DNA from: Bacillota bacterium | GTDB lineage: Bacteria > Bacillota > Sulfobacillia > Fermentithermobacillales > Fermentithermobacillaceae | Assembly: GCA_040766745.1 (NCBI GenBank) | Contig: JAXGPX010000001.1 | Location: forward strand, 187,950-251,949 | Length of the DNA: 64,000 bases | Direction of reading: 5' to 3' | In this document: positions 1-64,000 of the stretch, in pieces | How the letters are laid out: each line of letters opens with the position of its first letter | How positions within the stretch are numbered: the stretch's first letter is position 1 | The notes under the pieces: generated by a model | What the model saw: the letters and a program-made list of their open reading frames with translations, nothing else | Databases searched by the model: none | What the model was told of the DNA's origin: nothing | Translations under genes and position numbers: made by a program

Positions 1-1723
1 TCTTGTTCTTGTAGTCGGTGGTAAGACAAGCGCCAATACAGGCCAGCTCCTGAGGATAGCCAGAGAATGCGGTGCAGAAGCTCATTTAGTAGAGTCGGTA
101 GATGATGTTTTGCCCCATTGGCTTGAGGGAAAACATATTGTAGGCGTAGCTGCAGGTGCGTCTACTCCCGACCGGGTTATAAAGGAGGTTGTAGGCAAGG
201 TGGAGGAATTGGAAAAGACCAATTTGGATGTGAAGCCAGAGGAACTACAAGAGGAACATGGACAGGATCAAGGTGGTGGCCTACCACCTGAGACTCTGGA
301 GACTTCTCCCGAAACGCCGGAAGAGGTTGTTCAACCTGAAGAGAAGACGGCCGAAGAGCTTTATGATGAGTCCTTCAAGACCCTACGTGAAGGTGATATC
401 GTTAAGGGAAAGGTAATGTCAGTAGACGAAAACGGGGCTCTGGTTGATGTAGGGTATAAGTCTGAAGGAATCATCTCTGCTCAAGAACTAGACCGTCGTG
501 GAGTAATCGGGTCTTTCGATTTGTCTCCCGGAGATGAGATCATGGTCTATGTCCTTAGTGTAGAGTCTGGCGAAGGGAGCCTACGACTCTCCAAGAGGAA
601 AGCTGATGAGGAAGCAGCATGGAAGAATCTAGAACAAGCTTATAGAGAGCAAAGCATAGTTGAGGCACCGGTTGCCCAGGAAGTAAAAGGTGGGCTTGTA
701 GTCGACGTAGGGGTCAGAGCCTTTGTTCCGGCATCGCAAGTTGAACGCGGCTATGTAAACGACCTTTCAAAATACGTTGGCCAGGCCCTGAGAATGCGAG
801 TTCTTGAACTGGATAGGTCCAAGAACCGGGTGATTCTGTCCCAAAGAGTTGTTCTTGAAGAAGAACACGAGAGACTCTGCAAAGAAACATGGGATACCAT
901 TGCCGAAGGCCAGGTGCGGACAGGTACTGTAAAGGGTATAACCGATTTCGGAGTATTTGTCGATTTAGGCGGAGTCGATGGCCTTTTGCACATATCAGAG
1001 ATCTCTTGGGGAAGGGTCAATCATCCATCAGAGGTGGTTCATGAAGGCCAGGAACTCGACGTCAAAGTTTTGAAAGTCGACAAGGAAAAAGGCAGGATCT
1101 CGTTAGGACGAAAGCAAGTTCTTCCTGATCCTTGGGACGATGTAGAAACAAAGTATCCTGTGGGGGCAGTCGTTAAGGGCGAAGTTACCCGTACCGCGCC
1201 TTTTGGTGCATTTGTTCAAATCGAACCCGGTGTGGAAGGGCTTGTTCACATATCGGAAATTTCTCAACAGCATATTGCCAAACCTGAGGAAGTAGTTAAT
1301 TCCGGCGATCAGCTGATGGTCAAGGTTCTACGGACCAGGCCTGATGAGCGGAAGATCAGCCTCAGCATAAAGCAAGCAGACCAGATGCTCTTGGAGGGTA
1401 CAGATTCCCAGGGCGATGCTCCGGAAGTTCAACCGGAAGTATCGCAACCGGACTCACCTGAACTGGCTGAGGCCCCGGAAGAGGCTCCGGAAGAAGTCCC
1501 CGAAGTGGCTCCTCAAGACATTCCCGAGGAGACTTCAGCCGAGGAGGTTCTCGAAGAGAGTAACCAAGAACAGGTTGAAGAAGCTGTGGAAATGCAAACA
1601 GCTGAAGCCTGTACACCAGACGGTTGTGATTCAGAGGCCAGCGAGGAACATGTCTGCGAAGAAGCAGCAGAACCCCTGAAATCTGAAGAGGATGAACCGG
1701 TGGCCCCTGAGGAACCCAAATAG
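1..1723 (+). CDS. ispH: IspH/LytB (4-hydroxy-3-methylbut-2-enyl diphosphate reductase) C-terminal region fused to a ribosomal-protein-S1-like segment with four S1 domains and an acidic PE-rich C-terminal tail; 5' end lies outside the window
   Basis: Frame 2 reads LVLVVGGKTSANTGQLLRIARECGAEAHLVESVDDVLPHWLEGKHIVGVAAGASTPDRVIKEV, which is the IspH C-terminus, from base 2 with no start codon. Repeated S1-type motifs (GxVxGxV...GAFV..G..GL.HISEIS) follow. IspH-S1 fusions are typical of Clostridia. Confidence 0.85.
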   Translation, partial: LVLVVGGKTSANTGQLLRIARECGAEAHLVESVDDVLPHWLEGKHIVGVAAGASTPDRVIKEVVGKVEELEKTNLDVKPEELQEEHGQDQGGGLPPETLETSPETPEEVVQPEEKTAEELYDESFKTLREGDIVKGKVMSVDENGALVDVGYKSEGIISAQELDRRGVIGSFDLSPGDEIMVYVLSVESGEGSLRLSKRKADEEAAWKNLEQAYREQSIVEAPVAQEVKGGLVVDVGVRAFVPASQVERGYVNDLSKYVGQALRMRVLELDRSKNRVILSQRVVLEEEHERLCKETWDTIAEGQVRTGTVKGITDFGVFVDLGGVDGLLHISEISWGRVNHPSEVVHEGQELDVKVLKVDKEKGRISLGRKQVLPDPWDDVETKYPVGAVVKGEVTRTAPFGAFVQIEPGVEGLVHISEISQQHIAKPEEVVNSGDQLMVKVLRTRPDERKISLSIKQADQMLLEGTDSQGDAPEVQPEVSQPDSPELAEAPEEAPEEVPEVAPQDIPEETSAEEVLEESNQEQVEEAVEMQTAEACTPDGCDSEASEEHVCEEAAEPLKSEEDEPVAPEEPK

Positions 1724-1795
1724 GCAATTCGCCCGGGCAGTGAATTGTATGTATGAGGTTCTTGCCCGGAAATAAGAAATATTGTGTAATAGTAG

Positions 1796-1840
1796 ACTCG
1801 CAGGGTAGCAGTAGTAGTCTGTACCTGCGAGTTTGCTTTT
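1796..1840 (+). terminator. Rho-independent terminator after the ispH-S1 gene
   Basis: 9-bp stem actcgcagg...cctgcgagt followed by ttgctttt. A second weaker hairpin (ccgggca...tgcccgg) lies just upstream at about 1731-1770. Confidence 0.5.
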
Positions 1841-1938
1841 AGATCTACAATCCTTTGCCAGGCATATCCGGTATGTCGAATAATCACCGAAAACTTCTGG
1901 AAACCATAGTTCATAGAGACGGCAAGGAGGGAGTTTTC

Positions 1939-2580
1939 GTGGGATTACCTATTGGCGTGATTCTTCTAATTATCGTAGCAATCCTGATTTTCTTTGGAGT
2001 TCTGCATAGAGTTTTGGACCGGATGAGGTTGTCTGATAGGGCAGCGCTGGCCATTATCGTGGCCATGGCTGCAGGAACTTTTCTCGATGTTACTCTTCTG
2101 AGGACTCCGGTTACTGTAAAAATGAATATCGGCGGAGGGGCTATTCCTATTATTGTGGCTATATGGCTAATCGCCACGTCTGATGAGGCTGGCGAGAAAA
2201 GCAGGAGTATTCTCTCGGCCCTTGTTACCGGAGGCGTAATCTGGGGATTATCTAAGGTTCTAAGCCCCGATGAGCAAGTTATGCGAGTGGCCCCTATGCT
2301 TATTTATGGGCTTGCCGCCGGAATAATAGCTGCCCTATCGGGCCGGTCAAGGCGGGCAGCATTTGTAGGTGGCTTGGGAGGCATAGTCATTGCAGACATA
2401 TTTCACTGGATTGAACTTGCAGTAACCAGGGTTCCGGGAACGGTCTTCTTTGGAGGGGCCGGGGCTTTTGACAGCTCAGTTTTAAGCGCTATTCTGGCAG
2501 TCGGGCTTGTTGAACTGGTAGGGGAAGCCAGAGAAAAGGCGATAAAGGTTCCTGGAGGTGACAAGCGAGATGAGGTCTAG
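1939..2580 (+). CDS. Integral membrane protein of unknown function (multi-TM)
   Basis: ORF 1855..2580. Start preferred at GTG 1939 because AAGGAGGG lies 8 nt upstream. Several hydrophobic helices (VILLIIVAILIFFGVL, IPIIVAIWLIA, GGVIWGL...). Sits immediately upstream of spoIIP. Confidence 0.55.
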   Translation: MGLPIGVILLIIVAILIFFGVLHRVLDRMRLSDRAALAIIVAMAAGTFLDVTLLRTPVTVKMNIGGGAIPIIVAIWLIATSDEAGEKSRSILSALVTGGVIWGLSKVLSPDEQVMRVAPMLIYGLAAGIIAALSGRSRRAAFVGGLGGIVIADIFHWIELAVTRVPGTVFFGGAGAFDSSVLSAILAVGLVELVGEAREKAIKVPGGDKRDEV

Positions 2581-3736
2581 CAAGAAAACTATTGCCCTGG
2601 TTATCCTGCTGGTCTTGGCTGCAAGCACCGGGGTTATCTATCTCTACCGGTCCATAGTGCCTGTAAGTTCCGAAGATACTACCGGACACGCTGAACGTGC
2701 CGGTAGCTATTTCACAGTGAAGGACGAAGCGGGAAACACCATTTTTGCCACGGGCCATATGGTATTTCCAGGTGATGAGTACGTCGACGAGGAAGACATG
2801 AAATACTCAATCATAGAGGTATCAGGCGACGAGGCTATTGCCAGGCCGGTAGGTAAGATGGAAGCATTATCTCCCATAATACCTGCGTTGGCCGGTGAGG
2901 CTGCTGCCAAGGGCGGGGCAGTAGGAATCTACCATACCCACTCTGCTGAGTCTTACGTCCCATCTGATGGCACAGAGTCAATCCCAGGCCACGGTGGAGT
3001 TTTCAAAGTGGGTTCAGCCATGGCAGACCAACTTAGCAAACTTGGTATAAACGCCATACACGATACGACCTCTCATGACCCTAATGATGCCCGGGCTTAC
3101 GACAGGTCACGAAGAACTGCCACAAGCTTACTCAAGCAGAAGAAGCCCCTTGCCATGTTTGATGTTCACAGAGATGCCGGCCCGGCAGAGCCATATATCA
3201 AGGAGATAGACGGCAAGGAAGTTGCCAAATGCATGATAGTCATTGGACGGCAAAACCCGAAAGCAGAGTCGAATCTCCAGTTTGCAAGGCGGCTCAAAGA
3301 TGAAGCCAACAGCCAATACCCCGGGCTTGTCAAAGGTATTTTCATGGGAAAAGCTGATTTCAATCAGGATCTGTTTGACAGGGCTCTCTTGCTTGAAATG
3401 GGTACTGAGCAGGTTTCGAGAGAGGCAGCGGAACGAGGTGCATCGCTAATTGCAAGCCTTGTTCCAGGTGTTTTGCCGGTTTCAGGCCCTGGTGCCACAC
3501 CGCAAAGCCGTGGTGCCGGCAGAACCATTGGCTGGTTGCTCGGAATTGCTGTGGCCGGTATTTTTGTATACCTTTGGATCTCTACAGGCAGCTGGGAAGA
3601 GATGAAGGCCAAAATACTTGGATGGTTTGGTACAGGCGGTATTAGGGTAGGTAGTGTTGATTCTGACAGCAGAGACGGTGGGGGAGGGCCCGATGCCGGT
3701 TCTTCCGGGCCTAATGGTGAAAGCGGGAAGCAGTAG
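2570..3736 (+). CDS. spoIIP: Stage II sporulation protein P (SpoIIP)
   Basis: N-terminal TM anchor followed by the conserved SpoIIP core (AVGIYHTHSAESYVPSDG...HGGVFKVG...FDVHRDAG...IVIGRQNP). ATG 2570 preferred over GTG 2558 because GGAGG is 11 nt upstream. Confidence 0.85.
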   Translation: MRSSKKTIALVILLVLAASTGVIYLYRSIVPVSSEDTTGHAERAGSYFTVKDEAGNTIFATGHMVFPGDEYVDEEDMKYSIIEVSGDEAIARPVGKMEALSPIIPALAGEAAAKGGAVGIYHTHSAESYVPSDGTESIPGHGGVFKVGSAMADQLSKLGINAIHDTTSHDPNDARAYDRSRRTATSLLKQKKPLAMFDVHRDAGPAEPYIKEIDGKEVAKCMIVIGRQNPKAESNLQFARRLKDEANSQYPGLVKGIFMGKADFNQDLFDRALLLEMGTEQVSREAAERGASLIASLVPGVLPVSGPGATPQSRGAGRTIGWLLGIAVAGIFVYLWISTGSWEEMKAKILGWFGTGGIRVGSVDSDSRDGGGGPDAGSSGPNGESGKQ

Positions 3737-4600
3737 ATGCCTTACGGAAAACCAATAGGCCTGGGGTTATTTGCTGGGGTGCTGGCAAGAGTCTTGTTAT
3801 TGCGTTCTGATTACCGCCAGTACCCCACTTACCCTCACGGTTATACATCCCACCTTTTTCTCGGAATCATTGCCGCCCTTGTAGGAGCAGTATCCATTCC
3901 GGCCTTATTGACGAATGAATGGACTGCAGTGACTTTTCTGGTACTTGTGGCACAGCAATTTAGAGATATCAGGAGTATGGAAAGGGATTCTTTGAAGGCT
4001 CTGGAAGATACGCAACTGGTTACAAGGGGAGCCGACTATATTGAGAACATCGCAAGGGTATTTGAGACCAGATACTATGTAGTAATATTCGTTGCAGTGT
4101 CAACGGCTTGGGGCAGCAGCTATGGTTCTGCCATAGTAGGCTTGTTGCTGGGAGCCGCATCTCTTGGTTTGAGCATGGTGATGACAAAGGTTGAGCATCT
4201 AGGCAGATCAGTACTGGCTGAAATTGCCCCGGTGGTTTTCAGAGATGCCGGCCTTTATGTTGGTGATATCTTCATTATGAACGTAGGACTGGAGGAATCA
4301 CGCCTGTATATTTCCGAGCATGGATTGGGTGCAATTCTTACCCCGCTAACAGAAACTGCAAGGGACACTATTGCCAGCCTTGGACAGAGGCAGGCAATAC
4401 TTCATGACGCTACAGGGATTCTTGGCGTTAAGAAAGACCTTGATACTCCTGAATTTACACCGATTGCAAGGAGGCATATAGAATCCGGGCGTGTAGGCTT
4501 GTTTATGGTACCTGAAGAGCGTGACGAGGAATTGCTCATCAGAATTGTCAAGCGTACTCCGGTGTTAGAGTCTTCGAGAGGCCGGACCTTACGCGGCTAG
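3737..4600 (+). CDS. YIEGIA-family membrane protein (sporulation-associated, found next to spoIIP in Clostridia)
   Basis: Contains the family signature here as GADYIENIARVFETRYY, plus hydrophobic helices. Its start codon directly abuts the spoIIP stop (cag tag ATG), suggesting translational coupling. Confidence 0.7.
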   Translation: MPYGKPIGLGLFAGVLARVLLLRSDYRQYPTYPHGYTSHLFLGIIAALVGAVSIPALLTNEWTAVTFLVLVAQQFRDIRSMERDSLKALEDTQLVTRGADYIENIARVFETRYYVVIFVAVSTAWGSSYGSAIVGLLLGAASLGLSMVMTKVEHLGRSVLAEIAPVVFRDAGLYVGDIFIMNVGLEESRLYISEHGLGAILTPLTETARDTIASLGQRQAILHDATGILGVKKDLDTPEFTPIARRHIESGRVGLFMVPEERDEELLIRIVKRTPVLESSRGRTLRG

Positions 4601-4636
4601 GCCAGTACGTTCATTTTTCTAAAGTGGTGAAAGCAA

Positions 4637-4825
4637 ATGGAAATCACGATTCAGAAGGCGATTTTATGCGCTGTTACCGGTGATCCAGGCATGATTCAGG
4701 ATATTCCTGCCATTATCGTTAAGGATAAGGATGCCCGCCAGGAGAAGGCTATGTTGCTTTCCCGTATTCTTCAGGGAGCCGTTCATGACATGGGCGATGG
4801 AGTCCTTATTGTGGTTAAGCATTAA
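4637..4825 (+). CDS. Small 62-aa protein co-operonic with the YIEGIA gene. Possibly the protein annotated in some genomes as the YIEGIA-associated capping subunit. Function unknown.
   Basis: ORF with its stop overlapping the next start (TAATG at 4823-4827). Lies between the YIEGIA gene and the next ORF. The name is recalled from memory and not verified. Confidence 0.4.
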   Translation: MEITIQKAILCAVTGDPGMIQDIPAIIVKDKDARQEKAMLLSRILQGAVHDMGDGVLIVVKH

Positions 4826-5595
4826 TGCAGAGAAGCCCGGAACTGCTTATAGCAAGAAGTAAACACAGGTTGCTGAAATATGCTCAAGATAAGGGGATTA
4901 TGCCCTGGGAAATTACATGGGGAAAACAGGGCTTTGGCGGGCGAGCAAATCAATTGTTCCTGGCATGGGGCGTTGACCCTTCGCCTCTTGCCGAACGGGC
5001 AATGGCTTCAGTAATAAGATTATATATTAATAGAAAACAGGCTGCGCCCAGTATATTCTATGTTTGCTATGCGGGAACCCACACTTCTGTTGTTGCCTCT
5101 GCCCTGCATTTAGACAGCATTTGCTTTGAGGATATTCAGAGCCGCGGCTACAAGGCCTTAACCTGTATTCCGTATTTTGACAGGCGTACAACCGCCGATA
5201 TCGGGGTTCCGGTATACATTGGAAGTGACCGAAACGGATCCGACATTTATGTTATGGGAACAGGATGGCTGGGTTTGCCTCTTGAGTTATGCCTGTGTGA
5301 CCTGATCGAGCTGGCGTGTCCCGGCACAAGGGCATGTATCTGCAATGTAAGGGGAATTCTTGATTTCCAGGCCAGACTGGGAGGCTTTCTTTCAAGGCGA
5401 TTCAACCTCGTTGTACCCGGGCGCCGCATTATCGCCCGGTCCTTGTCAAGGAAAGTTCCTATGTTGCGCCAGGCTGCCACATACTGTCTTGACCTCTCTG
5501 GCAAGTGGAAGGATAATGGGAGTCACACTGAAGGGGAGGTTACCTGGATTGACGGCTGCAAACAGGGGCGGATTGGTATGCCGGGTCGAACCTGA
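4825..5595 (+). CDS. Conserved hypothetical protein (256 aa), function unknown
   Basis: Long ORF translationally coupled to the preceding small gene. Its 3' end overlaps the probable DUF512 start by about 80 nt, so the true end or the downstream start is uncertain. Confidence 0.45.
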   Translation: MQRSPELLIARSKHRLLKYAQDKGIMPWEITWGKQGFGGRANQLFLAWGVDPSPLAERAMASVIRLYINRKQAAPSIFYVCYAGTHTSVVASALHLDSICFEDIQSRGYKALTCIPYFDRRTTADIGVPVYIGSDRNGSDIYVMGTGWLGLPLELCLCDLIELACPGTRACICNVRGILDFQARLGGFLSRRFNLVVPGRRIIARSLSRKVPMLRQAATYCLDLSGKWKDNGSHTEGEVTWIDGCKQGRIGMPGRT

Positions 5596-6889
5596 AAGCC
5601 TGGCTGAGTACCTGCAAATCCAACCGGGAGACAGAATCATATCGGTTAACGGCCACGAGCTCAGAGACGAGATCGATTATCGCTTTTACGCCTCTGAGGA
5701 GGACATTATTCTAGATATTGCAGCGGCCGACGGTACTGAAAAGAGTTATGATATAGAAAAAGATCCAGATGATCTCATGGGCATAACTTTCGACAACCCG
5801 ATTTTTGACGGAATGAAGACATGCAGGAACAATTGCTGCTTTTGCTTTATAGCTCAGCTGCCGAGAGGGTTACGCAAGAGTCTTTATGTGCGTGACGACG
5901 ATTACCGCCTTTCCTTTCTTTTTGGGAACTTCATATCTCTTACCAACCTCTCTGATAGTGATTGGCAGCGCATTGGCGAGCAAAGATTGTCTCCTTTGCG
6001 GGTATCACTCCATACTTCTGACCCTGGGGCACGGGCAATGCTAATGGGAAACCCGGCGGCTGCCCAGGCCATGGGCCACTTGACAAGATTGAAGCAGATG
6101 GGTATTGCGGTTCATGTTCAAATCGTTCTACTTAAGGGAGTAAACGACGGACAGAATCTCCTTCGTACACTTGAAAGCCTTGAATCTCTGGGAAGCACCG
6201 TTTTGTCAGTAGGTGTTGTACCTGCAGTCTACACACGTTACAGAGAAGTACTGCCGTCTCCTTACGGAGGACCTGAATGGGCTTGCGAAACCCTTTCTAT
6301 TCTTGAAAATTACGCTCGGAAGGTACATGAGAAACGTGGAGTTTACTGGGTCTACGGGGCTGATGAATTCTATTTCCTCTCTGGAAGAGAGTTTCCTAAG
6401 TACGAATTCTACGATGATTTTCCACAATTCGAAAACGGAATAGGCATGACTGCAGACTTCAGGGAAACCCTAAAAATGATTCGGGCAGAACTCAAGCCAT
6501 GCACAAATGTAGATGATCATGTGGGAAATGGCAGAATACTGGCAGTGACCGGAGTAATGGCTTATCCGGAAGTTGTCTCAGCCGTGAATACTCTGGGGAT
6601 TGAGAACAGGATTTCAGTATGCAAAGTGAGAAACAAGTTCTTTGGAGACACTGTTACTTGCTCAGGATTGCTGACAGGCCGGGATATTGTTGATACCATA
6701 CTGGATTTGAAAGGGGCCGGGAAGGAATTTGAGTGTGTGCTGATTCCGTCCTATTCCGTATTTGAAGGGAAATTCTTGGACGACATGACCACAGGCAACA
6801 TGGTGGAGATTACAGGGCTTCCTGTACAAGTGGTAGAACCTTCTCCTATGGGTCTGGTGGATGCGGTGTTTGAATCCGAAGGGGAGTAA
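5516..6889 (+). CDS. DUF512-family protein (N-terminal PDZ-like domain plus Cys-rich radical-SAM-like region), conserved immediately upstream of der in Clostridia
   Basis: Motifs GGLVCRVEPESLAEYLQIQPGDRIISVNG (PDZ) and CRNNCCFCFIAQLP. ATG 5516 is preceded by GGAAGGA. The longer 5360 start would overlap the upstream ORF in another frame. Confidence 0.65.
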   Translation: MGVTLKGRLPGLTAANRGGLVCRVEPESLAEYLQIQPGDRIISVNGHELRDEIDYRFYASEEDIILDIAAADGTEKSYDIEKDPDDLMGITFDNPIFDGMKTCRNNCCFCFIAQLPRGLRKSLYVRDDDYRLSFLFGNFISLTNLSDSDWQRIGEQRLSPLRVSLHTSDPGARAMLMGNPAAAQAMGHLTRLKQMGIAVHVQIVLLKGVNDGQNLLRTLESLESLGSTVLSVGVVPAVYTRYREVLPSPYGGPEWACETLSILENYARKVHEKRGVYWVYGADEFYFLSGREFPKYEFYDDFPQFENGIGMTADFRETLKMIRAELKPCTNVDDHVGNGRILAVTGVMAYPEVVSAVNTLGIENRISVCKVRNKFFGDTVTCSGLLTGRDIVDTILDLKGAGKEFECVLIPSYSVFEGKFLDDMTTGNMVEITGLPVQVVEPSPMGLVDAVFESEGE

Positions 6890-6893
6890 AGAT

Positions 6894-8231
6894 ATGGATT
6901 TTGTCGTAGCGATTGTAGGTAGGCCAAATGTAGGCAAATCAGCTCTTTTCAACCGGATAACAGGTACAGGTTCATCAATAGTTCACAAGCAGAGCGGCGT
7001 TACAAGAGATAGGCTTTATGCCCGGTGCGAATGGCAGGGGCATGAGTTTACGCTGCTTGATACAGGTGGATTTGACCTGTCCTCTTCAAGCGAACTGGCC
7101 ATGGCTATCAGAGCCCAAATTGAGCAAGCGATTGAAGAGGCAGATCTGCTTATTTTTGTGGTTGATGCGCGGACAGGAGTTTTGCCTGAAGACCTGGAAG
7201 TGGCCGAAATACTAAGGAGAACCAACAGGCCTGTCCTGGTTTCTCCCAACAAATGTGATGCCCCTGGCCACGACCACAAAGGGTTTGAGTTTTACACCCT
7301 TGGTTTTCCGGAAGTGTTTCCCATATCGGCTGCTCACGGCCTTGGGATTGGTGATTTGCTTGACCGGATCACAGAGGCCAAGGAACAAGGTGAGTCAAGG
7401 AATGAAAGAGTACAGGAAGCAGCCGGGGATTCTCAGCCCATAAGGGTAGCGATTGTGGGCAAGCCGAACGTAGGTAAATCGTCACTGGTAAACCGGCTTC
7501 TAGGGCAGGAAAGAATGACTGTGTCGGCCATGCCGGGTACAACTGTTGATGCTGTGGACACCAAAATCACTCACGATAATGCAGAGTTTGTTCTTGTTGA
7601 TACAGCGGGATTGAGAAGGCCGGCGCGGATCGGTGAACGACTTGAGGAATTGGCTGTAGGCCGATCACTCAGCGCAGTTAAGCGAGCCGATGTAGCCATA
7701 CTGGTTCTTGACGGAACTGAACCACCTACTGCCCAAGACCGTAGAATCGCAGGATATATCAGACGCAACGCAAAGGCTTCCATACTGCTGGTTAACAAAG
7801 TTGACCTTGGACTATACAACAATATGAGTCAGGAAGCGTTCACCAATTTGGTTCTACATGGGTGCAGGCCTGTTGGGTATTCAAACGTCCTCTTTGTTTC
7901 GTGCCTGACAGGGAAAGGAATCAACTTGGTTTTGCCTGAGGTTGTATGGACGTATCAGGAATATGACAAACGAATTGAAACTTCTTTACTAAACCAGGTA
8001 TTGAGCGAGATAACCGACTTTAGCCCTCCGCCAAGGGAGGGAAGGTTCTTCTACGGTACTCAGGTGGGTCAGAAGCCCCCTGAGATGGTGTTTTTCGTCA
8101 AGGATCCATCGAAGGTTCCAGATTCATATGTAAGATATCTTGAGGCTGAGATAAGGAGAAGGTTTGGATTCAGGGGTGTGCCAATTACCATGGAATTTCG
8201 GCCGCAAAGGCAAAAGGAGAAGTCAAAGTGA
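6894..8231 (+). CDS. der: Ribosome-biogenesis GTPase Der (EngA), with tandem GTPase domains and a KH-like C-terminus
   Basis: Two G-domains (VAIVGRPNVGKSALFNRITG and VAIVGKPNVGKSSLVNRLLG), each with DTGG/DTAG and NKxD motifs. ATG 6894 is preceded by AAGGGGAG. Confidence 0.9.
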   Translation: MDFVVAIVGRPNVGKSALFNRITGTGSSIVHKQSGVTRDRLYARCEWQGHEFTLLDTGGFDLSSSSELAMAIRAQIEQAIEEADLLIFVVDARTGVLPEDLEVAEILRRTNRPVLVSPNKCDAPGHDHKGFEFYTLGFPEVFPISAAHGLGIGDLLDRITEAKEQGESRNERVQEAAGDSQPIRVAIVGKPNVGKSSLVNRLLGQERMTVSAMPGTTVDAVDTKITHDNAEFVLVDTAGLRRPARIGERLEELAVGRSLSAVKRADVAILVLDGTEPPTAQDRRIAGYIRRNAKASILLVNKVDLGLYNNMSQEAFTNLVLHGCRPVGYSNVLFVSCLTGKGINLVLPEVVWTYQEYDKRIETSLLNQVLSEITDFSPPPREGRFFYGTQVGQKPPEMVFFVKDPSKVPDSYVRYLEAEIRRRFGFRGVPITMEFRPQRQKEKSK

Positions 8232-8845
8232 CAGTCGATTGGGGTTTGCTGATTTTCATATGTATGGCCGGGTATCTGGCTGGCTCAATCCCATCGGGAG
8301 TTATAATCTCCAAGCTTGCGGGCATTGACAATATAATGTCTTATGGTAGCGGAAATACCGGAGCTACCAACGTCTTCAGGGTATTGGGGCCCAAATATGC
8401 CGCCATCGTCCTGGTGATGGATATTCTCAAGGGCGCTTTGGCGGCCTATCTCGGGTTGAGGTATCTAGATATGGGTACCGTGGGTGCTTTTATAGCCGGA
8501 GTGTTTTCCATAGTGGGCCATAATTGGTCAGTGTTTCTCGGATTCAAAGGGGGAAAAGGAGTTGCCACCACAGCAGGGGTGGCACTAATAGTTTTCCCCA
8601 AGATATTGGCTGTAAGTGCTGCTGCTTTTCTTGTAGTTGTGGCATTATCCAGATATGTTTCTCTTGGAAGCTTGGTAGGTGTTTGGGCCGGTTTTGCCTA
8701 CTCGCTTCTTCCTGAGTTCACTGCTTTGGACAAATTAGCTGTCTTCGGATTGGCGGCAGTTGTCACTTACAGGCACAGATCCAATATTCAAAGGCTTGCC
8801 TCGGGAACAGAACTGAAGTTAGGGAAGAAAGGGGAACGAATCTGA
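8228..8845 (+). CDS. plsY: Glycerol-3-phosphate acyltransferase PlsY
   Basis: GTG start overlapping the der stop. Conserved PlsY motifs (GSGNTGATNVFRVLG, HNWSVFLGFKGGKGVAT). About 200 aa, multi-TM. Confidence 0.85.
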   Translation: MTVDWGLLIFICMAGYLAGSIPSGVIISKLAGIDNIMSYGSGNTGATNVFRVLGPKYAAIVLVMDILKGALAAYLGLRYLDMGTVGAFIAGVFSIVGHNWSVFLGFKGGKGVATTAGVALIVFPKILAVSAAAFLVVVALSRYVSLGSLVGVWAGFAYSLLPEFTALDKLAVFGLAAVVTYRHRSNIQRLASGTELKLGKKGERI

Positions 8846-8846
8846 G

Positions 8847-9875
8847 TTGAGAGAAGCGGCGAAGAGAGCATGTGTTATTGGTGCCGGTTCCTGGGCTTCG
8901 GCTCTGGCATTGGTTTTATCGGATAACGGATACCAGGTAACCCTCTGGGCCAGAAATTCCAACACTATACAGGATTTTGATTCTACCAGGCGTTTACCTA
9001 GGCTGCCCAACATCACTTTGCCGCCAGCTATTACTGCTACGACAGATGTATATGGGGCTCTGCACGGCGCGTCACTGATCGTGATTGCTATCCCTTCCTC
9101 GGCAGTATCTTCTGTGGCCAAGACTATTGCAAAAGGTTTTCCTGCTGATGCTTTAGTGGTTACAGCAACTAAGGGTTTTGATCCTGCAACGTTGAGGAGG
9201 CCTTCACAGGTCTGGGTTGATGCAAATCCTACCCTTGAGAGGCGAATCAGCGTTTTGTCAGGCCCTAACTTTGCTGCGGAAGTGGCACAGAGGCTACCTG
9301 CAGCCACAGTTGTGGCTTCCCAAGAGGAAGCAACACGGCTTGCTGTCCAACACGCCTTTATGACAGGCTATTTCAGGGTCTATACCCATGAGGACATAAT
9401 AGGTGTTGAAATCGGCGGTGCATTGAAGAACATAATCGCTCTGGCCTGCGGCATGGCTGAAGGAATGGCAATAGGTCACAATGCTCAAGCGGCCATCATC
9501 TCACGGGGCATTGCGGAAATAGCCAGGCTGGGCGTTTGCCTGGGTGCTGAACCGCTTACATTTTCGGGCTTGTCGGGACTTGGAGACCTGGTTCTTACCA
9601 GTACAGGCGGGCTTTCCCGAAACCGCCAGGCAGGTATAGCAGTAGGCAAAGGTGAGTTAATCAAAGATTTTCTACATAGGACAGGCTATACGGTGGAAGG
9701 ATTTGAGACAGTTAAGACAGCAAGGGAACTGTCCCTTATCCATAACGTACAGATGCCGATAACCAATGTAGTTTATAGGACTCTCTATCAGGGATTATCT
9801 GTTGGTGAAGGCCTTTCGGAAATGATGAGCCGTGAGCGAAAACCTGAGAAGGAGCCTTTCTTCAGAACACACTAG
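8847..9875 (+). CDS. gpsA: NAD(P)H-dependent glycerol-3-phosphate dehydrogenase GpsA
   Basis: N-terminal Rossmann motif CVIGAGSWASALALVL. The conserved der-plsY-gpsA synteny supports the call. TTG start. Confidence 0.85.
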   Translation: MREAAKRACVIGAGSWASALALVLSDNGYQVTLWARNSNTIQDFDSTRRLPRLPNITLPPAITATTDVYGALHGASLIVIAIPSSAVSSVAKTIAKGFPADALVVTATKGFDPATLRRPSQVWVDANPTLERRISVLSGPNFAAEVAQRLPAATVVASQEEATRLAVQHAFMTGYFRVYTHEDIIGVEIGGALKNIIALACGMAEGMAIGHNAQAAIISRGIAEIARLGVCLGAEPLTFSGLSGLGDLVLTSTGGLSRNRQAGIAVGKGELIKDFLHRTGYTVEGFETVKTARELSLIHNVQMPITNVVYRTLYQGLSVGEGLSEMMSRERKPEKEPFFRTH

Positions 9876-10126
9876 TACCGGCCCCTACCAGGCGTGACTT
9901 GATGGCGCCTTAGGGCCTGGCGCCCCTTTCGGAAGGGGCATATTCTGCGGAATTCTTCAGTCGGACACCTCTTATCCGGTAATGGTTCTATTCCGGCTTT
10001 GTCCCTCATAACCATTTATGAATTGCTCTTATTTGATGCCAGGACTTTTACCGGTATTCGTTATCAAGTTACAGGGTGGCTTGGCATATAGTTATCTTGA
10101 GCGTCCTCTCAAGGAGGGAGAATCAG

Positions 10127-11605
10127 GTGGAGAAGTTCGACATCTTCCGGGATATTGCGGAGCGTACAGGTGGCGATATTTACATCGGTGTAGTCGGCCC
10201 TATGCGGGCAGGGAAATCCACCTTCATCCGCCGGTTCATGGAACTGTTCGTAATCCCCAATATTACTGAGCCCTATGACAAACAGCGCACTATCGACGCT
10301 GTTCCACAGGCCGGCACCGGCAAGACCGTTATGACGGTTGAACCCAAGTTCGTGCCTGAAGAAGCGGTGCCTATAGACCTTAAGGAGAACCTCTCCCTAA
10401 ATGTCAGGGTCATAGACTGTACCGGATATCCGGTAGAAGGTGCGCAAGGGTACACAGAAGACGACGAGACTAGAATGGTCAGGACTTTGTGGTATGATGA
10501 GCCTATTCCATTTACCGAGGCGGCGGAGATTGGAACGGAAAAAGTGATATGTGACCATTCGACTATCGGGATTCTGGTTACAACTGATGGGACCATTGTT
10601 GATATCCCCCGTGAAAACTACGTAGAACCGGAAAGAAAAGTGGTTGAAAAACTTCAGGAAATCGGCAAACCTTTTGTTATAGTCCTAAATTCAACGGATC
10701 CATATTCCAAAGAAGTCTCTGATATTGCCACAGACATGGAGGAGGAGTACGGAGTGCCTGTCATTCCGGCTAATTGTTTGGAACTCACCCATGATGATGT
10801 GGTCCTTATTATGGAGCAGGTGCTCTACGAGTTTCCTGTTTCGGAGATGACTGTCAGGATCCCGAGATGGGTTCAGATGCTCAGCTCCGCACACTGGTTG
10901 AAAAGTGCAATAGAGTCAAGCATTAAGGAAGCGGTTAGCTCGGTAAAAAGGGTACGCGATATCGATGCTTGTGTAATGGCCCTCGAATCTGCCGACAATG
11001 TGGACAGAGTTGATGTTGAGCGAGTGGAAATGAGTACTGGCAGGGCAGCCCTAAGACTGGAAGCTACAGAGGAATCCTTCTTTAGGGTGCTCAGTGAGAG
11101 AGTAGGTTCCGGCATAGCCGACAAGTCGGATTTGATTGGACTCTTGAGCGATTTGGTAGTAGCCAAGAAAACCTACGACAAATTCGAACTGGCCTTGCGC
11201 GAACTCGAGGAGACAGGATATGGGGTTGTTGAGCCTACTCTCGATGACATGGAGTTTGAAGAGCCTGAGATTATCAGGCAGGGCAGAAACTATGGAGTTA
11301 GGCTTTCAGCCAAGGGGCCTGTCATACACTTGATAAGAACTGATGTAGATGCCGAAGTGAGCCCCATGATTGGTTCTGAAGAGCAGGGGCACGAACTTGT
11401 AGCCTACCTTATGGAGAAATTCGAGGATGATCCGAAGAAGATTTGGGGTACCGACCTATTCGGCAAGGCCTTGCAAGACATAGTTGTTGAAAGTGTATCA
11501 GGAAAGGTCGATAGGATGCCTGAGAATGTTAAAGCAAAGATGCAGGAAACAATGGCCAGGATACTGAATGAGGGTTCAGGTGGGCTTATCTGCATCATAC
11601 TGTAG
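10127..11605 (+). CDS. spoIVA: Stage IV sporulation protein A (SpoIVA, spore-coat morphogenetic ATPase)
   Basis: N-terminus VEKFDIFRDIAERTGGDIYIGVVGPMRAGKSTFIRRFMELFVIPNI matches the SpoIVA Walker-A region. GTG start with AGGAGGG 8 nt upstream. Confidence 0.9.
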   Translation: MEKFDIFRDIAERTGGDIYIGVVGPMRAGKSTFIRRFMELFVIPNITEPYDKQRTIDAVPQAGTGKTVMTVEPKFVPEEAVPIDLKENLSLNVRVIDCTGYPVEGAQGYTEDDETRMVRTLWYDEPIPFTEAAEIGTEKVICDHSTIGILVTTDGTIVDIPRENYVEPERKVVEKLQEIGKPFVIVLNSTDPYSKEVSDIATDMEEEYGVPVIPANCLELTHDDVVLIMEQVLYEFPVSEMTVRIPRWVQMLSSAHWLKSAIESSIKEAVSSVKRVRDIDACVMALESADNVDRVDVERVEMSTGRAALRLEATEESFFRVLSERVGSGIADKSDLIGLLSDLVVAKKTYDKFELALRELEETGYGVVEPTLDDMEFEEPEIIRQGRNYGVRLSAKGPVIHLIRTDVDAEVSPMIGSEEQGHELVAYLMEKFEDDPKKIWGTDLFGKALQDIVVESVSGKVDRMPENVKAKMQETMARILNEGSGGLICIIL

Positions 11606-11630
11606 CATCTAGTATCAGGTTAGTTTGTGC

Positions 11631-11662
11631 GGCGGAGGCTTCAGGTGGCTTCCGCCTTTTTG
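11631..11662 (+). terminator. Rho-independent terminator after spoIVA
   Basis: ggcggaggc-ttcaggtg-gcttccgcc stem-loop (9 bp with one G·U) followed by ttttt. Confidence 0.7.
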
Positions 11663-11881
11663 TTGTTATTAGCAAGAACAAGCGTCCTCCATACGCTGCC
11701 TCCACGACTGTTGAGGCTCCTATTCGGTGCCTAGAAGCGAATGTATGGCCTTCACTGAAAATACTGAGAAAGAAAAAGGAGTTTTCCCATCACTTTGTCG
11801 AAATGCCACTAGTGTAAGAACGTAAATGCAGAGCACGAGTTCTACGTTGATCTTCAATCTGAGGGAAAAGGAGCGCGGGCT

Positions 11882-13060
11882 ATGTTATACGATTTCGACA
11901 GAATATACAACAGAAAATCAACTTTGAGTGCAAAATGGTCTGTTGAAGAGGTTTTTGGCCACGATGATATCATACCGCTTTGGGTTGCAGACATGGATTT
12001 TCCTGTTGCCGAACCGATTGTGAGGGCACTGAAGGAGCGCGCTGATCACCCTATATTTGGTTATACCAGGGTTAGCCCCGGCCTGTATGAATCAATCATA
12101 AACCGGCTGGACGCAAAGTTCGGGTGGAAAATAGAGAAAGAGTGGATAGTCATAACGCCCGGTGTTATGCCTGCAGTAAATACATCAGTTGTTGCATTTA
12201 CGTCACCGGGTGACCTGGTGGCCCTGCAAAGCCCTGTTTATCCGCCTTTCTGGTCTTCGATTTCAGGCAATGGCCGTGAAGTCGCAGCTAACCGGTTGAA
12301 ACTTACCGGCGGCCGCCACGAGATTGATTTCAAAGATCTTGAGAGCAAGTTTCGCGGCCATAAAGCTCGAGCAATGATCTTGTGCAGTCCTCACAACCCT
12401 GGAGGGAGAGTGTGGAGTAAAGAGGAATTGGTGAGGATGGGAGAGATAGTGATTAGTTCGGGCGGTGTTATGATTGCAGATGAGATACACTGTGAACTTG
12501 TCATGAAGGGTTACTCTCATACCCCATTTGCTGCTATTAGCAAGGAGTTTGCCATGAACTCGGTCACGTGCTTTGCCCCCAGCAAAACATTTAACGTCCC
12601 AGGGTTCCATACATCTGTTGCCATTATTCCTAACGAGGAATTGAGGCAAAAGTTTGACAAGGCAAGGGGGAGGATCATGGGATCGCCCTGCCTTTTTGGG
12701 CTTGTTGCCATGGAGGCGGCATTTAAGTACGGAGACGAATGGCTGAGCCAGGCCATTGACTATATTGAGGGCAACATAGATTATGCAACGGAGTTTTTCG
12801 AAAATAGTGTGCCCGAGATAGTTCCTATGCGGCCAGAAGGCACATACCTAATTTGGCTGGATTGCAGGGGATTAGGATTGAAGCCTGAAGAACTGAAGCC
12901 TTTCTTTGTAGAAGAGGCAAGGGTAGGCTTAAATGACGGTATTACATTCGGTGCCGGGGGAGAAGGGTTTATGCGGCTCAACGTTGGATGTCCAAGGGCA
13001 ATTTTGCAGGAAGGCTTGAACAGAATAGAGAAAGCGGTAAAGGCACGCCGCAAGGTTTAG
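11882..13060 (+). CDS. PLP-dependent C-S lyase of the MalY/PatB family (class I/II aminotransferase fold; cystathionine beta-lyase-like)
   Basis: Characteristic N-terminus (YDFDRIYNRKSTLSAKW...DIIPLWVADMDFPVAEPI) and PLP-lysine region (SPSKTFNVPG). Confidence 0.8.
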   Translation: MLYDFDRIYNRKSTLSAKWSVEEVFGHDDIIPLWVADMDFPVAEPIVRALKERADHPIFGYTRVSPGLYESIINRLDAKFGWKIEKEWIVITPGVMPAVNTSVVAFTSPGDLVALQSPVYPPFWSSISGNGREVAANRLKLTGGRHEIDFKDLESKFRGHKARAMILCSPHNPGGRVWSKEELVRMGEIVISSGGVMIADEIHCELVMKGYSHTPFAAISKEFAMNSVTCFAPSKTFNVPGFHTSVAIIPNEELRQKFDKARGRIMGSPCLFGLVAMEAAFKYGDEWLSQAIDYIEGNIDYATEFFENSVPEIVPMRPEGTYLIWLDCRGLGLKPEELKPFFVEEARVGLNDGITFGAGGEGFMRLNVGCPRAILQEGLNRIEKAVKARRKV

Positions 13061-13073
13061 AAGCATCTTGCCT

Positions 13074-15038
13074 TTATGCGTTTTTCGTGGCTGCCATGGA
13101 TTTGGTGCCTGTATTGCTTGATCTTGGATTTAGCAGACTGCATTCTCTGTGGAGTTCTCGAAGATCCCAGCGATTCCTTGAGTATATAGAGTATGCCCGG
13201 TTTCTCAGCTGCTCTACACCTACCCTATCGCCGGTTTCTTCTAAGAGGTTGGATAGCCATAGAGATGCGCACGCAATTTCCCTACTGGATTCGTCTTGCT
13301 GGAACAATTCTATAGATCTTGCTGCCAGATTCTTTGCTTGCCTGTAGGCACCTCTAGATCGTTCCATACAGGCTCTTAGCAAGAGTACCCAGCCAAGTTC
13401 AGTACGCGCGCTGCTTTCTAACATAGCCGGGATTCGTTCAAGGAGCGCAGATGCTTCCTCTATACGGCCTTCACGCAATAGGGCCTTTGCGACCTCAACC
13501 CCTGCATATGCCCAATGGCTTTGCAGATTATCTTGTAAGTACAGTTTCTGGGCTTTGTAGAGGTATTCAAGGGATTCACCGGTACGATCCTCACGATACA
13601 GAATCATCCCGAGGTTATGGTAAGCTACGGCGAAGTCCACTTGATATCTTTCTGGAGCTTTCTTGATTGACGAAAGATAGTAGCCCTTTGCCATCTTCCA
13701 GTTTCTGCGCTTGAACTCAATCAGGCCTGACATTAGGTCTGCATGTGAAGCAAGTCTATTGGCTTCCGGAGGTTTTTGGGACCGTATCCATCCTCGAGCT
13801 TGGTTTAGGGCGCTTTCGGCCTGCTCGATCTTGCTCTGGGCAAAACTAGCAGTCGCCAGGTTCATTAGGAGGTGGCCATAGTTTGGAGAGGATGGTTCTG
13901 CCGATTCCAATCCTTTCTTATACCATGAGGCGGCTCTGGAATAGTCTTTACCAGAGTACATGTTTCCCATGGCCAGGCACACATAAACAAGCATGTCTTC
14001 GAGTTGGGCGTCTTGAAAAACCTGAAATGCACAGCCCCCCATTAGATCGGCTCCGTCAAAATCCCCGTTGTGTCCAAGGCACGCTGCATACTTGCATAAG
14101 CACTTGCCTCTTTCTCGCTGATCATTCAAGACCCCAAAGGCTATAGATGCCTCATGCCAGGCCCTGGCGGCCATATCCCATAATTGGCTCTTTTCGTATT
14201 CGTTTGCCGCTTTCTGAAAGTTATGGACTGCTTTTTGGGTTAATCCTGCTTTGACCATCACCCGGGCTAAATCCAGAAAGAACCGTGGCTCATCATCGGG
14301 AAAGGCCTCCATGGCTGCTGACAGGTCCAGGTACATCAGTCTCAATTTATCCTGCGTATATTGGGATGGCAGCACATCTTTCAGGTTTCTTCTGAGAAGC
14401 ACTCGGTTTCCTGCGATATCTTCAATAACTGACACAAGATCAAGGGCTGCAAGTTCTTCGATGCTATCTGCAAACAGGTCCTTCTCCATCTGGACTATAG
14501 ATTCTATCCATTCCATTCTGGCGTTGCTGCCCGCCAAGGAACAGGCCAGCAAGAGCCTTCTTTGATCTGCATTCAGTCTGAGGAGAACGAACTCACGGTC
14601 TTTGCTTCTTTCTGAATCACTTTGCTCGAAGTATCCAAGTATCCTTGAAAAGTATTTCTTCACAGAATGGGCCTCGTGGTCTGAGAGGGCAGCAAGTGCC
14701 AGGTAAAAGGGAACTTGCCTGGACTCAAGATTGGCCCTTTCAAGGAAAGCATCAATGAGGCCTTTGGTTTCTGTCCTGAGATGGCCTTCTGAAACCGGCT
14801 CAAAACCGGCGTTGTCATAAGAAGATGGGTTTTCCGTGTATAGGTAAGACATAGGCAACCCGAAAAAGGCTGCAATCCGGTCTTTGTATTCATCTCCGAG
14901 GTTTCTTTTTGTACCATTTAGTACCAGAGATAAGTACGACTCAGACAGGCCGATTATCTCTGCAAGATCCTTAAGCCTGAGATTCCTATGAGTTAGCAAC
15001 GCCCTAATGTTTTGGGCGAAGATCTCAAAAGAAGACAA
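13074..15038 (-). CDS. Large (654 aa) transcriptional regulator with an N-terminal XRE-type HTH and a long TPR-like alpha-helical repeat domain, resembling RNPP (Rap/NprR/PlcR/PrgX) architecture
   Basis: N-terminus NIRALLTHRNLRLKDLAEIIGLSESYLSLVLNGTKRN is an XRE HTH. The remainder is alpha-helical repeat sequence (e.g. AVAYHNLGMILYREDRTGESLEYLYKAQKLY). Probable TTG start at 15038 with AAGGGTG 7 nt upstream. Confidence 0.75.
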   Translation of the reverse strand: MSSFEIFAQNIRALLTHRNLRLKDLAEIIGLSESYLSLVLNGTKRNLGDEYKDRIAAFFGLPMSYLYTENPSSYDNAGFEPVSEGHLRTETKGLIDAFLERANLESRQVPFYLALAALSDHEAHSVKKYFSRILGYFEQSDSERSKDREFVLLRLNADQRRLLLACSLAGSNARMEWIESIVQMEKDLFADSIEELAALDLVSVIEDIAGNRVLLRRNLKDVLPSQYTQDKLRLMYLDLSAAMEAFPDDEPRFFLDLARVMVKAGLTQKAVHNFQKAANEYEKSQLWDMAARAWHEASIAFGVLNDQRERGKCLCKYAACLGHNGDFDGADLMGGCAFQVFQDAQLEDMLVYVCLAMGNMYSGKDYSRAASWYKKGLESAEPSSPNYGHLLMNLATASFAQSKIEQAESALNQARGWIRSQKPPEANRLASHADLMSGLIEFKRRNWKMAKGYYLSSIKKAPERYQVDFAVAYHNLGMILYREDRTGESLEYLYKAQKLYLQDNLQSHWAYAGVEVAKALLREGRIEEASALLERIPAMLESSARTELGWVLLLRACMERSRGAYRQAKNLAARSIELFQQDESSREIACASLWLSNLLEETGDRVGVEQLRNRAYSIYSRNRWDLRELHRECSLLNPRSSNTGTKSMAATKNA

Positions 15039-15322
15039 GACTAATCACCCTTTGAAATGAGATATATTTATTCCCATAGGCCATATCGTAAAACAGGGAA
15101 AATCTCTGATTGTTGAGACTATTGATTCGATTATAGGACGAGTTCACTTATTGAACCAGCTTCTTGGGAGAAGTTCTTGGTTATGGGTAATTGTGTCGTA
15201 ACTTATCTGGAAAGTATGAGGGGTGAATGCCCTGGGGCCCCTCATATTCCAGGGGGATAGAGACGGCCGGGAGCTTGAATCAAGATGCCCCCGGCTTTCT
15301 GGTGACTGACGCTGTTGACTTC

Positions 15323-15604
15323 CTATGCTGGCATGCCGTCTGCCGGCGCCCCATTAGCATTGGGCGGGTCGTCTTCCACAGGGGGAAGCGGCAGGGGCAA
15401 GCCAGGCCCGTCAGCCAGCAGCCCATCTTGTGGCGTCCCGTTAGCGTTGGGTGGGTCGTCTTCCACAGGAGGAAGGGGCAGGGGCAAACCAGGCCCGCCA
15501 GTTTGGTACAGCACTTTGGCTCTGTCATCCAGAGTTACTGTCATTCCCGACCCAAGGCTGATTACGAGAGCCAGGCAAATAAGAAGGTAACGGAATTTTT
15601 TCAC
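15323..15604 (-). CDS. Small secreted protein (93 aa from the second GTG) with an N-terminal signal peptide and two tandem 29-aa proline-rich repeats (GPGLPLPLPPVEDDPPNANG[T/A]P[Q/A]DG)
   Basis: MKKFRYLLICLALVISLGSG is a classic signal peptide. The second GTG (15604) has GGAGG 8 nt upstream. Two 87-bp DNA repeats give exact 29-codon protein repeats. Co-oriented with, and 285 bp upstream of, the HTH-TPR regulator. Confidence 0.6.
   Translation of the reverse strand: MKKFRYLLICLALVISLGSGMTVTLDDRAKVLYQTGGPGLPLPLPPVEDDPPNANGTPQDGLLADGPGLPLPLPPVEDDPPNANGAPADGMPA
15347..15520. repeat. Two tandem 87-bp direct repeats (about 85% identical) inside the small secreted-protein gene
   Basis: cgccccattagcattgggcgggtcgtcttccacaggggg... 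and cgtcccgttagcgttgggtgggtcgtcttccacaggagg... with an 87-nt period. Confidence 0.8.
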
Positions 15605-15630
15605 GCGAAGCACCTCCGTTTTGCAGTCTC

Positions 15631-15654
15631 GGAAAATCTCTGTTCAGATTTTCC
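15631..15654. promoter_or_regulatory. Perfect 9-bp inverted repeat GGAAAATCT-N6-AGATTTTCC immediately upstream of the RBS of the small secreted-protein gene (candidate operator)
   Basis: Read directly: ggaaaatctctgttcagattttcc. A copy of the half-site GGAAAATCTCTG recurs at 15097-15108 in the regulator's own upstream region. Confidence 0.55.
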
Positions 15655-16027
15655 GGAAGCAGATTCGCTTCGCTGTAGTGCTTCGGATTGGGATAGAATG
15701 ACTTCCTGGTAGTACATCCACCTTTGGAAAAAGCCCCTTTTCAGAAAAAGAAGGCAGACACATGAGCAGTGCTGCCTCTAGAGGTGGATGCCGGCTGAGT
15801 ACTCGGCCGATTCTTCGGTCAATACACAATTCTACGAATAGTCAGGTTATTCCTCTAGAAGTATGTATTAAATTTGACAAAATGTACTATAATTCTGGTT
15901 CGATGATCTGATGGTATAGATGAAACACATGTGTTCTTATTGGCCAGGCATTTCTTTTCTGGGAGGCCATTGAATTGGGCGCAAGACGCATCTTATGTTA
16001 ACAATAACTCCGAAAATATTCTACCGG

Positions 16028-16513
16028 TTAAAGATGACCCATGATTTCGTCAAATACCAGCCGTTCTAGGATTGACACCGAGTTGCTAATAGCAGGCGAT
16101 AGGCCAATTCCAGGATGGCAATGGAAAGGCTCAATACCGTAGATGATTACCTCGGTGGGCTTGCCTTTTTTCAGCCTGGCCAGTTCAATTGCATCCAAAA
16201 TCGAAAAGCCATGGGAGTCTCGTGCCGTATCAGTGCAATCTGAGAACCCACTCTTCAAGTGGCCGGACGGAATTACTTTGTGTATCGTTCCAGGCTGCGT
16301 TTTAGCTCTGATGGCATCAATGATGATTAGAGTGTCTACTTGCTCGAGTTCAGTGGCGTGATTGAGTACCGAGCACCCCATATTCAGGAGAGTTACATTC
16401 TCAGGCCATGTACGTAATTTCAGTTTGGCAATTACGTGTTCACTTAGGCCGTCGTCGCCCATTAATGGATTTCCGATACCTGCAACGAGGATTTTCTTAT
16501 GCTCCTTGGTCAT
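16028..16513 (-). CDS. [NiFe]-hydrogenase maturation endopeptidase (HyaD/HybD/HycI family)
   Basis: MTKEHKKILVAGIGNPLMGDDGLSEHV...LIIIDA...GIEP matches the protease family. The internal ATG at 16513 has GAGGTG 6 nt upstream. Divergent from the hydrogenase structural genes. Confidence 0.8.
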   Translation of the reverse strand: MTKEHKKILVAGIGNPLMGDDGLSEHVIAKLKLRTWPENVTLLNMGCSVLNHATELEQVDTLIIIDAIRAKTQPGTIHKVIPSGHLKSGFSDCTDTARDSHGFSILDAIELARLKKGKPTEVIIYGIEPFHCHPGIGLSPAISNSVSILERLVFDEIMGHL

Positions 16514-16699
16514 TGCCCACACCTCTCGCTTCAATCCCGTCCGGTTCATCTTATGTCACCGGTTCATATAATGCTTATAAGGTCTATGTGATGAATCAAG
16601 GAACATCTCCTTGGTTCACTGTATTCTGGTTATCCGCCCTGCTTTCTTGAGGCCGGGCACCGTGCACATTATTTCACAGCGAGAAAAGGAGCTAGAGCG

Positions 16700-17647
16700 T
16701 TGAACCAGATTGAGTTTGAGCGGCTTTGCACAGAGTTAAAACACAGCCCTGAGAACAAATTGTCGAAGGAGATTTTTCGAGTATTGAAGCCGGCCGCGAG
16801 ATTCCCCTCGGGCTCTGGTTTCTGCACGAGAAAACTCCCTGCAATTTGGATTGAAACTAATGACAGCGGTGATAACAATATTTCTTTCATGAATACTACC
16901 TATCCGTATCTGGATCAGGTTTTCCAGAACATAATCGATCTTTTGTACAGCAATACTTTTATGGCAGCCCAGGGCCAGGACGCTTTAGAGATTCTACGAA
17001 GTTCAGCCTTGCGGTACGCCGGAGAATTTGTCCTCATAGTAGAGGGCGCCATACCTGTACGGGACAACGGGCTATACAGCATCATAGCGTACGCCGGATA
17101 TGAACCTCTCACTGCTTTGAAAGTCGTATCGTGGCTGGGGCCTCTTGCAAAATACGTGGTAACCATAGGTACTTGTGCAAGTTACGGCGGCCCCTCTGCT
17201 GCCCGGCCTAATGTGGCGGGAAATGTTCCTGTTAGCCAGGTTATGAACAGGGAGGTCGTAAAAGTCAGCGGCTGTCCTGTAAATCCTGATTGGTTTGTTG
17301 GAACCCTGGCTCACCTGCTGTTGTTTGGGGTACCCCGGCTAGATGAGGTTGGGCGGCCTGCAATGTTTTATGAGTTCACCGTCCACCGTCATTGTCAGCG
17401 CCGTTCATACTTTGATAGAGACGATTTCGCCGAGAAACTAGGGGACATAGAGTGCATGTTTTCCCAGGGTTGTGTAGGGCCGAAGACAGGGTCCGATTGC
17501 CCTTATCGCCTTTGGGTAAATCATGTAAGCTGGCCTGTAAAAGTAAACACCCCTTGCATAGGCTGCACCAACCCGGATTTTCCTGACGGATCGGCGCCGT
17601 TTTTTACACCAATGCCCCAAAAGAGCCAAAGGAGGAATATGGTATGA
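16700..17647 (+). CDS. [NiFe]-hydrogenase small subunit (no Tat signal). The first two proximal-cluster Cys are replaced (DSGD instead of CxGC).
   Basis: Conserved GTCASYGG, GCPVNPD and C-terminal medial/distal cluster motifs (HRHCQRR..., GCVGP..DCPY, PCIGCTNPDFPDG). TTG start with AAAAGGAG 7 nt upstream. No RRxFxK motif. Confidence 0.75.
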   Translation: MNQIEFERLCTELKHSPENKLSKEIFRVLKPAARFPSGSGFCTRKLPAIWIETNDSGDNNISFMNTTYPYLDQVFQNIIDLLYSNTFMAAQGQDALEILRSSALRYAGEFVLIVEGAIPVRDNGLYSIIAYAGYEPLTALKVVSWLGPLAKYVVTIGTCASYGGPSAARPNVAGNVPVSQVMNREVVKVSGCPVNPDWFVGTLAHLLLFGVPRLDEVGRPAMFYEFTVHRHCQRRSYFDRDDFAEKLGDIECMFSQGCVGPKTGSDCPYRLWVNHVSWPVKVNTPCIGCTNPDFPDGSAPFFTPMPQKSQRRNMV

Positions 17648-19128
17648 ACCGGAAATATGTGATGTTCAGTCCGGTTACACGATTGAGCGGGCTTCTCTCA
17701 GTTGAAACCATAATGGAGAACAATCAGGTTACCGAAGCAAACGTGAAAGGTACGTTGTTTAGAGGGTTTGAATGGATTATGAAGGGCAGGCATATAAGAG
17801 ATGCCGTGTACATGACCCAAAGAATTTGCGGGATTTGTTCTATGGCTCACGGAGCGTGTGCTTCTTACCTACTAGATGAATTGTATGATAATGAAATCAG
17901 TGAAAATGGCCAACTGCTCAGGAACATAATGTACGCATCAGATTTTCTGCAGAACCATATACGCCACTATTACCTTTTCAGCATGCCTGATTTCGTGAGG
18001 ATGCCGGAGCGTGCTCCGTTTGAAGGCCAGGATGTAAGTGATTTACGACTGAACCCTCGAGACAATGATACACTCGTAGATCATTACTTCGAAGCCATCA
18101 AGGCAGCTCAGGAAAGCCACCAGATTCTTACTTTGTTTGGAGGAAAAGCTCCTCACCAGCATAGCTTCGTTGAAGGCGGAGTTGCCGTGATTCCTACTGC
18201 AGACAAAATAGGCCAGGCTTTGGCCTTGATAAACAATATCAGGGCATTCGTCAGAGACCGAATGGTTCCTGATACTGAACTTATCGCACGGGTTTACAGG
18301 GATTACTTTTCTATAGGTGTGACCCCGGCCCGGCTTTTGAGCTTTGGGCTTTTCCGGTTTGGCCCCAAGAATGAGGTGTTTGTGTGGCGTGGGGGAGTGC
18401 TTAACGATGGCTGGCTTAGTTCAGTGGACATAAGCAAAATTCATGAGACAGTAACAAGGTCATGGTTTAGAGAAGAGGGATACCAATTTGAAGAAGATGA
18501 TGGCGGTTCATATTGTGAGGGTAAGCCGGAGACCCCAGTGGCCGGGTTGGACATTGGCCTGACTCAGCTAATCCCAGACCCGAATAAGCCAGGTGGGTAT
18601 TCATGGGTAAAGTCGGTGCAGTATTCAGGAGAGCCGTTTGAGGTAGGGCCACTTGCGAGAATGACGATAAATGGCTTCTACAGAGGCGGCATGTCTACCA
18701 TGGACCGAATCTATGCCCGAACTGTTGAGACTCTGCTAATTGCAGACTTGGTTAAAGAATGGCTTTGCCGCCTTAGAACCGGCCCGGCTCCAATTAGCCA
18801 GAAGGAAGAGCCTGAAAAGAATAAGGCTACTGCACTGACCGATGCAATGCGAGGATCTCTCCTTCACAGCGTTGACATGGAAGACGAAAAGGTAATATCG
18901 TACAACATTATTACTCCTACTACTTGGAACTTTTCACCCAAAGACGATAGGGGCCAGATGGGCCCTGTAGAGAATGCCCTGGTAGGCACAAGGGTAAGCA
19001 GCCGGCAGAACATCTTGACAGTGCTTGGAAGAATAATCAGGTCCTTTGACCCATGCTTGTCGTGTGGAACACATGTGCTGAGCCGTGAAGATGGTCTGCT
19101 CTCATCGATTGGGCAAGTGATTTTGTAG
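17644..19128 (+). CDS. [NiFe]-hydrogenase large subunit (catalytic), with a C-terminal extension after His for proteolytic maturation
   Basis: N-terminal RICGICSMAH and C-terminal DPCLSCGTHV Ni-binding motifs. The start overlaps the small-subunit stop (ATGA). The L1 RxEGH motif is divergent (TRLSGLL). Confidence 0.85.
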   Translation: MNRKYVMFSPVTRLSGLLSVETIMENNQVTEANVKGTLFRGFEWIMKGRHIRDAVYMTQRICGICSMAHGACASYLLDELYDNEISENGQLLRNIMYASDFLQNHIRHYYLFSMPDFVRMPERAPFEGQDVSDLRLNPRDNDTLVDHYFEAIKAAQESHQILTLFGGKAPHQHSFVEGGVAVIPTADKIGQALALINNIRAFVRDRMVPDTELIARVYRDYFSIGVTPARLLSFGLFRFGPKNEVFVWRGGVLNDGWLSSVDISKIHETVTRSWFREEGYQFEEDDGGSYCEGKPETPVAGLDIGLTQLIPDPNKPGGYSWVKSVQYSGEPFEVGPLARMTINGFYRGGMSTMDRIYARTVETLLIADLVKEWLCRLRTGPAPISQKEEPEKNKATALTDAMRGSLLHSVDMEDEKVISYNIITPTTWNFSPKDDRGQMGPVENALVGTRVSSRQNILTVLGRIIRSFDPCLSCGTHVLSREDGLLSSIGQVIL

Positions 19129-19310
19129 GTAAAATGGCCCTCTATTCAACTCTTACCGTAGATTTTCTTTTTAGGCAAGTGCGTCTTGGAGATATCTTAG
19201 CGTAGAGCCCAAGCAGGTTTGAAGTTTGCCTTCGTCTTCTGATTCGTATAGTATGGCTCTGTACGTCGATGCAGATAATTTACTACCAAATGCAGAAAGG
19301 AGGACGGACA

Positions 19311-19652
19311 ATGAAAAAAGCAATATCGGTAGTTCTGTTACTAGGAGTAGTGTTGGTTTTCTCGGGATGCAGTTCTTCCAAATGGGAAAACGGTACTTTC
19401 TACGGAACCGGAACAGGCCATGGCGGCCCAATCAAAGTAGAAGTAGTCATAGAAAAAGGCAAGATTGCTAAGGTTGAAGCGGTTGAGCACAGCGAGACTC
19501 CCGGTTTGGGAGACGCAGCCCTTACCAAGATCTCTGCTGACGTGATTAAAGATCAGAAGGCTGAGGTAGACTCGGTAACCGGCGCAACCGTAACCAGCGA
19601 AGGTTTCAAGGCAGCTATTGCTGATGCCCTCTCACAGGCAGAGAAGAAGTAA
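19311..19652 (+). CDS. FMN-binding-domain lipoprotein (extracellular), with an ApbE flavinylation motif
   Basis: Signal peptide plus lipobox (LVFSGC). FMN_bind-type motif DSVTGATVTS. ATG 19311 is preceded by AAAGGAGG. Confidence 0.75.
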   Translation: MKKAISVVLLLGVVLVFSGCSSSKWENGTFYGTGTGHGGPIKVEVVIEKGKIAKVEAVEHSETPGLGDAALTKISADVIKDQKAEVDSVTGATVTSEGFKAAIADALSQAEKK

Positions 19653-19709
19653 AAGCACAATACGATGAGGCACTTATTGCTGGAGCGTACATAGGGGGAG
19701 GACTACTAA

Positions 19710-21149
19710 ATGAAGAAATTGGCTCAGGCCTTGGCGGTGGCTCTTATATGTATATTGTCTGTGGGATGTGCAGGCGGAGCAAAGTACAAGGCTGACGTAG
19801 TGGTAATAGGGGCGGGCGGTGCGGGGCTGGCCGCGGCCAATACAGCAGCGGACAATGGAGTAAAGGTAATCTTGATTGAGAAAATGCCCTTTGCAGGCGG
19901 AGCGACTACTCTGGCTGCCGGCTCTATTACAGGTACCGGAACCAAGCTTCAGACTGAAAACGGTGTAGAAGCTTCAGCAGAGGAATTTCAGGCTGAACTA
20001 GAGAGTGAAGCAGTATATGAATATGACAGGGAACTTGTATCTGCCCATGCTGGATACTCTGGCAAGGCCATTGACTTCATGGCTGATCTGGGAGTTGAGT
20101 TCTTCCCTGAACTTGAACAAGCTCCGTTTAGGCATAGAACAAAAGATCCGTACCAGGCGAAATTCGTTCAGCTTGCGCTGGACTCCTTAAAGAGCAAAGG
20201 CGGAGAGGCCCTTCTGAATACTAAGGCTACTGAGATATTGAAGGACAAAGACGGGTCGGTTTCAGGTGTCAAGGCCATATCTGATGGCAAGGAAATCACA
20301 ATAGCGGCAAAAGCCGTTATTATCGCTACAGGCGACTTTGGAGCAAATAAGGAAATGCTACCTGTCGAGTACAGAAATGCCCTCAATTTCGGCCCTGTCT
20401 CCAGCACCGGAGATGGTATCAAGATGGCCGAGAGCTTAGGAGCTGCCACTGTTAACATGGATAAGGTGGCACTCTGGGGCAATGGTATTGAGGCAGCCGA
20501 GGGGCTCGGTGAGTACAGCTGGGGCCGGCTTCTTTGTGAGTTTGGCGGAATTTACGTTAACACCGATGGGGTAAGGTTCTCTAAAGACGTTTTAGATGAT
20601 GAAGAGGTAGCCCAGGCAACATTTGAGCAAGAGCAGGCAGGCAAGTATGTTTGGGTGGTTTTTGACCAGAAAATCAAAGACGCTCTGCATGGGTTAGGTT
20701 TTCCTAGTGTTGTGGCAACCTGGGATGCAGCAAAAGAGGCTACAGAACTAGAGAAGAACCATAACGTAGCAAAAGCCGATTCGATAACAGATCTTGCAGC
20801 AAAGATTGGAGTACCTGCAGAAGCTCTTGAAGATACACTGAGCAAGTACAATTCCTATGTTGAAACTCAAAGCGATCCTGAGTTTGGGCGGCCTTTGTTC
20901 GCTAATCCCATTGCAGAAGGGCCGTACTATGCAATGATCCAGCGGGTGGGGATCTACCCGACAGTCGGCGGCTTGAAGATTGATGCAGAAGCTCGAGTGT
21001 TGAATACTTCAGGCGAGCCGATTCCAGGACTATATGCTGCAGGCGATGTCACTGGCGGAGTTAGCACTAACGGCCGTGACACTCTGGTTCCTGGCATGTC
21101 ATTTGGGATAATCGCAGGTGAAAACGCGGCTGAGCAGGCGAAGCAGTAA
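19710..21149 (+). CDS. FAD-dependent oxidoreductase of the fumarate-reductase/urocanate-reductase flavoprotein (FAD_binding_2) family, made as a lipoprotein (extracellular)
   Basis: Lipobox LSVGC. FAD dinucleotide motif DVVVIGAGGAGLAAA. C-terminal active-site-like region (GLYAAGDVTGG). Confidence 0.75.
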   Translation: MKKLAQALAVALICILSVGCAGGAKYKADVVVIGAGGAGLAAANTAADNGVKVILIEKMPFAGGATTLAAGSITGTGTKLQTENGVEASAEEFQAELESEAVYEYDRELVSAHAGYSGKAIDFMADLGVEFFPELEQAPFRHRTKDPYQAKFVQLALDSLKSKGGEALLNTKATEILKDKDGSVSGVKAISDGKEITIAAKAVIIATGDFGANKEMLPVEYRNALNFGPVSSTGDGIKMAESLGAATVNMDKVALWGNGIEAAEGLGEYSWGRLLCEFGGIYVNTDGVRFSKDVLDDEEVAQATFEQEQAGKYVWVVFDQKIKDALHGLGFPSVVATWDAAKEATELEKNHNVAKADSITDLAAKIGVPAEALEDTLSKYNSYVETQSDPEFGRPLFANPIAEGPYYAMIQRVGIYPTVGGLKIDAEARVLNTSGEPIPGLYAAGDVTGGVSTNGRDTLVPGMSFGIIAGENAAEQAKQ

Positions 21150-21378
21150 TAGCGGCCTCACCTGTTCAGTCTATATAATGGGCGTAATGCATATAACGCT
21201 TTCAGGTATTTGATCGCAAAGAGGCGGGCAAGCCGCACAGGCAAGACGGCAACTACACCATACGTTGTGACTGCCTGTGATGCCGGGGATAGTCATCCGT
21301 GGCAGAAACAAGACGGTTTGCCTGCCTGTATTATGTGATAGCAATTTAGCGCGTTGAGTGTAGGGCAGCTATAACCTG

Positions 21379-21423
21379 TTGACGCGCGGAATACCTCTGG
21401 TTATTATTTGATTAACATGTTAA
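21379..21423 (+). promoter_or_regulatory. Sigma-A-type promoter (TTGACG-17-TATTAT) followed by the perfect 12-bp palindrome TTAACATGTTAA (candidate operator) upstream of the epimerase gene
   Basis: ttgacg cgcggaatacctctggt tattat ttgat TTAACATGTTAA, read directly from the sequence. Confidence 0.5.
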
Positions 21424-21471
21424 CTAAGTGTTCAATACATCAAGGGGCCAACCGCTTGACAAGGGGGTAGG

Positions 21472-22464
21472 GTGATGATAGTTGTAACCGGTGCTCCAGG
21501 CCATCTGGGTAACAATTTGGTGAGGGCTCTGCTCAAGCGGAATTTCCGGGTAAGGTGCATGGTGCTTGCAGGAGAGAGCCTTGTTTCGCTGGAGGGGCTT
21601 GATGTTGAAATTGCAGAAGGCGATGTTCGAAATATTGATTCTTTGTACAGGGCTTTCGATGGAGCCGATGTTGTTTACCACCTTGCGTCGGTGATCAGCT
21701 TGTTGCCTGGCCGTTCCAGGCTTCTCGACGATGTGAATGTAAGAGGAGCCAGAAATGTAGCAGAAGCCTGCCTGAAAACAGGTGTTAGGCGGTTGGTATA
21801 TGCTAGTTCGATCCATGCTCTGGCTGAACCACCCCACGGCCATGTAGTTGATGAGTCATGTCCCTGCGATCCAAGTCGAATAGCCATGGCTTACAGCCGT
21901 TCAAAGGCCAGAGGCACTCTTGAAATCATGGAAGTCATGCAAAAAGGACTAGATGCGGTAGTTGTATTGCCAACCGGAATGATTGGCCCATATGATTTCA
22001 AACCTTCTGAGACAGGGAGGATGATTGTTGACTATGTTGCAGGCAGGATTCCTGCCCGGGTTGAAGGCGGGTATGATTTTGTTGATGTTAGGGATGTGGC
22101 AGAAGGCCATATTCTTGCAGCTGAAAATGGGAAGCCAGGGGAGAAATATATCCTGTCCGGTGAATGGATTTCCCTTGATGACATAATGAAGGAGATTTCC
22201 CTGGCAACCAATGTTCCGTTTCCTCGCTGGAGAGTACCGGTGGGCTTGGCATCTGCCATGGCTCTCGTATTTACCTCATACAGTATGATGACAGGTGCGA
22301 AAGTACTCCTAAACCAGGATTCTATCAGCACTCTTCGGAGCAATTCTCAGATATCATCTGAAAAGGCCCGAAGAGAACTTGGATATTCTTGCCGGCCTGT
22401 ACGAGAGAGTATTCGGGATACAGTGCGGTGGTTCCAAGAGGCACGGCTGCTGCCTAACAGATAG
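21472..22464 (+). CDS. NAD-dependent epimerase/dehydratase (extended SDR family; dihydroflavonol-reductase/HpnA-like)
   Basis: N-terminal VVTGAPGHLGNNLVRAL Rossmann motif. YxxxK-type SDR region (YSRSK). Confidence 0.75.
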   Translation: MMIVVTGAPGHLGNNLVRALLKRNFRVRCMVLAGESLVSLEGLDVEIAEGDVRNIDSLYRAFDGADVVYHLASVISLLPGRSRLLDDVNVRGARNVAEACLKTGVRRLVYASSIHALAEPPHGHVVDESCPCDPSRIAMAYSRSKARGTLEIMEVMQKGLDAVVVLPTGMIGPYDFKPSETGRMIVDYVAGRIPARVEGGYDFVDVRDVAEGHILAAENGKPGEKYILSGEWISLDDIMKEISLATNVPFPRWRVPVGLASAMALVFTSYSMMTGAKVLLNQDSISTLRSNSQISSEKARRELGYSCRPVRESIRDTVRWFQEARLLPNR

Positions 22465-22611
22465 GCGAGACGACCCTGGATACCGTCAGTCAGCAAGCGC
22501 CCCTAATGTTGCTTCTTTTACTGTGTTAAGCAGGCATGCTTCGTAGATAACCAGTTATGTATTATACTATGTGAAAATATCTTTTCAGAATAAAGGACTA
22601 GTGATTGTTCG

Positions 22612-23058
22612 ATGTATGATTTTCAGCTGATAGTAAGTTCTGCCGGGCGAGTTGTTCAAATTGGCAGAATATGTGTTAGCAATGCTTTAAAGGAGATCGG
22701 CTTGAGCAGTGCCGAAGCGGACGTTTTGATGTTTTTGTATATGAACGGGGATGGCATTCGCCAAGATGATATTGTTGCAGGGGTTGAGGTAAGCAAACCT
22801 GCAATTTCCAGGACAATTCATTCTTTGGAAAGCAAAGGTTATGTAATACGTAAGCAAAATACTGAAGACAAGAGATCTTATGTTGTATCGCTGACCGACA
22901 GAGCCAGAGAAGCTGAAGGGCTCGTCAAGAAGCAATACCGGGATCTTGTAAATGCAGCTTGTTTGGGAATTCCTGAAGAAAAAGTTAAGGAAGTAATCGA
23001 AGTATTCAAGGACGTTGTGAACAACATGGAGAAATACCGTATAGAGAGGTTTTCGTGA
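22612..23058 (+). CDS. MarR-family transcriptional regulator
   Basis: Winged-HTH core (DVLMFLYMNGDGIRQDDIVAGVEVSKPAISRTIHSLESKGYVIRKQNTEDKRS). Confidence 0.75.
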   Translation: MYDFQLIVSSAGRVVQIGRICVSNALKEIGLSSAEADVLMFLYMNGDGIRQDDIVAGVEVSKPAISRTIHSLESKGYVIRKQNTEDKRSYVVSLTDRAREAEGLVKKQYRDLVNAACLGIPEEKVKEVIEVFKDVVNNMEKYRIERFS

Positions 23059-23128
23059 ACCCATGCATTGGCGCTTCTGCCGATAAAGGTGGGCACAGGT
23101 ATTTTCTGCACCTTTAATGGAGGTTTTT

Positions 23129-24334
23129 ATGCTTACAGGGCAATTGCTTGAGCTTATTTATGAGGCTGCAAGTATTCAGCGTTGGAACGATCATATAAGG
23201 CCTGCTCAGGGGTTTACCGAACTCGACAAGCAGGCCCATAAAATGGTATATGCCTATGTACTCGGCAAATTTGAAGAAGCCGGTGGTACTTTGCAGTTCG
23301 ATTGGACCAAACTTATCGAAGGCGGATTGTTTGAGTTCCTTCATAGAATAAAGCTTACCGACATTAAGCCCCCGGTGTTTCACAAAATAATGGAAGAGAA
23401 AGGGCATGAGATTAACCGCTGGGTCCTTGGCCAGTATGAAGACCCTCTTAGCCGGATTGATTCTCATCTTTACTTGCGCTTTCGGGAGTATCTTGCCAAT
23501 GACAAGTACAGTTTCGGCGAAAAACAGATACTCAAGGCTTCTCATTACTTGGCGACTAATTGGGAGTTTCAACATATATACAGGCTAAATGCAGGTTTGT
23601 ATGGGCTTGAAGGCGAGAAAGAGAGCATAGAGGGCAGGTTAAGCGAACACGGTTCGCTTATCGGCGTCAGAACGCTGGCTTTGGATAGGAACATTCATAA
23701 TTTCATGGATCTTGTAGGCCAGCTCCGGTTTCAGCAAAGATGGGGGCAGTCGCCAAGAATACCTCAGACATCGGTCCTTGGGCATATGCTTATAGTTGCT
23801 CTAATTGCTTTCTTTGCTTCACTTGACCTGGGTGCTTGTCCCAAGCGGATGTACAATAACTACTTTTGTGGATTGTTTCACGATTTACCCGAAGTTTTGA
23901 CCCGGGATATTGTTGCTCCCGTAAAGCGGTCAATTCCTGATTTGGACAAGATAATCAAGGGCATTGAGTCTTCCTGGTTTGATGAGCGGATCTACCCGCT
24001 GCTGCCTGATTCATGGCACAACGAGATCAGGTACTTTGTAGAAGATGAATTTGCAGACCGCATTCGGGTTAATGGGAAGCGGGTCAATGCAACAATCACC
24101 TGTGAATATAACAGAGATTCCTACGACCCCCTGGACGGAACCGTGGTCAAAGCCTGTGACCAGCTTGCTGCTTATGCAGAGGCATTCCTTTCTATAAGGC
24201 ACGGTATCAGATCAAAGGCCCTAAAAGACGGCCTCTCAATCTATAGCCTCTACCGGGATCGGAAAAACATGGTCTCTGGAGTGGATTTCGGCACTGTCTT
24301 CAGTCACTTCAACCCCAACGAACTCGGCTTGTGA
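23129..24334 (+). CDS. HD-domain phosphohydrolase-like protein with a long N-terminal extension (YfbR/5'-deoxynucleotidase-like HD core)
   Basis: Motifs LGHMLIVALIA...GLFHDLPEVLTRD (H..HD...D). The second ATG (23129) has GGAGG 5 nt upstream. Confidence 0.6.
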   Translation: MLTGQLLELIYEAASIQRWNDHIRPAQGFTELDKQAHKMVYAYVLGKFEEAGGTLQFDWTKLIEGGLFEFLHRIKLTDIKPPVFHKIMEEKGHEINRWVLGQYEDPLSRIDSHLYLRFREYLANDKYSFGEKQILKASHYLATNWEFQHIYRLNAGLYGLEGEKESIEGRLSEHGSLIGVRTLALDRNIHNFMDLVGQLRFQQRWGQSPRIPQTSVLGHMLIVALIAFFASLDLGACPKRMYNNYFCGLFHDLPEVLTRDIVAPVKRSIPDLDKIIKGIESSWFDERIYPLLPDSWHNEIRYFVEDEFADRIRVNGKRVNATITCEYNRDSYDPLDGTVVKACDQLAAYAEAFLSIRHGIRSKALKDGLSIYSLYRDRKNMVSGVDFGTVFSHFNPNELGL

Positions 24335-24339
24335 AACAT

Positions 24340-24795
24340 TGGGGACGGTCTGGCCTTAGGTGGTCGGTTTTAGTACCAGGTTTGGTCCGAAGGTGGTCGA
24401 TTCTGGTACCGGGTTTGGCTGAAATCTGGCCGGTTTTGGGGCCAGTAAGGCCTCTGTGAGAACAAAAACGGGGGCTTTTTTACTGGATTTGGGCTGAGGT
24501 GGTCGATTTTAGTACCGGGTTTGGCTGAAACCTGGCGGATTTTGATACCAGGTTTGGTCCGAAGGTGGTCGATTCTGGTACCGGGTTGGGCTGAAATCTG
24601 GCCGGTTTTGGGGCCAGTAAGGCCTCTGTGAGAACAAAAACGGGGGCTTTTTTACTGGATTTGGGCTGAGGTGGTCGATTTTAGTACCGGGTTTGGCTGA
24701 AACCTGGCGGATTTTGATACCAGGTTTGGTCCGAAGGTGGTTGATTCTGGTACCGGGTTGGGCTGAAACCTGGCCGGTTTTGGGGCCAGTAATGC
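24340..24795. repeat. Tandem array of about 2.6 copies of a 172-bp unit. Each unit is built from two related ~86-bp halves sharing a ~35-bp core GGTGGTCGATTYTRGTACCRGGTTKGGYYGAAAYCTGG.
   Basis: Exact period of 172 bp: the same motif 'ggtccgaaggtgg' starts at 24384, 24556 and 24728. Contains the embedded inverted repeat ccagtaa...ttactgg. Lies about 270 bp upstream of tRNA-Pro. Confidence 0.85.
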
Positions 24796-25066
24796 TTTTA
24801 GAGGGGGCCAAAATTGCTTTGTAATGGAGGCCTAGTGGGCTAAGATGTTCAGCTACTGTCTTGATTGTCGATTTCTCCTCCAATACTTGTTCCATGACGT
24901 AAACTCTCCGTGTTCCTTTGGTGCTCAAGAAAATGTCTTCTCCTCTCATCATGGTGACATTTTCTCAGTCCGCTTACGAGGTGACAATATCACTGTCCGG
25001 TAACAAAGATTGCTGGTGTTCTAGACAAATGGAGTCGAAAAGGTTACAATAGTACCTGCATTGAGT

Positions 25067-25143
25067 CGGGCTGTGGCGCAGCTTGGTAGCGCGCTTGAAT
25101 GGGGTTCAAGAGGCCCCGCGTTCAAATCGCGGCAGCCCGACCA
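25067..25143 (+). tRNA. tRNA-Pro (anticodon GGG)
   Basis: Cloverleaf folded by hand: acceptor cgggctg/cagcccg, D-stem gcgc/gcgc, anticodon stem cttga/tcaag with loop ATGGGGT (anticodon GGG), T-stem ccgcg/cgcgg with TTCAAAT loop, 3' ACCA encoded. Confidence 0.85.
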
Positions 25144-25541
25144 ACAAAAACAGGGTTTTGGGATTCACGCTATACCTAAAGTAACGGAATTTGCTGAAGT
25201 TTGACTGCAATTCATTAAGGTAGAGAAGACCAGACGACGAAACGGGAAATCTGCGTAAACAAAGGGTTTCCATGGTTCGTCGTTGTTTTTTTGATTCCTT
25301 TTTAACATGAAAAGCCGAAATCACGCGGGAAAGCCGTGTATTATGTTAATATAGTGAAACGAGTTCTATACGTGCGACAAAGAAGGTATGCAATATAGTA
25401 TAAAACAATGAGTGGTATTACTGTTTTATGTTGATTATGGTCTAATTACACAGTACGACTTCAAGAATTATGGTTCTTGCAACCGCCGAATCTCCGAATG
25501 GGCCAGGGGTGGTGCGTTTCTACTGAGTGGGAGGTCATAGA

Positions 25542-26951
25542 ATGAGCCGGCTTAGAACTGTGAACGGGCGCATTCTCTCCGTTATCGGATTCTCCTTCCT
25601 CTTTGCTTATATCCTGTCTTTCCTGTTTGAGGGGCAGGTCCTCTACAGTCTCTTGGAGCTCCGTAAAGCCGAGGCCTCCGGTTACATACTGGCAGCTATT
25701 GTTTCACATTTTGTGGGACTGTTCTCTTGCGGCTATCTTGCGAAGTCTCCAATCGTGGCAAAATATACAATGTTTGGCGGTATGGGTGTATGTTTCATTG
25801 TGACTTTACCGTTCTTTTTTACTTCATCAGCGCTGTGGGCAATAGCGTTGCTCGTCAGTGGGTATGTGTCAGGCTGTGCCGTGGCGTCGTGGGGCTATTT
25901 CCTCAAGGCATTTACTCCAAAGAATGAACGCATCAAATCCTGCGCGGACGTTCTGATCTACTCTAATATTATAATGATTGCAGTCAATGTGGTGGCCATG
26001 AATCGGTCACCATTTTTCGGACTTGCTCTTTCTATGTTTTGCCTTGTGGCGGGTATGGCGTTCATTTGGGTGGTGCCTACCGATACGAACAATGGCTGGC
26101 GGAAGGAAGAAAGCAAACCGAGCGGCGACATACTAAAACCGTTGATGTTGCTATGCCTATTTGTCTTTATCATAACGATCGACTCTGGCCTTATGTATCA
26201 GGTCATAAATCCCAGTTTTGAGCATCTTACAGGCCTCGTGAGTTGGTATTGGGCCGTGCCATATATTGTAGCCCTCGCCATTATGCGGAACCTGCCAATG
26301 AAGGTCAAACGTTCAAGTATTTTGTATGTTGGTGTGGCAATGATTATGGGGGCATTCATAAGCTTTATGCTGCTCGGACGGAACGCTTCGGATTATCTTG
26401 TCGTGGATACCCTGATGCTCGGCGCATGCGGTATTTTCGATCTGTTCTGGTGGAGTATCATCGGGGAGATGCTGGACTATACTGAAAATCCGGTCAAGGT
26501 GTTTGGCATTGGGCTCTCATCAAATGTGTTCGGAGTGCTTTGCGGCGGTGTTGTCGGAATGGCGGTAACTTCCTTTCAACTCCCTGGCGCAGAGGTGGCG
26601 GTCATTGCCCTCACGATTGTATGTGTCACGCTAGTTATGCTACCGCCGCTCAACCGTCAGCTTATTATGCTGCTTAAGAATCATGCTTATCTTGCTGCCT
26701 ATGATAGCATGAGCGAAAACCAGCAGACGGCTATCCTTCATCAGATAAAAACCCTTGTTCCTCTGACCGACCGGGAGCAGGAGGTATTACAGCTTATCCT
26801 TTTCGGCAAATCCAACCGTGAAATTGCCGAAACGTTGTTCCTCAGCGAAAGTACTATCAAAACCCACACAAGAAATATTTTCTCAAAATATGATGTCCGC
26901 AGCCGTGCGGAGCTTATTAGCATCCTGCTTAGAAACCAATCCGATTCGTAA
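25542..26951 (+). CDS. Membrane-embedded LuxR-family regulator: N-terminal polytopic membrane domain (about 10-12 TM) fused to a C-terminal LuxR/GerE HTH
   Basis: The C-terminus LTDREQEVLQLILFGKSNREIAETLFLSESTIKTHTRNIFSKYDVRSRAEL is a LuxR HTH. The N-terminal 380 aa are hydrophobic helices. ATG 25542 has GGGAGG 7 nt upstream. Confidence 0.7.
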   Translation: MSRLRTVNGRILSVIGFSFLFAYILSFLFEGQVLYSLLELRKAEASGYILAAIVSHFVGLFSCGYLAKSPIVAKYTMFGGMGVCFIVTLPFFFTSSALWAIALLVSGYVSGCAVASWGYFLKAFTPKNERIKSCADVLIYSNIIMIAVNVVAMNRSPFFGLALSMFCLVAGMAFIWVVPTDTNNGWRKEESKPSGDILKPLMLLCLFVFIITIDSGLMYQVINPSFEHLTGLVSWYWAVPYIVALAIMRNLPMKVKRSSILYVGVAMIMGAFISFMLLGRNASDYLVVDTLMLGACGIFDLFWWSIIGEMLDYTENPVKVFGIGLSSNVFGVLCGGVVGMAVTSFQLPGAEVAVIALTIVCVTLVMLPPLNRQLIMLLKNHAYLAAYDSMSENQQTAILHQIKTLVPLTDREQEVLQLILFGKSNREIAETLFLSESTIKTHTRNIFSKYDVRSRAELISILLRNQSDS

Positions 26952-27090
26952 CTGCAAAAACCTCATAAATACTGATAATTCGGCCTCTCATACTAAAGTA
27001 TGAAAGCCTTTTTACTGCGATTTCATACTTTAGGTCGATGACTTACCCCTCATTTTGCGCTAACGCTTTATACAGGAGGCGTGATGGTAT

Positions 27091-27600
27091 ATGAGGGCGA
27101 TCCGGAAACTGCGCAATGGTTACGCCGTGCTTTTTGCAGCCGGTATTTGCTTGACAGTGTGGTTTGCAGTGAAGGTCATGGCGGGGGCTGCGCTCATTTT
27201 TGGAGCCTTAAGTATCGCCTTGTTCATATTCTTGGTAAGGCAAAGCCGTTTGCTTCATGACGCAAATCTTATCTGGGACAATCGCATCCTCGTGGTTCCG
27301 TCGGTTGTAGTCTCCATATCGGGAGGCAATGAAGAAACAGACCCTTGCGAAACCGTAGTGTCCACCTTCGGTATCCTTATTGGCAGCAAAATCTACAAAT
27401 GGGGTTGTGAAGGGGTGCGTGGAGTACGGCTGAATGCCATTGAAATTAATCGAACCCGGATCTATCTGACATTCGGTGACGGAGTCGAAACCATTCGGGT
27501 GGAGCTTCTCCACGGTATGGTCGACGAACAGGCGGTGATGGAGGTGAAGCAAAAACTATGGCGTGAAACCGGCGCGGAATCGGTCGTCAGCGGCTGGTAA
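27091..27600 (+). CDS. Hypothetical membrane-anchored protein (169 aa)
   Basis: ORF with two N-terminal TM helices, placed between the LuxR gene and the giant surface protein gene. No recognisable domain. Confidence 0.4.
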   Translation: MRAIRKLRNGYAVLFAAGICLTVWFAVKVMAGAALIFGALSIALFIFLVRQSRLLHDANLIWDNRILVVPSVVVSISGGNEETDPCETVVSTFGILIGSKIYKWGCEGVRGVRLNAIEINRTRIYLTFGDGVETIRVELLHGMVDEQAVMEVKQKLWRETGAESVVSGW

Positions 27601-27654
27601 AAGGGTAGTTCTTCTCACGTTGTTTGTAGGATCAGGAAAGAGGAGATGGTTATA

Positions 27655-30600
27655 ATGCAGAAAAACTACAGGAGAATACGAAGGCACCTATGTATCCTAT
27701 TGCTCGTGTGCATAGTGTCTACCTTTCCTATAGTGACAGTACCGGTGTTTGCGGCAGAAGGTACCGGAGTCACTGTAACTAATGTTCCAAGCATGCTCTG
27801 GGGAGGGCTTGGGCAGTATGTTGAATACGAAATGGACGGCATAAAATACCGTACTGACACGGCTTCCAGTGCGATAAACCGGTTGGCTTGGAGTCGCATG
27901 ACACAGGAAGATCGTCGCAAAACTTATGATAGGTTGTTTACCACGGCTGCAAGAAAGGCTGCCTTCGGAGAAGATGGGTTTGCCGATATCGTAAGCTGGA
28001 TTCGTGAAACCAACGAATGGTTCAAAGCCAATAGGCTTTGGAAGGACAGGATTGCCAACCGGGATTACCCTGAGCTACATGCGGTATTTAGCGATTCGGC
28101 GTCTTTGAGTACCGTCTATTCAGATTGGGACACGTTTAGGCTCTACTCTATCCCGCAGAATGTACCTCCGCGTAAACTGGAAGTAGAAGAGTTTGATAGG
28201 GCGCTGGCGGACGTAGAACTAAACTATGGGATCGGGCGACAATTCTATCAAAAAGTAGTGGATATGCACGCTAAGAATATCGGTGCTGCTGTGTCCTTTA
28301 CCATAATGCAATGTACCCAGATGCTCAGTGACATGCTTTTTGTTCCCAGCGTAGTCCAGGGAGCAAGTGTTGCTACCTCCGGCATGTTTGCTGATGTGAC
28401 AAATGTATTGTTGCAAGTTGTTGGGCTTGACGGCGGTTCCATCGCCGAAAAGGTAAACAAAGCTCTTGAGGGAGAGTCGGTGCAACTTACCGTGGGAGAG
28501 CAAATCAAGCTTCGCGCCGCGGTGATTGACACCTACGTTATTCTTGCACAGCGGAGCAAGAATGATATGGACGCGAGCATGAATGCTTTGCGTGCTGCCC
28601 ATACCAAAATAGAAGAGTTGTCTCAGGCAATTGAATACTATGACCGGCAACTTGAGCTAGAGAAGCAGCAGGCAAAGAAAAACTACCAGACAAATCTGGA
28701 TGAGACTCTTGTCAGCCCTACGCCAACTGAGCCGGGAGAAAGCGATGAGGTTTACAGCACCCTGGCTTTTATGTGGAAGACAGAAGCAGAGCTTAAACGG
28801 GATCTGTTTCATAATAATTTCAACGAATGGCTGTCCGAAAACAGTATTGAAGATGGTTATGCGTACCCTCAGGCGGCAGAACTGGTATTTGCCGAAGTGT
28901 TGGCACAAAAGGCAGTCTTGGATCAAGAAGTTGCAGAAAAGGTGGATATAATCTGCGATAAGATCAAGACCGCTTACACCAATGCAAACGGAAAGGTAGA
29001 AGCGTTAGAAGCAGAGCTTGGCGGGCTGCAGAACCAAGTGAATTCCAACTTGCCAGAAGATGAAACTGATCTCATCAGGGTTCCCGTGGGGGATACCTTC
29101 TTTTACGGCACAGAAGTTTTCGCCCCTGAGCTTGAAAACTACGCTAATTCTGGGCGGGCATATGATGACTATTTCCAGGAACTACAGGCCCACATTTCTG
29201 AATATAAGACGAAAGTCGCTGATCTGTTGGCGAGTGTTAAGGCATTAAAAGACGGGACTTCGGGGTTCTACGGAGAGATCGAAAAAGATGTTCAGGATGT
29301 GATGCTTTATCTTGATCTACTGGACAGCCTGGCGGAAAATTATTCGACTTTATATCTCAATGCAGTTTGGAAGTTATACAATGACTCAGGCCAAGACATC
29401 GATCCAAACTACGATCAAATTCCTTTTATCAACCCGTATAATGATGATGAAGGAGCATACCGCACAAACGGTTTTGAGATAGCAGTTGATCAAAATTGCC
29501 TGTCGGCTGAAGTGTATACACCTGATGCATTAGCGGTCACTCGTCCAACTGGGGTATATGATCAAGCGTACACGTTGTATCAGGAACTCTCGGATATGGA
29601 AGAGGAACTAGATAGTGCATATTCTGCAAGCTTTCAAAATGATGCAGCTTACAAGGCGGGAAGAACAAAGTACTACGAGGAAATGGACAACTGGCTTTTG
29701 GCATACAAGACGCTAGAACAGAAGATGGCCAACGCTCTTGGTAAGATAAAGAGTATCACAGACGCTTACGAGGCGTCATGGGATGGTACTTTCTTTCTCG
29801 GAAGCTATGACTACATCAGTTATCAGCCTTACCTTTACAACACCGGTTTGGTATCTGTTTCCGCCTTCGACGTGGCGGGCTTGCGCGAACATATTCGCGG
29901 CGGCGGGAATACTTCATCCCTATACACAAAACTCAAGGATATTGAGCGCAAAGCGGAGATTAATGAAGCGGTGGCGGCGGACCTTATCGGGCAGATTGGT
30001 GCTCTAAACATTGAAATGGAGCAGATGAGAGATGATACACTAGACAATTACGCAGTAAGCAAGGGAATGCCGTGCAAGAATTTCTACTCCCTTCGAAGTG
30101 AGTACGGCCTTGACGATAGATGGGGCAATTTGACTAGAAGCAGCGACGACGTCTTGGCCTACTTCAACACCTGCGATATCCCCCAAATCTGCGATATTTT
30201 GCAGGGAGAAACCGATGACGTTGTCTTCATGCAAAACGCCATTAAGGAAATTCGAGGCTATCTTGATGCCGATACGGTGGCCACCGTTCCCGTCAGTAAT
30301 CGCCTGTACGACATTTACCGGAAGGCTACGGGCATTAAGGACATATATACCGGCGGCACCTACAACAATTATGGCCTTCTGACCGAAGCACAGCATACGG
30401 AACTTCTGTATCTGTATGCAAATCCCAATGATGCCGATGACATTTACAACACGATGAATTCCGTCCGGTACAAACACGAAGACGTAAGTTACACCTATCC
30501 GCCTTCACCACATGATGGTGTGGATCAATTTGGCCCTGTTGGGGAGCCCACTTCTACTGCGGCATTTCCTGGAACGATGGCGGTGCAGGCGCCCATCTAC

Positions 30601-33237
30601 CATCCCCTGGCCGTTGAAGCAAAAAGCATTACCGCAACGCTGTATGTCTATGATGCCGGCTGGTCAAAGGTTCAAACCCTAAGCGGTACAGAAGATTTGC
30701 TAGACGGGATTATTGACACGGGAAACGACATGCTTAGAATGTCTTTTACGGGCCTGGAAGACGGAAGGGATTATCGAGTGGACTGGGACATCGTCCATGC
30801 CCCTTATGGTACGGCAGAGCACGAGGAAGGAAACTACTACTTTACATATACCGCTCCTGTTGGAGTTTTTACTACAGTCGAACTGAATGAGGAGACTTAT
30901 GATTCTGCCAGTGTGGCCGTTACCAACAATTCTGGCGAAGTGCTTAGCGACAAGTATGTATATCTAGATGGCTATGACGAAGATGAAAACCTCGTTTTGT
31001 CACAAAAGAAGACGCTGAGTCCTCTGGATACGGGACAAACAACGACGCTTGAGTTCACCTTTGACGACGCTGTCTACACTGTTGAAGCCTGCGTTGAGGG
31101 CGAGGGAGGGCAAAGGCCGGGGGCCCCTGTCCGGCTGGAGGTTGAAGGCGGAGACAGTATAATAGCAGTCCCCGGAGTCGGAGAAGCAGCCAATGATTCG
31201 GTTCCCTTTACCGCCACAGTGTACGATCAGTACGGAGAGGTCTACGAGGGGGGAACCATCGACTGGAGCCTTTCCCCACAGACGAATGGCGTTTCCATCG
31301 GTCAAGACGGGGTTGTCACAGTGACAAGCGCAGCGAGAAATGTAATTAGCGATGACTTGATTTGCACGGTTACCGCAACCCTTCGCGGTACAACGGTTTC
31401 AGGTACGAAAGTTTTCACGACAACTATTGATATCGTGAGTGAGGATGTAGTTGTGGATTGGACAGCCGTTGAGGATATGATTGGCAGCGCAAGTTATACA
31501 TACGGTGATAGAGACGATAAAGCCGGCCCTCTTGGAGAAGGTGCGGCGGCTGCAGGTGATATTCCTCTTCAGGGAACGTTTTCCTACAAAGACCCTGAAG
31601 GGATAAGGAATTCAGGAGAGCAAGTCATTACAGTGATTTTTACTGTAACTACTGCAGGAGACTACCAGGGGTTACAACTGGAGCATGACGTTGCGGTTAC
31701 AGTAACTAAGCGGGGAATTACCGGTACCTTGATGATAACCGGAAAAGGTGCTGTGGGTGAAATGCTGACCGCTGTCTTCACCTCTGAAATCGGCCCGGAA
31801 GAATATGCCATTGTATGGTTATCCGGAGGGAGTCCGGTTGTAACAGCGCCAACCTATACCGTGGCAGCGGGAGACCGGGGTAAGACGATTACTGTAAGGG
31901 TCGTGGGCAAGAGAAACTATACAGGAGAAGTTGCAGGCGAGAACGGAATATCCATTCCTTCTCTTATTCCCGAAACACCCGGGACAGGCGGAGACGAAGG
32001 TTCACCATCACCTGGGCCACGTCAGCCAGAGAACGGGAACGATATCACTGCCGAAACAACATCCGGCACAATTACAACTGCCGTAGTCGACAGAGTCAGG
32101 CTGGAAACCTATATTGAAACAGCAGAAAGAGGTTCGGGAATCGTCATTACCATATCAGAAAATGACACCTCAACCGCCGAGATTCCGCTAGACACTTTTG
32201 AAACCATGGCGGAAAGGGAAATGACTCTGACATTGCAAAGTGGCGCTACAGCCATTAGCATTCCCTCTGCCTCCATAGATTTCGGCGCGGTGAGAGAACT
32301 TTTCGGACCGGAAGCAGAGTACGGCGACATCCCCGTCTCCATCTCCATTTCACAGCTTTCCCCTGGTGAAACGGCTGCGCTGCACTCGGCAGCCGCGTCG
32401 GAAGGGCTGGGAATTCTAGGTACTCCTGTTGTGTTCAGTGTTTCCGCATCTTTCAATGAAAAGACTGTTGAAGTCGCCAGTTTTAAGCAGTATGTACAAA
32501 GGCGTTTTGAGGTTACGCAGGAGATCGCGGAAAACGTTTCAACAGCTCTTGTTTTCCAAGAAGATAACACCTTCCGGCCTGTACCGACTTCTGTATGCTT
32601 AGAGAATGGCAAATACTATGTCATCGTGGCTTCCCGCACCAACTCGGCCTATGTGCTTGTATCCCATACTGTCTTGTTTGGTGATACAGGCGGTAGGTGG
32701 TACGAGGATGTGGCGAAGGAGATGGCAGGCAGACAAATCATCCGGGGTACTGGCAACAATACCTTTGCCGGAGACAGAGAGATCACCAGAGCCGAATTTG
32801 CGGCCATCATTGTCCGCGCTTTGGGTCTTGCTGAAAAAGGCGTATCTGCATTCAATGATGTACCCAAAGATGCATGGTATAACGGAGCGGTTGCCGCAGC
32901 GGCAGAATACGAAATCGTGTCTGGGCGGGGTGAAAACAGGTTTGATCCGATGGCTAAGATCACCCGTGAGGAAGCAATGCAGATGGTATTTAACGCCTCG
33001 AAGCTTACTCCGTTTAGTGGAGTGGAGGGAGAAGTCAACAGCGAGGCCTTCAGCGACTACGAAGCGAAGTCCCAATGGGCTGCGGAAGCAGTTGACTTCA
33101 ATCTGATCAACGGCCTGATTGTTGGTTCAAACGGCAAGATCAATCCGAAGGCAAACATAACCCGCGGCGAGACTGCTGCAGTTGTCTTGAGACTATTGCA
33201 AGAAGCAAACCTGGTGAATGATAGAACCGAAATGTGA
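27655..33237 (+). CDS. Giant (about 1860 aa) cell-surface protein: signal peptide, long coiled-coil N-terminal region, central Ig-like (Big_2-type) domains, and three C-terminal SLH (S-layer homology) repeats
   Basis: Signal peptide ...PIVTVPVFA/AEG. Big_2-like segments (e.g. FTATVYDQYGEVYEGGTIDWSLSP...VVTVTSAA). Three SLH modules near the C-terminus (FGDTGGRWYEDVAKEMAGRQIIRGTGNNTFAGDREITRAEFAAIIVRALGL / FNDVPKDAWYNGAVAAAAEYEIVSG / FSDYEAKSQWAAEAVDFNLINGLIVG). The second ATG (27655) has better RBS spacing. Confidence 0.8.
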   Translation: MQKNYRRIRRHLCILLLVCIVSTFPIVTVPVFAAEGTGVTVTNVPSMLWGGLGQYVEYEMDGIKYRTDTASSAINRLAWSRMTQEDRRKTYDRLFTTAARKAAFGEDGFADIVSWIRETNEWFKANRLWKDRIANRDYPELHAVFSDSASLSTVYSDWDTFRLYSIPQNVPPRKLEVEEFDRALADVELNYGIGRQFYQKVVDMHAKNIGAAVSFTIMQCTQMLSDMLFVPSVVQGASVATSGMFADVTNVLLQVVGLDGGSIAEKVNKALEGESVQLTVGEQIKLRAAVIDTYVILAQRSKNDMDASMNALRAAHTKIEELSQAIEYYDRQLELEKQQAKKNYQTNLDETLVSPTPTEPGESDEVYSTLAFMWKTEAELKRDLFHNNFNEWLSENSIEDGYAYPQAAELVFAEVLAQKAVLDQEVAEKVDIICDKIKTAYTNANGKVEALEAELGGLQNQVNSNLPEDETDLIRVPVGDTFFYGTEVFAPELENYANSGRAYDDYFQELQAHISEYKTKVADLLASVKALKDGTSGFYGEIEKDVQDVMLYLDLLDSLAENYSTLYLNAVWKLYNDSGQDIDPNYDQIPFINPYNDDEGAYRTNGFEIAVDQNCLSAEVYTPDALAVTRPTGVYDQAYTLYQELSDMEEELDSAYSASFQNDAAYKAGRTKYYEEMDNWLLAYKTLEQKMANALGKIKSITDAYEASWDGTFFLGSYDYISYQPYLYNTGLVSVSAFDVAGLREHIRGGGNTSSLYTKLKDIERKAEINEAVAADLIGQIGALNIEMEQMRDDTLDNYAVSKGMPCKNFYSLRSEYGLDDRWGNLTRSSDDVLAYFNTCDIPQICDILQGETDDVVFMQNAIKEIRGYLDADTVATVPVSNRLYDIYRKATGIKDIYTGGTYNNYGLLTEAQHTELLYLYANPNDADDIYNTMNSVRYKHEDVSYTYPPSPHDGVDQFGPVGEPTSTAAFPGTMAVQAPIYHPLAVEAKSITATLYVYDAGWSKVQTLSGTEDLLDGIIDTGNDMLRMSFTGLEDGRDYRVDWDIVHAPYGTAEHEEGNYYFTYTAPVGVFTTVELNEETYDSASVAVTNNSGEVLSDKYVYLDGYDEDENLVLSQKKTLSPLDTGQTTTLEFTFDDAVYTVEACVEGEGGQRPGAPVRLEVEGGDSIIAVPGVGEAANDSVPFTATVYDQYGEVYEGGTIDWSLSPQTNGVSIGQDGVVTVTSAARNVISDDLICTVTATLRGTTVSGTKVFTTTIDIVSEDVVVDWTAVEDMIGSASYTYGDRDDKAGPLGEGAAAAGDIPLQGTFSYKDPEGIRNSGEQVITVIFTVTTAGDYQGLQLEHDVAVTVTKRGITGTLMITGKGAVGEMLTAVFTSEIGPEEYAIVWLSGGSPVVTAPTYTVAAGDRGKTITVRVVGKRNYTGEVAGENGISIPSLIPETPGTGGDEGSPSPGPRQPENGNDITAETTSGTITTAVVDRVRLETYIETAERGSGIVITISENDTSTAEIPLDTFETMAEREMTLTLQSGATAISIPSASIDFGAVRELFGPEAEYGDIPVSISISQLSPGETAALHSAAASEGLGILGTPVVFSVSASFNEKTVEVASFKQYVQRRFEVTQEIAENVSTALVFQEDNTFRPVPTSVCLENGKYYVIVASRTNSAYVLVSHTVLFGDTGGRWYEDVAKEMAGRQIIRGTGNNTFAGDREITRAEFAAIIVRALGLAEKGVSAFNDVPKDAWYNGAVAAAAEYEIVSGRGENRFDPMAKITREEAMQMVFNASKLTPFSGVEGEVNSEAFSDYEAKSQWAAEAVDFNLINGLIVGSNGKINPKANITRGETAAVVLRLLQEANLVNDRTEM

Positions 33238-33252
33238 GTGCAGGCTGCTGAT

Positions 33253-33293
33253 GAAAAACCCGTGGGCAGAATTATCGCGCCCACGGGTTTCTT
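33253..33293. terminator. Bidirectional rho-independent terminator between convergent genes
   Basis: aaaaa-acccgtgggc-agaattatcgc-gcccacgggt-ttctt: perfect 10-bp stem with A-run and T-run flanks. Confidence 0.7.
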
Positions 33294-33310
33294 AACGCGA
33301 TAAGCCCGCA

Positions 33311-34561
33311 CTATAACACCAATTTACTTAGTATCAGCACGATTACCACCTTGCAGAGCAACCCTAGGGGGTATGTTGCCCCATATCCGCCGGCAGCTTC
33401 ATTGCACCCGGTGGCGTCAATGGCTGCGCCCAGACCAGGGGTAGAGGTCATGCTACCGCAGATGGCTCCTGATAGGATGACCCAGTTCATCCCCAATACG
33501 TAACGTCCGAATAAGAAACCAACCAAGATCGAAGTAGCTGTAGTTAAGATGCCGACCAAGACTAGCATGGCATTTGGCCCGGATATGGCGGTTACAGCTT
33601 GATGACCATAATTGAGGCCTACGTAGGCCAAAAAGTAATACAGGGCTACCTGCTTAATTACGTTGAGGGCTCGTTCATCCATTCGGAAGCGGCCTCGACT
33701 ACCCAAGACCAGGGCTGTAACCAGTACTCCCCCTGTGGTACCCAGGCTAATCCTACCAATTGAGCCCAGGGGTATACTAATGCTACCCAGTAAATATCCA
33801 ATGATAGATACCAGCGCTAGGGTGGCCATACTGAATGGTGCAGGCTCTGGTTCAGCAGCCGTATCATTATTGCGATTAACTAGACCTCTATCTAACTGCA
33901 TGACCTCTCGCTGCAAATCCAACCCGAAAATTCGAGGCAATATCTGTATGCCGGTAATGACAGTTATCACACTAAAAGGATACGCAACAGCATAACCCAT
34001 ACCTACGCTCGCCTGGGCGGCTCGGGCTGCCGGCGATGACGGATCGGCAAACATACGGGCAGCAGATTCTAGGGCTACACCGAGTCCAGGCGAGCTGGTC
34101 AGCGCGCCGGTGTAAAGCCCGGTGATGGCACGCATATCGAGGGCGCCAATCAGGTGAAAGAGTGAATAAGCCACACTTGCGCCAGTAAGGGTGATAACGA
34201 TGGCTAGCAGCAAAAACTTAATGCCATTACCATGAAAGACTTTTGCTACGCTTTTTGAGGCAATCAAGCCTACTGAAGCAACAAACAGGAGAAGAAAAAA
34301 ATCGAAATATGCCTTATCTATTAATCCATTTTTCACTATACGCACTGCATACACAGGAACGTCAGAAGCTCCGTCAGCTACCGCGGTTTCGAATGGCGCC
34401 ACAAGGCGGCTGTAGACTAGCCAGCTTAGGGCCATGCCGGCAAACAGCGTGCCCGAAACACCGAGTTTGAAACGTGCTACATTTATCTTGCCAAGGTAAT
34501 GGCCGCACAAAATAGCCAGGCTCATTAAGAATAGTGGTTTAGTCAGCAAGACCATCTGCAA
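33311..34561 (-). CDS. Putative transporter with duplicated YidE/YbjL-type (AAE-family) membrane domains, lacking the TrkA_C insert
   Basis: N-terminus ...YLGKINVARFKLGVSGTLFAGMALSW resembles the YidE/YbjL N-terminal repeat. A second similar half follows. Polytopic. Confidence 0.5.
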   Translation of the reverse strand: MQMVLLTKPLFLMSLAILCGHYLGKINVARFKLGVSGTLFAGMALSWLVYSRLVAPFETAVADGASDVPVYAVRIVKNGLIDKAYFDFFLLLFVASVGLIASKSVAKVFHGNGIKFLLLAIVITLTGASVAYSLFHLIGALDMRAITGLYTGALTSSPGLGVALESAARMFADPSSPAARAAQASVGMGYAVAYPFSVITVITGIQILPRIFGLDLQREVMQLDRGLVNRNNDTAAEPEPAPFSMATLALVSIIGYLLGSISIPLGSIGRISLGTTGGVLVTALVLGSRGRFRMDERALNVIKQVALYYFLAYVGLNYGHQAVTAISGPNAMLVLVGILTTATSILVGFLFGRYVLGMNWVILSGAICGSMTSTPGLGAAIDATGCNEAAGGYGATYPLGLLCKVVIVLILSKLVL

Positions 34562-34735
34562 TTCATCTCCTGCCTGCTGGATTTCTCCTTAAGCTAGTAT
34601 AACTGATTACAGAATCCGTTGCCCGTTCATCACTATAGCTTCTATTTGGATCTGCAGTCCCAGCCTGGTGTAGATAACCCAGAACTTGATTGACAACATC
34701 TACCATCCCACGTATAGTGGGAAAAAGCGTGCGGG

Positions 34736-35731
34736 GTGATTCCGTTGGTCATCGCAACTAAGGCCCTCACAAAAACGTTTACCACCAAGATCAAGGAACC
34801 AGGGCTTAAGGGCTCAGTTCAAGCCATTTTCAGACCGGCAGCTGTAGATGTTCGCGCTGTCAAAGGAATCGACCTTTGTGTGGAACGCGGGGAGGTTGTG
34901 GCATTCATAGGCCCTAATGGCGCAGGCAAATCGACAACCATCAAGATGCTTACAGGCATACTACATCCTACTAGCGGAGAGGCGACCGTGCTGGGGCTTA
35001 CCCCATGGAAGGACCGTGAGCGGCTTTCATACAAGATAGGCTCTGTATTTGGCCAGAAATCGCAGCTGTGGTACCACCTGCCTCCAATCGATACTTTCAA
35101 TTTGCTCGGAAAGATATATGAAATGGACCAATCTGAGCAGATAAAGCGCCGTGATTTCCTGGTTGAAGCTTTCGAGATTGGGGATCTGATGAAGATTCCC
35201 GTGAGAAAACTCTCCCTGGGCCAAAGGATGCGGTGTGAAATTGCCGCGTCGCTGTTGCACAAACCTGAAGTCATTTTCCTTGATGAGCCGACTATCGGGT
35301 TGGACGTAGTTGCCCGCCAAAATGTGCGCCAGACTCTGAAACAATGGAACGACCAGGAAAAGGCCACGATATTTCTAACATCCCACGATGTTGGAGATAT
35401 TGAATACCTGGCCGGTAGGGTGGTCATCATCAACCACGGACAGATAGTGCTAGATGATCAGGTGAAGAACCTTAAATACCACTATCTGAGAAAAAAGATC
35501 GTTGATCTGAGATTTTCGGCTATACCTCCGGAACTGCACATTGCCGGTGTCAGAGTGCTTAAGTCTAAGGATACTGGGCTAAAGCTTGAGGTAGATACCG
35601 GCGTCGCCGGTATCGATGGAGTTATATCTGCTATCCTGAAGGAATACGAGGTTCAGGACATATCAATATCAGACCCCCCTCTTGAGGACATTATCGCAAG
35701 CATATTCACTGCAAAAGAGGAGGGGGCCTAG
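34736..35731 (+). CDS. ABC transporter ATP-binding protein
   Basis: Walker A GPNGAGKST, signature LSLGQRMR, Walker B IFLDEPTIGLD. GTG start. Confidence 0.8.
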   Translation: MIPLVIATKALTKTFTTKIKEPGLKGSVQAIFRPAAVDVRAVKGIDLCVERGEVVAFIGPNGAGKSTTIKMLTGILHPTSGEATVLGLTPWKDRERLSYKIGSVFGQKSQLWYHLPPIDTFNLLGKIYEMDQSEQIKRRDFLVEAFEIGDLMKIPVRKLSLGQRMRCEIAASLLHKPEVIFLDEPTIGLDVVARQNVRQTLKQWNDQEKATIFLTSHDVGDIEYLAGRVVIINHGQIVLDDQVKNLKYHYLRKKIVDLRFSAIPPELHIAGVRVLKSKDTGLKLEVDTGVAGIDGVISAILKEYEVQDISISDPPLEDIIASIFTAKEEGA

Positions 35732-36532
35732 ATGGGCCGGAAGATATCCAAGTATGTTGAAGTATTCAAGGTAGGCCTGCTTTCAAGGCTTGCCTATGTC
35801 TACGACGTGATATTCAGGCAGCTATTCCTGGTAATCGTCATGTATGTATTCGCCCAGCTTTGGCAGACCACCTACGCCTGGGAAGGTACAGCTGATATCT
35901 CCGGATTCACAATGAAGCAGATGATATGGTATTTGGCCCTGGCCGAGAGCATGGTTATGGGTATGCCTGCAGTAGGGAAGACCATCGACGAAGAGGTCAA
36001 ATCCGGTTCGCTTGCCTATAGCCTGAGCAGGCCTTACAACTATGGCCTGTTTCATTATGCAGGATATATGGCAGAGGTTTCCTTTCGTTTTCTGCTCAAT
36101 CTGCTGATTGCCGGCTCTGTGGCCTGGGCTATTGTCGGCCCGCCGGTTTTTTCTGCCGGCACTTTTTTGGCTGGACTACTGTGTGTGATAATCGGCTTCA
36201 CCATAGATTTCGGTGTACAGTTTGGCATAGGTCTTGGGGCCTTTTGGGTTGAAGATACCTGGGCTTTCCGGTTTCTCTACACGCGAATCGTCATGATCTT
36301 TGGCGGGATGATGCTTCCTTTGGATATTCTCCCTGATGCGGTTAGGCAAGTGGCTCGAGCACTTCCCACCAGCTTGATTGTTTACGGGCCGGTGCGTACC
36401 TTCATCTCGTTTTCGCCAGGCGAATGGGCAATTTTGGTGGGAAAACAAGTCGTGTGGTTGACGGTAGTAGTCTTCGTGGTCAAATTGGTTTTCAAGACTG
36501 GAGTGAAACAGGTTAATGTTCACGGAGGATAG
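35732..36532 (+). CDS. ABC-2-type transporter permease
   Basis: Six-TM hydrophobic protein immediately downstream of the ATPase gene. Confidence 0.6.
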   Translation: MGRKISKYVEVFKVGLLSRLAYVYDVIFRQLFLVIVMYVFAQLWQTTYAWEGTADISGFTMKQMIWYLALAESMVMGMPAVGKTIDEEVKSGSLAYSLSRPYNYGLFHYAGYMAEVSFRFLLNLLIAGSVAWAIVGPPVFSAGTFLAGLLCVIIGFTIDFGVQFGIGLGAFWVEDTWAFRFLYTRIVMIFGGMMLPLDILPDAVRQVARALPTSLIVYGPVRTFISFSPGEWAILVGKQVVWLTVVVFVVKLVFKTGVKQVNVHGG

Positions 36533-37334
36533 GAAGGGGGTGGCTGCCCTGGCCAGATATGTTTCATTTGTTTGGGAATACATGAAGGTAAACATGGCCA
36601 TGGAAATGGAGTACCGGGCTGCCTTCTTGGCACGTATGTTCGGCATGATCGTTAACGATTGCATGTGGCTTTGTTTCTGGGTAATGTATTTTACCCGATT
36701 TCCCGTAGTGCAAGGATGGACGAAGAATGATGTGATTACCCTGTGGGCAATATGCGGGATAGGGTATGGGTTGGCCGCAGGAATTTTCGGTAACGCATTG
36801 CGCCTCGCGGGCATCATATCCTCGGGCAATTTGGATTTTTACCTGAGTTATCCGAAGAATGTGCTTATTCATGCCTTGTGCAGCCGAGTTGACGTGTCTG
36901 GCCTGGGCGATGTGTTGTTCGGCCCCCTGGTGTTCATTTTGCTGGCCAGGCCGTCTTTGCATGCGACTGTCTTATTCTTGGTGTCAGGAATCCTGGTTGC
37001 GTGTATCTTCACAGGTTTTTCTGTGCTGGCAGGGTCACTCGCCTTTTTTATCGGTAATTCAGAGAACGTGGCGGCACAAGTTTTCAACTCACTGATTCAC
37101 TTTTCTACATACCCGTCAGTTATTTTCCACGGCACAATCAAAGTGGTGCTCTTTACCCTGATACCCGCAGGGTTCATAAACTCGGTGCCGGTGAAGGTTG
37201 TGCGTGACTTCGATCCGTTATTCTTCCTCGGTCTCATATGTGCGTCGATTTTCTTCCTGTCTGCAGCCAACTACGTATTCAACCTGGGACTCAGGCGCTA
37301 CGAGTCGGGGAATCTGGTGCAAGCAAGGATGTAG
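36516..37334 (+). CDS. ABC-2-type transporter permease (second subunit)
   Basis: Polytopic membrane protein overlapping the previous permease by 17 nt. Forms a three-gene ABC operon. Confidence 0.6.
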   Translation: MFTEDRKGVAALARYVSFVWEYMKVNMAMEMEYRAAFLARMFGMIVNDCMWLCFWVMYFTRFPVVQGWTKNDVITLWAICGIGYGLAAGIFGNALRLAGIISSGNLDFYLSYPKNVLIHALCSRVDVSGLGDVLFGPLVFILLARPSLHATVLFLVSGILVACIFTGFSVLAGSLAFFIGNSENVAAQVFNSLIHFSTYPSVIFHGTIKVVLFTLIPAGFINSVPVKVVRDFDPLFFLGLICASIFFLSAANYVFNLGLRRYESGNLVQARM

Positions 37335-38409
37335 TGTTACCTTGGCTACCTTGAAATCCTGACCCAAATCAATTCTTCTGAGCGAGGTGCAGGCGCATGA
37401 AAGAGAAAACTTTCAAAAAGCCCATGTTTCAATTCGCGTAGAGGTTTGCAGTTTTGCACACGGTTACCTATTTGATATTTGGCATATTGTTTATGCTCCT
37501 CACTGACTATTTCGGAGTCTTTGCCAGGGATCCCCTTCTAAGCGCTGTCATGAAACCTTCAGATGCACTGTCTGTAAGACTCGCTGCGCCGGTCCAGATT
37601 TCGGATCTAGCCATGTCAAGCCTGTACTTGCCTGTTGGAATGGCACTGTATGGCCAATTGTGTAAATAGACACATTTGGTTGAGTTGTGCGACGCAAGTA
37701 GTCTATATCTATTGTGGAAGATATGTGGAACCGGTAATGCTTGTTGGCTTGGTATTTGAATTAACCACATGTTAAGAAAGGAGAAGACATGGGTGTATTG
37801 CTAGAGAAGGTTACGGGCCTGTATAAGATGGGAGCTATCAAGAGGAGCATAGCAGTCTGGCTTGGATTTCAAGTCGCTCTATGTCGCTGGCACATTCCCG
37901 GCAAAACAGTGGTCTGAGGTGAGGAAGTTAAAAGACATAGTATTTAGCGCACCAGAGAAAATGCTGTTTGGCGCAAGCCTGATCTTGCTCGTAGTATCTG
38001 CATATGTAGAGGCATTCCTCATAATCTTGATATAGAGTCCTCCCATCGCGTTCTCGCAGAGGATTGCACTGCCCTGACCTCAGAGCGACAATCCTCATGT
38101 CAGAATGTTACATTACTTTTCTGTTTCTCATGTGTTCTTGTCGAATTGGCACCTTATCTGCCGAGGCCATACATGGAACTAATCTACAGTGGGCAAAGTA
38201 ACTGAGGCATGGCCAAAGTTGGTTCGCATGTTAACTAAAGTGGGGTTTAGCTGGTCTCTGTTGTTACAGGGGACTTACATTTTGCCGTGTGTCCTGAGAA
38301 AGTTTTCACAATCACAAAATTTCTAATGGAACCATAAAACGCTAGACCTTATAATAGACAAGTGGTAAATTTATAGGCGAGGCAAAAGCTTCAGAAAGGA
38401 AGAGGGGAT

Positions 38410-39498
38410 ATGAAAAGAGCGCTACCTGTTTTGCTTGTACTTATGTTAGTTCTGGTTTCCATAGCAGGCTGTACACCCAAAGAGCCCCCGGCACCTGTAG
38501 AACCCGCTGCGCCTACTATTGCCAAGATAGGCCTTGGACATGTCACTAGCATTGCTAAATCAAAAGATCTTACAGTCGGGGAAGATGGGACTGTTACGCC
38601 TCCGGCGGCTCAGGTAGATACAGTGTTTGCAGGGGTTGCTTTCGACAAAGACGGTAAAGTCCTAAAGGTGTCCATCGATACTGCTCAGACAAAGGTCAAC
38701 TACGACAAGGATCTTAAGGTTACCTCTGATCTGTCTGCCCCTGGCAAGACCAAGGTCGAACTTGGAGCGGACTACGGTATGAAGAAGGTTTCAACAATCG
38801 GCAAGGAATGGTACGAGCAGATTGCCGAACTCGAGAAATGGATGATTGGGAAGACTGTAGACGAAATTAAGGGTATGAAAGTCAAGGAGCGCGACGCTTC
38901 ACATCCGTCAGTACCTGATGTACCGGAACTTACTTCTCTTGTTACCATTACTGTTCAGGATTATCTTGCTGCCGTTGAGGAAGCCCACAAGAACGCAGTT
39001 GAGGTTCCTGAAGGAGCTGTAAAACTAGGCCTTGGAAGCGAAATATCCATTGCCAAGTCCAGAGGTTATTCTCAGGCTGATGGAAAAGAGACCCTTCCCC
39101 AGGCCCAGGTAGATACAACTATCGCTGTCAGCGCTTTTGACAAAGACGGCAAGGTTGTACGTAACATTATCGACGTTGTGCAGACCAGAGTTGCCTACGA
39201 TAAAGAGGGCAAAGTAACCTCAGACAAGACTGCCGAGATTAAGAGCAAGGTAGAACTTGGCGAAGAATACGGCATGAAGAAGGTATCCACCATAGGCAAG
39301 GAATGGTTCGAGCAAATTGCCGAACTGGAGAAATGGATGGCAGGCAAGACCGTAGCCGAGATCAAGGCTATGAAGGTCAAAGAGCGTGACGCTTCTCACC
39401 CGTCAGTACCTGATGTGCCAGAGCTTACTTCCACTGTAACCATTACTGTACAGGACTACATTGCTGCTGTCGCCAAGTCTTTTGACAACGCCAAGTAG
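38410..39498 (+). CDS. Lipoprotein of unknown function built from two tandem copies of a ~165-aa module
   Basis: Signal peptide plus lipobox (SIAGC). The two halves align end to end. Their C-terminal 55 aa (YGMKKVSTIGKEW[Y/F]EQIAELEKWM.GKTV.EIK.MKVKERDASHPSVPDVPELTS) are nearly identical in protein but differ at many synonymous DNA positions. Confidence 0.7.
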   Translation: MKRALPVLLVLMLVLVSIAGCTPKEPPAPVEPAAPTIAKIGLGHVTSIAKSKDLTVGEDGTVTPPAAQVDTVFAGVAFDKDGKVLKVSIDTAQTKVNYDKDLKVTSDLSAPGKTKVELGADYGMKKVSTIGKEWYEQIAELEKWMIGKTVDEIKGMKVKERDASHPSVPDVPELTSLVTITVQDYLAAVEEAHKNAVEVPEGAVKLGLGSEISIAKSRGYSQADGKETLPQAQVDTTIAVSAFDKDGKVVRNIIDVVQTRVAYDKEGKVTSDKTAEIKSKVELGEEYGMKKVSTIGKEWFEQIAELEKWMAGKTVAEIKAMKVKERDASHPSVPDVPELTSTVTITVQDYIAAVAKSFDNAK

Positions 39499-39637
39499 TA
39501 CCTGGCTCAGAAAATAGATTTTCAGGTACTCCCCCGTCATCAGATGGGGGAGTACTATGTAGTCCCTGAAGTCCTAATTATGTACTCACGGGAGAAAGGG
39601 TATTGTAACTATGATGTTTATTCGCTTAACATAAAGA

Positions 39638-40774
39638 GTGGTGATAAAAGTGATAAAGACAGATTCGAAATCTTTCCTGAGGCTGATAAGCTTATTTGTG
39701 GCCGTCGCCATATCTGCTTCTATTAGCGGATGTCAATTGCTAAATACCCGAACCAGATACACTACTCCGGTACATTACACAGATAGTTTTTTCAATACGT
39801 TTGACACTATAGTCACTTTGGTTGCGTATACCGAGAACGAAGACGAATTTGACACGTATTATAAAAGGGTTTACACACGTATGCATGAGTTTCACCGGTT
39901 ATATGACATATACAACGACTACGAAGGTGTAAATAACATTAAGACAATAAACGACAATGCAGGTGTGAAACCGGTTAAAGTAAATCAAGAGATAATAGAC
40001 CTGATTCTCTTTTCAAAAGATTGGTACCGTCGCACCGGTGGAAAGGTGAACATTGCCATGGGTGCGGTGTTACGCATATGGCACGAGTACCGGCAGGAAG
40101 GACTTGATGATCCCGCCAGTGCCAAGTTACCTCCTATGGAAACCCTTCAAGAAGCTGCTAAACACACTGATATTGACAAGGTTGTTGTAGACACTGTAAA
40201 CAATACAGTGTACCTGGATGACAAAGAGATGAGGCTGGATGTCGGTGCTGTGGCCAAAGGTTACGCAACTGAAATGGTGGCCCAGGAGATAATGGCCATG
40301 GGGCTCAAATCAGGTATGCTAAGTTCAGGCGGCAACATACGGGCAATAGGGAAACCTCTCGACGGTTTGCGCGCACGCTGGGGCGTAGGTGTACAAGATC
40401 CCAGGCAGTCAATAGTATCTGAACAGGGCCTTCTTGACGTTCTCTATTTCAACGATGGGTCAGCAGCAAGCAGCGGGGATTACCAGAGGTATTACACTGT
40501 AGAAGGTAAGCGGTACCACCACATCATTGACCCTGAGACTCTTATGCCGGCAGAATACTACCGTGCAGTGACCGTGGTGACGGAGGACTCTGGGGTTGCC
40601 GATTTCATGTCAACAACCTTGTTTCTGCTGCCCTATACTGAAGGCAAGTCACTGGTGGATGATCTTGACGGGGTAGAAGCGTTATGGGTGATGGTTGACG
40701 GGAAAATAGAGGCCTCAGACGGTATGAAACTCATTATGAAAAGCCAAGGAGCTACAGGGAAAGAGCCTAAATAA
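39638..40774 (+). CDS. apbE: FAD:protein FMN transferase (ApbE family), made as a lipoprotein
   Basis: Lipobox ISGC. ApbE motifs (RLDVGAVAKGYATE, GMLSSGGNIRAIG). Confidence 0.8.
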   Translation: MVIKVIKTDSKSFLRLISLFVAVAISASISGCQLLNTRTRYTTPVHYTDSFFNTFDTIVTLVAYTENEDEFDTYYKRVYTRMHEFHRLYDIYNDYEGVNNIKTINDNAGVKPVKVNQEIIDLILFSKDWYRRTGGKVNIAMGAVLRIWHEYRQEGLDDPASAKLPPMETLQEAAKHTDIDKVVVDTVNNTVYLDDKEMRLDVGAVAKGYATEMVAQEIMAMGLKSGMLSSGGNIRAIGKPLDGLRARWGVGVQDPRQSIVSEQGLLDVLYFNDGSAASSGDYQRYYTVEGKRYHHIIDPETLMPAEYYRAVTVVTEDSGVADFMSTTLFLLPYTEGKSLVDDLDGVEALWVMVDGKIEASDGMKLIMKSQGATGKEPK

Positions 40775-40813
40775 CTTAAGGGGCACTGAACCTAATGGTG
40801 CCGGCGAAAAAGG

Positions 40814-41866
40814 CTAGAGAGTTAATTCCCATATGCCTAATTCCGAGGTTCTTCCTGATGCGCCTACTTGCAGGCTGAACCCCTCTGAGATCAGAATGTC
40901 TATGGCGCTTTCTTGATGTTTTCCAAGGTGCATGAAAATCTCAATGCTGTAGTCCTGGTATCCTTCTTTGCGAAGTTCTTGGCCCCGGCGATATGCTTCT
41001 TGCTTGAAGAATCGTGCGATTGCCGCTACGCCTCTATCTTCACCGTATATGGCTCCTGTATGGAATGTTACCTTAACTGCTTTATCAGACTCTTTAGGTT
41101 CATCAACCCAGGGGTTGGCTGCAAAAGCTGCTGCCAACATTGTTTCAGGCAGCATGGCATTATCAGTCTTCTTGCTTTGCTGCTGTCTGACGGCTACGTA
41201 CACTGTTTCGTCTTCATGCGTCGTATTCAGACTTTCCACAGTCAGCGGACGCCATATGAAATCCGAGCCGACAAAGCGTACGTGTTTTGCACCCAACTGA
41301 TAAATATGGCCTGCGTCATGGGGATAGGCCTTGCGGACCAAAATACTTTGCGCCTGCATTTCGGCGTTTCCGTTGCTGCATTCTTGGGTTTTGCAGTGAC
41401 AAGCTGCAACGCCTGCTCTTTCAGAAGAATCGGACGGATGAAATCTTAAGTGCAGCTCTACTAGGGAATCTTTCAACTTGAATCCGACTGATTTTGCAAG
41501 TGATTGAGAGGCAAGGTTATCAGCATCAATTGCCGCGTAAGCGATTTTCGCTTGTCTGTTCCTGGCACCAACAATGGAAGTCTCTGTGAGTAGCTTGCCA
41601 ATGCCGAGTTTCCTGTATTCATGATGCACTCTGATTCCCTCAAACCACACATGGCTACCGGAGAGATAACGTACATGGGTTACGCCTACCGGCCTGCCGC
41701 CTAGATCGGCTACCCATACGTCGCCGTCTGCCTCAATCCAGCCGGCAACTTCCTCGGATACGTAATCACCCCATTCAAATGTGTTACGTGTAAATTCTTG
41801 TATGTACGGTATATCGGCGGCTGCCGCTTTCCTAATCACTACTTGATTCACGTGTAAAGCCTCCAT
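40814..41866 (-). CDS. GNAT-family N-acetyltransferase domain protein with a ~200-aa C-terminal extension of unknown function
   Basis: N-terminal GNAT core (IRVHHEYRKLGIGKLLTETSIVGA). The remainder is uncharacterised. Confidence 0.55.
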   Translation of the reverse strand: MEALHVNQVVIRKAAAADIPYIQEFTRNTFEWGDYVSEEVAGWIEADGDVWVADLGGRPVGVTHVRYLSGSHVWFEGIRVHHEYRKLGIGKLLTETSIVGARNRQAKIAYAAIDADNLASQSLAKSVGFKLKDSLVELHLRFHPSDSSERAGVAACHCKTQECSNGNAEMQAQSILVRKAYPHDAGHIYQLGAKHVRFVGSDFIWRPLTVESLNTTHEDETVYVAVRQQQSKKTDNAMLPETMLAAAFAANPWVDEPKESDKAVKVTFHTGAIYGEDRGVAAIARFFKQEAYRRGQELRKEGYQDYSIEIFMHLGKHQESAIDILISEGFSLQVGASGRTSELGIWELTL

Positions 41867-42087
41867 CAGTCCTGGTTACCAGGCGCACCTGGTTTGGCGT
41901 GGGTGCTAGAGCTTGCTCTATATTCCCGCCTCAGCACAGTGTTTGTGTCACCAGTGAATATACCCCATATATACCACCAAATCGATAGACAAGGCCATAA
42001 TCCCAGACAACAGACTTCAAACATCAAATATTCTGAACTAATGAAAACGGTAAAGAAGGATTTTCGAACAGACCGTCGAATAATATG

Positions 42088-42141
42088 AACTACCTGAAGG
42101 TAGACAACTGCCTGAAGAGTATGAATTGCCTGAAAGGTAGG
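42088..42141 (+). promoter_or_regulatory. Three phased 18-bp direct repeats (aaCTaCCTGAAGgtAg / aaCTgCCTGAAGagTA / aaTTgCCTGAAAggTAg) directly upstream of the RBS of the first gene of the membrane-protein operon
   Basis: Read directly at 42088-42141. The repeats are in phase with a possible 19-codon ORF (42085-42144, MNYLKVDNCLKSMNCLKGR) that lacks a convincing SD. Confidence 0.5.
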
Positions 42142-42149
42142 TGAACATT

Positions 42150-42923
42150 ATGACCATCGCAAAAGGACAGGTGTTTTCGACCATCACTTTGATCATCTAT
42201 TGTGCAGCTATCTTGATGATGATCTCCAGGGCTCGAAAAGGCATTAAGATCCCTGAACTGTATCAGGTTCCGGGACTGGATGCCCTCGATGAAGCCATCG
42301 GGCGTTGCACAGAGATGGGGCGGCCAGTTCACTTCTCACCGGGAATTGGGGGTGTTGATAACGCCCAGACCCTGGCGGCGCTGTCGATTCTTGGCTATGT
42401 AGCTCGCCAGTGCGCCAAGTACGACACTGACCTTATTGCTACTAACAGGATCACTGTGGTTTACCCTATAGCGGAAGAAATCGTAAAACAGGCTTTCATC
42501 GAGGAAGGGAAAGCTGGGAATTTCCAGCCGGAAAACGTCCGTTTCATTTCGGAAGACCAGTTTGCTTACGCAACGGGTGTAACCGGTATCATGCATCGCG
42601 AGAAGCCTGCAGCTAACCTGCTTCTTGGTGCTTTCTGGGCGGAGTCTCTTATCTTCGCTGAGGTAGGCGCTACTGCTGGAGCGATTCAGATTGCAGGTAC
42701 TGCCAACACGCACCAGATCCCCTTCTTTGTAGCAGCATGTGACTATGCTCTAATAGGCGAAGAGTTGTATGCTGCAAGTGCGTACCTCACGAAAGAGCCT
42801 ATCCTCATGGGCAGCCTTGTTGTTCAGGACTGGGGTAAGATGTTTGCAGCCGCCGCTATTATTATTGGCACTCTTCTGCAAACGGCAGGCGTGACCGCTC
42901 TAAAAGACATTATGGCCAAGTAG
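42150..42923 (+). CDS. Uncharacterised membrane-anchored protein (N-terminal TM, C-terminal hydrophobic region); first gene of a four-gene operon
   Basis: ORF 42141..42923. ATG 42150 preferred because AAAGGTAGGTG lies 6 nt upstream. No recognised domain. Confidence 0.55.
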   Translation: MTIAKGQVFSTITLIIYCAAILMMISRARKGIKIPELYQVPGLDALDEAIGRCTEMGRPVHFSPGIGGVDNAQTLAALSILGYVARQCAKYDTDLIATNRITVVYPIAEEIVKQAFIEEGKAGNFQPENVRFISEDQFAYATGVTGIMHREKPAANLLLGAFWAESLIFAEVGATAGAIQIAGTANTHQIPFFVAACDYALIGEELYAASAYLTKEPILMGSLVVQDWGKMFAAAAIIIGTLLQTAGVTALKDIMAK

Positions 42924-42995
42924 GTATGGTATCAACCACTATTGTTTTGAGATTAGTTCACATTGAAAGTGTTCCTATGAGAGGGGGGACAACTG

Positions 42996-43631
42996 TTGAA
43001 AAAGGAATTTCCAGTATTGATTGGGCTTCTCTTTGGCTTGTTCGTCATAATCGCCGTGTTTGTATCCGGTGTTCCAGGCCTTACTGAATGGAAAGACACA
43101 GTGGACGACTGGTTCTTGATGGCTTCGGCATGGGCAGTTGCAGTAGGCGTAGTTAACCTGACCCAGATTCATGGCAGGCGGGTTCAAATGAAGCGCGAGG
43201 GCTATGCATATAGTATATGGCTCATGGTTTGCATGTTTGGCATGGCATTCTTTGGTATCTTCATAGCCAAGAATGCAAATCACGCAGGCTGGAAGTTTAT
43301 GTACAACCAGTTAATCGCGCCAATGAACGCAACGGTTTACTCAACCCTGGTGTTCTATATCGGTGCAGCCGCTTACAGAGCCTTTAGGGTAAGAAACCTG
43401 GAAGCCAGCGTTCTTCTGGTCGCAGCTGTTCTCATGATGCTCGGCCGGGTGCCTCTGGGTAAGGTTCTTCTTGGCGATTGGGTCGGCGAGGCAGCCGACT
43501 GGATTCTCAACGTACCCAACTCTGCAGGTATGAGAGGAATTCAGATCGGCGCTACCCTGGGCGGTATTGCTACTGCTTTGAGGATTCTTGTTGGAATTGA
43601 GCGTGGCCACCTTGGTGGTACCGGTGAATGA
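42996..43631 (+). CDS. Uncharacterised polytopic membrane protein (211 aa)
   Basis: ORF with five to six hydrophobic helices, tightly linked in the operon. Confidence 0.5.
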   Translation: MKKEFPVLIGLLFGLFVIIAVFVSGVPGLTEWKDTVDDWFLMASAWAVAVGVVNLTQIHGRRVQMKREGYAYSIWLMVCMFGMAFFGIFIAKNANHAGWKFMYNQLIAPMNATVYSTLVFYIGAAAYRAFRVRNLEASVLLVAAVLMMLGRVPLGKVLLGDWVGEAADWILNVPNSAGMRGIQIGATLGGIATALRILVGIERGHLGGTGE

Positions 43632-43664
43632 TATCCGACTTCATGATAAGGGAGGTGAATCATA

Positions 43665-44483
43665 GTGTGGCAAAAACTGGCTAACATTGACAGGCGGGTT
43701 ATCTACGCTCTAATGATACTTGTAATTGCACTGTCGCTCATAAAGCCCGTAGGGCTTGCTATTGTACCGTCTCCAGAGACCAAGAGAGTATACGAATTTG
43801 TCGACTCTTTGCCTTCAGGCAGCATTGTGTATCTTGGTTTCGACCACTCTGCAGGGGGAATTCCTGAACTTATGCCTGCGGCCCAGTCGTTGGTTAGGCA
43901 GGGGTTCAGGAAAGATCTTCGCTTTGTATGCGCAGGTATGTGGGTTATGGCCGGAGATATGGCTGACACAGCCTTTTCCATTGCTAAAAATGAGTTTCCT
44001 GAGAAGGAATACGGTGTCGACTGGGTCAATGTAGGGTACAAACCCGGAGGCGAGGTATTGCTTCAGAAGATGCTTTCAAGCATTTACGATGCGGCTGTAG
44101 GGGTTGACCATTACGGCAATGACCTGAAAACTTTGCCCCTTATGGCCGAAGTTCCGACCATTAAGGATGCAGATGCGATATTCATATTTGTTACCGGTAC
44201 TCCCGGTGAGAAGGAATATATCAGGCACGTAACCTCACCTCATAACATCCCCTTCATAGTGTCTACTGTATCAGTAAGTGTGCCTGAACTGATGCCGTTG
44301 ATCCAGTCACGCCAGGTTTTGGCAGGAGTGCTCGGAATGAAGGGTGCAGCCGAGTATGAGGTTTTGGTTGGAAATCCCGGCAGCGCAACAGCGGGTATGG
44401 ACGCACAGTCGTTTTCCCACGCATTGATTATCTTGTTTATTATTCTTGGAAACCTGGGTTATATCTTGACCCGTGAGAAATAA
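43665..44483 (+). CDS. Uncharacterised protein with N- and C-terminal TM helices flanking a ~200-aa soluble domain
   Basis: ORF with an RBS (GGGAGGTG) upstream. No recognised domain. Confidence 0.5.
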   Translation: MWQKLANIDRRVIYALMILVIALSLIKPVGLAIVPSPETKRVYEFVDSLPSGSIVYLGFDHSAGGIPELMPAAQSLVRQGFRKDLRFVCAGMWVMAGDMADTAFSIAKNEFPEKEYGVDWVNVGYKPGGEVLLQKMLSSIYDAAVGVDHYGNDLKTLPLMAEVPTIKDADAIFIFVTGTPGEKEYIRHVTSPHNIPFIVSTVSVSVPELMPLIQSRQVLAGVLGMKGAAEYEVLVGNPGSATAGMDAQSFSHALIILFIILGNLGYILTREK

Positions 44484-44523
44484 CGCAAGCTTGGCCGTAA
44501 CGGCTGACAGGAGGTGAAAAACA

Positions 44524-45144
44524 GTGGATCTATTCGGTACCTGGCTTCAGGCTGTATTTACGATACTGCTGCTTTCAGTAGTATTTAAAGATAACCCAGC
44601 TTACCGTTTTGCCGAGAACACTTATGTTGGCCTGTATGCCGGCTACACCGTGGCGGTACAGTGGTTCAACTATATAAGGCCGAGCTTTCAGTTGAAGATT
44701 ATGCAAGAAGGCAAATGGTGGTATATTGTTCCCATCATTGTCGGCCTTATGATTTACACAAGGTATATAAAGCCCATTGCATGGGTCAGCCGGTATCACA
44801 TCTGCTTCCTATTGGGAATCGGATCCGGTTATATCTTGTCGACGACATTTAAGCCTATGTTTATCGACCAGATTAGGGCTACCTTCCTGCCCCTTTGGGT
44901 TGCAGGTGATTGGTGGAAGAGCGTTTCCAACATCATCTATGTTGTCGGCACCTTTTCGGCTCTAGTGTACTTCTTGTTTACCCTTGAGAAGAAGGGTGTC
45001 CAAGGTAAGATATCCGGCATGGGACGTTGGGTTATGATGGTAGCTTTCGGAGCAGCATTCGGCAACACTGTGATGGCCCGTGTATCATTGTTCCTTGGCA
45101 GAATGCAGTTTTTGCTGGGTGACTGGTTGAACATGATTAAGTAG
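44524..45144 (+). CDS. Uncharacterised polytopic membrane protein (206 aa)
   Basis: ORF with GGAGGTG upstream and multiple hydrophobic helices. Last gene of the operon. Confidence 0.5.
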   Translation: MDLFGTWLQAVFTILLLSVVFKDNPAYRFAENTYVGLYAGYTVAVQWFNYIRPSFQLKIMQEGKWWYIVPIIVGLMIYTRYIKPIAWVSRYHICFLLGIGSGYILSTTFKPMFIDQIRATFLPLWVAGDWWKSVSNIIYVVGTFSALVYFLFTLEKKGVQGKISGMGRWVMMVAFGAAFGNTVMARVSLFLGRMQFLLGDWLNMIK

Positions 45145-45292
45145 CCTAACGGCATTCTTCGGATCTGCATTAATTGGAAAACATGCGAATGAGGCAGCGG
45201 AGCAATCCGCTGCCTCATTTTGCGGTAATATTCAACGTCCAAACAATGCGGGTAAGACCCCATGGCAGATGCCGGGAAAGAGCCAAAAATCA

Positions 45293-46501
45293 TTACCTGA
45301 GAATCTCCTCTAGGATTTCATCCAAAGCATCTGCTAACACACGATAATCGTCTATTGTATTGTAGGCTTGTGCAGATATCCTGACTAATCTATTTTGGCA
45401 ACCTGCAAATGTGACGATTGGTACTTCGATCTTGTACCGGTGATAAAGAATATCATGTATAGGGTCAAAACTTTTGAGGTCAGGGTTTGCTGGAGACAAA
45501 TCAGGTGGCAGGAGTGGAATGCACGCCATTGAGCCAATCATTTCTTGAGGAGCAGGTTCAGCCACACTGAATTTCTCGCATAGCATTCGTCTTGCTCGCA
45601 GAACCAGTTCGTGGTTTCGCCGCGACAGTTCAGCCCAGCCTCCGGGAAACAGCGAATCCATAAAGTCAATGCAATCGGCAATCATGATATACGGTGTATA
45701 ATCTCCGGTTCCGGTCCAATCAAACTCAAGATGAAGAAAACTTTTATCTTTCCTCGCCGAGTTTGCGCCATGGCTTGTTACCAGGGGACGGACCAGGTTT
45801 CTGCGGTCGTTTCTAATATAAAGAAAGGCCGAGCCTTTGGGAGCGCAAATCCACTTGTGGCAGTTGCCTGTATAATATGCAGCCTGTAATGTTTCCATGT
45901 TCAAAGGAACCATTCCCGGGGCATGTGCTCCATCGATTAGTACATCTACTCCGCGTTTGGACAGGATAGAAACTAACTCTTCTACTGGGAAGATAAGGGC
46001 AGTAGGGCTCGTAATGTGGTCAAGGATCACAAGCTTTGTAAGGTTAGTCACCTGCTCAAGAACCAGTTCTGTTACTACAGATTTGGATTCTATGGGAAAG
46101 GGTACCTTTACTATTCTTACTGTTATTCGGTCTCTGTCTACCAGTGTGTCTACGGCGTTCCTACATGCGTTGTAGATGTGGTCTGTAATTACCAATTCGT
46201 CTTTTGCACAGAAGGACAAGGATTTCAAGACCGTGTTTACTCCGGTGGTAGCGTTTGGGACAAACACCAGCCCTTTGGAGTCTGCACCTATGAACGAGGC
46301 TAACCGCCCCCTTGCTTTTTCAAGCATATCTTCGATTTCCCGTGCAAAAAAGCGTACAGGCTGGCTTTCAATGTGAAGATGAAGTTTGTACTGTTCCTTT
46401 AGAATTTCAATGGGGACTGCGCCAAATGAACCGTGGTTAAGAAACGTAAACGATGGGTCCAGGGCCCATAGTTTACGCAGGCTGTCTACTTCGGGTATCA
46501 T
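45293..46501 (-). CDS. Class V aminotransferase-fold PLP-dependent enzyme (cysteine-desulfurase / isopenicillin-N-epimerase-like)
   Basis: LNHGSFGAVP N-terminus. PLP-lysine region (YYTGNCHKWICAPKGSAFLY). Confidence 0.75.
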   Translation of the reverse strand: MIPEVDSLRKLWALDPSFTFLNHGSFGAVPIEILKEQYKLHLHIESQPVRFFAREIEDMLEKARGRLASFIGADSKGLVFVPNATTGVNTVLKSLSFCAKDELVITDHIYNACRNAVDTLVDRDRITVRIVKVPFPIESKSVVTELVLEQVTNLTKLVILDHITSPTALIFPVEELVSILSKRGVDVLIDGAHAPGMVPLNMETLQAAYYTGNCHKWICAPKGSAFLYIRNDRRNLVRPLVTSHGANSARKDKSFLHLEFDWTGTGDYTPYIMIADCIDFMDSLFPGGWAELSRRNHELVLRARRMLCEKFSVAEPAPQEMIGSMACIPLLPPDLSPANPDLKSFDPIHDILYHRYKIEVPIVTFAGCQNRLVRISAQAYNTIDDYRVLADALDEILEEILR

Positions 46502-46583
46502 GTCCGATCATACCTCCTTTAGCTGCATGGGATATTTCAATACTACTTAACCAACTCCTTCTCGCAAAGAAAAGGAATTTTGC

Positions 46584-46611
46584 TTGCCTCGAAGAATAAC
46601 GTATATATAAT
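46584..46611 (+). promoter_or_regulatory. Sigma-A-type promoter (TTGCCT-16-TATAAT) for the CNNM transporter genes
   Basis: ttgcct cgaagaataacgtata tataat, read directly. Confidence 0.45.
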
Positions 46612-46703
46612 GGCCTAACCAGACACGCAATCCGTATGATATTGTCAGATCTGCCGGTATGGGTTAAAATGTAATAAATACGGTTCTCGGAAGGTGATGA
46701 TGA

Positions 46704-48005
46704 GTGGACGACCCTGGAGGTAGTAGTTACCTTATAGCGTTGCTTTGCCTGTTGCTATCTGCGTTTTTTTCCGGGTCAGAAAGTGCCATATTTTCTTCAG
46801 ATGAGGCTAAACTGAAGAGCGCCTACTCAGGCAGCAAGAAAGTTCAGAGAGTTCTTGGCTTGAAGAAGAACCCTGATTGTTTTCTCTCGAGCATCCTCTT
46901 TGGTAATACCCTTGTCAATATCACATTCTCCTCAGTTGTTGCCATGATTGTTTATTCATGGTTTCCACAGTCAAAAGGGGTAGCTGAGTTGATCACCACT
47001 GCTGTTGGAACCCTTCTTATCCTGCTATTTGGCGAAATCACACCGAAGTTCATGATGGGGTCTAATCCTGAGAGCAGCGCGCTGAAGGTGGTAACCGGGC
47101 TCTCATGGTTCCAGGCAATCATGAGCCCCTTTTCCAGGGTGCTTGTGGTAGTGGCCGCTTTCTTTTCAAGGTTCCTTCCTGACAATAGCGAGCATATAGA
47201 GGACTTGTCTGAAGCCAGGGTTATGGCAGCCCTTGATTATGGTGAGGATACCGGAGCTATAGGGAACGCTGAAAAGGAGATAATTACCGGGGTCATAGAC
47301 TCCCAGGATCTTGACGCGTCAGAGATTATGGTTCCCCGGCCAAGGATGGTGGCAATACAGGAAGACAAGAGCGGGCTCGATGTTCTTAAACTAATGTTAA
47401 AACACGGGTTTTCCCGTATTCCAGTCTATTCAGATTCGAAGGACAACATAACCGGAATCGTAAACATAAAAGACCTTGCAGTGTTTATCGGCGGTGGATC
47501 GATTGAGAGGGATGGGCTGAGCGCCCTAACAGATGTCCCTGCAAGACATTTTGCATCTGCCCCTTATTTCATACCCGAAAGCAAGAACGTTTCTGATTTG
47601 CTGTACGAGATGAAGGCCAGAGGAGTGCACATGGCCATTGTCATTGATGAGTTTGACGGAGTGTCAGGGCTAGTGACTCTTGAAGACGTTATTGAGGAAA
47701 TCGTAGGGGACATACAGGATGAATACGACCTTGAAAACCGCGAATCCGTGAATCTTGGCAATGGACGATGGCGGGTACCGGGAAGTATTAGCCTTGCTGA
47801 TTTTGAGGACTTGACCGGCATGGAAATAGACAGCGAAGATTGCGATTCTGTTGCAGGCCTTGTGATGACTTTTCTCGATAGAGTACCGTTTGCCGGCGAC
47901 GCCTTTTGTCTTATTGAACCGAAGGTGTGCTTTACTGTGCAAGAGGTTAAAGGGCCTAGGATTAGAAAGGTATTAGTAGAAAGAATCGAGGGAGAAACCA
48001 AGTAA
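46704..48005 (+). CDS. CNNM/CorC/HlyC-family transporter (DUF21 TM domain + CBS pair + CorC_HlyC C-terminal domain)
   Basis: N-terminal DUF21 (LLSAFFSGSESAIFS), CBS region, C-terminal transporter-associated domain. GTG start. Confidence 0.75.
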   Translation: MDDPGGSSYLIALLCLLLSAFFSGSESAIFSSDEAKLKSAYSGSKKVQRVLGLKKNPDCFLSSILFGNTLVNITFSSVVAMIVYSWFPQSKGVAELITTAVGTLLILLFGEITPKFMMGSNPESSALKVVTGLSWFQAIMSPFSRVLVVVAAFFSRFLPDNSEHIEDLSEARVMAALDYGEDTGAIGNAEKEIITGVIDSQDLDASEIMVPRPRMVAIQEDKSGLDVLKLMLKHGFSRIPVYSDSKDNITGIVNIKDLAVFIGGGSIERDGLSALTDVPARHFASAPYFIPESKNVSDLLYEMKARGVHMAIVIDEFDGVSGLVTLEDVIEEIVGDIQDEYDLENRESVNLGNGRWRVPGSISLADFEDLTGMEIDSEDCDSVAGLVMTFLDRVPFAGDAFCLIEPKVCFTVQEVKGPRIRKVLVERIEGETK

Positions 48006-48006
48006 T

Positions 48007-49092
48007 ATGGATACCGAGGTATCAGTAGTATCGATTTTGATACGAGTAGTTCTGTTTCTCTTGTCGCTTTTGTCAGTAGGTTTCTTTGCCGGAGCTGAGA
48101 CAGCGTTCTTGGCAATGGACAAGTGGGTTATCGACAACCTTTCAAGCGAAGGAGACCAACGAGCTGCGCTCCTCAAGAGTATGAAACAGAACTCTAAAAA
48201 CACCCTGGCTGCTGTACTGGTAGGAACAAATGTATTTACCATTTTGGCTTCAGTGACTGCATTGTCAGTAGCCTATTCTCTTGGATTTAAGGGGCCGCTT
48301 AACGTAGCCGTAGTATCACTTATTACTACTGCGTTCGTTTTCGTGTTTTCAGAACTTATTCCTAAGACCTACGCTGCAAAGGCTCCCACCCGGGTAGCTC
48401 TTTCAGTAGCAGTGTTGCTGAATTTTGCTGTCAGAGTTTTGGGGCCGGCCTCATATCTGATAGGGGCTATTCCGTCTTTGCTAACATCGTTTTTCTCGCG
48501 TAGGAGAAAAGAGGCATCACAGAAACCTGAAACCGAGGTTCTGGCTGTGTTTGAAATGGCTGAAGAAGACGGGTACGTTAAGCCTGAAGACAGGGATGTT
48601 ATTGACAGTGTATTTAGTTCAAAGGACAAGAAGGTCCTGGATATACTAGTGCCCCTAAAGAATGTAGTTACTTACAGCCCTTCCACTACGCTTTCAGAAG
48701 GAATTGACTTGTTCAGAGAATACAGGTACAGCCGGGTTCCGGTCCTTTCTGATTCAGGCCGCAAAGTCACCGGTATTGTATATATAAAGGATGCTATACG
48801 GGAAGTTGTATCAAATCCCAAGAAGGGTTCTCTTCCTGTTACGGCTGTGATGCGTTCACCGTACTTGGTGCAGGCTGGAGAGAACATACTGAGAGTGTTT
48901 TCCAGGCTCAAGCGGGACCGAGTCCACCTGGCAGTAGCGGTACAAGGTAATTCTCCGGTAGGCATCATAACTATGGATGATCTGCTAGAGGAGCTTGTAG
49001 GAGAGATACCTGAGGAAGCCTATGCTGACAATACTACTTTAGTGGCCGGCAAGGCCTATTCTTCGTCAAGGATAACGGTTTCCAGTGACTAA
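48007..49092 (+). CDS. CNNM/CorC/HlyC-family transporter paralogue (DUF21 + CBS pair)
   Basis: Same architecture (FFAGAETAFLAM...). Directly follows the first copy, 1 nt after its stop. Confidence 0.7.
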   Translation: MDTEVSVVSILIRVVLFLLSLLSVGFFAGAETAFLAMDKWVIDNLSSEGDQRAALLKSMKQNSKNTLAAVLVGTNVFTILASVTALSVAYSLGFKGPLNVAVVSLITTAFVFVFSELIPKTYAAKAPTRVALSVAVLLNFAVRVLGPASYLIGAIPSLLTSFFSRRRKEASQKPETEVLAVFEMAEEDGYVKPEDRDVIDSVFSSKDKKVLDILVPLKNVVTYSPSTTLSEGIDLFREYRYSRVPVLSDSGRKVTGIVYIKDAIREVVSNPKKGSLPVTAVMRSPYLVQAGENILRVFSRLKRDRVHLAVAVQGNSPVGIITMDDLLEELVGEIPEEAYADNTTLVAGKAYSSSRITVSSD

Positions 49093-49287
49093 GATGACTG
49101 ATCGGTATTCTGCAGGTTAGCACTCCTGTTTTCCCACGGTCCCAAACCCACCTTTAGGTGGGTTTTGTGTTTTTCACTGAAAAGTGTTTAGTAAAAGTGA
49201 ACACTATCACAAGATTTGTGTTATAATTCACTGGGACTTTGTACTTTAGTGCACAATTATTACGGAAGTTGAAAGGAGCACTCTCAG

Positions 49288-51126
49288 GTGAGCAGACTTA
49301 CGGTCTATACGCCAGATGATGCCGAAATCGTAATGGAACGTATGGTCCAGGAGATGGAGCGGCGATTGGCTGCCGCCCCGCCAGGTATATGCCCGGTGGA
49401 CATGGCTTCTGTTTTTTTGAGGCTTTGCCATGCTCAGACCTGCGGCAAGTGTGTGCCGTGCAGGATAGGGCTTAATCGGTTGGGGGACCTTCTGGACACA
49501 ATACTCGATGGCAATGGCGATGAAGAAACAATCAAACTGTTAGAAGAAGTATCTCAATCAGTAATGGATACCGCTGACTGCGTTATCGGCTCTGATGCTG
49601 CGGCTATGGTTTTGAGGTCCGCCAGAGAGTTTAAGCAAGATTATGTTTCACATATAGAAGAGGGGCATTGTCTTGGAACGTTTTCAGCGCCGGTTCCATG
49701 CCGCTCGGCATGTCCGGCAGGTGTGGATGTTCCAGGCTATATAGCTCTAATTAGGTCAGGCAGGCCGCAGGATGCTGTTAGGCTCATAAGGCGGGACAAT
49801 CCTTTTCCGTCGGCCTGCGCCCTTGTATGCGAGCATCCGTGTGAGACCCACTGCAGGCGTTCTATGCTTGATGACGCCATAAATATCAGGGGGCTTAAGC
49901 GGTATGCTGTAGAAGCTGCAGGAGATGTACCTGTTCCTGAGCCAATGCCATTTACCGGCAAGAAGGTGGCCATTATCGGCGGAGGGCCATCAGGCCTAAC
50001 GGCTGCATATTATTTGGCTCTAATGGGCCATGATGTAACAGTATTCGAAAAGCAGCCCAAACTCGGAGGCATGCTCAGATATGGTATTCCCGAATACAGG
50101 CTTCCCAAGAGCATATTGGACAGGGAGATCGAGACAATACTGAGCCTGGGAGTTACTGTTCATACCAATTTTGAAGTGGGCCGTGACGGGACGTTGGAAA
50201 GCCTGAAGAAGACCTACGACGCTGTATATGTTGCCATAGGTGCTCATGGAGATCGCAAAATGAGGGTCTCAGGCGAGGAAGCAAAAGGTGTAATTCCAGC
50301 TGTAAAGATGCTTCGTGACATTGCTTTGGACAACCCTGTGGACCTAAAAGGGAAAAAGGTAGTAGTTATAGGCGGTGGCAACGTCGCAATGGACGCAGCC
50401 CGTAGTTCTGTACGGCTTGGTGCGTTGGAAGTCAGTGTAGCCTACAGGCGTAGAATGCAGGACATGACTGCCCAGCGTGAGGAAATTGAAGGAGCCCTTG
50501 CTGAGGGTGTTGATATTCTTGAACTTATGGCCCCAGGGAAAGTCGAACAGGATGAGAATGGACAAGTCGCTGCAATATGGTTGCAGGAGATGACTGTAGG
50601 TGCAATAGACGCATCTGGAAGGCCTAAGCCTGTCCCATCCGGCGCTCCTGATCAGAGGCTTGCCTGTGATGTAGTCATTGTTGCTATAGGGCAGGACATA
50701 GAATCAGGGTTCCTGGCCAAGGATGGCATTCCTTGTTCAAGAAATGCAGTAGTTGCTGAGGACGACCTTTCGATTAAGGGAAGTTCCGGGATTTTTGCAG
50801 GTGGAGACTGTGTTACCGGCCCTGCTACGGCAATCAAAGCAATAGGTGCAGGTAAGGTAGCTGCCTTCAATATTGATCTGCATCTTGGAGGGCAGGCGCG
50901 TACTCCCGAAGAGGAGATTAATGTGCCTGCAGCAATTCCAGGAGACTTGTCTCCTACAGGCAGGGTCAATATGAGAGAGAGGCCCGGTTCTGAGAGAATT
51001 CATGACTGGAAACAGTTTGAGCTTAACATGGATTTCAAAGAGGCCCTGCACGAAGCCAGGCGCTGCCTCAGGTGTGACCACTACGGATCCGGTTCCATAG
51101 AAGGAGGTAGGCTTGCAAGATGGTAA
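49288..51126 (+). CDS. Electron-transfer subunit of the [FeFe]-hydrogenase: N-terminal NuoF-C-terminal-like 4Fe-4S region fused to a GltD-like (glutamate-synthase small-subunit type) FAD/NAD(P)-binding oxidoreductase
   Basis: Cys motifs CGKCVPCRIG, CRSACPAGVDVPGYIALIRSG (typical GltD N-terminus), dinucleotide motifs VAIIGGGPSGLTAAYYLA and VVVIGGGNVAMDAAR. Confidence 0.75.
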   Translation: MSRLTVYTPDDAEIVMERMVQEMERRLAAAPPGICPVDMASVFLRLCHAQTCGKCVPCRIGLNRLGDLLDTILDGNGDEETIKLLEEVSQSVMDTADCVIGSDAAAMVLRSAREFKQDYVSHIEEGHCLGTFSAPVPCRSACPAGVDVPGYIALIRSGRPQDAVRLIRRDNPFPSACALVCEHPCETHCRRSMLDDAINIRGLKRYAVEAAGDVPVPEPMPFTGKKVAIIGGGPSGLTAAYYLALMGHDVTVFEKQPKLGGMLRYGIPEYRLPKSILDREIETILSLGVTVHTNFEVGRDGTLESLKKTYDAVYVAIGAHGDRKMRVSGEEAKGVIPAVKMLRDIALDNPVDLKGKKVVVIGGGNVAMDAARSSVRLGALEVSVAYRRRMQDMTAQREEIEGALAEGVDILELMAPGKVEQDENGQVAAIWLQEMTVGAIDASGRPKPVPSGAPDQRLACDVVIVAIGQDIESGFLAKDGIPCSRNAVVAEDDLSIKGSSGIFAGGDCVTGPATAIKAIGAGKVAAFNIDLHLGGQARTPEEEINVPAAIPGDLSPTGRVNMRERPGSERIHDWKQFELNMDFKEALHEARRCLRCDHYGSGSIEGGRLARW

Positions 51127-52910
51127 AATTCTCTATTGACGGAAGGCCTTTTGAGGTTCCGGAAGGAACCACCATCCTTGCTGCTGCAAGGCAATCGCGG
51201 CTGAGAATACCTACCCTTTGTTACCTTGAAGGGATTAATGAAATAGGGGCTTGCAGAGTATGTGTTGTGGAACTGAAGGGTTCACACAAACTGGTAACTG
51301 CTTGCAACACTGTTGTGCAAGAGGGCATGGAAGTGCTTACTGTCAGCACCAGGGCTCGCCATGCCCGTAGAATGGCGGTTGAACTCTTGCTCACACAGCA
51401 TGATTGCAACTGTCCGACTTGCCCCAGAAACGGGAACTGCAAGCTTCAGAACCTGGCTCATGACTTGGGTGTACGTGATGTAAGACTTAATAAGGAATTG
51501 CCTTCTCAGAGAAAAGATGAAAGCACTCCTTCAATAGTCAGGGATCCCAAGAAATGCATTATGTGCTATAGGTGCGTAAGCTTCTGTGACAAGGTCCAGT
51601 CACTCGGAGTATGGAGAATATCAGGTACCGGTGCAAGGACTGCTATAGAGCCTGCGTATGGGCAGCGCCTCGGTGAATCGGATTGTGCTTTCTGTGGCCA
51701 GTGTGTCACCCATTGCCCAGTAGGGGCTTTGAGCGAAAAGGACCAGACAGATCGTGCGTGGGAACTGGTTTCAGACCCTGACAAGATTACAGTTGTTCAA
51801 GTAGCCCCTGCAGTTCGTGCTGCATGGGGAGAGGGTTTAGGAATGTCCCCTGAGGTAGCAACTCCAGGGCGCATGGTTGCAACCCTAAAGCACCTTGGTT
51901 TCAAGTATGTGTTTGATACTTGTTTTACGGCGGATCTTACGATAATGGAGGAAGGCACTGAACTCCTTGAGAGGCTTGGAGTAAAAGAGAGCCACCATAA
52001 GCCCGGCCCTCTGCCTCTTTTTACGTCATGCTGTCCGGGATGGGTCAGGTTTGCAAAGACCCAGTATCCTGAACTGGTGCCTAACATATCAAGCACTAAG
52101 TCTCCTCAGCAAATGTTTGGCGCAGTAGCCAAGACATACTATGCTCAGTTGCTGGGAGTGCCGGCTGACAAGATCGCAGTGATCTCAATAATGCCTTGCA
52201 CTGCAAAGAAATATGAAGCAGGGCTTTCTGTTATGAACCAGGCAGCCGCTGGGCAAGACGTTGACCTGGTTCTTACGACTCGTGAGCTGTGTGCCATGAT
52301 CAAGGAAGAGGGAGTACAGGCCGAAAGATTGGCAGAAGAAGAATGGGATACTCCTTTGGGCGTTTCAACCGGAGCAGCAGTAATCTTTGGAGCTACCGGG
52401 GGAGTAATGGAGGCAGCCCTAAGATCTGCATATTACCTGGTTACCGGTAAGAACCCTGAACCAACTGCATTCTCCGAAGTAAGAGGCCTTGACGGTTGGA
52501 AAGAGGCTAAATTCGTGCTTCCCGGGAAGACTCTGAGAGTAGCAGTTGCTCACGGTTTAGGGAATGCCCGCAAGCTAATTGAGGCCATAAAGCAAGGCCA
52601 GGCAGAATACGATTTTGTCGAAATCATGGCGTGCCCGGGCGGCTGCGCAGGTGGTGGCGGACAGCCGATCTGTGTCGACGATGAAGAACTGGCTGGAGAG
52701 CGGGCACAGATATTGTATGGGCTTGATGATCATGCAGATTTGAGGTTTTCTCATGAGAACCCAGCAGTTCAGGATATATACAAGGAATTCCTGGGCGAAC
52801 CTGGTTCTGAGATTGCCCATAAACTGCTTCACACCAAGCAGGGTAGTTGGGAAATAGCTACGGCTAAGCCGCGTAGGAAAAGGGTTTTCAACGCTGCTGA
52901 TTCCGATTAG
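51120..52910 (+). CDS. hydA: [FeFe]-hydrogenase catalytic subunit HydA with an N-terminal 2Fe-2S and ferredoxin-like FeS domains
   Basis: H-cluster signatures TSCCPGW, MPCTAKKYE, EIMACPGGCAGGGGQP. N-terminal 2Fe-2S (CYLEG...CRVC...C) and two CxxCxxCxxxCP motifs. Confidence 0.9.
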   Translation: MVKFSIDGRPFEVPEGTTILAAARQSRLRIPTLCYLEGINEIGACRVCVVELKGSHKLVTACNTVVQEGMEVLTVSTRARHARRMAVELLLTQHDCNCPTCPRNGNCKLQNLAHDLGVRDVRLNKELPSQRKDESTPSIVRDPKKCIMCYRCVSFCDKVQSLGVWRISGTGARTAIEPAYGQRLGESDCAFCGQCVTHCPVGALSEKDQTDRAWELVSDPDKITVVQVAPAVRAAWGEGLGMSPEVATPGRMVATLKHLGFKYVFDTCFTADLTIMEEGTELLERLGVKESHHKPGPLPLFTSCCPGWVRFAKTQYPELVPNISSTKSPQQMFGAVAKTYYAQLLGVPADKIAVISIMPCTAKKYEAGLSVMNQAAAGQDVDLVLTTRELCAMIKEEGVQAERLAEEEWDTPLGVSTGAAVIFGATGGVMEAALRSAYYLVTGKNPEPTAFSEVRGLDGWKEAKFVLPGKTLRVAVAHGLGNARKLIEAIKQGQAEYDFVEIMACPGGCAGGGGQPICVDDEELAGERAQILYGLDDHADLRFSHENPAVQDIYKEFLGEPGSEIAHKLLHTKQGSWEIATAKPRRKRVFNAADSD

Positions 52911-53184
52911 GCTGTTTGGTACAGCCGGAAGCCAGATCTCGGTATGCGAGTAATGGCCGGATTCGGCGGCTCCCGGCTGGGTTCCAGGCAAACCAGATAA
53001 TGCGATAGCCTGCTAAATAGGGAAGCTCCGGGATTTTCCGGGGCTTCCTGTAATATAGCAGTCTTGGATCGTTGCAGTGACTTCGCCTGGTTGGATATTG
53101 AACAGTGGCGCCGATGAGGTAGAATAGAGAACAGTATTTTGCAGCCATAGAATTTGGAAACTGACATTCTGGAGGTCCTTATAG

Positions 53185-54207
53185 ATGAAAGTGGGAATAG
53201 CAGGCAGCCCTCAGTCTGGGAAAACTACCCTGTTCAGGCTGCTTACCGACGCAGGCTTGGCGGCCAGCCAAAGCAGCATAGGTGTTATGGAAGTACCTGA
53301 CCAACGAGTGAATATACTCTCCGGGATATATCAGCCTCGGAAAACCACTTATGCAAGAATAGATCTTGTGGACATTCAGGCACACAAAGGGCAAGAACTA
53401 CTCAATGCTGTGCGCAACCTTGATGTTCTCATTGTTGTCCTGGGATCTTTCATGGGCGACCTAGGAGTTAGGGATTCCATCGAGTTCGTAAGCGCAATGG
53501 AAACTGATTTCTACGTGGCTGACCTGGTCTCAGTTGAGAACAGGCTAGAGAAACTGAAGGCCAACAAGGCCAAGCCCATCAGCCAGATGGAATTGCCGTT
53601 TCTCGAAAAGTGCAAAGATGCACTGGATAAGGAGTTGCCCTTAAGGGATGTAGAATATCAGCCCTACGAGGCAGATCTGCTATCCAATTTCGCGTTTTAT
53701 ACAAACAAACCTGTAATTTTGGCACCCAACGTATCAGATGAACAGCTGTCGACAGGCAGTTATGCTGCAATGGAGCAGGTTCGCCGGCTGTCTGAAAGTA
53801 AAGGTTACAAAGTAGTTGTGTATTCGGGTATGGTCGAAGAAGAGATAGGTTCTTTGAGTGAAGAAGACAGGGTGCCGTTTTTGGAGGAGTATGGGCTTAC
53901 TGAGTCAGGGGTTGCAAGAATCGCCCGGGCGGCCTACAGCACGCTTGGCCTAATATCGTTCTTTACAGTTGGTTCAGATGAAGTCAGGGCCTGGACAATC
54001 CGCCAGGGCACTGCAGCTAAAGAGGCTGCCGGCAAGATCCATACAGACCTGGAGCGCGGGTTTATTAGAGCAGAGGTTGTGTCTTTCCAAGATTTCTCGG
54101 CCCTTGGTTCTATGAAAGTTTGCAGAGATAAAGGCCTTGTTAGGCTTGAAGGAAAAGATTATGTAGTAAGAGACGGTGACATAATGAACGTTAGATTCAA
54201 TGTTTGA
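53185..54207 (+). CDS. Divergent YchF/Ola1-family P-loop ATPase paralogue with a TGS-like C-terminus
   Basis: Clear YchF-like C-terminus (AWTIRQGTAAKEAAGKIHTDLERGFIRAEVV...KDYVVRDGDIMNVRFNV). Degenerate G motifs (G1 GSPQSGKT, no Gly in the G3 DxxG position). Confidence 0.65.
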   Translation: MKVGIAGSPQSGKTTLFRLLTDAGLAASQSSIGVMEVPDQRVNILSGIYQPRKTTYARIDLVDIQAHKGQELLNAVRNLDVLIVVLGSFMGDLGVRDSIEFVSAMETDFYVADLVSVENRLEKLKANKAKPISQMELPFLEKCKDALDKELPLRDVEYQPYEADLLSNFAFYTNKPVILAPNVSDEQLSTGSYAAMEQVRRLSESKGYKVVVYSGMVEEEIGSLSEEDRVPFLEEYGLTESGVARIARAAYSTLGLISFFTVGSDEVRAWTIRQGTAAKEAAGKIHTDLERGFIRAEVVSFQDFSALGSMKVCRDKGLVRLEGKDYVVRDGDIMNVRFNV

Positions 54208-54281
54208 AAGAATGGAATGGCAAAGAAGTCGTAAACAGCAAGATAAATGGCAAGGCTGAGATGTGAAGCTGAACCAGGTAC

Positions 54282-55436
54282 TTACCGGACTGTGCGCACC
54301 TGATTTTTTCCTTTTCTTTTGGCCTGATGATTTGCTTCCTCCACTACTCTGATTAGGCCCTCCATATCAGAGGCATCGTCGGGGTAGGTTGCCACTCCTA
54401 TGGTTACTGTTACAGGATAGGGCCATGATTGAGTGGTGTCCTTTACCGCGCAACGCAGATTTTGTGCTATTTCAATGGCTGATGTTTTTGAACAATCAGG
54501 TATAACTATCATAAACTCGTCTCCTGAAAGCCATCGTGATACCAGTACACTGCGGGGAACCCTTGAGGCCAGTGTGGCTCCTAAGTCTTGTATCATGGCA
54601 TTGCCATGTGCATAGCCCAGGTTATCGTTGTACTGCCTGAGGTTGTCGCCGTCGATGAAAAGAAGGCTCATGGGAGTTCTGTTTTCCATGCTTGTTTCAA
54701 GTGATTTCTTAATAACATGTCTTGCAGCCCTGTGGTTGGGCAATTGTGAAATGTCATCTGTGTACGCCAGTTTCATTGTGTCTCTCAAGATCATGGCTGC
54801 TTCATGAATCTCTGAAATCATGAAGCGGGCCTTATCTGCCAGACCATGTTGTGAGTCCGGCACACTGGAACACACCTCAGGACACAAGTGAGTCTCTTTT
54901 GTCTCCAGGGTGTTCCAAAGGTTAACCAGCAAGTTTGGCATGTCCGGAAAGCCATTCTTGTAGAGTTCAACTGCCCAGGCGAATCTTGACTCGGCAGCGT
55001 ATGTGCTATGCTGGTTACGCACCTGGCTTGATAACTCAGAAACAAAGTGTTCTGCTATGTCTTTCTTGTCAGGAATTACAACAACGAATTCAGCAGCTCC
55101 TGTTGTGAAAATCCTTGTGCCGTCAAGGTTAAGGGACGAAATGGTATTACGGAGAATCTGCGCGAACAACCTGGCAGCATTTCCATGGCTGTGGCGTTCT
55201 TGCTCAGAGTCCTGTTGTTTGGCTAAATACAAATCTTGATGGCCTGCATTAAGAATCGACAAAGCAATCATGGTGCCTTCTGATGCCGAAATAATCCCCG
55301 GTAACCCGGTTACCAGGGCAAGAAAATTCGGCAACCCTGTTACCGGGTCTGTGTCCATCTGTGGCCATGGTTCCATTAACATGGTATATCTTTTTCCATA
55401 ATTCATGTAATCACCTATTAATTCTATCGATCCCAA
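54282..55436 (-). CDS. Tandem GGDEF-domain protein: degenerate N-terminal GGDEF-like domain plus C-terminal diguanylate-cyclase domain with an SGDEF active-site variant
   Basis: C-terminal domain LFIDGDNLRQYNDNLGYAHGNAMIQ...RWLSGDEFMIVIP. N-terminal pseudo-domain DPVTGLPN...TGAAEFVVVIP. Confidence 0.7.
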   Translation of the reverse strand: MGSIELIGDYMNYGKRYTMLMEPWPQMDTDPVTGLPNFLALVTGLPGIISASEGTMIALSILNAGHQDLYLAKQQDSEQERHSHGNAARLFAQILRNTISSLNLDGTRIFTTGAAEFVVVIPDKKDIAEHFVSELSSQVRNQHSTYAAESRFAWAVELYKNGFPDMPNLLVNLWNTLETKETHLCPEVCSSVPDSQHGLADKARFMISEIHEAAMILRDTMKLAYTDDISQLPNHRAARHVIKKSLETSMENRTPMSLLFIDGDNLRQYNDNLGYAHGNAMIQDLGATLASRVPRSVLVSRWLSGDEFMIVIPDCSKTSAIEIAQNLRCAVKDTTQSWPYPVTVTIGVATYPDDASDMEGLIRVVEEANHQAKRKGKNQVRTVR

Positions 55437-55650
55437 TCTGAGAGCGTAGATACCGGCGCTTGTAAAAGATTATATATGCTATCTTGAGAATCTGCCATGG
55501 CGTGTTCATACTACTGTGTTAACATGGAGTATAAGAGATAGAAGATGTATGGTGAGTAAGGGAAGTATGAAGGAGTATTGTACAGCAATGTTGAATATGT
55601 TGGGTCAGGTGTTTTCATGTTTGGTTACCAAAAATGGTTGGTGGTAAGCT

Positions 55651-56445
55651 ATGCACATTATCTCGCTGTCAAGTTCAAGTAATCATGGAAACGCATATAT
55701 CGTATGGGAAGGCTCAAAGAGGCCTTTGCTCATTGACTGTGGTATGTCGCTAAGGCGGCTTGTTCAAGGATTGAGTAGTATAGGTATGGTTCCCGAGGAT
55801 CTGGCCGGTGTTTTTATAACCCACGAGCACATAGATCATGTTCGCGCCATGTGCCTGAAAACTCCGTTTCCACAGAAGTTTGGCATTCCGGTATACGCAT
55901 CAGCCGGCTTTTGGACGTGGTTTGATTCATGCCAGTGCAGCTACATAGATCCTTGCCTGATCAACTGCGTAAATAATGGCTGGAAAGGGAGCATTGCAGG
56001 CTACACGGTTCAGGCCTTCTTGAAGCCCCACGATGCCAGAGAACCAATGGGTTACAGAGTAGATGGGTCTTCTTCCAGCGCCGGTTTCGTCATGGACCTT
56101 GGGCATGTACCTCCTCAAGTGGAGGGCGTACTAAAAGGGGCCGAGTACCTTGTCTTTGAGGCGAACCATGACATCGACATGGAGATCAACTCAGGCAGGC
56201 CCAGGTTTTTGATTCAGAGGGTGATGGGGGAGTTAGGCCACCTTTCTAACGATCAAGCCGCTGATTCTTTGGGTAGATTGGTTACATCTGAAACAAAGCA
56301 GGTAATTCTTGCCCACCTGAGCATAGACTGTAACTGCCCTGAAACAGCAGTTGAAGTCATAGGCCAGAAGCTTGGCCAACTAGGGCACTGTCCGGATTTG
56401 GCCGCTGCCCCTCCGGGAAGTATCGCAGCTTATGGGAAGAAGTAA
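55651..56445 (+). CDS. MBL-fold metallo-hydrolase
   Basis: ITHEHIDHVRA (HxHxDH) motif and downstream His/Asp ligands. Confidence 0.75.
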   Translation: MHIISLSSSSNHGNAYIVWEGSKRPLLIDCGMSLRRLVQGLSSIGMVPEDLAGVFITHEHIDHVRAMCLKTPFPQKFGIPVYASAGFWTWFDSCQCSYIDPCLINCVNNGWKGSIAGYTVQAFLKPHDAREPMGYRVDGSSSSAGFVMDLGHVPPQVEGVLKGAEYLVFEANHDIDMEINSGRPRFLIQRVMGELGHLSNDQAADSLGRLVTSETKQVILAHLSIDCNCPETAVEVIGQKLGQLGHCPDLAAAPPGSIAAYGKK

Positions 56446-56460
56446 CAGAACGACCGCAGT

Positions 56461-57876
56461 TTATGCCGGAATTATGACTTCAACGTTTGCTTCGGCGACA
56501 GTTACCAGTTGTCCGTCGTCTAGCCGGACCCTAATCGCTTCCATTAGCCCCTCAGATTCAACAGGTATTTTTCCGGTTATTACCTCTTCTATGGTACCCC
56601 ATTGGCCAAAATACGGCTGACGCAGACACCTAATCCGGTCACCGGGTATTAGGTGAGCTCTCGCGATTGCCGCTGGCCGGCCTTTTGTACTCACCGGCTC
56701 AGTGCCTGGCTCAAGGGGCTCATCTGCACAGAGCTGCCTTGGGGATCCGTGGCTAACAAAAATCCATGGGCGTTTTACGCCTCCTGAGAGCCTAGTTGTC
56801 CCATCAATTGAGGCCAGACAGCCGTTGCCTTCCTTCAGAACTTGCCATGCCATATCATTCATGGGCATGAAGCCTGAGCCTTCTGTCATTATCATTGTGA
56901 ATACCAGGCCGTCAATAGCCGTATCTTGCGGATCTATTTCTTGCCCGGCGATCAAGGCCAGATCTTTTTGGTTCAGCCCCCCGGCCACAAGCCCACGGGC
57001 TCCCGAGGCCATTGCCTTTCTCATTGCCTGGTAGGTGGCACCTGCTCCTGCAGCCAGGATCTTGCCTTCAACTTCAGGACCTATGCCAGCTTCTTCCAGT
57101 ATATCCATGGGACTATCAGACATTACAGCAAGGCTTCCGTAACTCTCAGAGCCTACGCCAAACACTCCTTCCACTAAGCTTCCATAACCCTGGATGACTG
57201 CCCCTAAGTTCTCTACCGGTTTTACGATCTTACCTGGTACGTGGGCAAGTACTTTCAAGGTTTTCATAGGACGGACGATCGTTACGGTTCCTACCTTGGG
57301 GCAGATTCTCGCCACAATACCGCTTATTGGCGAGTAGACCAGTTCCAGTTCTCCTGCGTGGGGGGACCCGGCAATAATTTGGCCTTCTTGAACGTATTGT
57401 CCTTCTCTGACAGTTGTCTGAGTCCTCAACCATCGCGGGTTCATATTTAGAACTGAGCTTACCGGAACTACGGCCATGGGTTTCATAGAGTCTGGATCTT
57501 CGCTGAAGACTATTTTTGCCCCGAGCCTTGAAATGTATTGGATCATTCCATTACACGGAGCCGGTATTTCGGTAACCAGGCCTGTCGTTTCATCCTTGAA
57601 CCTGGCAACCGGTTCGCCGAAAGACACTCTTTCGCCAGGTTGTTTGATCATTGCCTTGTCAACAATATAGGGTGTTATTTTTGTCTTCAGCTCAGCCTGA
57701 AGGTCAATCACTCTAGGGCTTTCCTTTAGGTAGTCCGTCTTTGCTATGATGGCCGAAGGGCCTACAACATCTCCTGCCTTCACCAGAACCTTACCGGGGG
57801 AAGGAAGTGTCCGGGTTTTCAAGATATGTGTGTTCTTCCTGATTACGATTCTAGAGAATATGGCCATATCAATCAT
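56461..57876 (-). CDS. Uncharacterised 471-aa protein with hybrid-barrel/biotinyl-like segments; partner of the GlmL-like ATPase
   Basis: Long ORF overlapping the upstream gene's stop by 4 nt (operon). No confidently recognised domain. Confidence 0.5.
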   Translation of the reverse strand: MIDMAIFSRIVIRKNTHILKTRTLPSPGKVLVKAGDVVGPSAIIAKTDYLKESPRVIDLQAELKTKITPYIVDKAMIKQPGERVSFGEPVARFKDETTGLVTEIPAPCNGMIQYISRLGAKIVFSEDPDSMKPMAVVPVSSVLNMNPRWLRTQTTVREGQYVQEGQIIAGSPHAGELELVYSPISGIVARICPKVGTVTIVRPMKTLKVLAHVPGKIVKPVENLGAVIQGYGSLVEGVFGVGSESYGSLAVMSDSPMDILEEAGIGPEVEGKILAAGAGATYQAMRKAMASGARGLVAGGLNQKDLALIAGQEIDPQDTAIDGLVFTMIMTEGSGFMPMNDMAWQVLKEGNGCLASIDGTTRLSGGVKRPWIFVSHGSPRQLCADEPLEPGTEPVSTKGRPAAIARAHLIPGDRIRCLRQPYFGQWGTIEEVITGKIPVESEGLMEAIRVRLDDGQLVTVAEANVEVIIPA

Positions 57877-59693
57877 CCTTCACTGCCGGAATAAGTCTGT
57901 TTCCTGGCATCTGCCATTATTGCTTCTCCTGGGTATATACCCAATGTTTCATACCAGTTTCCAAGCGTTGCCTTGCGTATGCTATTATCCTGGGGCAGGG
58001 AAAGGGGCCTGCCTCTCCCGTCAAGAATTAAGCCCATATGACTGTTCAACACTGTGGCTTGCACGGGGTTGCCTTTTCCGGCTCCTGCGTCAAAGTCTCT
58101 TCTTGGCGTGATTTCCACCTCTATACTCGATGGACTCTCAAAGCGGACAACTGAAATCTCGCCGGCAACAATGTCATGGCTTGAACCGCCAAACCGTACC
58201 GTGGCAATAGGTGTTCCTAATTTGATGCGGGGCCCCACAGGAGCAATACATGTGGCGGCAAAACTTAGTGCATCAATGCCTGGGACTGGTTCTTCGGTGC
58301 AACTGAGTGCACAAAGAGTGCCTGCATAGGGGAGAAAGGCTCCTTCGTCCAGGTAAATATCGGTAACACCTTCAGGTTGAATTCCGTCAAGCACCATCGA
58401 TACAGCCTGGCTGCGCCTGGGAGCATTTGATATGACACCTCCCAAACCTACTACGGCACCGGTTCTTAATAGGTCTACCAGTGTGTTTCCGGTGCCGTGC
58501 TGAGTAAAGACGTCGCCTACTTGCCTCTGGATTTTTATGCCTTTAAGTCCTGTTACAAGAGAACGGTGGTGCTTCAGGGACAATCTAATGGCTTCTCTTG
58601 CAAAAGCCTGCTCAAGCATAAGTTCTTCCATGGTTTGGGGCAGGGTGGTCGGCCTGATCATCTTGTTAAGGTGCCAATTACGTACAAGGCCGTCATCTTC
58701 GTCCATTGGAAGCCACCGGCTTATGAACTCAGGCTTTGTTTCCTGGAGTATGCTGCCCATACTGTGAGACATCCCGACGTTTGCAAGGACGCTGCGGTAA
58801 AATTGGCCATTGATCATGGAAAAAACATCAGTTGTGGCGCCTCCTACGTCGACTGCCAGGACGTCTTGATTGCTTCTTGACGCCAGGCGGGTAAGGGCTG
58901 ATCCGATTGCCACAGGAGTTGGCTTTACCTTGCCCCGGGCCCAAAGGGCTAAAGTCTTGAACCCAGGGGCATTTGACATAACGTGCTCAAGAAAAATCTT
59001 CTGGATTGCCTCGCGTACAGGTTGAAGTGATTCCCTTTCCATTGTTGGGCGGATATTTTCAACACATATGACGTCCATTGAATCTCCGATTATCTCTTTC
59101 AGGTAAGGTTGGGCATCGATGTTGCCTGCATAAACCAACGGAGTCCTCGTTTGGCCCTTGAAACGAGGTTCCGGTGCAGCCAAAGATATAAATTCTGCCA
59201 GGGCCAGAACGTCTGATATGTTGCCTCCGTCTGTTCCGCCTGTAACCAGAATCATGTCGCATGGTATGTTCCTAACTTGCTCAAGGTTTCTCAACGCGGT
59301 ATTGGCCTTATTAAGGGATATTACGTTGGTAACGACGGCACCTGCTCCAAGGGCCGCTCTGTGGCCCGATTCTGCAGTGATCTTCTCAGTAAGCCCGGCC
59401 ACAAGTACCTGAAGTCCACCTCCGGCACTGGAAGTTGAGGCGAACCAATCAACACCCCCTGAATCACCTGAGGGAGAAACAAGGTGCCTTCCGGAAAGGA
59501 GTTCAACTCCGGTCCAGGATTCGAGTTTCTGAATAGCCCTTCGTAAACCGCTCATTACATCAAGCTCAGGTACGTCTACTGTAGTAGGCGCTGTTGCCCT
59601 ATGAACGATGTGCCATTTACCTGCGTTTCTCTCCAGAAGGGACACTTTGGTAAAGGTAGTGCCAACATCTGCAATAAGTATGCGTTCAGGCAT
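57873..59693 (-). CDS. GlmL/MutL (glutamate-mutase accessory protein)-family ASKHA-fold ATPase with a ~160-aa C-terminal extension
   Basis: N-terminal ILIADVGTTFTKVSL and DVGGATTDVFS actin-like ATPase motifs typical of GlmL. Internal ATG 59693 has GGAGGG 9 nt upstream. No mutase E/S genes nearby. Confidence 0.6.
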   Translation of the reverse strand: MPERILIADVGTTFTKVSLLERNAGKWHIVHRATAPTTVDVPELDVMSGLRRAIQKLESWTGVELLSGRHLVSPSGDSGGVDWFASTSSAGGGLQVLVAGLTEKITAESGHRAALGAGAVVTNVISLNKANTALRNLEQVRNIPCDMILVTGGTDGGNISDVLALAEFISLAAPEPRFKGQTRTPLVYAGNIDAQPYLKEIIGDSMDVICVENIRPTMERESLQPVREAIQKIFLEHVMSNAPGFKTLALWARGKVKPTPVAIGSALTRLASRSNQDVLAVDVGGATTDVFSMINGQFYRSVLANVGMSHSMGSILQETKPEFISRWLPMDEDDGLVRNWHLNKMIRPTTLPQTMEELMLEQAFAREAIRLSLKHHRSLVTGLKGIKIQRQVGDVFTQHGTGNTLVDLLRTGAVVGLGGVISNAPRRSQAVSMVLDGIQPEGVTDIYLDEGAFLPYAGTLCALSCTEEPVPGIDALSFAATCIAPVGPRIKLGTPIATVRFGGSSHDIVAGEISVVRFESPSSIEVEITPRRDFDAGAGKGNPVQATVLNSHMGLILDGRGRPLSLPQDNSIRKATLGNWYETLGIYPGEAIMADARKQTYSGSEG

Positions 59694-59713
59694 TCTATGT
59701 TCCCTCCATCTGG

Positions 59714-60937
59714 TCAAATACCTCCGCAAAGGCCACAATTTGCGCATGAGGGATTTGAGACCACATATACCGGCCTATTGCTCAGAAGCTGGTCGCAATT
59801 TGCGTTTCTTACTAGCCTGAGCGGCAGCCAGACTCCTGCAGCTAGAGTGAGGGCCCCGATAATAGATGCTACTGCATAAGCGCCCCAGGGCAAAACCGAT
59901 CCTGTGTCAAGGAAACGAACCAGGTACTTTCCGGCAAAGATTCCCAGGATGATACTGGGGGTACCAAGATAGGCTGCTTCTAGTGACATTGTCCGCCGCA
60001 GGTCTGCGACCGTGCTTCCAAGTACCCTGAGAATCCCCAGTGAGCGCTTCCTGCCAAGGAAAGAAACTGTTAGAACGCATGTAATTGCTGTAGCTGCAGC
60101 CAGCAACACTATCAACGATATGAATTGCCAGTAGGAGAAAGCGCCTTTTGTTGCATTTTCAAGGGATACTTTGCCTGAAAACGGCGTGATCACCCTTGCT
60201 CCGCGGGCAGAGTTTTCAAGTTCCCGGAAAAGCCTATCTCTTAGGGGTGATGTTGAGTATGTCTTAGAAGCTGTAATCAATAAACCAGGGGCCTGCCCTG
60301 GCAGTTTCTCCAGTACAGACGGGTTTACCGATGCCCACCCATAAAGGCTGTAAGGAGCCGGTGCCTTATCCCCTTTGCTTGTTTCCGGTGCAATCACATT
60401 TTTCCATTGGAACCTGGTGGCCGGATTGCCAGGGCTCCACGCTATCAGTTCATGATTGGTTTTGTCTGCATCTGTCTCTCGTACAAACGGAAAAAGAAAC
60501 TCAATTGTGTCCTCTGGTAAATGGGTGCCCGTGCCGATTAGGAATAACCGGCCACATCCGGCTTCAACTTCTCCACATAGGACCGGCTCAAGGGTTGCCC
60601 TGTGTGAAAGAGTTCTGCTTCTCTTCATGAAATCATCTGCATCTTCCTGGTTTGAAAAGACCACGAACCCATCGAAAGGCAGGCCTGCTTCATGTACTTT
60701 GGCAGACAGGACTTCTACGTTCCTGGCAATTATTGTGGTGATAAGGAAAGAGACTGTGACGCTGAGAAATACTGAGCATGCCACGAAAATCGCAAATGCC
60801 GGCGTGTACCGGATTCTGCGGCCGGCAATCAGCCTGTATACAGGAAACGCGTTGGCCTTGGGACGCTTGATTGTAAGGGGCTGCCCAAGAGAGTACGAAG
60901 GCCGCGGGTTAGCCGGGCTGTTAGATGAGCGTGCCAT
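59714..60937 (-). CDS. ABC transporter permease, FtsX/MacB-like
   Basis: C-terminal FtsX-type four-helix bundle region (LGILRVLGSTVADLRRTMSLEAAYLG). The large extracytoplasmic loop sits between TM1 and TM2. Confidence 0.7.
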   Translation of the reverse strand: MARSSNSPANPRPSYSLGQPLTIKRPKANAFPVYRLIAGRRIRYTPAFAIFVACSVFLSVTVSFLITTIIARNVEVLSAKVHEAGLPFDGFVVFSNQEDADDFMKRSRTLSHRATLEPVLCGEVEAGCGRLFLIGTGTHLPEDTIEFLFPFVRETDADKTNHELIAWSPGNPATRFQWKNVIAPETSKGDKAPAPYSLYGWASVNPSVLEKLPGQAPGLLITASKTYSTSPLRDRLFRELENSARGARVITPFSGKVSLENATKGAFSYWQFISLIVLLAAATAITCVLTVSFLGRKRSLGILRVLGSTVADLRRTMSLEAAYLGTPSIILGIFAGKYLVRFLDTGSVLPWGAYAVASIIGALTLAAGVWLPLRLVRNANCDQLLSNRPVYVVSNPSCANCGLCGGI

Positions 60938-61631
60938 GGCTATCGCTCCTCTCGTAGACCTCGCCGTCTCTTAGCTGTATCACAACGTCTGCATACTCCA
61001 AGAATGCCGGGTCATGGGTGGCAATAATGAAAGTTTGCTTTTCTTCCTTGTTGAACTTAGAGAAAAGCTCCATGATCTCTCTTGAGCGAGTTGAATCAAG
61101 GTTGCCGGTTGGTTCGTCTGCCAGGACCACTGCCGGCCTTGTTGAGAGAGCTCTGCATATGGCGACTCGCTGTTGCTCGCCTCCGCTGAGTTCTGACGGG
61201 TAATGTTTTTGCCTTTCGAGAAGGCCCACTGAACCAAGCAGATATGAAGTTCTTTCTGAGATTTCGTTGTCTTTGTAACCGGCAAGCCTCATAGGTAAGC
61301 CGATGTTTTCCACTGCCGTCAGTTCAGGAAGCAGGTTGAAGAACTGAAATACCATACCGATTTCTGTCCTTCTCAATATGGCAAGATCATCTTCTGAAAG
61401 TCGCGAAAACTTTCTACCCTTCAAGATGACCTCGCCGTGGCTTGGCCTGTCTATGCCTCCCAAAATGTTTAGAAGAGTGCTTTTGCCTGAGCCTGAAGGG
61501 CCCATGATAACCACAAACCAGCCTTCCTGAACATCTACCTCCACGTCTCTCAATGCAAACAACCCGTCGCCAACGGGGTAAAATTTCGATATTTCATGGC
61601 AACTTATGATAGGGCCGGTCCATCTATTCAC
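60921..61631 (-). CDS. ABC transporter ATP-binding protein (MacB/LolD-like)
   Basis: Walker A GPSGSGKST, signature LSGGEQQRVAICRAL, Walker B VVLADEPTGNLD. Start set at the internal GTG (61631) with GGAGGTG 8 nt upstream. Confidence 0.8.
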   Translation of the reverse strand: MNRWTGPIISCHEISKFYPVGDGLFALRDVEVDVQEGWFVVIMGPSGSGKSTLLNILGGIDRPSHGEVILKGRKFSRLSEDDLAILRRTEIGMVFQFFNLLPELTAVENIGLPMRLAGYKDNEISERTSYLLGSVGLLERQKHYPSELSGGEQQRVAICRALSTRPAVVLADEPTGNLDSTRSREIMELFSKFNKEEKQTFIIATHDPAFLEYADVVIQLRDGEVYERSDSHGTLI

Positions 61632-63084
61632 GGCTAAGCACCTCCGAACAGGATAGTCGGGACGCCCATGAAGCGATTCCGAAGCCAATTGCTAAAGATA
61701 TGCCAAGTGAAATACATGTAATTTTGGCAAAATCGCTAAGGGCTTGAGCAAACCATTCTCCAATTGAAAGATCTGATCCGAGAAGAGTCACAAGATAGAG
61801 GAGGTTGCCAAGGACAGCCCCTGAAACAGTTCCAATGGCCGAAACATAGGCAACCAGCGTAAGGACGTATTGTATGATATCTCTTGATGTAGCGCCTACT
61901 ACTCTCAACAGGCCGATTTTCCGTTTTTGCTGTACAACTGTGATGTAGATATTGCCTGCAACCACCACGCTTGCAAACCCAATTATGAGTGAAGTGAAGA
62001 CTGAATGAAGGTCAGGGGGCATTACTACGTGGTTGCGGGCTTTTGCAGTATATGATAATGCCTCAGGTACTGCATATACCCCATAGTCACTTCCAAGGGC
62101 CTCTCTTACAAGCCTTGTGGTTTCCCGCAGTTGAGACATTCTGTCAACTGTTAAAGTGATCTGGTAACTTGGAAAGTTCAGGCCAAAAGATTCTAGGTAC
62201 TCATTTTTGAGCCTGGGGTTCAGATCCTCGATTATGCTTTCAAATGCCTCTACAGGGATGATAACTTCGGGCCGGATCCAAAACACCGGGATCATCGGGG
62301 GAGGGTCAGGTGAATTCCTTGCTGCTTCATAGTCTGGCGTTTCACCTACCTGGATCTGATACCCTCCTGTAACCGTGAACGAGTATTGTTTTGCTTCATC
62401 CCATGAGATGCCTGCATATAAAAAGGGCTTTCCGGCAGGAGAAACAGATTTGGTGATAACGGCGTTTGGGACAGATATGGTCAATTTGTCATCAGGCTTT
62501 ACTTTCTCAAAGCCTTTGATTTGAAGAGGAATAAGAGCCTGATGGCTTTCTGCGCTTGTATTGGTTAAAGGATCTCCTAATGCCACATGGGGGTCCAGAG
62601 GATACTCAGACTCAAGATCATATCCCCTGAGTATGGCCGGAATCCTTCTGTTATCAACAGTCACGATACATGGCAGTGAACGGTAGGCCGAAATACCCTT
62701 TATATTGGGAATATCCCTGATTTCCTCGAGAATTTGATTGGGAACCATGGCCCGCCATCCTGCACATTCCTCTTCTGTAAGATATCCGGTTGAGCCAGTC
62801 TCAGGAAAGTAGTAGAGGAGGTGAGACTGCCAATCGCTGCCTTGCCAGTTTCGCCAAACCAGCATGGGAGTGTCTGTCGACGATAAGGGAGTGTGGGCAG
62901 GAAAAATAACGATGTCTCCTCCCGAGAATGTTCGTTCAGGCAAGGCAACCCCCAGGTTATAGCCTTCTGGGATGACCCGGAGCAGGATTACGATCATGGC
63001 CGCCAGGGCAGATGCTATGACAGCCACAAGCGTCCGCGTTGGGTTTCGCCGGACTTCGGCCATAGCAAGTCTTGCAAAATCCAA
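61624..63084 (-). CDS. ABC transporter permease, FtsX/MacB-like with a large extracytoplasmic domain
   Basis: N-terminus MDFARLAMAEVRRNPTRTLVAVIA is typical of FtsX-family permeases. C-terminal FtsX region (IGLLRVVGATSRDIIQYV). Confidence 0.7.
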   Translation of the reverse strand: MDFARLAMAEVRRNPTRTLVAVIASALAAMIVILLRVIPEGYNLGVALPERTFSGGDIVIFPAHTPLSSTDTPMLVWRNWQGSDWQSHLLYYFPETGSTGYLTEEECAGWRAMVPNQILEEIRDIPNIKGISAYRSLPCIVTVDNRRIPAILRGYDLESEYPLDPHVALGDPLTNTSAESHQALIPLQIKGFEKVKPDDKLTISVPNAVITKSVSPAGKPFLYAGISWDEAKQYSFTVTGGYQIQVGETPDYEAARNSPDPPPMIPVFWIRPEVIIPVEAFESIIEDLNPRLKNEYLESFGLNFPSYQITLTVDRMSQLRETTRLVREALGSDYGVYAVPEALSYTAKARNHVVMPPDLHSVFTSLIIGFASVVVAGNIYITVVQQKRKIGLLRVVGATSRDIIQYVLTLVAYVSAIGTVSGAVLGNLLYLVTLLGSDLSIGEWFAQALSDFAKITCISLGISLAIGFGIASWASRLSCSEVLSRE

Positions 63085-63311
63085 ATGTTCTCACCTACCT
63101 CGATGCTTGATGTTCACAGGGTTGATATGCTGTCGCTACTTACTCTCTTTTCGATGCTGCGGGGAATACTCCTTCTGTACCCGAAAATTCTTCCCTGCAA
63201 CGGGGGGAACGGGGGGACGGTTCGCGCGTTCCACATTCAGTGAAAACACACCGACAAAACACGGGGAAGCAAACACCAATCACATTGCTTCAACAGACTG
63301 TATACATTTTA

Positions 63312-63340
63312 TTGACACAGGGTGCTGGCTCACCTAGAAT
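63312..63340 (+). promoter_or_regulatory. Strong sigma-A-type promoter (TTGACA-17-TAGAAT) upstream of speH
   Basis: ttgaca cagggtgctggctcacc tagaat, read directly. Confidence 0.55.
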
Positions 63341-63402
63341 GGCATTGGTTCAGTTTTATCTGGTCCTCGGGATTTTATTCCTGAAAGGGGGCTGAGACAA
63401 AT

Positions 63403-63774
63403 ATGCAGGGGCTGGGCCGTCATGTTCTGGCTGAGGTCTACGGGTGTGGGTTCGACATCCTAAATGACCTCGAGAGGATCCGAGAGATCTTGGTCAGTGC
63501 GGCTCTCTCCGCCGGAGCGGAAGTGTTAGAAACAACCTTCCACCGGTTTTCGCCCCAGGGAATAAGCGGCGTTGTGGTCATATCAGAGTCACACCTGGCG
63601 ATTCATACATGGCCTGAGCTGGGTTACGCTGCTGTAGACGTGTTCACATGCGGTGATCATGTTGATCCCTGGGTTGCAGTGGAGGCCATAGTCAAGGAGT
63701 TCGGAGCGACGTCAGTAACGGCAACTGAAGTAAAGCGAGGGGTTTTTTCAAAGTCCGTAGAAGCGGCCAGTTAG
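63403..63774 (+). CDS. speH: S-adenosylmethionine decarboxylase proenzyme (class 1b, pyruvoyl-dependent)
   Basis: GRHVLAEVYGC...VVVISESHLAIHTWPE, with the ES/S self-cleavage site. Confidence 0.85.
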   Translation: MQGLGRHVLAEVYGCGFDILNDLERIREILVSAALSAGAEVLETTFHRFSPQGISGVVVISESHLAIHTWPELGYAAVDVFTCGDHVDPWVAVEAIVKEFGATSVTATEVKRGVFSKSVEAAS

Positions 63775-64000
63775 CCAATAAGCTACGGGAAAGGTGATGG
63801 CATATTGTAGGTTCAGATGAGGACGGAACGCTAAAAGAGTAGGCCCTGCGAGGAATCTAAGAACGCAGGGTCTAGTCTTTTTATACAGGCATTTCGAGCC
63901 CTATGTGGTAAGTGGAGTGCCTTTAGATATTTTGAGTGCCATAATGGTTTAGTAATCCCGAAATTCAAGGAGATTGGAAGTATACTATAGAGGGATCACC

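Follow-up and report, generated by a model that had tools for sequence, protein, structure and literature searches.

The 64-kb window analyzed here (the whole stretch of 64,000 nucleotides) encodes a 362-aa lipoprotein that is probably a surface electron carrier, with two long FMN-bind-type domains, each predicted to be flavinylated at a variant S-x-V-T site by the ApbE protein encoded next to it (Table 1). In about half of all bacteria, electrons are carried outside the cytoplasm by ApbE-flavinylated proteins; surveys detect ApbE substrates via the Pfam FMN_bind model and the [S/T]GA[S/T] motif. The lipoprotein family escapes both of these filters. The kind of protein is one already described, and its altered acceptor site is a prediction from sequence.

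Table 1. Features of the lipoprotein-apbE cassette, in window positions.
Feature	Position	Strand	Basis or remark
Two-module lipoprotein gene	38410..39498	+	362 aa; ORF list; both modules of the long FMN-binding type (FMN-bind2-like)
Signal peptide and lipobox LVSIAGC, lipidated Cys21	38410..38472	+	Read from sequence
Module 1, residues 36-200	38515..39009	+	Internal alignment
Module 2, residues 201-362	39010..39495	+	Internal alignment
K115...Q137, most conserved stretch of module 1	38752..38820	+	Within the beta3/alpha1 insertion
Variant flavinylation motif 1, E173-L-T-S-L-V-T179	38926..38946	+	Predicted FMN acceptor T179
Variant flavinylation motif 2, E338-L-T-S-T-V-T344	39421..39441	+	Predicted FMN acceptor T344
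apbE, lipoprotein FAD:protein FMN transferase	39638..40774	+	Pfam PF02424, E = 1.4e-65, full length

The lipoprotein belongs to a large family found in Clostridia and Bacilli, Clostridium tetani included. Homologues number more than 1,456 and are nearly always annotated as "hypothetical"; "lipoprotein" and "major membrane immunogen" are found among the other source annotations. Module 1 is matched by 1,191 cluster representatives (50% identity; E<=1e-3), a lower bound for the size of the family. Gly20 and Cys21 of the lipobox are at least 90% conserved among 67 homologues. As an initial annotation of this DNA had proposed, the protein comprises two copies of a module of about 165 aa (165 aa in module 1 and 162 aa in module 2). 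Residues 38-196 align to residues 204-361 with a BLOSUM62 local score of 530, compared with 37 +/- 7 (maximum 67) for 300 shuffles, and amino acid identity between the modules is 71%. Most family members share this arrangement: among 269 proteins, 222 have two modules, six have four, and one has six, with the remainder having three (four proteins) or one (36 proteins, some of them fragments).

The module duplication is old and its maintenance by purifying selection is supported, in agreement with the initial annotation. The C-terminal portions of the two copies had been described as nearly identical, and residues 116-196 do show 84% amino acid identity to the second copy, although the wording is slightly generous given that seven positions differ across residues 122-189. 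Over the same C-terminal part only 54% of third codon positions are identical, and the DNA strings that had been quoted to illustrate synonymous differences are exactly codons 122-131 and 287-296. The proposed dN/dS comparison between the repeats, by the Nei-Gojobori method, gives dS of 1.70 and dN of 0.228 across all 157 codons (ratio 0.13), and dS of 1.47 and dN of 0.099 for residues 116-196 (ratio 0.067). Recent gene conversion between the modules is excluded because synonymous sites are near saturation. Consistent with an old duplication, module 1 is nearest to window module 1 and module 2 to window module 2 in 101 of 119 close homologues. Deeper in the family this orthologous pattern is found in only 22 of 102 proteins, and identity within a protein (0.51) exceeds that between proteins (0.41-0.44), pointing to independent duplications or episodic concerted evolution over longer timescales.

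The gene directly downstream of the lipoprotein gene encodes a lipoprotein ApbE, as had been noted, with a lipobox of its own (ISGC) and an NCBIfam match of 2.2e-25 in addition to the Pfam match. Since both proteins carry lipoboxes, they are expected in the same extracytoplasmic compartment. Some gene callers place the start of apbE at 39650. The 139-bp gap between the two genes contains no terminator-like site on the + strand. The 1 kb preceding the lipoprotein gene (37335-38409) was considered as a place for a riboswitch or other RNA element, and this was rejected, as Rfam at the gathering threshold finds none there, its sole match in the window being a tRNA at 25067. The initial annotation had called for an analysis of co-occurrence with apbE, with a lack of conserved linkage to count against its proposal; the linkage is in fact conserved. 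In 73 of 80 related loci apbE adjoins the lipoprotein gene; it follows on the same strand in 72 of these and lies upstream in one (L035). Of the seven remaining loci, two are on contigs that end just past the lipoprotein gene. Linked loci span Clostridia, Tissierellales, Paenibacillus, Brevibacillus, and Fermentithermobacillaceae. None of the other window neighbors is conserved beside the family in the 80 loci, and a functional link to the ABC-2 transporter, GNAT, and DUF6754 operon was therefore rejected. The cassette mostly stands alone, without a partner reductase gene. The paralogue P0004 has an apbE of its own, the product of which is 66% identical to the window ApbE, and some loci contain two tandem apbE genes. 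Elsewhere in the window, as the initial annotation observed, there are an FMN_bind lipoprotein (19311-19652), a canonical type of ApbE substrate 19 kb from the cassette, and an FAD_binding_2 lipoprotein (19710-21149). Among window ORFs of 80 aa or more, the motif D-x-x-[ST]-[GS]-A-[ST] occurs only once, at nt 19569. The window ApbE could primarily serve this canonical FMN_bind lipoprotein.

Profile comparison marks the module as a distantly related and enlarged form of the FMN_bind domain. Searches of Pfam, NCBIfam, and PDB sequences with the lipoprotein return chance-level matches only, Pfam FMN_bind (PF04205) matches neither the whole protein nor either module even at E<=10, and Foldseek searches of the PDB with the full and single-module models give no match and retrieve no FMN_bind structure. 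Alignment by hhalign of a profile of 522 modules, with module 2 as master sequence, to FMN_bind gives a score of 26.1 (P = 5.6e-4). Column-shuffled templates score 10.1 +/- 2.0, with 0 of 200 reaching 26.1, and the reversed template scores 12.7; across runs P ranges from 2e-4 to 9e-4 and the reported probability is only 23-45%. The alignment places T344, and hence T179, on the Thr of DSVTGAT and runs on into the next helix without an indel. In relatives detected at E = 1e-37 to 1e-60 the acceptor column holds canonical motifs (DLKSGAT/ELKTSAT, DLISGAT, DLSSGAT, and DLASGAT), and for seven of ten such relatives Pfam FMN_bind is the top match, sub-threshold and spanning the whole module.

It is very improbable that the protein serves a function unrelated to flavins, such as the binding of solutes or a surface role as structural protein or antigen, with apbE adjacency being a mere conserved operon arrangement. 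The lack of any significant Pfam, NCBIfam, PDB sequence, or Foldseek match would suit such a function, as would the database annotations given above, but a function of this kind leaves unexplained a calibrated profile-profile match to FMN_bind in the correct register, relatives with canonical motifs, and synteny with apbE of 94% across distant orders vs. 0% for any other neighbor.

The initial annotation reported that the lipoprotein has no flavinylation motif. The literal [S/T]GA[S/T] string is indeed absent, but an invariant Thr occupies the homologous site and distant relatives carry the canonical motif. Compared to D-x-x-[S/T]-G-A-[S/T], both window motifs retain an acidic residue at position 1 as well as Ser and Thr at positions 4 and 7, respectively, while the canonical Gly is replaced by bulky Leu (motif 1) or Thr (motif 2) and the Ala by Val. 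In motif 1, E173, L174, S176, V178, and T179 are invariant among the 67 homologues, and motif 2 is supported in the same way. Across the 522 modules the acceptor column is Thr in 497 and Ser in 25, position 1 is Glu or Asp in 96%, and the residue preceding the acceptor is Val in 84% and Ala in 3%; the motif for the family as a whole is degenerate, [DE]-L-x-[SAT]-x-[VCA]-[TS]. An alternative frame, D170-V-P-E-L-T-S176 with S176 as the acceptor, was rejected, as Ala occupies the S176 column in 99 of the 522 modules. The acceptor is placed at T179 because its column is always Thr or Ser, and both the hhalign alignment and the canonical relatives agree.

The departure from the canonical motif at the Gly and Ala positions raises the alternative that these proteins are degenerate FMN_bind relatives that have lost covalent flavinylation, and that they bind flavin non-covalently or act as accessories to ApbE, for instance by taking up exported FAD and handing it to the enzyme, the real substrates being encoded elsewhere (e.g., at 19311-19652). 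Only one apbE is seen within the 64-kb window, which also holds that canonical substrate, and delivery of FAD to ApbE has been argued to be targeted (PMC9973259). This alternative is nonetheless unlikely. A lost site would not be expected to keep Thr or Ser in 100% of 522 modules and an acidic first position in 96%, there is a continuous gradation within the family toward canonical motifs, each paralogue retains its own apbE, and an accessory role would not explain the replacement of PplA in EET-type loci (see below). Substitutions of Gly by Ala and of Ala by Val in flavinylation motifs leave about 50% flavinylation, and substitution of Asp by Ala has a minor effect only (reviewed in PMC12052999). 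In the literature searched there is no experiment showing ApbE modification of an S-x-V-T-type site. A more specific version of flavinylation at the variant motif, in which S-x-V-T is a genuine non-canonical acceptor efficiently modified only by its own co-evolved ApbE, is offered tentatively and is doubtful as it stands; such a dedicated enzyme would explain the private apbE of each paralogue as well as the two tandem apbE genes at some loci. If so, mining with [S/T]GA[S/T] and Pfam FMN_bind systematically misses a family of more than 1,000 sequence clusters, which could account for part of the remaining "orphan apbE" genomes, and the K115...Q137 insertion would surround the flavin with a new functional site.

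AlphaFold2 models the full two-module lipoprotein with a pLDDT of 92.4 and a pTM of 0.86, and module 1 by itself with a pLDDT of 95.6. This pTM implies that the modules are fixed relative to each other, as in a single rigid unit. DSSP assignments of the models reveal an extra hairpin at residues 48-65 (between beta1 and beta2) and additional residues 99-133 (between beta3 and alpha1), the latter paralleled in the hhalign alignment, where about 33 residues after beta3 and before the first helix are left in a gap. The K115...Q137 segment falls in this gap relative to the compact FMN_bind domain, and K115, Y122, M124, S128, I130, E133, W134, and Q137 rank within the top 16 columns of the 522 modules by conservation. 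Such conservation, in an insertion absent from compact FMN_bind (K115, Y122, M124, S128, W134, and Q137), might indicate that the protein with its two flavins acts as an enzyme in its own right and not as a passive carrier, for instance by reducing ferric iron, free flavins, or quinones outside the cytoplasm, with the insertion as its substrate site. The usual absence of a partner reductase gene from the cassette would fit an enzyme. No catalytic motif or ligand site was found, however, and the conserved residues might just as well belong to the flavin site or to an inter-module interface of the FMN-bind2 type, making an enzymatic role rather improbable.

The preferred reading is that of an electron carrier. 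The lipoprotein and ApbE would be substrate and enzyme, encoded together in a two-gene cassette and both acting at the outer face of the cytoplasmic membrane. ApbE would take FMN from exported FAD and couple it through a phosphoester bond to T179 and T344, with the variant E-L-T-S-x-V-T as acceptor instead of D-x-x-[S/T]-G-A-T. The two modules would pack into a single unit with two flavins that, tethered to the membrane outside the cytoplasm, would carry electrons in a manner analogous to that of Listeria PplA. In this organism electrons may pass from membrane quinone or an Ndh2-type donor through the carrier to extracellular acceptors or secreted flavoprotein reductases. Recognition of the lipoprotein as a probable two-flavin ApbE substrate provides a testable function for these genes. 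It may also explain some "orphan" apbE genes. What counts as an ApbE acceptor motif in practice would be widened, with relevance to flavin-tagging technology, and a PplA-like surface carrier is suggested for many anaerobic Firmicutes even without an annotated Listeria-type EET locus.

Several known systems resemble the lipoprotein and its ApbE. Pfam FMN_bind (PF04205) includes NqrC, RnfG, Clostridium perfringens CPE2226 (PDB 3O6U), and the window lipoprotein at 19311-19652. The module appears to share with these the order of beta-strands, helix, acceptor loop, and C-terminal helix, an extracytoplasmic location, and predicted modification by ApbE, and its acceptor Thr lies ahead of the same helix (TITVQDYIAAV vs. 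TVTSEGFKAAI). It differs in having about 70 extra residues per domain and in the Gly and Ala positions of the motif. Closer in organization are PplA of Listeria monocytogenes and Cad (the cAD1 precursor) of Enterococcus faecalis, two-flavin-domain lipoproteins encoded beside the ApbE-family FmnB (PMC8906456, PMC7074142, PMC9973259); in the present lipoprotein the flavins are predicted. PplA is flavinylated at T143 and T265 within canonical SGAT motifs, and this 122-aa spacing implies compact domains, in contrast to the 165-aa spacing, long modules, and S-x-V-T sites of the window lipoprotein. The latter is not a PplA/Cad orthologue by the usual features, having neither compact SGAT domains nor adjacent ndh2, dmkA, dmkB, eetA, or eetB; no Ndh2, DmkA/B, or EetA/B genes are found near the cassette in the window. 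In about 10 of the 80 loci, on the other hand, the cassette occupies the place of PplA beside Ndh2, DmkA-like, and DmkB-like genes, and EetA/B-like genes are present in a few of these. At L069-L073 and L078 it adjoins a divergent operon encoding UbiA, Ndh2 (with a DoxD/DoxX tail), and a polyprenyl synthase, L078 having NusG_II and PF07456 (eetB) genes in addition, while L003 and L007 have PF07456 plus Ndh2. By gene content, these are Listeria-type EET loci with a member of the lipoprotein family in the place of PplA.

Multi-flavinylated proteins (Meheust et al., 2021, PMC8238504; SaFMN3 and CbFMN4, PMC10339131) likewise have repeated flavin-carrying domains and flanking apbE genes, and the lipoprotein family includes members with three, four, and six modules. 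The characterized examples are beads on a string, with compact DxxxGAT domains joined by flexible linkers, whereas the lipoprotein is modeled as one rigid unit. The module fold itself is not without precedent. In the FMN-bind2 subtype, which was recognized in AlphaFold models (Huang, Meheust, Barquera & Light, 2024, mSystems, PMC11334425), the domain has about 160 residues, vs. about 120 for FMN-bind1, with insertions between beta1 and beta2 and between beta3 and alpha1 relative to the latter. Copy number is often even, two or four, with exemplars of two (NTW96865.1) and six (WP_312031774.1) domains, and the faces of neighboring beta-sheets pair to give a pseudo-symmetric two-flavin unit. These proteins are extracytoplasmic, with one flavin predicted per domain at a "[S/T]GA[S/T]-like" site (PMC11334425). 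In a search for the published six-domain protein with the six-module family member P0124 as query, the closest NCBI protein came from Fastidiosipila and was not the Hujiaoplasma exemplar of FMN-bind2. The lipoprotein family differs from the published description in that mostly Val precedes the acceptor Thr. In other respects the two agree: a length of about 160 aa (the predicted acceptor Thr residues of the lipoprotein are 165 aa apart), the same two insertions, mostly even copy numbers, no recognition by InterPro or Pfam, and an extracytoplasmic location. The remote homology search and structure prediction for a single module that the initial annotation had recommended thus lead to FMN_bind by hhalign and, by anatomy, to a match with the published FMN-bind2 subtype.

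The duplicated lipoprotein and the adjacent ApbE are a real feature of the window. Local alignment of residues 38-196 with residues 204-361 scores 530 (BLOSUM62), against 37 ± 7 for the shuffled sequence, as expected from the internal duplication proposed in the initial annotation. In a codon-level comparison the copies share 71% protein identity and 49% third-position identity, with dS 1.70, dN 0.23, and dN/dS 0.13 over the whole alignment of 157 codons; over residues 116-196 protein identity is 84%, dS 1.47, and dN/dS 0.067. These ratios agree with the proposed selection on the protein, and the DNA strings cited for their synonymous differences match codons 122-131 and 287-296 exactly. Clustered at 90%, the family numbers more than 1,456 homologues, nearly all labeled 'hypothetical', and a single-module query yields 1,191 representatives at 50% clustering. 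In 101 of 119 close homologues each of the two modules groups with its positional counterpart, first with first and second with second (identity 0.70 versus 0.62); the duplication is therefore older than the subfamily of the window lipoprotein, and the great age first suggested for it holds. The same orthologous pattern occurs in only 22 of 102 distant representatives, where identity within a protein (0.51) exceeds that between proteins (0.41-0.44). Judged by these identities, the deeper history of the family is one of repeated duplications or else of concerted-evolution episodes, with pseudo-symmetric pairing of the two modules a possible cause.

Features of the window, with positions, strand, and identifying details
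Feature	Position	Strand	Details
SpoIIP	2558-3736		sporulation
SpoIVA	10076-11605		sporulation
HycI-type maturation protease	16028-16549	-	
NiFe hydrogenase small and large subunits	16700-19128		just upstream of the next two genes
FMN_bind lipoprotein	19311-19652	+	canonical DSVTGAT
FAD_binding_2 lipoprotein	19710-21149	+	fumarate/urocanate-reductase-like; directly downstream of FMN_bind lipoprotein
SLH (S-layer homology) protein, 1863 aa	27646-33237	+	SLH domains at C-terminal end only
Region upstream of lipoprotein gene, ~1 kb	37335-38409		no ORF >=90 aa, no Rfam match
Terminator-like hairpin	38255-38272	+	upstream of lipoprotein gene
Two-module lipoprotein gene, 362 aa	38410..39498	+	ORF; lipoprotein signal LVSIAGC
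Conserved insertion stretches	38752-38820, 39247-39315		residues 115-137 and 280-302; conservation over 522 modules
apbE, full length, own lipobox	39638..40774	+	PF02424, E = 1.4e-65
Four co-directional genes	42141-45144	+	DUF6754 (E = 1e-95), then 211-, 272-, 206-aa proteins
NuoF/GltD-like iron-sulfur flavoprotein (612 aa), [FeFe]-hydrogenase large subunit (596 aa)	49288-52910	+	first overlaps start of second

Searches of Pfam and NCBIfam with the lipoprotein gave chance-level matches only, the FMN_bind HMM (PF04205) did not match the modules even at E<=10, a PDB sequence search returned no match, and Foldseek found nothing significant in the PDB for either the highly confident AlphaFold2 two-module model (pLDDT 92.4, pTM 0.86) or the one-module model (pLDDT 95.6). 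When 522 family modules were compared with an alignment of FMN_bind sequences for which the canonical FMN_bind lipoprotein of the window served as seed, the profile-profile score was 26.1 (P = 5.6e-4; probability up to 45%, with distant modules only). Column-shuffled templates scored 10.1 ± 2.0 (maximum 18.5, 0 of 200 reaching 26.1) and a reversed template 12.7. The alignment pairs beta2-beta3, crosses a gap of ~33 residues, and places E-L-T-S-x-V-T over D-S-V-T-G-A-T, in register without an indel into the C-terminal helix. Among family proteins with canonical motifs, FMN_bind is the best Pfam match in 7 of 10, sub-threshold and covering a whole module. From AlphaFold models, Huang et al. (2024) defined an 'FMN-bind2' subtype of about 160 aa, found by BLAST and lacking an InterPro entry, with insertions at beta1/beta2 and beta3/alpha1, usually even copy numbers, and beta-sheet pairing into a two-flavin unit (PMC11334425). 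The window module agrees with this published description in every feature tested, namely length, the two insertions, copy number, and the lack of a database match. Four lines of evidence (the profile comparison, the conserved acceptor column, the relatives with canonical motifs, and the published subtype) converge on a remote, expanded FMN_bind domain.

The most conserved columns of the 522 modules fall in an insertion with the signature K-x-E-L-G-x-x-Y-G-M-x-K-x-S-x-I-x-K-E-W-x-E-Q, not present in compact FMN_bind domains and a candidate flavin pocket, module interface, or separate ligand site. That the top-conserved residues, K115, Y122, M124, S128, W134, and Q137, lie there would also suit a two-flavin unit that is itself catalytic, a reading we consider unlikely. 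Four- and six-module proteins occur in the family, with D-L-x-A-S-V-T in most modules. Large members include P0124 (991 aa), P0318 (975 aa; Fastidiosipila sp. HHT44218.1), P0128, P0137, P0142, and P0319 (1324 aa), which may, judging from its length, hold more than six. One protein, P0218, joins a compact, Pfam-recognized FMN_bind domain to two long modules.

Compared with the canonical ApbE motif, D-x-x-[S/T]-G-A-[S/T], the window motif E-L-T-S-x-V-T still has an acidic residue at position 1, Ser at position 4, and Thr as the acceptor (T179 and T344), with Gly replaced by Leu or Thr and Ala by Val. Of the 522 modules, 96% have Glu or Asp at position 1, and the acceptor column is made up of 497 Thr and 25 Ser. 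The first frame considered, with S176 as acceptor, was rejected, that column being Ala in 99 of 522. Relatives whose match to the module has E = 1e-37 to 1e-60 show fully canonical motifs in the acceptor column (DLKSGAT/ELKTSAT, DLISGAT, DLSSGAT, DLASGAT/DLASSAT, DLLAGAT). According to a review, substitution of G by A or of A by V each leaves about half-maximal flavinylation, and D to A has little effect (PMC12052999). Neither the family-wide S-x-V-T acceptor form nor experimental proof of FMN-bind2 flavinylation was found in the literature searched. Because the acceptor is invariant, the extracytoplasmic location shared, and the apbE private, ApbE most likely flavinylates T179 and T344. The divergent motif is compatible with a pseudo-substrate, no longer flavinylated, that would bind flavin non-covalently or relay FAD, yet an acceptor column that is 100% Thr/Ser and a graded series up to canonical motifs make this unlikely. 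Cys directly precedes the acceptor Thr in 47 of 522 modules (e.g., DLKAGCT, DILSGCT; P0184, P0186, P0232, P0243, P0255, and others), a recurrent ApbE-motif form with a thiol adjoining the flavin attachment point.

No terminator-like site lies on the + strand between the lipoprotein gene and apbE. Of 80 genomic loci (Clostridia, Tissierellales, Paenibacillus, Brevibacillus, Fermentithermobacillaceae, and others), 73 have an apbE homologue next to the lipoprotein gene. In 72 it follows on the same strand, no more than a few hundred bases away, and in L035 it immediately precedes the gene. Among the seven exceptions, two are contigs ending at the lipoprotein gene; the other five are mostly from Gudongella and Soehngenia. 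The ABC-2 transporter, GNAT, and DUF6754 operon neighbors are not conserved beside the family in these loci. A close relative's genome holds two cassettes, every lipoprotein paralogue with its own apbE, and the proposed link to ApbE is upheld. Given this conservation and the four lines favoring FMN_bind homology, a function unrelated to flavins is very unlikely. Three loci, L003 (9279-11493), L007, and L076, carry two tandem apbE genes after the lipoprotein gene; one product shares about 56-64% identity with the window ApbE, the other about 29-31%, and the two could be transferases each specialized for different acceptor motifs. All three loci also have a polyprenyl synthase, which in L003 and L007 follows the apbE genes together with an eetB-like PF07456 gene.

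The FMN-binding and flavoprotein lipoproteins noted elsewhere in the window are likewise present (19311-21149); together with the adjacent NiFe hydrogenase they are possible partners. The genes from 16700 to 21149 may form an extracytoplasmic H2-linked flavin reductase module; among their products, the FMN_bind lipoprotein is a canonical client of the one ApbE visible in the window. The iron-sulfur flavoprotein and [FeFe]-hydrogenase pair points to a hydrogenase that is electron-bifurcating or NAD(P)-linked in the same spore-forming anaerobe, which also encodes SpoIIP and SpoIVA. The remaining ~1,700 residues of the SLH protein have no Pfam match, nor do the three proteins after DUF6754, at least two of which look membrane-embedded; this four-gene run is common to all four contigs with an identical lipoprotein. 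Differing small ORFs (42-134 aa) are called upstream of the lipoprotein gene in otherwise identical contigs.

In about 10 of the 80 loci the cassette adjoins Listeria-type genes of flavin-based extracellular electron transfer (EET), namely a DmkA-like UbiA prenyltransferase, Ndh2 (about 635 aa, with a DoxD/DoxX membrane tail), a DmkB-like polyprenyl synthase, and, in a few loci only, the PF07456 protein eetB, a FAD-exporting ECF subunit (PMC9973259); L078 has a NusG_II protein besides PF07456. No EET pathway genes lie near the cassette within the 64-kb window. In those EET-type loci the family lipoprotein occupies the place of Listeria PplA. The window lipoprotein is not an orthologue of PplA, whose flavins are attached at T143 and T265; the 122 aa between these sites point to compact domains, with SGAT motifs. 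It is explained as a probable member of a class that was described only recently and is invisible to databases, encoded next to its transferase.

Follow-up and report, generated by a model that had tools for sequence, protein, structure and literature searches.

A four-gene operon, here called A-B-C-D, in the window (the whole stretch of DNA analysed, 64,000 nucleotides) belongs to a conserved module of membrane proteins that occurs in both Bacteria and Archaea and in which no characterised family was detectable, by sequence for any of A-D or by fold for A. The best explanation as a whole, put forward tentatively, is that the four proteins form a heteromeric complex of the cytoplasmic membrane that works as a translocation or coupling machine, and that the direct repeats in front of the operon are a clade-specific triplication. 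The module is abundant, extends over two domains of life, and occurs chiefly in anaerobic lineages that have been little studied; A is conserved about as strongly as core housekeeping proteins, three of the four proteins (B, C, and D) are absent from Pfam, and none of the four has been tied to a known function. Knowing what is moved or sensed by the complex would close a gap that recurs when the metabolism and envelope of these organisms are reconstructed and, if its link to an ASKHA-type ATPase holds, could reveal a new coupling of cytoplasmic energy to the membrane exterior.

Operon organization and distribution

Table 1. Features of the A-B-C-D operon, its upstream region, and its candidate partner genes (window positions).
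Feature	Position	Strand	Remarks
Conserved upstream block, AAGAAGGATTTT-N12-CGNCGAATAAT	42053..42084	+	possible promoter or leader element
Three phased 18-bp direct repeats, core AAYTRCCTGAAR	42085-42102, 42103-42120, 42121-42138	+	
19-codon upstream ORF, MNYLKVDNCLKSMNCLKGR	42085..42144	+	putative; ATG 42085 to TGA 42142-42144
Subunit A	42150..42923	+	257 aa, Pfam DUF6754
Subunit B	42996..43631	+	211 aa, ~6 TM helices
Subunit C	43665..44483	+	272 aa, TM helix at each end
Subunit D	44524..45144	+	206 aa, ~6 TM helices
GC-rich hairpin, perfect 14-bp stem, then TTTT	45188..45219	.	terminator-like
c2, barrel-sandwich/KOW-like protein	56461-57876	-	candidate partner of ABCD
GlmL-like ASKHA ATPase	57873-59747	-	candidate partner of ABCD

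The initial annotation had described four linked genes, each with its own ribosome-binding site, encoding two polytopic and two end-anchored membrane proteins, and this layout was borne out (Table 1). Shine-Dalgarno sequences precede A (AGGTGA), B (GAGAGGGGGG), C (GGGAGGTGA), and D (CAGGAGGTGA), and because every gene carries one and a single terminator follows the last, the four are regarded as one operon, which the downstream hairpin likely closes as a bidirectional terminator. The true start of A is placed at the ATG at 42150 rather than at the upstream GTG at 42141, since homologues are 257 aa long and begin with MTIAKG. The operon is flanked by genes for a GNAT acetyltransferase and an aminotransferase, and at many other loci, as in the window, it stands alone among unrelated metabolic genes.

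The four genes keep together, in the order A-B-C-D, at virtually every locus whose length allows this to be seen. This applies to the initial set of 88 loci and, among 33 long metagenome loci, to 30, the other three being cut at a contig end. The module is present in at least 579 species representatives, ranging over Bacillota, Chloroflexota, and many FCB-type candidate phyla, as well as archaeal Bathyarchaeia, Methanomethylicia, and Culexarchaeia, and amounts to more than 7500 clusters at 90% identity, with 2426 representatives at 50% clustering. Tandem ABCD duplicates are frequent, with up to three sets. This co-conservation, together with the failure to find a characterised family, agrees with the earlier suggestion of a possibly novel membrane complex.

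Families, folds, and membrane topology of the subunits

It had also been claimed that none of the four proteins matches a family, which is correct for B, C, and D and has to be amended for A. Subunit A matches PF20539 (DUF6754) at E = 9e-96 with 320.3 bits against a cut-off of 27, over residues 7-253 of 257, and is a full-length member, and all 80 long A homologues match the entry as well; it describes a domain of unknown function, is silent on partners, and was not mentioned in the papers searched. The B, C, and D proteins of the window had no match in Pfam, NCBIfam, or the PDB, and 75 B, C, and D members had no Pfam match of any kind at E ≤ 0.001. Profile searches of the PDB with A-D gave nothing significant (best E = 0.075), and PADLOC models of anti-phage defence matched neither A-D nor the two candidate partner proteins. 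These searches placed none of the four in a well-characterised family. Distant loci share 51% identity with the window in A, 37% in B, 35% in C, and 37% in D, so conservation is far stronger in A than in the other subunits, with 35 invariant positions among 58 sequences of A.

Subunits A and C each have a hydrophobic helix at the N- and C-terminus around a soluble domain of ~200 aa. The AF2 model of A (pLDDT 87) consists of a helix at 8-30, a six-stranded alpha/beta domain with strands within 60-202 and helices within 44-214, and a helix at 217-245, so that in the model a Rossmann-like domain of generic type is held by a membrane helix on either side. Positive-inside analysis, together with homologues that carry signal peptides and exported N-terminal domains, suggests that the N-terminus of A lies outside and that its highly conserved Rossmann-like domain is cytoplasmic. 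The extensions that precede its first helix are PQQ_2/BamB-like propellers in 19 and fn3 domains in 4 of the 80 long homologues, and the lineages that bear these exported beta-propeller or FN3 extensions are apparently diderm. Subunit C has a conserved IDRR before its first TM helix, a C-terminal TM helix with conserved His and Asn, and a basic C-terminal tail, and hydropathy and charge bias point to the opposite arrangement, with the N-terminus inside and a domain of ~215 aa that is probably extracytoplasmic. That this outer domain is of the alpha/beta class is a guess from weak matches; aligned in the same register, C and A are weakly similar (hhalign P = 0.02).

Hydropathy and positive-inside analysis of B over 94 sequences indicate ~6 TM helices with the N-terminus inside and the conserved motif SAAYRAFRxR on the cytoplasmic side; its AF2 model is all-helical and of low confidence (pLDDT 68), too poor for a judgement of fold. 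Subunit D likewise has ~6 predicted TM helices, and a conserved KDNPFYKFAE loop, with the N-terminus probably outside, which would make it antiparallel to B. The two would thus be antiparallel six-helix proteins that make up a membrane core.

Candidate partner proteins

The operon had been called self-contained, which is correct only in part, since at about a fifth of loci ABCD is joined one-to-one by a GlmL-like ATPase and c2. The ATPase gene occurs at 17 and c2 at 21 of ~88 loci (79 from the genome scan), and both are present at 7 of 33 long metagenome loci; they lie adjacent and co-directional. At the ~20% of loci with the pair there is one pair per ABCD set, and two sets come with two pairs. 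In the window, the pair lies 12 kb downstream of A-D, where it forms the end of an FtsX-ABC-FtsX operon; its members match PF13941 (E = 3e-99) and RnfC_N and are 42% (ATPase) and 29% (c2) identical by tblastn to the pair that adjoins ABCD elsewhere, and may be tied to the ABCD set of the same genome. Because ~80% of loci are without a GlmL-like gene within 5-10 kb, and because the pair of the window lies in a separate FtsX-type ABC operon, the ATPase may not be a core partner.

The ATPases that neighbour ABCD match PF13941 at E = 1e-99 to 1e-129, yet differ from GlmL/MutL, the accessory protein of glutamate mutase (PF13941, TIGR01319), in an extra C-terminal part of ~150 aa and in having no mutase gene adjacent. 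Scores of 153-222 bits against TIGR01319 and NF040745, whose cut-offs are 204-600, fall short of membership, and no relative of the ATPase was found in the PDB. The candidate partner ATPase thus appears, from its sequence, to be a related but distinct GlmL subfamily.

Upstream repeats and the short open reading frame

Three 18-bp direct repeats do lie beside the ribosome-binding site of A, and a 19-codon ORF runs in phase with them, its TGA overlapping the GTG at 42141, as the initial annotation had recorded. The core AAYTRCCTGAAR begins at 42088, 42106, and 42124, at a spacing of exactly 18 bp, and occurs nowhere else in the 64 kb; the chance expectation for this pattern is 0.06, for a pattern defined post hoc. 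The units have diverged, the third reading CCTGAAA, and Tandem Repeats Finder calls no array. The repeats are kept in two loci, L001 (A 98% identical) and L094 (91%), and are gone where A is at most 88% identical, so the proposal that they give the operon dedicated control is not supported, and their conservation in orthologous loci does not reach beyond these two. The third unit overlaps the CTGAAAGGYAGGTGA context that adjoins the ribosome-binding site; CTGAAAGGYAGGTGA is present in the window, L001, L094, and L098, L002/L095-L097 and L010b have CAGAAAGGYAGGTGA in its place, and CTGAAAGGYAGGTGA or a close variant is kept at the ribosome-binding site in most of the closer relatives checked. 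The most plausible reading is that the sequence immediately before the ribosome-binding site was triplicated in this clade alone, and comparison of the loci suggests that the repeats are a recent local feature of the closest relatives rather than a conserved operator or control element. The repeat and leader part of the region matters little, being shallow and clade-specific.

The block just upstream of the repeats, possibly a promoter or leader element, reaches further: it shows little or no change among the window, L001, L002/L003, L010, and L094-L097, and can still be recognised in L099, L106, and L112. No match to the sigma-70 consensus was found on the + strand upstream of A, Rfam gave chance-level matches alone (E > 3) over 41500-42500, and RNA folding of the upstream region is weak (MFE -22.6 kcal/mol, z = -2.0). 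The 98 nt upstream of A are 86% identical between the window and L001, compared with 71-83% at third codon positions, and because of this conservation, and because every change within the ORF's codons for N, L, and K is synonymous, some constraint on the repeat region is possible.

One alternative is a clade-specific DNA-binding regulator that would place one protomer on each repeat near the transcription start, an idea that is supported by the three exact cores in strict 18-bp phase, by the retention of core and phasing in L001 and L094 despite substitutions elsewhere, by a palindrome (CTACCT-GA-AGGTAG) inside repeat 1, and by an upstream region slightly more conserved than synonymous sites. 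The response-regulator-type site that had been proposed does not fit, since OmpR/PhoB-type sites space their direct repeats by roughly one or two turns of the helix (10-11 or 21-22 bp), the spacing here is exactly 18 bp, and the flanking genes are not regulators. A spacing of ~1.7 turns is out of phase for known direct-repeat regulators, no other gene in the 64 kb is preceded by a further copy (near matches lie dispersed within coding regions), and the loss of the repeats in relatives with A at most 88% identical also speaks against an operator, which we consider highly improbable.

A further alternative is translation of the 19-codon ORF as a leader peptide with NxLK repeats that modulates initiation at A. 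The frame is open in the window, L001, and L094, all three members of the clade, which retain NxLK; changes in the N, L, and K codons are all synonymous (AAC/AAT, CTG/TTG, TGC/TGT), the stop overlaps the ribosome-binding site of A, L001 has an in-frame ATG 9 nt past a conserved GAAGGA, and the 86% clade has another small ORF in the same place, again with mostly synonymous changes. The Cys-containing peptide first envisaged is nevertheless not conserved, as Cys9 is Tyr in both relatives and L094 has a TTG start (ATG in the other two) plus a 1-nt indel; the window has no Shine-Dalgarno sequence 5-12 nt upstream of the start, the nearest SD-like sequence lying 24 nt away. Small ORFs are unrelated or missing at this position in clades at most 88% identical, including L010 (L010b) and L099. 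No alternative terminator/antiterminator or sequestering RNA structure was found; the sole terminator-like site between the ORF and A, a hairpin of 5 bp on the other strand (42090-42103), is no more than a shuffled control gives. With three sequences and few substitutions, the codon-like pattern could stem from the DNA repeat alone, and a regulatory role for the peptide is just as doubtful as the operator.

Proposed function and alternative explanations

The mechanism proposed for the complex is based on architecture and neighbourhood, as there is no homologue of known function, and it is suggested with low confidence that A-B-C-D represents a novel type of complex for translocation or coupling at the membrane. 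Subunits B and D would form the membrane core, and a module on the cytoplasmic side would bind a nucleotide or some universal ligand and drive or gate events on the outer face. This module would consist of the A domain, joined in many genomes by the dedicated GlmL-like ASKHA ATPase and the barrel-sandwich protein, and the outer face would be provided by the C domain, to which the beta-propeller or FN3 extensions of A would add in many other lineages that are apparently diderm. A bolder version, which is unlikely, holds that A-D with the ATPase and the barrel-sandwich protein make up an unrecognised class of translocase or mechanotransducer of Bacteria and Archaea, unrelated to ABC, ECF, TRAP, Sec, and Rnf-type systems, in which the ATPase docks on A and its actin/Hsp70 fold powers or gates the machine.

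The same proteins could instead make an ordinary small-solute transporter, with B and D as permease, C as tethered substrate-binding subunit, and A in a regulatory or accessory role, while the GlmL-like ATPase and c2 would act in metabolism on the compound taken up and would be neighbours rather than parts of a machine. Tandem paralogue sets and a conservation gradient in which the cytoplasmic subunit stands well above the membrane subunits and the external one is lowest resemble binding-protein-dependent importers, and the isolation of the operon among metabolic genes would suit a transporter, as would occasional neighbours (SBP_bac_5, MlrC peptidase, QueT, EamA) and, downstream in FCB-type loci, a gene that on visual inspection of its translation resembles a TonB-dependent receptor. 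The GlmL relatives (PF13941), moreover, belong to the hydantoinase/oxoprolinase branch of small-molecule ATPases. Against this, no similarity to transporter families was found in Pfam, NCBIfam, or the PDB, large beta-propeller and FN3 modules on A would be unusual for a solute importer, Rfam searches of 13 diverse loci returned tRNAs only and no riboswitch or known cis-regulator, and the one-to-one duplication of GlmL-c2 and ABCD suggests physical partnership more than a shared pathway. A transporter is on balance fairly unlikely.

A membrane-bound enzyme or ion-translocating module, similar in architecture to the membrane core of Rnf/Nqr or to the membrane part of Na+-pumping biotin decarboxylases and with A binding NAD(P)(H) or carboxybiotin, is very unlikely, even though the layout parallels NqrC/D/E/F, Methanomethylicia have a biotin carrier and an OadA/PycB-like carboxyltransferase directly upstream and co-directional, and ApbE lies upstream in the clade of the window. 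The lack of any Pfam match among the 75 B, C, and D members extends to Rnf-Nqr, FMN_bind, and OAD_beta, the conserved positions of B and D include no Cys, no motif for cofactor binding was seen, and tandem paralogue expansion is unusual for respiratory modules. The ApbE link is confined to close relatives and the OadA link to one lineage; an Na+ decarboxylase of the OadABG type was rejected on these grounds, as ABCD has OadA-like and BCCP genes beside it at the Methanomethylicia loci L091-L093 and L169 only. The heteromeric translocation or coupling complex remains the preferred, if tentative, reading.

Comparison with known systems

To judge from sequence comparison, A-B-C-D resembles no studied system and would constitute an uncharacterised family of anaerobic Bacteria and Archaea. 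Binding-protein-dependent importers (Gram-positive and archaeal ABC systems, TRAP/TTT) are likewise built from a heteromeric permease and an anchored alpha/beta outer domain and share the paralogue expansion and conservation gradient, but differ in that A-D have no homology to ABC, DctPQM, or TctABC proteins and no Walker-type ATPase, and in that the receptor has two anchors. Membership in the ABC, ECF, TRAP, or TTT families was rejected, as searches of Pfam, NCBIfam, and PDB profiles found no ATPase, permease, or binding-protein domains.

The Rnf/Nqr core (NqrC, NqrD, NqrE, NqrF; RnfG, RnfA, RnfE) matches A-D in overall layout, as Nqr has two antiparallel six-helix subunits of ~200 aa, a bitopic subunit with an outer domain, and a tethered cytoplasmic Rossmann-type subunit. 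No sequence relationship was found, however, in Pfam or the PDB; B and D are without the conserved Cys ligands, no FMN_bind, ferredoxin, or FAD domain was found in A-D, and a core of this type was likewise rejected.

Mechanotransmission ABC systems (FtsEX, MacB, LolCDE) differ from A-D in having an ABC ATPase and FtsX domains, whereas the candidate ATPase here is of the ASKHA type and its coupling conjectural. The likeness is one of plan, in that a cytoplasmic ATPase is coupled via a small helical membrane core to sizeable outer domains, and it extends to the window itself, where the GlmL-like/c2 pair shares its operon with FtsX and ABC genes.

Conservation and Distribution of the Module

The four co-directional open reading frames of the operon, designated A, B, C, and D, were confirmed in the window, each with its own Shine-Dalgarno sequence as stated in the initial annotation. 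The upstream + strand showed no sigma-70-like promoter, and a hairpin that sits between D and a convergent aminotransferase gene is, because of that position, probably a terminator for both.

Coordinates of the operon, its upstream region, and neighboring features in the window
Feature	Coordinates	Strand	Description
Lipoprotein, then ApbE flavin transferase	38410-40774		362-aa lipoprotein of two internal repeats, without Pfam match
Second small ORF MKTVKKDFRTDRRII	42041-42088		spans conserved upstream block
Core AAYTRCCTGAAR, three copies	42088, 42106, 42124		within three 18-bp repeats
19-codon ORF MNYLKVDNCLKSMNCLKGR	42085-42144	+	ATG-initiated; TGA overlaps A ribosome-binding site
A	42150-42923	+	257 aa; start at ATG 42150 shown by homologs
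B	42996-43631	+	211 aa
C	43665-44483	+	272 aa
D	44524-45144	+	206 aa
Hairpin	45188-45219		perfect 14-bp GC-rich stem, then TTTT
Class-V aminotransferase	45293-46501	-	window context
Two CNNM/CBS genes	46704-49092		window context
[FeFe]-hydrogenase	51120-52910		window context
YchF GTPase	53185-54207		window context
GGDEF protein	54282-55436	-	window context
c2, barrel-sandwich/KOW-like	56461-57876	-	overlapping-gene operon 56461-63084
GlmL-like ASKHA ATPase	57873-59747	-	overlapping-gene operon 56461-63084
FtsX (second)	59714-60937	-	overlapping-gene operon 56461-63084
ABC ATPase	60921-61688	-	overlapping-gene operon 56461-63084
FtsX	61624-63084	-	overlapping-gene operon 56461-63084

A protein search with A as query retrieved more than 7500 related clusters, including relatives from Chloroflexota, and clustering of the A family at 50% gave 2426 representatives at E ≤ 0.001 and 1085 at 1e-30. 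In a scan of one genome per species, relatives were found in at least 579 species, among them Bacillota (including Fermentithermobacillaceae and Symbiobacterium), WOR-3, Stahlbacteria, Eisenbacteria, Ignavibacteria, Cloacimonadota, Zixiibacteriota, Calditrichaeota, Aegiribacteria, and Vulcanimicrobiota, as well as the archaeal Bathyarchaeia, Methanomethylicia, and Culexarchaeia. A 1.56-Mb metagenome contig (L089; JGI 3300053716, Ga0534105_00024) is identical to the window over the region compared and probably represents the source genome itself or a near-clone; the nearest named relatives are uncultured Eubacteriales and Fermentithermobacillaceae MAGs.

Among the 88 loci first fetched, tblastn placed B, C, and D beside A in the same order wherever the contig was long enough, with a circular variant, B-C-D-A, in a few and two or three complete ABCD sets in tandem in many. 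A separate sample of 33 metagenome loci of at least 9 kb contained all four genes in 30 cases, the remaining three being interrupted by a contig end, so that co-occurrence of the genes elsewhere, proposed earlier as a check, is borne out in both sets. Because the flanking genes differ between lineages, what is conserved as a unit is the module of four genes. A protein that looks like a natural fusion of B and C (P0262, 533 aa, L090 10001-11602) was discounted as probably an assembly or frameshift artifact, since its error-prone contig also carries split housekeeping genes, with pheT in pieces.

Families and Predicted Structures

The initial annotation recognized no known family among the four proteins. 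This does not hold for A, a full-length member of Pfam DUF6754 (E = 9e-96), yet stands for B, C, and D, which matched no Pfam or NCBIfam model, nor did any of 75 homologs of these three from many phyla. Profile searches of PDB sequences with all four families returned no significant match. A is strikingly conserved, with a mean identity to the window in distant loci of 51%, whereas B and D each average 37% and C 35%; 35 of its positions are invariant among 58 sequences, and its conserved motifs include EAIGRxTEMGRPV, GAFWAES, GTAxTxQIPFFVAACDY, and GEE.

The AlphaFold2 model of A has good confidence (pLDDT 87) and places a six-stranded alpha/beta Rossmann-like domain, whose helices and strands occupy 44-214, between two membrane helices, one N-terminal (8-30) and a long C-terminal one (217-245). 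The model of B, built on an alignment of 17 sequences, is all-helical and of low confidence (pLDDT 68), and no meaningful structural match to it was found. Alignment of A with C by hhalign kept the same register at a non-significant P = 0.02, which hints at distant paralogy; detectable paralogy was rejected for this pair on that value and for B and D because hhalign gave nothing. A protein search with B and D concatenated gave only 30 distant matches.

Membrane Topology and Exported Extensions

Topology was predicted from hydropathy and Lys+Arg bias across 86-94 homologs per family. In A, positive charges are scarce at both termini and abundant beside the soluble domain, a distribution that would place the domain in the cytoplasm and the N-terminus outside. 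In C, a conserved IDRR precedes helix 1 and a basic tail follows helix 2, which suggests that its domain lies outside. Positive even-numbered loops in B point to an N-terminus inside, and positive odd-numbered loops in D to an N-terminus outside, so the two proteins would be antiparallel in the membrane.

The predicted topology of A receives independent support from exported extensions. Most A-family representatives in other lineages (P0271-P0420) measure 300-1270 aa and carry DUF6754 C-terminally, and the N-terminal extensions of the long homologs begin with signal peptides. These extensions contain PQQ_2/BamB-like beta-propellers in 19 and fn3 domains in 4 of 80 long homologs. Loci L038, L045, L048-L051, L055, L059, L067, L072, L075, L084-L086, and L088 belong to this set, and A of the window is the minimal form, as in the Bacillota, Chloroflexota, and archaeal sequences examined.

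Recurrent and Lineage-Specific Neighbors

Neighboring genes were surveyed by clustering and tblastn, with Pfam families counted among 132 co-directional neighbors. The most common recurrent neighbor is a GlmL-like ASKHA ATPase of ∼610 aa, which matches PF13941 strongly yet falls below the GlmL equivalog cut-offs, and adjoining it is c2, a protein of ∼375 aa with RnfC_N/NqrA_N-like barrel-sandwich domains and a KOW-like C-terminus, for which no PDB relative was found. The ATPase occurs in 17 and c2 in 21 of ∼88 loci (79 from the genome scan), and 7 of 33 long metagenome loci carry both. The genes are adjacent and co-directional, ordered ABCD-GlmL-c2 or GlmL-c2-ABCD, in Symbiobacterium, other Bacillota, Eisenbacteria-like, Aegiribacteria, and Vulcanimicrobiota genomes. 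Three loci (L146, L148, L163) have two ABCD sets and two GlmL-c2 pairs, a match in copy number that argues for partnership. In the window, the corresponding pair (56461-59747, - strand) closes an FtsX-ABC-FtsX operon of overlapping genes, with 42% (GlmL-like) and 29% (c2) identity to the ABCD-adjoining pair; the GlmL-c2 pair can thus associate with membrane systems of two kinds.

Other neighbors are lineage-specific. FCB-type loci (L044, L055, L059, L067, L072, L086, L069, L074, L080) follow the order c8 - GlmL-like - c2 - ABCD (often duplicated) - LplA-like ligase - TonB-dependent-receptor-like gene, the last assigned by eye from its translation, with a CarboxypepD_reg-like N-terminus and plug motifs. 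Two further neighbor clusters were rejected as antisense shadow ORFs, c1 of this receptor-like gene and c3 of c2. Fermentithermobacillaceae neighbors include class II ribonucleotide reductase, PHP, and DHDPS. Directly upstream of ABCD in L012, L013, and L015, from Fermentithermobacillaceae-like genomes, are ribonucleotide reductase genes interrupted by inteins with LAGLIDADG domains; these genes have a TSCPD domain, which we take to mark the class II, B12-dependent enzyme. GGDEF and GT2 genes also occur as neighbors, and ApbE lies upstream of ABCD only in close relatives of the window (L001, L002, L010, L094, L096, L099, L120). A biotin carrier and an OadA/PycB-like carboxyltransferase are directly upstream only in Methanomethylicia; in L091-L093 and L169 these proteins (161 and 468 aa) are encoded co-directionally with ABCD and flanked by a KipI/KipA-like CT_C_D+CT_A_B gene and a DUF917 gene, and L093 has two ABCD sets.

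Upstream Repeats and Small ORFs

The three 18-bp repeats in phase with an ATG-initiated 19-codon ORF, reported previously, were confirmed in the window. Their cores lie exactly 18 bp apart and occur nowhere else in the 64 kb, three matches versus 0.06 expected by chance for a pattern chosen post hoc, and Tandem Repeats Finder called no array because the units have diverged. Three phased units are kept in L001 (98% identity in A; AACTACCTGAAG, AACTACCTGAAG, AATTGTCTGAAA) and L094 (91%; CAGCCTGAAGGTA, TTACCTGAAGGTA, TTGTTTGAAAGGTA), and the array is absent from all relatives compared at ≤88% identity, some of which (L010 in both its sets; L002 and L095-L097; L098; L099; and beyond) have scattered CTGAAG-like words. 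These relatives still keep an upstream block, AAGAAGGATTTT...CGAATAAT, except that L010b has lost it and the short contig L098 is truncated before it, and they retain CTGAAAGGYAGGTGA or a close variant at the ribosome-binding site. Retention of the latter without the array indicates that the third repeat is the ancestral context beside the ribosome-binding site, to which units 1 and 2 were apparently added as copies, making the array a local triplication. The repeat region is thus not conserved beyond the immediate clade, and the suggested response-regulator (OmpR-type) site is unlikely given the 18-bp spacing, with no adjacent regulator gene and no such sites before other genes. Between the window and L001, identity is 86% over the upstream 98 nt, versus 71-83% at third codon positions, so the entire region may be under mild constraint. 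Rfam scans revealed no known cis-acting RNA in the leader or in 13 diverse loci.

Evidence for translation of the 19-codon ORF as a regulatory leader peptide is mixed across the three sequences compared, and this reading is given a low probability. In its favor, the NxLK frame remains open in all three, the few changes within N, L, and K codons are all synonymous, and L001 has an in-frame ATG 9 nt after GAAGGA. Against it, the ORF in the window lacks a Shine-Dalgarno sequence at 5-12 nt, L094 starts with TTG and carries a 1-nt indel, small ORFs in other clades are either unrelated or missing, and no attenuator-like structure was found (z = -2). The cysteine remarked on in the initial annotation, Cys9, is also tyrosine in both L001 and L094. 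The second small ORF has at its end an ATGA that overlaps the beginning of the 19-codon ORF, and its frame is not conserved in L094; small ORFs across the upstream block, this one and others, show no consistent frame among relatives.

Proposed Function and Comparison with Known Systems

An uncharacterized operon is in itself unsurprising, and the repeats and leader are of little interest; the module merits study for its breadth over two domains of life and the strong conservation of A, as well as for three families absent from Pfam and a recurrent one-to-one ASKHA-ATPase partner. ABCD forms a fixed membrane module of four subunits, of which the cytoplasmic one is very conserved. It is tentatively proposed to be a translocation or coupling machine: events at the outer face would be driven or gated by a module in the cytoplasm that depends on a ligand or nucleotide. 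This reading draws on two soluble domains on opposite faces of an antiparallel 6+6 helical core, conservation of the cytoplasmic subunit far above that of the membrane and outer subunits together with paralog expansion, modules for binding proteins or polymers that A carries as exported extensions in many other, apparently diderm lineages, and, in a fifth of loci, a dedicated ASKHA ATPase.

The main alternative, an ordinary small-solute importer with a tethered receptor, would suit the stand-alone operons and transporter-like neighbors, but is unlikely in view of the propeller/FN3 extensions of A and the one-to-one pairing with the ATPase. A B12-riboswitch-controlled corrinoid transporter, considered because of the GlmL-like, class II ribonucleotide reductase, and TonB-receptor neighbors, is argued against by the empty Rfam scans, and an anti-phage defense system was rejected for lack of PADLOC matches. 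A redox- or decarboxylase-coupled ion pump is improbable, as every testable family feature failed despite a layout resembling NqrC/D/E/F.

That likeness to NqrC/D/E/F is one of layout, and the test for Rnf/Nqr membership was negative, as were those for Oad and ABC/ECF/TRAP/TTT. In the literature searched, DUF6754 and PF13941 had no mention and "GlmL" gave only irrelevant matches. ABCD is outside every characterized kind tested, with only the model of A reliable, and B, C, and D may be remote homologs of known folds. The sole membership that can be asserted is that of A in DUF6754.

Follow-up and report, generated by a model that had tools for sequence, protein, structure and literature searches.

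What is the role of a GlmL-like ATPase with no B12-dependent mutase found nearby? The textbook role of the GlmL family is that of a reactivase or chaperone for an adenosylcobalamin-dependent mutase. In the 64-kb stretch of Ca. Fermentithermobacillaceae DNA analysed here (the window), a first-pass annotation had described an orphan GlmL-like ATPase with an uncharacterised 471-aa partner, translationally coupled to it, no B12 mutase nearby and a MacB-type ABC exporter adjoining, and had proposed a reactivase- or chaperone-like role or a nucleotide-dependent assembly factor. The pair does not look like a B12-enzyme helper. The features of the window are collected in Table 1.

Table 1. Features of the window used in this work (nucleotide positions count from the first letter of the window; aa, residue numbers within the protein)
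Feature	Position	Strand	Basis or remark
DUF6754 membrane protein, 260 aa	42141..42923	plus	Pfam PF20539, 1e-95
Polytopic membrane protein, 211 aa, about 4-5 TM, block gene 2	42996..43631	plus	phmmer 2.4e-36 to L007 216-aa protein; hydropathy
Bitopic membrane protein, 272 aa	43665..44483	plus	phmmer 3.7e-44 to L007 286-aa protein
Polytopic membrane protein, 206 aa, block gene 4	44524..45144	plus	phmmer 4.2e-39 to L007 259-aa protein
Partner/adaptor protein, 471 aa	56461..57876	minus	no predicted TM segment
Partner: two barrel-sandwich-hybrid domains	about aa 5-200
Partner: small beta-barrel	about aa 204-250		GVFGxGGE loop
Partner: alpha/beta domain	about aa 270-375		TEG(F)G motif
Partner: disordered linker
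Partner: C-terminal KOW/Tudor-like domain	aa 412-468
Long MutL/GlmL-like ASKHA ATPase, 606 aa	57873..59693	minus	Pfam PF13941 match
ATPase: ASKHA core	aa 5-462, about 58308-59681	minus
ATPase: C-terminal domain, beta-sandwich and two helices	aa 463-606, 57876-58307	minus	carries LILDGRGRP
FtsX-domain permease 2, 407 aa	59714..60937	minus	Pfam FtsX, 2.9e-10
Permease 2: four-cysteine cytoplasmic C-terminal tail	about 59717-59851	minus	...C-x17-SNPSCANCGLCGGI-COOH
ABC ATPase, LolD/FtsE/MacB type, 236 aa from GTG 61631	60921..61631	minus	ABC_tran, 2.4e-33
FtsX-domain permease 1, 486 aa, first operon gene	61624..63084	minus	Pfam FtsX, 9.4e-07
Promoter-like site upstream of the five-gene operon, TTGTCT-17-TAAAAT	63372..63400	minus	consensus match only

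The longest ATPase open reading frame starts at 59747 and would give 624 aa. We used the ATG at 59693, which is preceded by a GGAGGG ribosome-binding site, because orthologues measure 606, 603 and 596 aa. The GlmL-like assignment is directly supported at the Pfam level by a match to PF13941 (MutL) of 333.6 bits (cut-off 27, E 2.4e-99) covering aa 5-462. As the match stops at aa 462, the C-terminal extension seen in the first-pass annotation is present but has 144 aa and not ~160. The protein scores below the equivalog or subfamily cut-offs of all three GlmL-specific NCBIfam models compared (NF040745, NF040744 and TIGR01319; 210.9 vs 475, 173.4 vs 600 and 145.3 vs 204.05), as does its homologue in the related locus L007. 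The nucleotide-binding motifs DxG(S/T)TxTK, TSSAGGGL, GGTDGGN, DxGGATTD and GxGG are kept in an alignment of 41 homologues, and judged by these motifs the ATPase looks competent for nucleotide use. The same homologues conserve a C-terminal motif LxLDGRGRP, with the family pattern L[IV][LI]D[GA]RGRP. In the AlphaFold2 model (pLDDT 83.5, pTM 0.86) the extra domain is folded at residues 477-601. PDB sequence searches with the ATPase and with its C-terminal domain gave nothing significant.

The 471-aa partner is not a known enzyme. NCBIfam gave no match, and the Pfam signals are weak and confined to barrel-sandwich-hybrid families (RnfC_N with 26.5 bits, Biotin_lipoyl, NqrA_N), with faint BSH_YknX and BSH_RND matches in relatives. 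Its model has a pLDDT of 86.9 and no helical hairpin, and a Foldseek comparison of the whole model with the PDB matched the KOW domain only. PDB sequence searches with the partner and its central domain gave nothing significant, a weak RraA match (E 0.078) aside. The alpha/beta domain contains conserved glycine-rich loops. We considered a periplasmic adaptor of the MacB-type pump and ruled it out, as the partner has no TM segment, signal or alpha-hairpin. A biotin or lipoyl carrier was likewise ruled out, the position of the lysine in IAKTD varying between K, R and H.

ATPase and partner form a widely conserved two-gene family and are not an orphan. The stop of the first gene and the ATG of the second overlap by 4 nt (ATGA at 57873-57876), as had been noted before. 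Orthologues reach 98% identity for the ATPase and 92% for the partner, so both genes are real and not chance reading frames. An exhaustive profile search found 1040 partner clusters (50% identity) at E<1e-30, correcting a word-index homology search that had under-sampled the family with about 50 matches. In Bacillota-type loci the ATPase adjoins the partner in 45 of 46 cases. Among 75 assessable metagenome loci, chosen solely by the C-terminal motif of the ATPase, the partner is adjacent, nearby or fused in 57 (49 adjacent, 7 within a few kb and 1 fused) and not nearby in the other 18. Fusions of the two proteins are found in cluster P0225, which comprises no fewer than 8 different sequences of 995 aa (ENA, Logan and NCBI), and separately as a 1000-aa reading frame in locus L092. 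Coupling, fusion and conservation of the pair are thus observed directly, and the two proteins probably bind each other.

The adjoining MacB-type ABC exporter was seen correctly in the first-pass annotation, as the FtsX and ABC_tran matches indicate; what it missed is that the pair forms the end of a compact five-gene operon, the first three genes of which encode this two-permease FtsX/MacB-type transporter. Permease 1 has an external domain of about 320 aa by hydropathy. For permease 2, hydropathy gives TM1, an external domain of about 200 aa and then the FtsX TM bundle, and its gene stops 20 nt short of the ATPase gene. The transporter belongs to the MacB/FtsX (type VII) group: its permeases have the C-terminal FtsX TM domain, with a large external domain inserted between TM1 and TM2, and its ATPase is a protein of its own. 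The start of the ABC ATPase was chosen on two grounds, a GGAGG site and an overlap of 8 nt with the stop of the gene upstream, and an orthologue also has 236 aa; its best NCBIfam matches are LolD, FtsE and MacB, every one below cut-off. PADLOC matches were limited to generic ABC ATPase similarity, and a defence system was rejected. The five-gene order is shared by L001-3, L010-16, L018, L047, L050 and L051. Of 26 ABC-coupled loci examined, 25 keep the cysteine tail of permease 2; the one without it, L010, resembles a frameshift. The permease-ABC-permease cassette lies directly upstream of the pair in two separate clades; in the second, two different ATPase-partner pairs flank it. In a third clade an SBP_bac_5 protein repeatedly adjoins the pair. 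The promoter-like site upstream of the operon is tentative, since sites of this kind show no enrichment relative to shuffled sequence.

In most lineages the pair lies in an operon with a DUF6754 protein and three to five further membrane proteins. Parts of this block (DUF6754 and homologues of the L007 genes for 216, 286 and 259 aa) occur in 43 of 126 fetched loci, where the genes typically run from small membrane protein(s) through ATPase, partner and DUF6754 to the 216-, 286- and 259-aa gene homologues. The small upstream genes often overlap the ATPase start elsewhere; none was found in the 64-kb window. The block itself had been overlooked in the window, where it occupies 42141-45144, 11 kb from the pair and on the opposite strand. 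The same split layout is shared by the closest relatives (L001-3, L012, L016 and L050), the block staying 2-11 kb from the pair. These genomes often carry a second, paralogous ATPase-partner pair, which could be the true partner of the DUF6754 block.

The DUF6754 protein of the window consists of a TM segment, a conserved core of about 200 aa and a second TM segment, and its homologue in L007 (8.8e-65) is encoded immediately after the partner. It has no Fn3 ectodomain; other lineages carry Fn3 at the N-terminus, and this was the only match of the DUF6754 sequence searches against the PDB. The 272-aa bitopic protein has an N-terminal TM segment, a soluble domain of about 220 aa and a C-terminal TM segment, and it has no Pfam or PDB match; PDB sequence searches with the 286-aa family gave nothing significant. 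Profile-profile comparison did not connect the alpha/beta domain of the partner with the soluble domains of DUF6754 or of the 286-aa family. An ApbE gene at 39638-40774 prompted the idea of an Rnf/Nqr-like complex; this was dropped, the block proteins having neither an [ST]GA[ST] flavinylation motif nor Nqr/Rnf similarity.

The linkage to membrane and transport genes is observed directly and recurs between lineages. We read the pair as the soluble arm of a conserved, hitherto undescribed membrane-associated system and not as an accessory of a B12 mutase, and we give this reading an even chance of being right. ATPase and partner would form a stoichiometric cytoplasmic complex, in which the first, an actin-fold (ASKHA) protein from the lineage of MutL/GlmL and hydantoinase A, would hydrolyse ATP, and the second, composed of barrel-sandwich-hybrid, beta-barrel, alpha/beta and KOW domains, would act as adaptor. 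The remaining parts of the system would be DUF6754 and the three further membrane proteins of the block. The ASKHA cleft may open and close under the action of ATP, and the adaptor may pass this movement on to the membrane partners at their cytoplasmic faces; the output would be an envelope, transport or assembly function and not a soluble metabolic reaction. In Fermentithermobacillaceae the module also shares its operon with a heterodimeric FtsX/MacB-type ABC transporter dedicated to it, where the four-cysteine tail of the permease is a candidate docking or sensing site.

A bolder form of this reading, which we regard as unlikely, is that the pair, DUF6754 and the membrane proteins make up a new class of trans-membrane machine, energised by an ASKHA and not a P-loop ATPase and coupled through the tail to the MacB-type ABC transporter in Fermentithermobacillaceae. 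Such a machine might be a transporter, a secretion device or an envelope-assembly device, and the ABC coupling might be mechanical or regulatory.

Against the membrane-system reading stand the closest solved structures, which are soluble small-molecule enzymes, and the ABC transporter, which already possesses its own ATPase. The 18 loci with no partner nearby, the distance and strand change between pair and block in this window, and the second, paralogous pairs also count against it. The pair could be a soluble ATP-dependent enzyme of the hydantoinase, oxoprolinase or acetone carboxylase type, in which the ASKHA subunit phosphorylates or activates a substrate, the partner is a second catalytic or carrier subunit, and the nearby membrane and ABC/SBP proteins import the substrate or export the product. 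The best Foldseek matches of the ATPase model are indeed ATPase subunits of acetophenone/acetone carboxylase, N-methylhydantoinase and caprolactamase (E 1e-9 to 1e-5; top matches 5l9w_B with 1.2e-9, 9h03_A and 5svc_B), but with TM-scores of about 0.3 only. Hydantoinase_A and Hydant_A_N also match, but below the Pfam cut-offs (18.2 vs 22.9 and 17.2 vs 25.2 bits). Enzymes of this type are multi-subunit too, and the biotinyl/lipoyl-like domains of the partner and the glycine-rich loops of its alpha/beta domain would suit a carrier or catalytic subunit; the partner is, however, not a Hydantoinase_B, its putative carrier lysine varies as described, and four to six dedicated membrane proteins exceed the needs of simple uptake. 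On balance we find a soluble enzyme improbable. Quite improbable, in our judgement, is an actin-like scaffold tethered to the membrane in the manner of PilM or FtsA. Here the ASKHA protein would polymerise, or cap bitopic membrane proteins at their short cytoplasmic tails, and would thereby organise an envelope machine; ATP would serve as an assembly switch and not as a motor. PilM and FtsA come next among the structural matches (E 4e-7 to 2e-6), together with Hsp70 and DdrA, but behind the hydantoinase-type enzymes. FtsA has been reported to interact with FtsEX, an FtsX-type ABC complex. The small membrane-protein genes just upstream of the ATPase in relatives would fit a scaffold, yet this window has none that we could find.

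A true GlmL-type reactivase or chaperone, serving an AdoCbl-dependent mutase or aminomutase whose gene lies elsewhere in the genome, is in our view very unlikely. It draws on the Pfam family shared with GlmL, on the resemblance of the model to the alpha subunit of diol dehydratase reactivase (2d0o_C, E 3.8e-5) and on one partner-less relative among the 18 loci named above, L128, a long-MutL locus with a cobalamin adenosyltransferase gene 2.4 kb upstream, so that some branches may have a B12 link. Against this, the ATPase falls below the GlmL, Or-4 and glmL_fam cut-offs, its C-terminal domain and obligate partner are absent from canonical GlmL, and the conserved neighbours are membrane proteins in several phyla. 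In agreement with the first-pass annotation, no B12-mutase family was found by Pfam among the non-shadow reading frames of at least 150 aa in the window other than the 340-aa frame at 53185-54207, whose L001 counterpart matches YchF-GTPase_C; a GlmS-type subunit would fall below that length. The Pfam-annotated related loci had no mutase families either, and Rfam searches of the window and of 8 operon loci gave no riboswitch, the cobalamin type included. The reactivase- or chaperone-like role proposed earlier had the family name as its sole support, and the recurrent context is one of membrane and transport proteins and not of B12 enzymes; an assembly factor, or an ATP-dependent module of some other system, may still be right.

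The membrane-system reading bears on annotation at large. Long-MutL genes run to thousands and are currently named 'glutamate mutase L' or 'methylaspartate mutase' in Bacillota, Chloroflexota, Bdellovibrionota, Armatimonadota and candidate phyla, and the wrong name would falsely imply glutamate fermentation or B12 metabolism in metabolic reconstructions from metagenome-assembled genomes. The work defines a conserved multi-gene system which combines an ASKHA ATPase and a five-domain adaptor with DUF6754 and three to five membrane proteins. If the ATPase does drive or gate the membrane part, it would represent a new principle for supplying a membrane machine with energy, and the ABC-coupled variant with its conserved cysteine tail is a well-defined case for tests of the coupling.

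We found no literature on PF13941, TIGR01319 or DUF6754, and GlmL literature in the canonical glutamate mutase context only. The system of the pair and the DUF6754 block likewise has no publication, solved structure or curated family that we could find. With GlmL/MutL (PF13941; NF040745; TIGR01319) the ATPase shares the Pfam family, the ASKHA fold and the nucleotide-binding motifs. Canonical GlmL, however, has about 460 aa with the ASKHA core only and no partner of the 471-aa type, whereas the ATPase described here is longer by its DGRGRP domain and was never found beside glmS or glmE. The hydantoinase A-type subunits (acetone/acetophenone carboxylase, N-methylhydantoinase, caprolactamase, 5-oxoprolinase) are the closest in solved structure and belong, like the pair, to multi-subunit, ATP-dependent, ASKHA-centred systems, but the pair lacks their Pfam domains and a Hydantoinase_B partner and has membrane and not catabolic neighbours. 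The DdrAB/GdrAB reactivases are likewise two-subunit complexes around an ASKHA ATPase, and the alpha/beta domain of the partner may resemble a swivelling-type domain, to judge from the weak RraA match; the pair differs in having no B12 enzyme nearby and a five-domain partner instead of a small flavodoxin-like beta subunit. The N-terminal domains of the partner have their sole Pfam signals in the barrel-sandwich-hybrid domains of NqrA/RnfC and of the MacA/YknX type. Both NqrA and RnfC sit on membrane complexes as peripheral subunits on the cytoplasmic side; the partner is neither of these, because NuoF-like and Fe-S modules are absent, nor, lacking the features named above, a periplasmic adaptor. 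PilM-PilNO and FtsA-FtsEX/FtsN differ from the ATPase in sequence-level membership and domain decoration, and pilus and divisome genes are absent here, but in these systems, as in the one described with its FtsX-type ABC complex, a cytoplasmic ASKHA protein is encoded together with bitopic or polytopic membrane proteins.

Five ORFs form a tight array on the minus strand at 56461-63084, where an ABC cassette (permease, ABC ATPase, permease) is followed by the pair, a MutL-like ATPase gene and the gene of its partner. The ATGA overlap of the last two genes was read directly from the sequence. The coordinates, gene lengths and coupling in the first-pass annotation are correct, as is the MacB-type neighbour it described. 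The MutL-like ATPase starts at ATG 59693, preceded by GGAGGG, and the start of the ABC ATPase is most likely GTG 61631 with a GGAGG site ahead of the start codon. The genome is that of a spore-forming Bacillota, with SpoIIP, YIEGIA and SpoIVA as well as NiFe and FeFe hydrogenases encoded in the window, and its nearest relatives are MAGs of Candidatus Fermentithermobacillaceae. The giant SLH protein probably belongs to an S-layer or otherwise to the cell surface.

Features of the window and their positions
Feature	Position	Strand	Remarks
FtsX permease, 486 aa	61624-63084	minus	8-nt overlap with next gene downstream
ABC ATPase, 236 aa	60921-61631	minus	17-nt overlap with next gene downstream
FtsX permease, 407 aa	59714-60937	minus	20-nt gap to next gene downstream
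Four-cysteine tail of 407-aa permease	59717-59851	minus	45 residues; predicted cytoplasmic
MutL-like ATPase, 606 aa	57873-59693	minus	4-nt ATGA overlap with next gene downstream
Partner, 471 aa	56461-57876	minus	last gene of operon
MBL-fold hydrolase	55651-56445		directly downstream of pair; convergent with partner gene, 15-nt gap
GGDEF diguanylate cyclase	54282-55436		directly downstream of pair
340-aa ORF	53185-54207		counterpart in L001, a homologous locus, matches YchF-GTPase_C
DUF6754 membrane block	42141-45144		four membrane-protein genes
362-aa lipoprotein, then ApbE flavin transferase	38410-40774		just upstream of DUF6754 block
Giant protein, 1863 aa	27646-33237		C-terminal SLH domains the only recognisable feature

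The 606-aa protein matches the Pfam family PF13941 (MutL) with an E-value of 2.4e-99 over residues 5-462, which leaves a C-terminal extension of 144 residues. All GlmL-specific NCBIfam cut-offs are missed (210.9 vs 475, 173.4 vs 600 and 145.3 vs 204). In the AF2 model (pLDDT 83.5, pTM 0.86) the ASKHA core is followed by a beta-sandwich (477-558) and two helices (570-601). The phosphate-1, phosphate-2, connect and adenosine motifs are kept across 41 homologues, and the extension carries an invariant L[IV][LI]D[GA]RGRP motif. Relatives of about 600 aa are very numerous, with 7703 matches in a homology search; nearly all of the best 120 of these have 96-99% query coverage and a length of about 590-640 aa, the few shorter entries among them being probably truncated. 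Their NCBI entries bear the name 'glutamate mutase L' or 'methylaspartate mutase'. The evidence rules against naming the 606-aa protein GlmL.

No TM segment was found in the partner. From the N-terminus on, its AF2 model (pLDDT 86.9) has two barrel-sandwich-hybrid domains, a small beta-barrel with a conserved GVFGxGGE loop and an alpha/beta domain that carries a TEG(F)G motif; a disordered linker then leads to a KOW/Tudor-like domain. A match to the PDB is limited to the KOW domain, and sequence-profile searches gave no significant match for the central part. A role as biotin/lipoyl carrier was rejected, since the required lysine is not conserved. An exhaustive profile search yielded 3482 cluster representatives of the family, 1040 of them at E<1e-30; the commonest form, seen in most representatives, is about 375 aa long and has no second barrel-sandwich-hybrid domain.

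Among 46 Bacillota-type loci, ATPase and partner genes lie next to each other in 45. In addition, 80 metagenome loci were picked by the C-terminal motif of the ATPase alone, and 75 had enough flanking sequence to judge: the partner was adjacent in 49, within a few kb in 7, fused to the ATPase in 1 and not found nearby in 18. A 995-aa ATPase-partner fusion (cluster P0225) is not a sequencing artefact, as independent assemblies contain it in at least 8 different sequences, and a second natural single-chain fusion has 1000 aa (L092, 7552-10554). Two pairs lie side by side in L085 (2131-8419, inverted) and L100 (1-6379, in tandem), which shows that the module has been duplicated repeatedly.

A neighbour-joining tree of the ATPase gave four groups, clades A-D. 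Clade A contains the window and has the block nearby; the ABC cassette is immediately upstream of the pair in all members but L017, where it is downstream; the L048 locus is cut off. The MBL-fold gene is syntenic across all clade-A loci, and in relatives its product matches the Pfam family Anti-Pycsar_Apyc1. The same cassette type is present in some members of clade B and absent from others; where present, it is flanked on its other side by a second, divergent pair. This arrangement of the sister clade, with the cassette between two pairs, is seen in L022, L032, L034, L036 and L044 (e.g. L044, 1-2345 and 6185-9428), the upstream pair being highly divergent with a short partner. Pairs of clades A and B occur together in nine MAGs. 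Clade C has an SBP_bac_5 gene upstream of the pair, and clade D is a large short-partner clade with the block. SBP_bac_5 genes, of the peptide/nickel-type solute-binding kind, recurrently adjoin the pair in several unrelated loci (L004 6405-8042, L127 6394-7938, L042 1232-2935, L124 4945-6816, L080 1545-3446), with no cognate permease genes beside them.

The C-terminal sequence of the 407-aa permease is RNxxCxQLLxN[RK]PVYxxSNPSCAxCGLCGG[IVF], in the window C-x17-SNPSCANCGLCGGI-COOH. This four-cysteine tail, which could be a Zn site, an Fe-S site or a docking peptide, is kept in 25 of 26 ABC-coupled loci from two clades, the sole exception (L010) reading like a frameshift. The link to the ABC cassette is thus clearly not random, though confined to particular lineages.

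The wider operon was derived by clustering neighbour genes and mapping the clusters onto the loci. The canonical operon of short-partner lineages, clearly exemplified by L007 from an Oligoflexia MAG, starts with one or two small membrane proteins, ATPase, partner and DUF6754. Three more proteins follow in this order: one of about 216 aa with 4-5 TM segments, one of about 286 aa with a soluble domain between two TM segments, and one of about 259 aa with 6 TM segments. No NCBIfam model, PDB relative or paper was found for these proteins. DUF6754 carries an N-terminal Fn3 ectodomain in other lineages, which implies a cytoplasmic position for its conserved core. The block in the window holds the same four membrane genes (Pfam DUF6754 at 1e-95; phmmer against the L007 genes 9e-65, 2e-36, 4e-44 and 4e-39), and lies 2-9 kb from the pair in the nearest relatives (L001-3, L012, L016, L050). 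The lipoprotein upstream of the block is internally duplicated and has no Pfam match; a flavinylation motif is absent from the block proteins.

Taken together, this supports a cytoplasmic ATPase-adaptor complex working with membrane partners. Alternatively, the pair might be a soluble enzyme resembling hydantoinase and served by its own transport, or a PilM/FtsA-like scaffold. Among solved structures, the ATPase is matched best by subunits of the same kind from acetophenone carboxylase, N-methylhydantoinase, acetone carboxylase and caprolactamase, and next by PilM, FtsA, Hsp70 and the diol-dehydratase reactivase alpha subunit. Least likely is a reactivase that serves a B12 enzyme in trans. It is favoured by one partner-less long MutL-like gene (L128, 8001-9776) that lies downstream of a gene for a PduO-type cobalamin adenosyltransferase (5071-5613) at a distance of 2.4 kb, the only B12-related neighbour among all loci looked at. 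In the window, the Pfam scan covered the non-shadow ORFs from 150 aa upwards except the 340-aa ORF and found no B12-dependent mutase subunit among them; a GlmS-type subunit would be smaller than 150 aa. Rfam found no cobalamin riboswitch, its sole match being one tRNA; this agrees with the earlier remark that no B12 mutase is near the pair.

For the pair with its C-terminal and adaptor domains and its membrane block, no corresponding described system was found in Pfam, NCBIfam, PADLOC, the PDB or open-access literature text. The ASKHA fold and PF13941 are already known; the pair, with these domains and the block, is as far as we could find an undescribed system.
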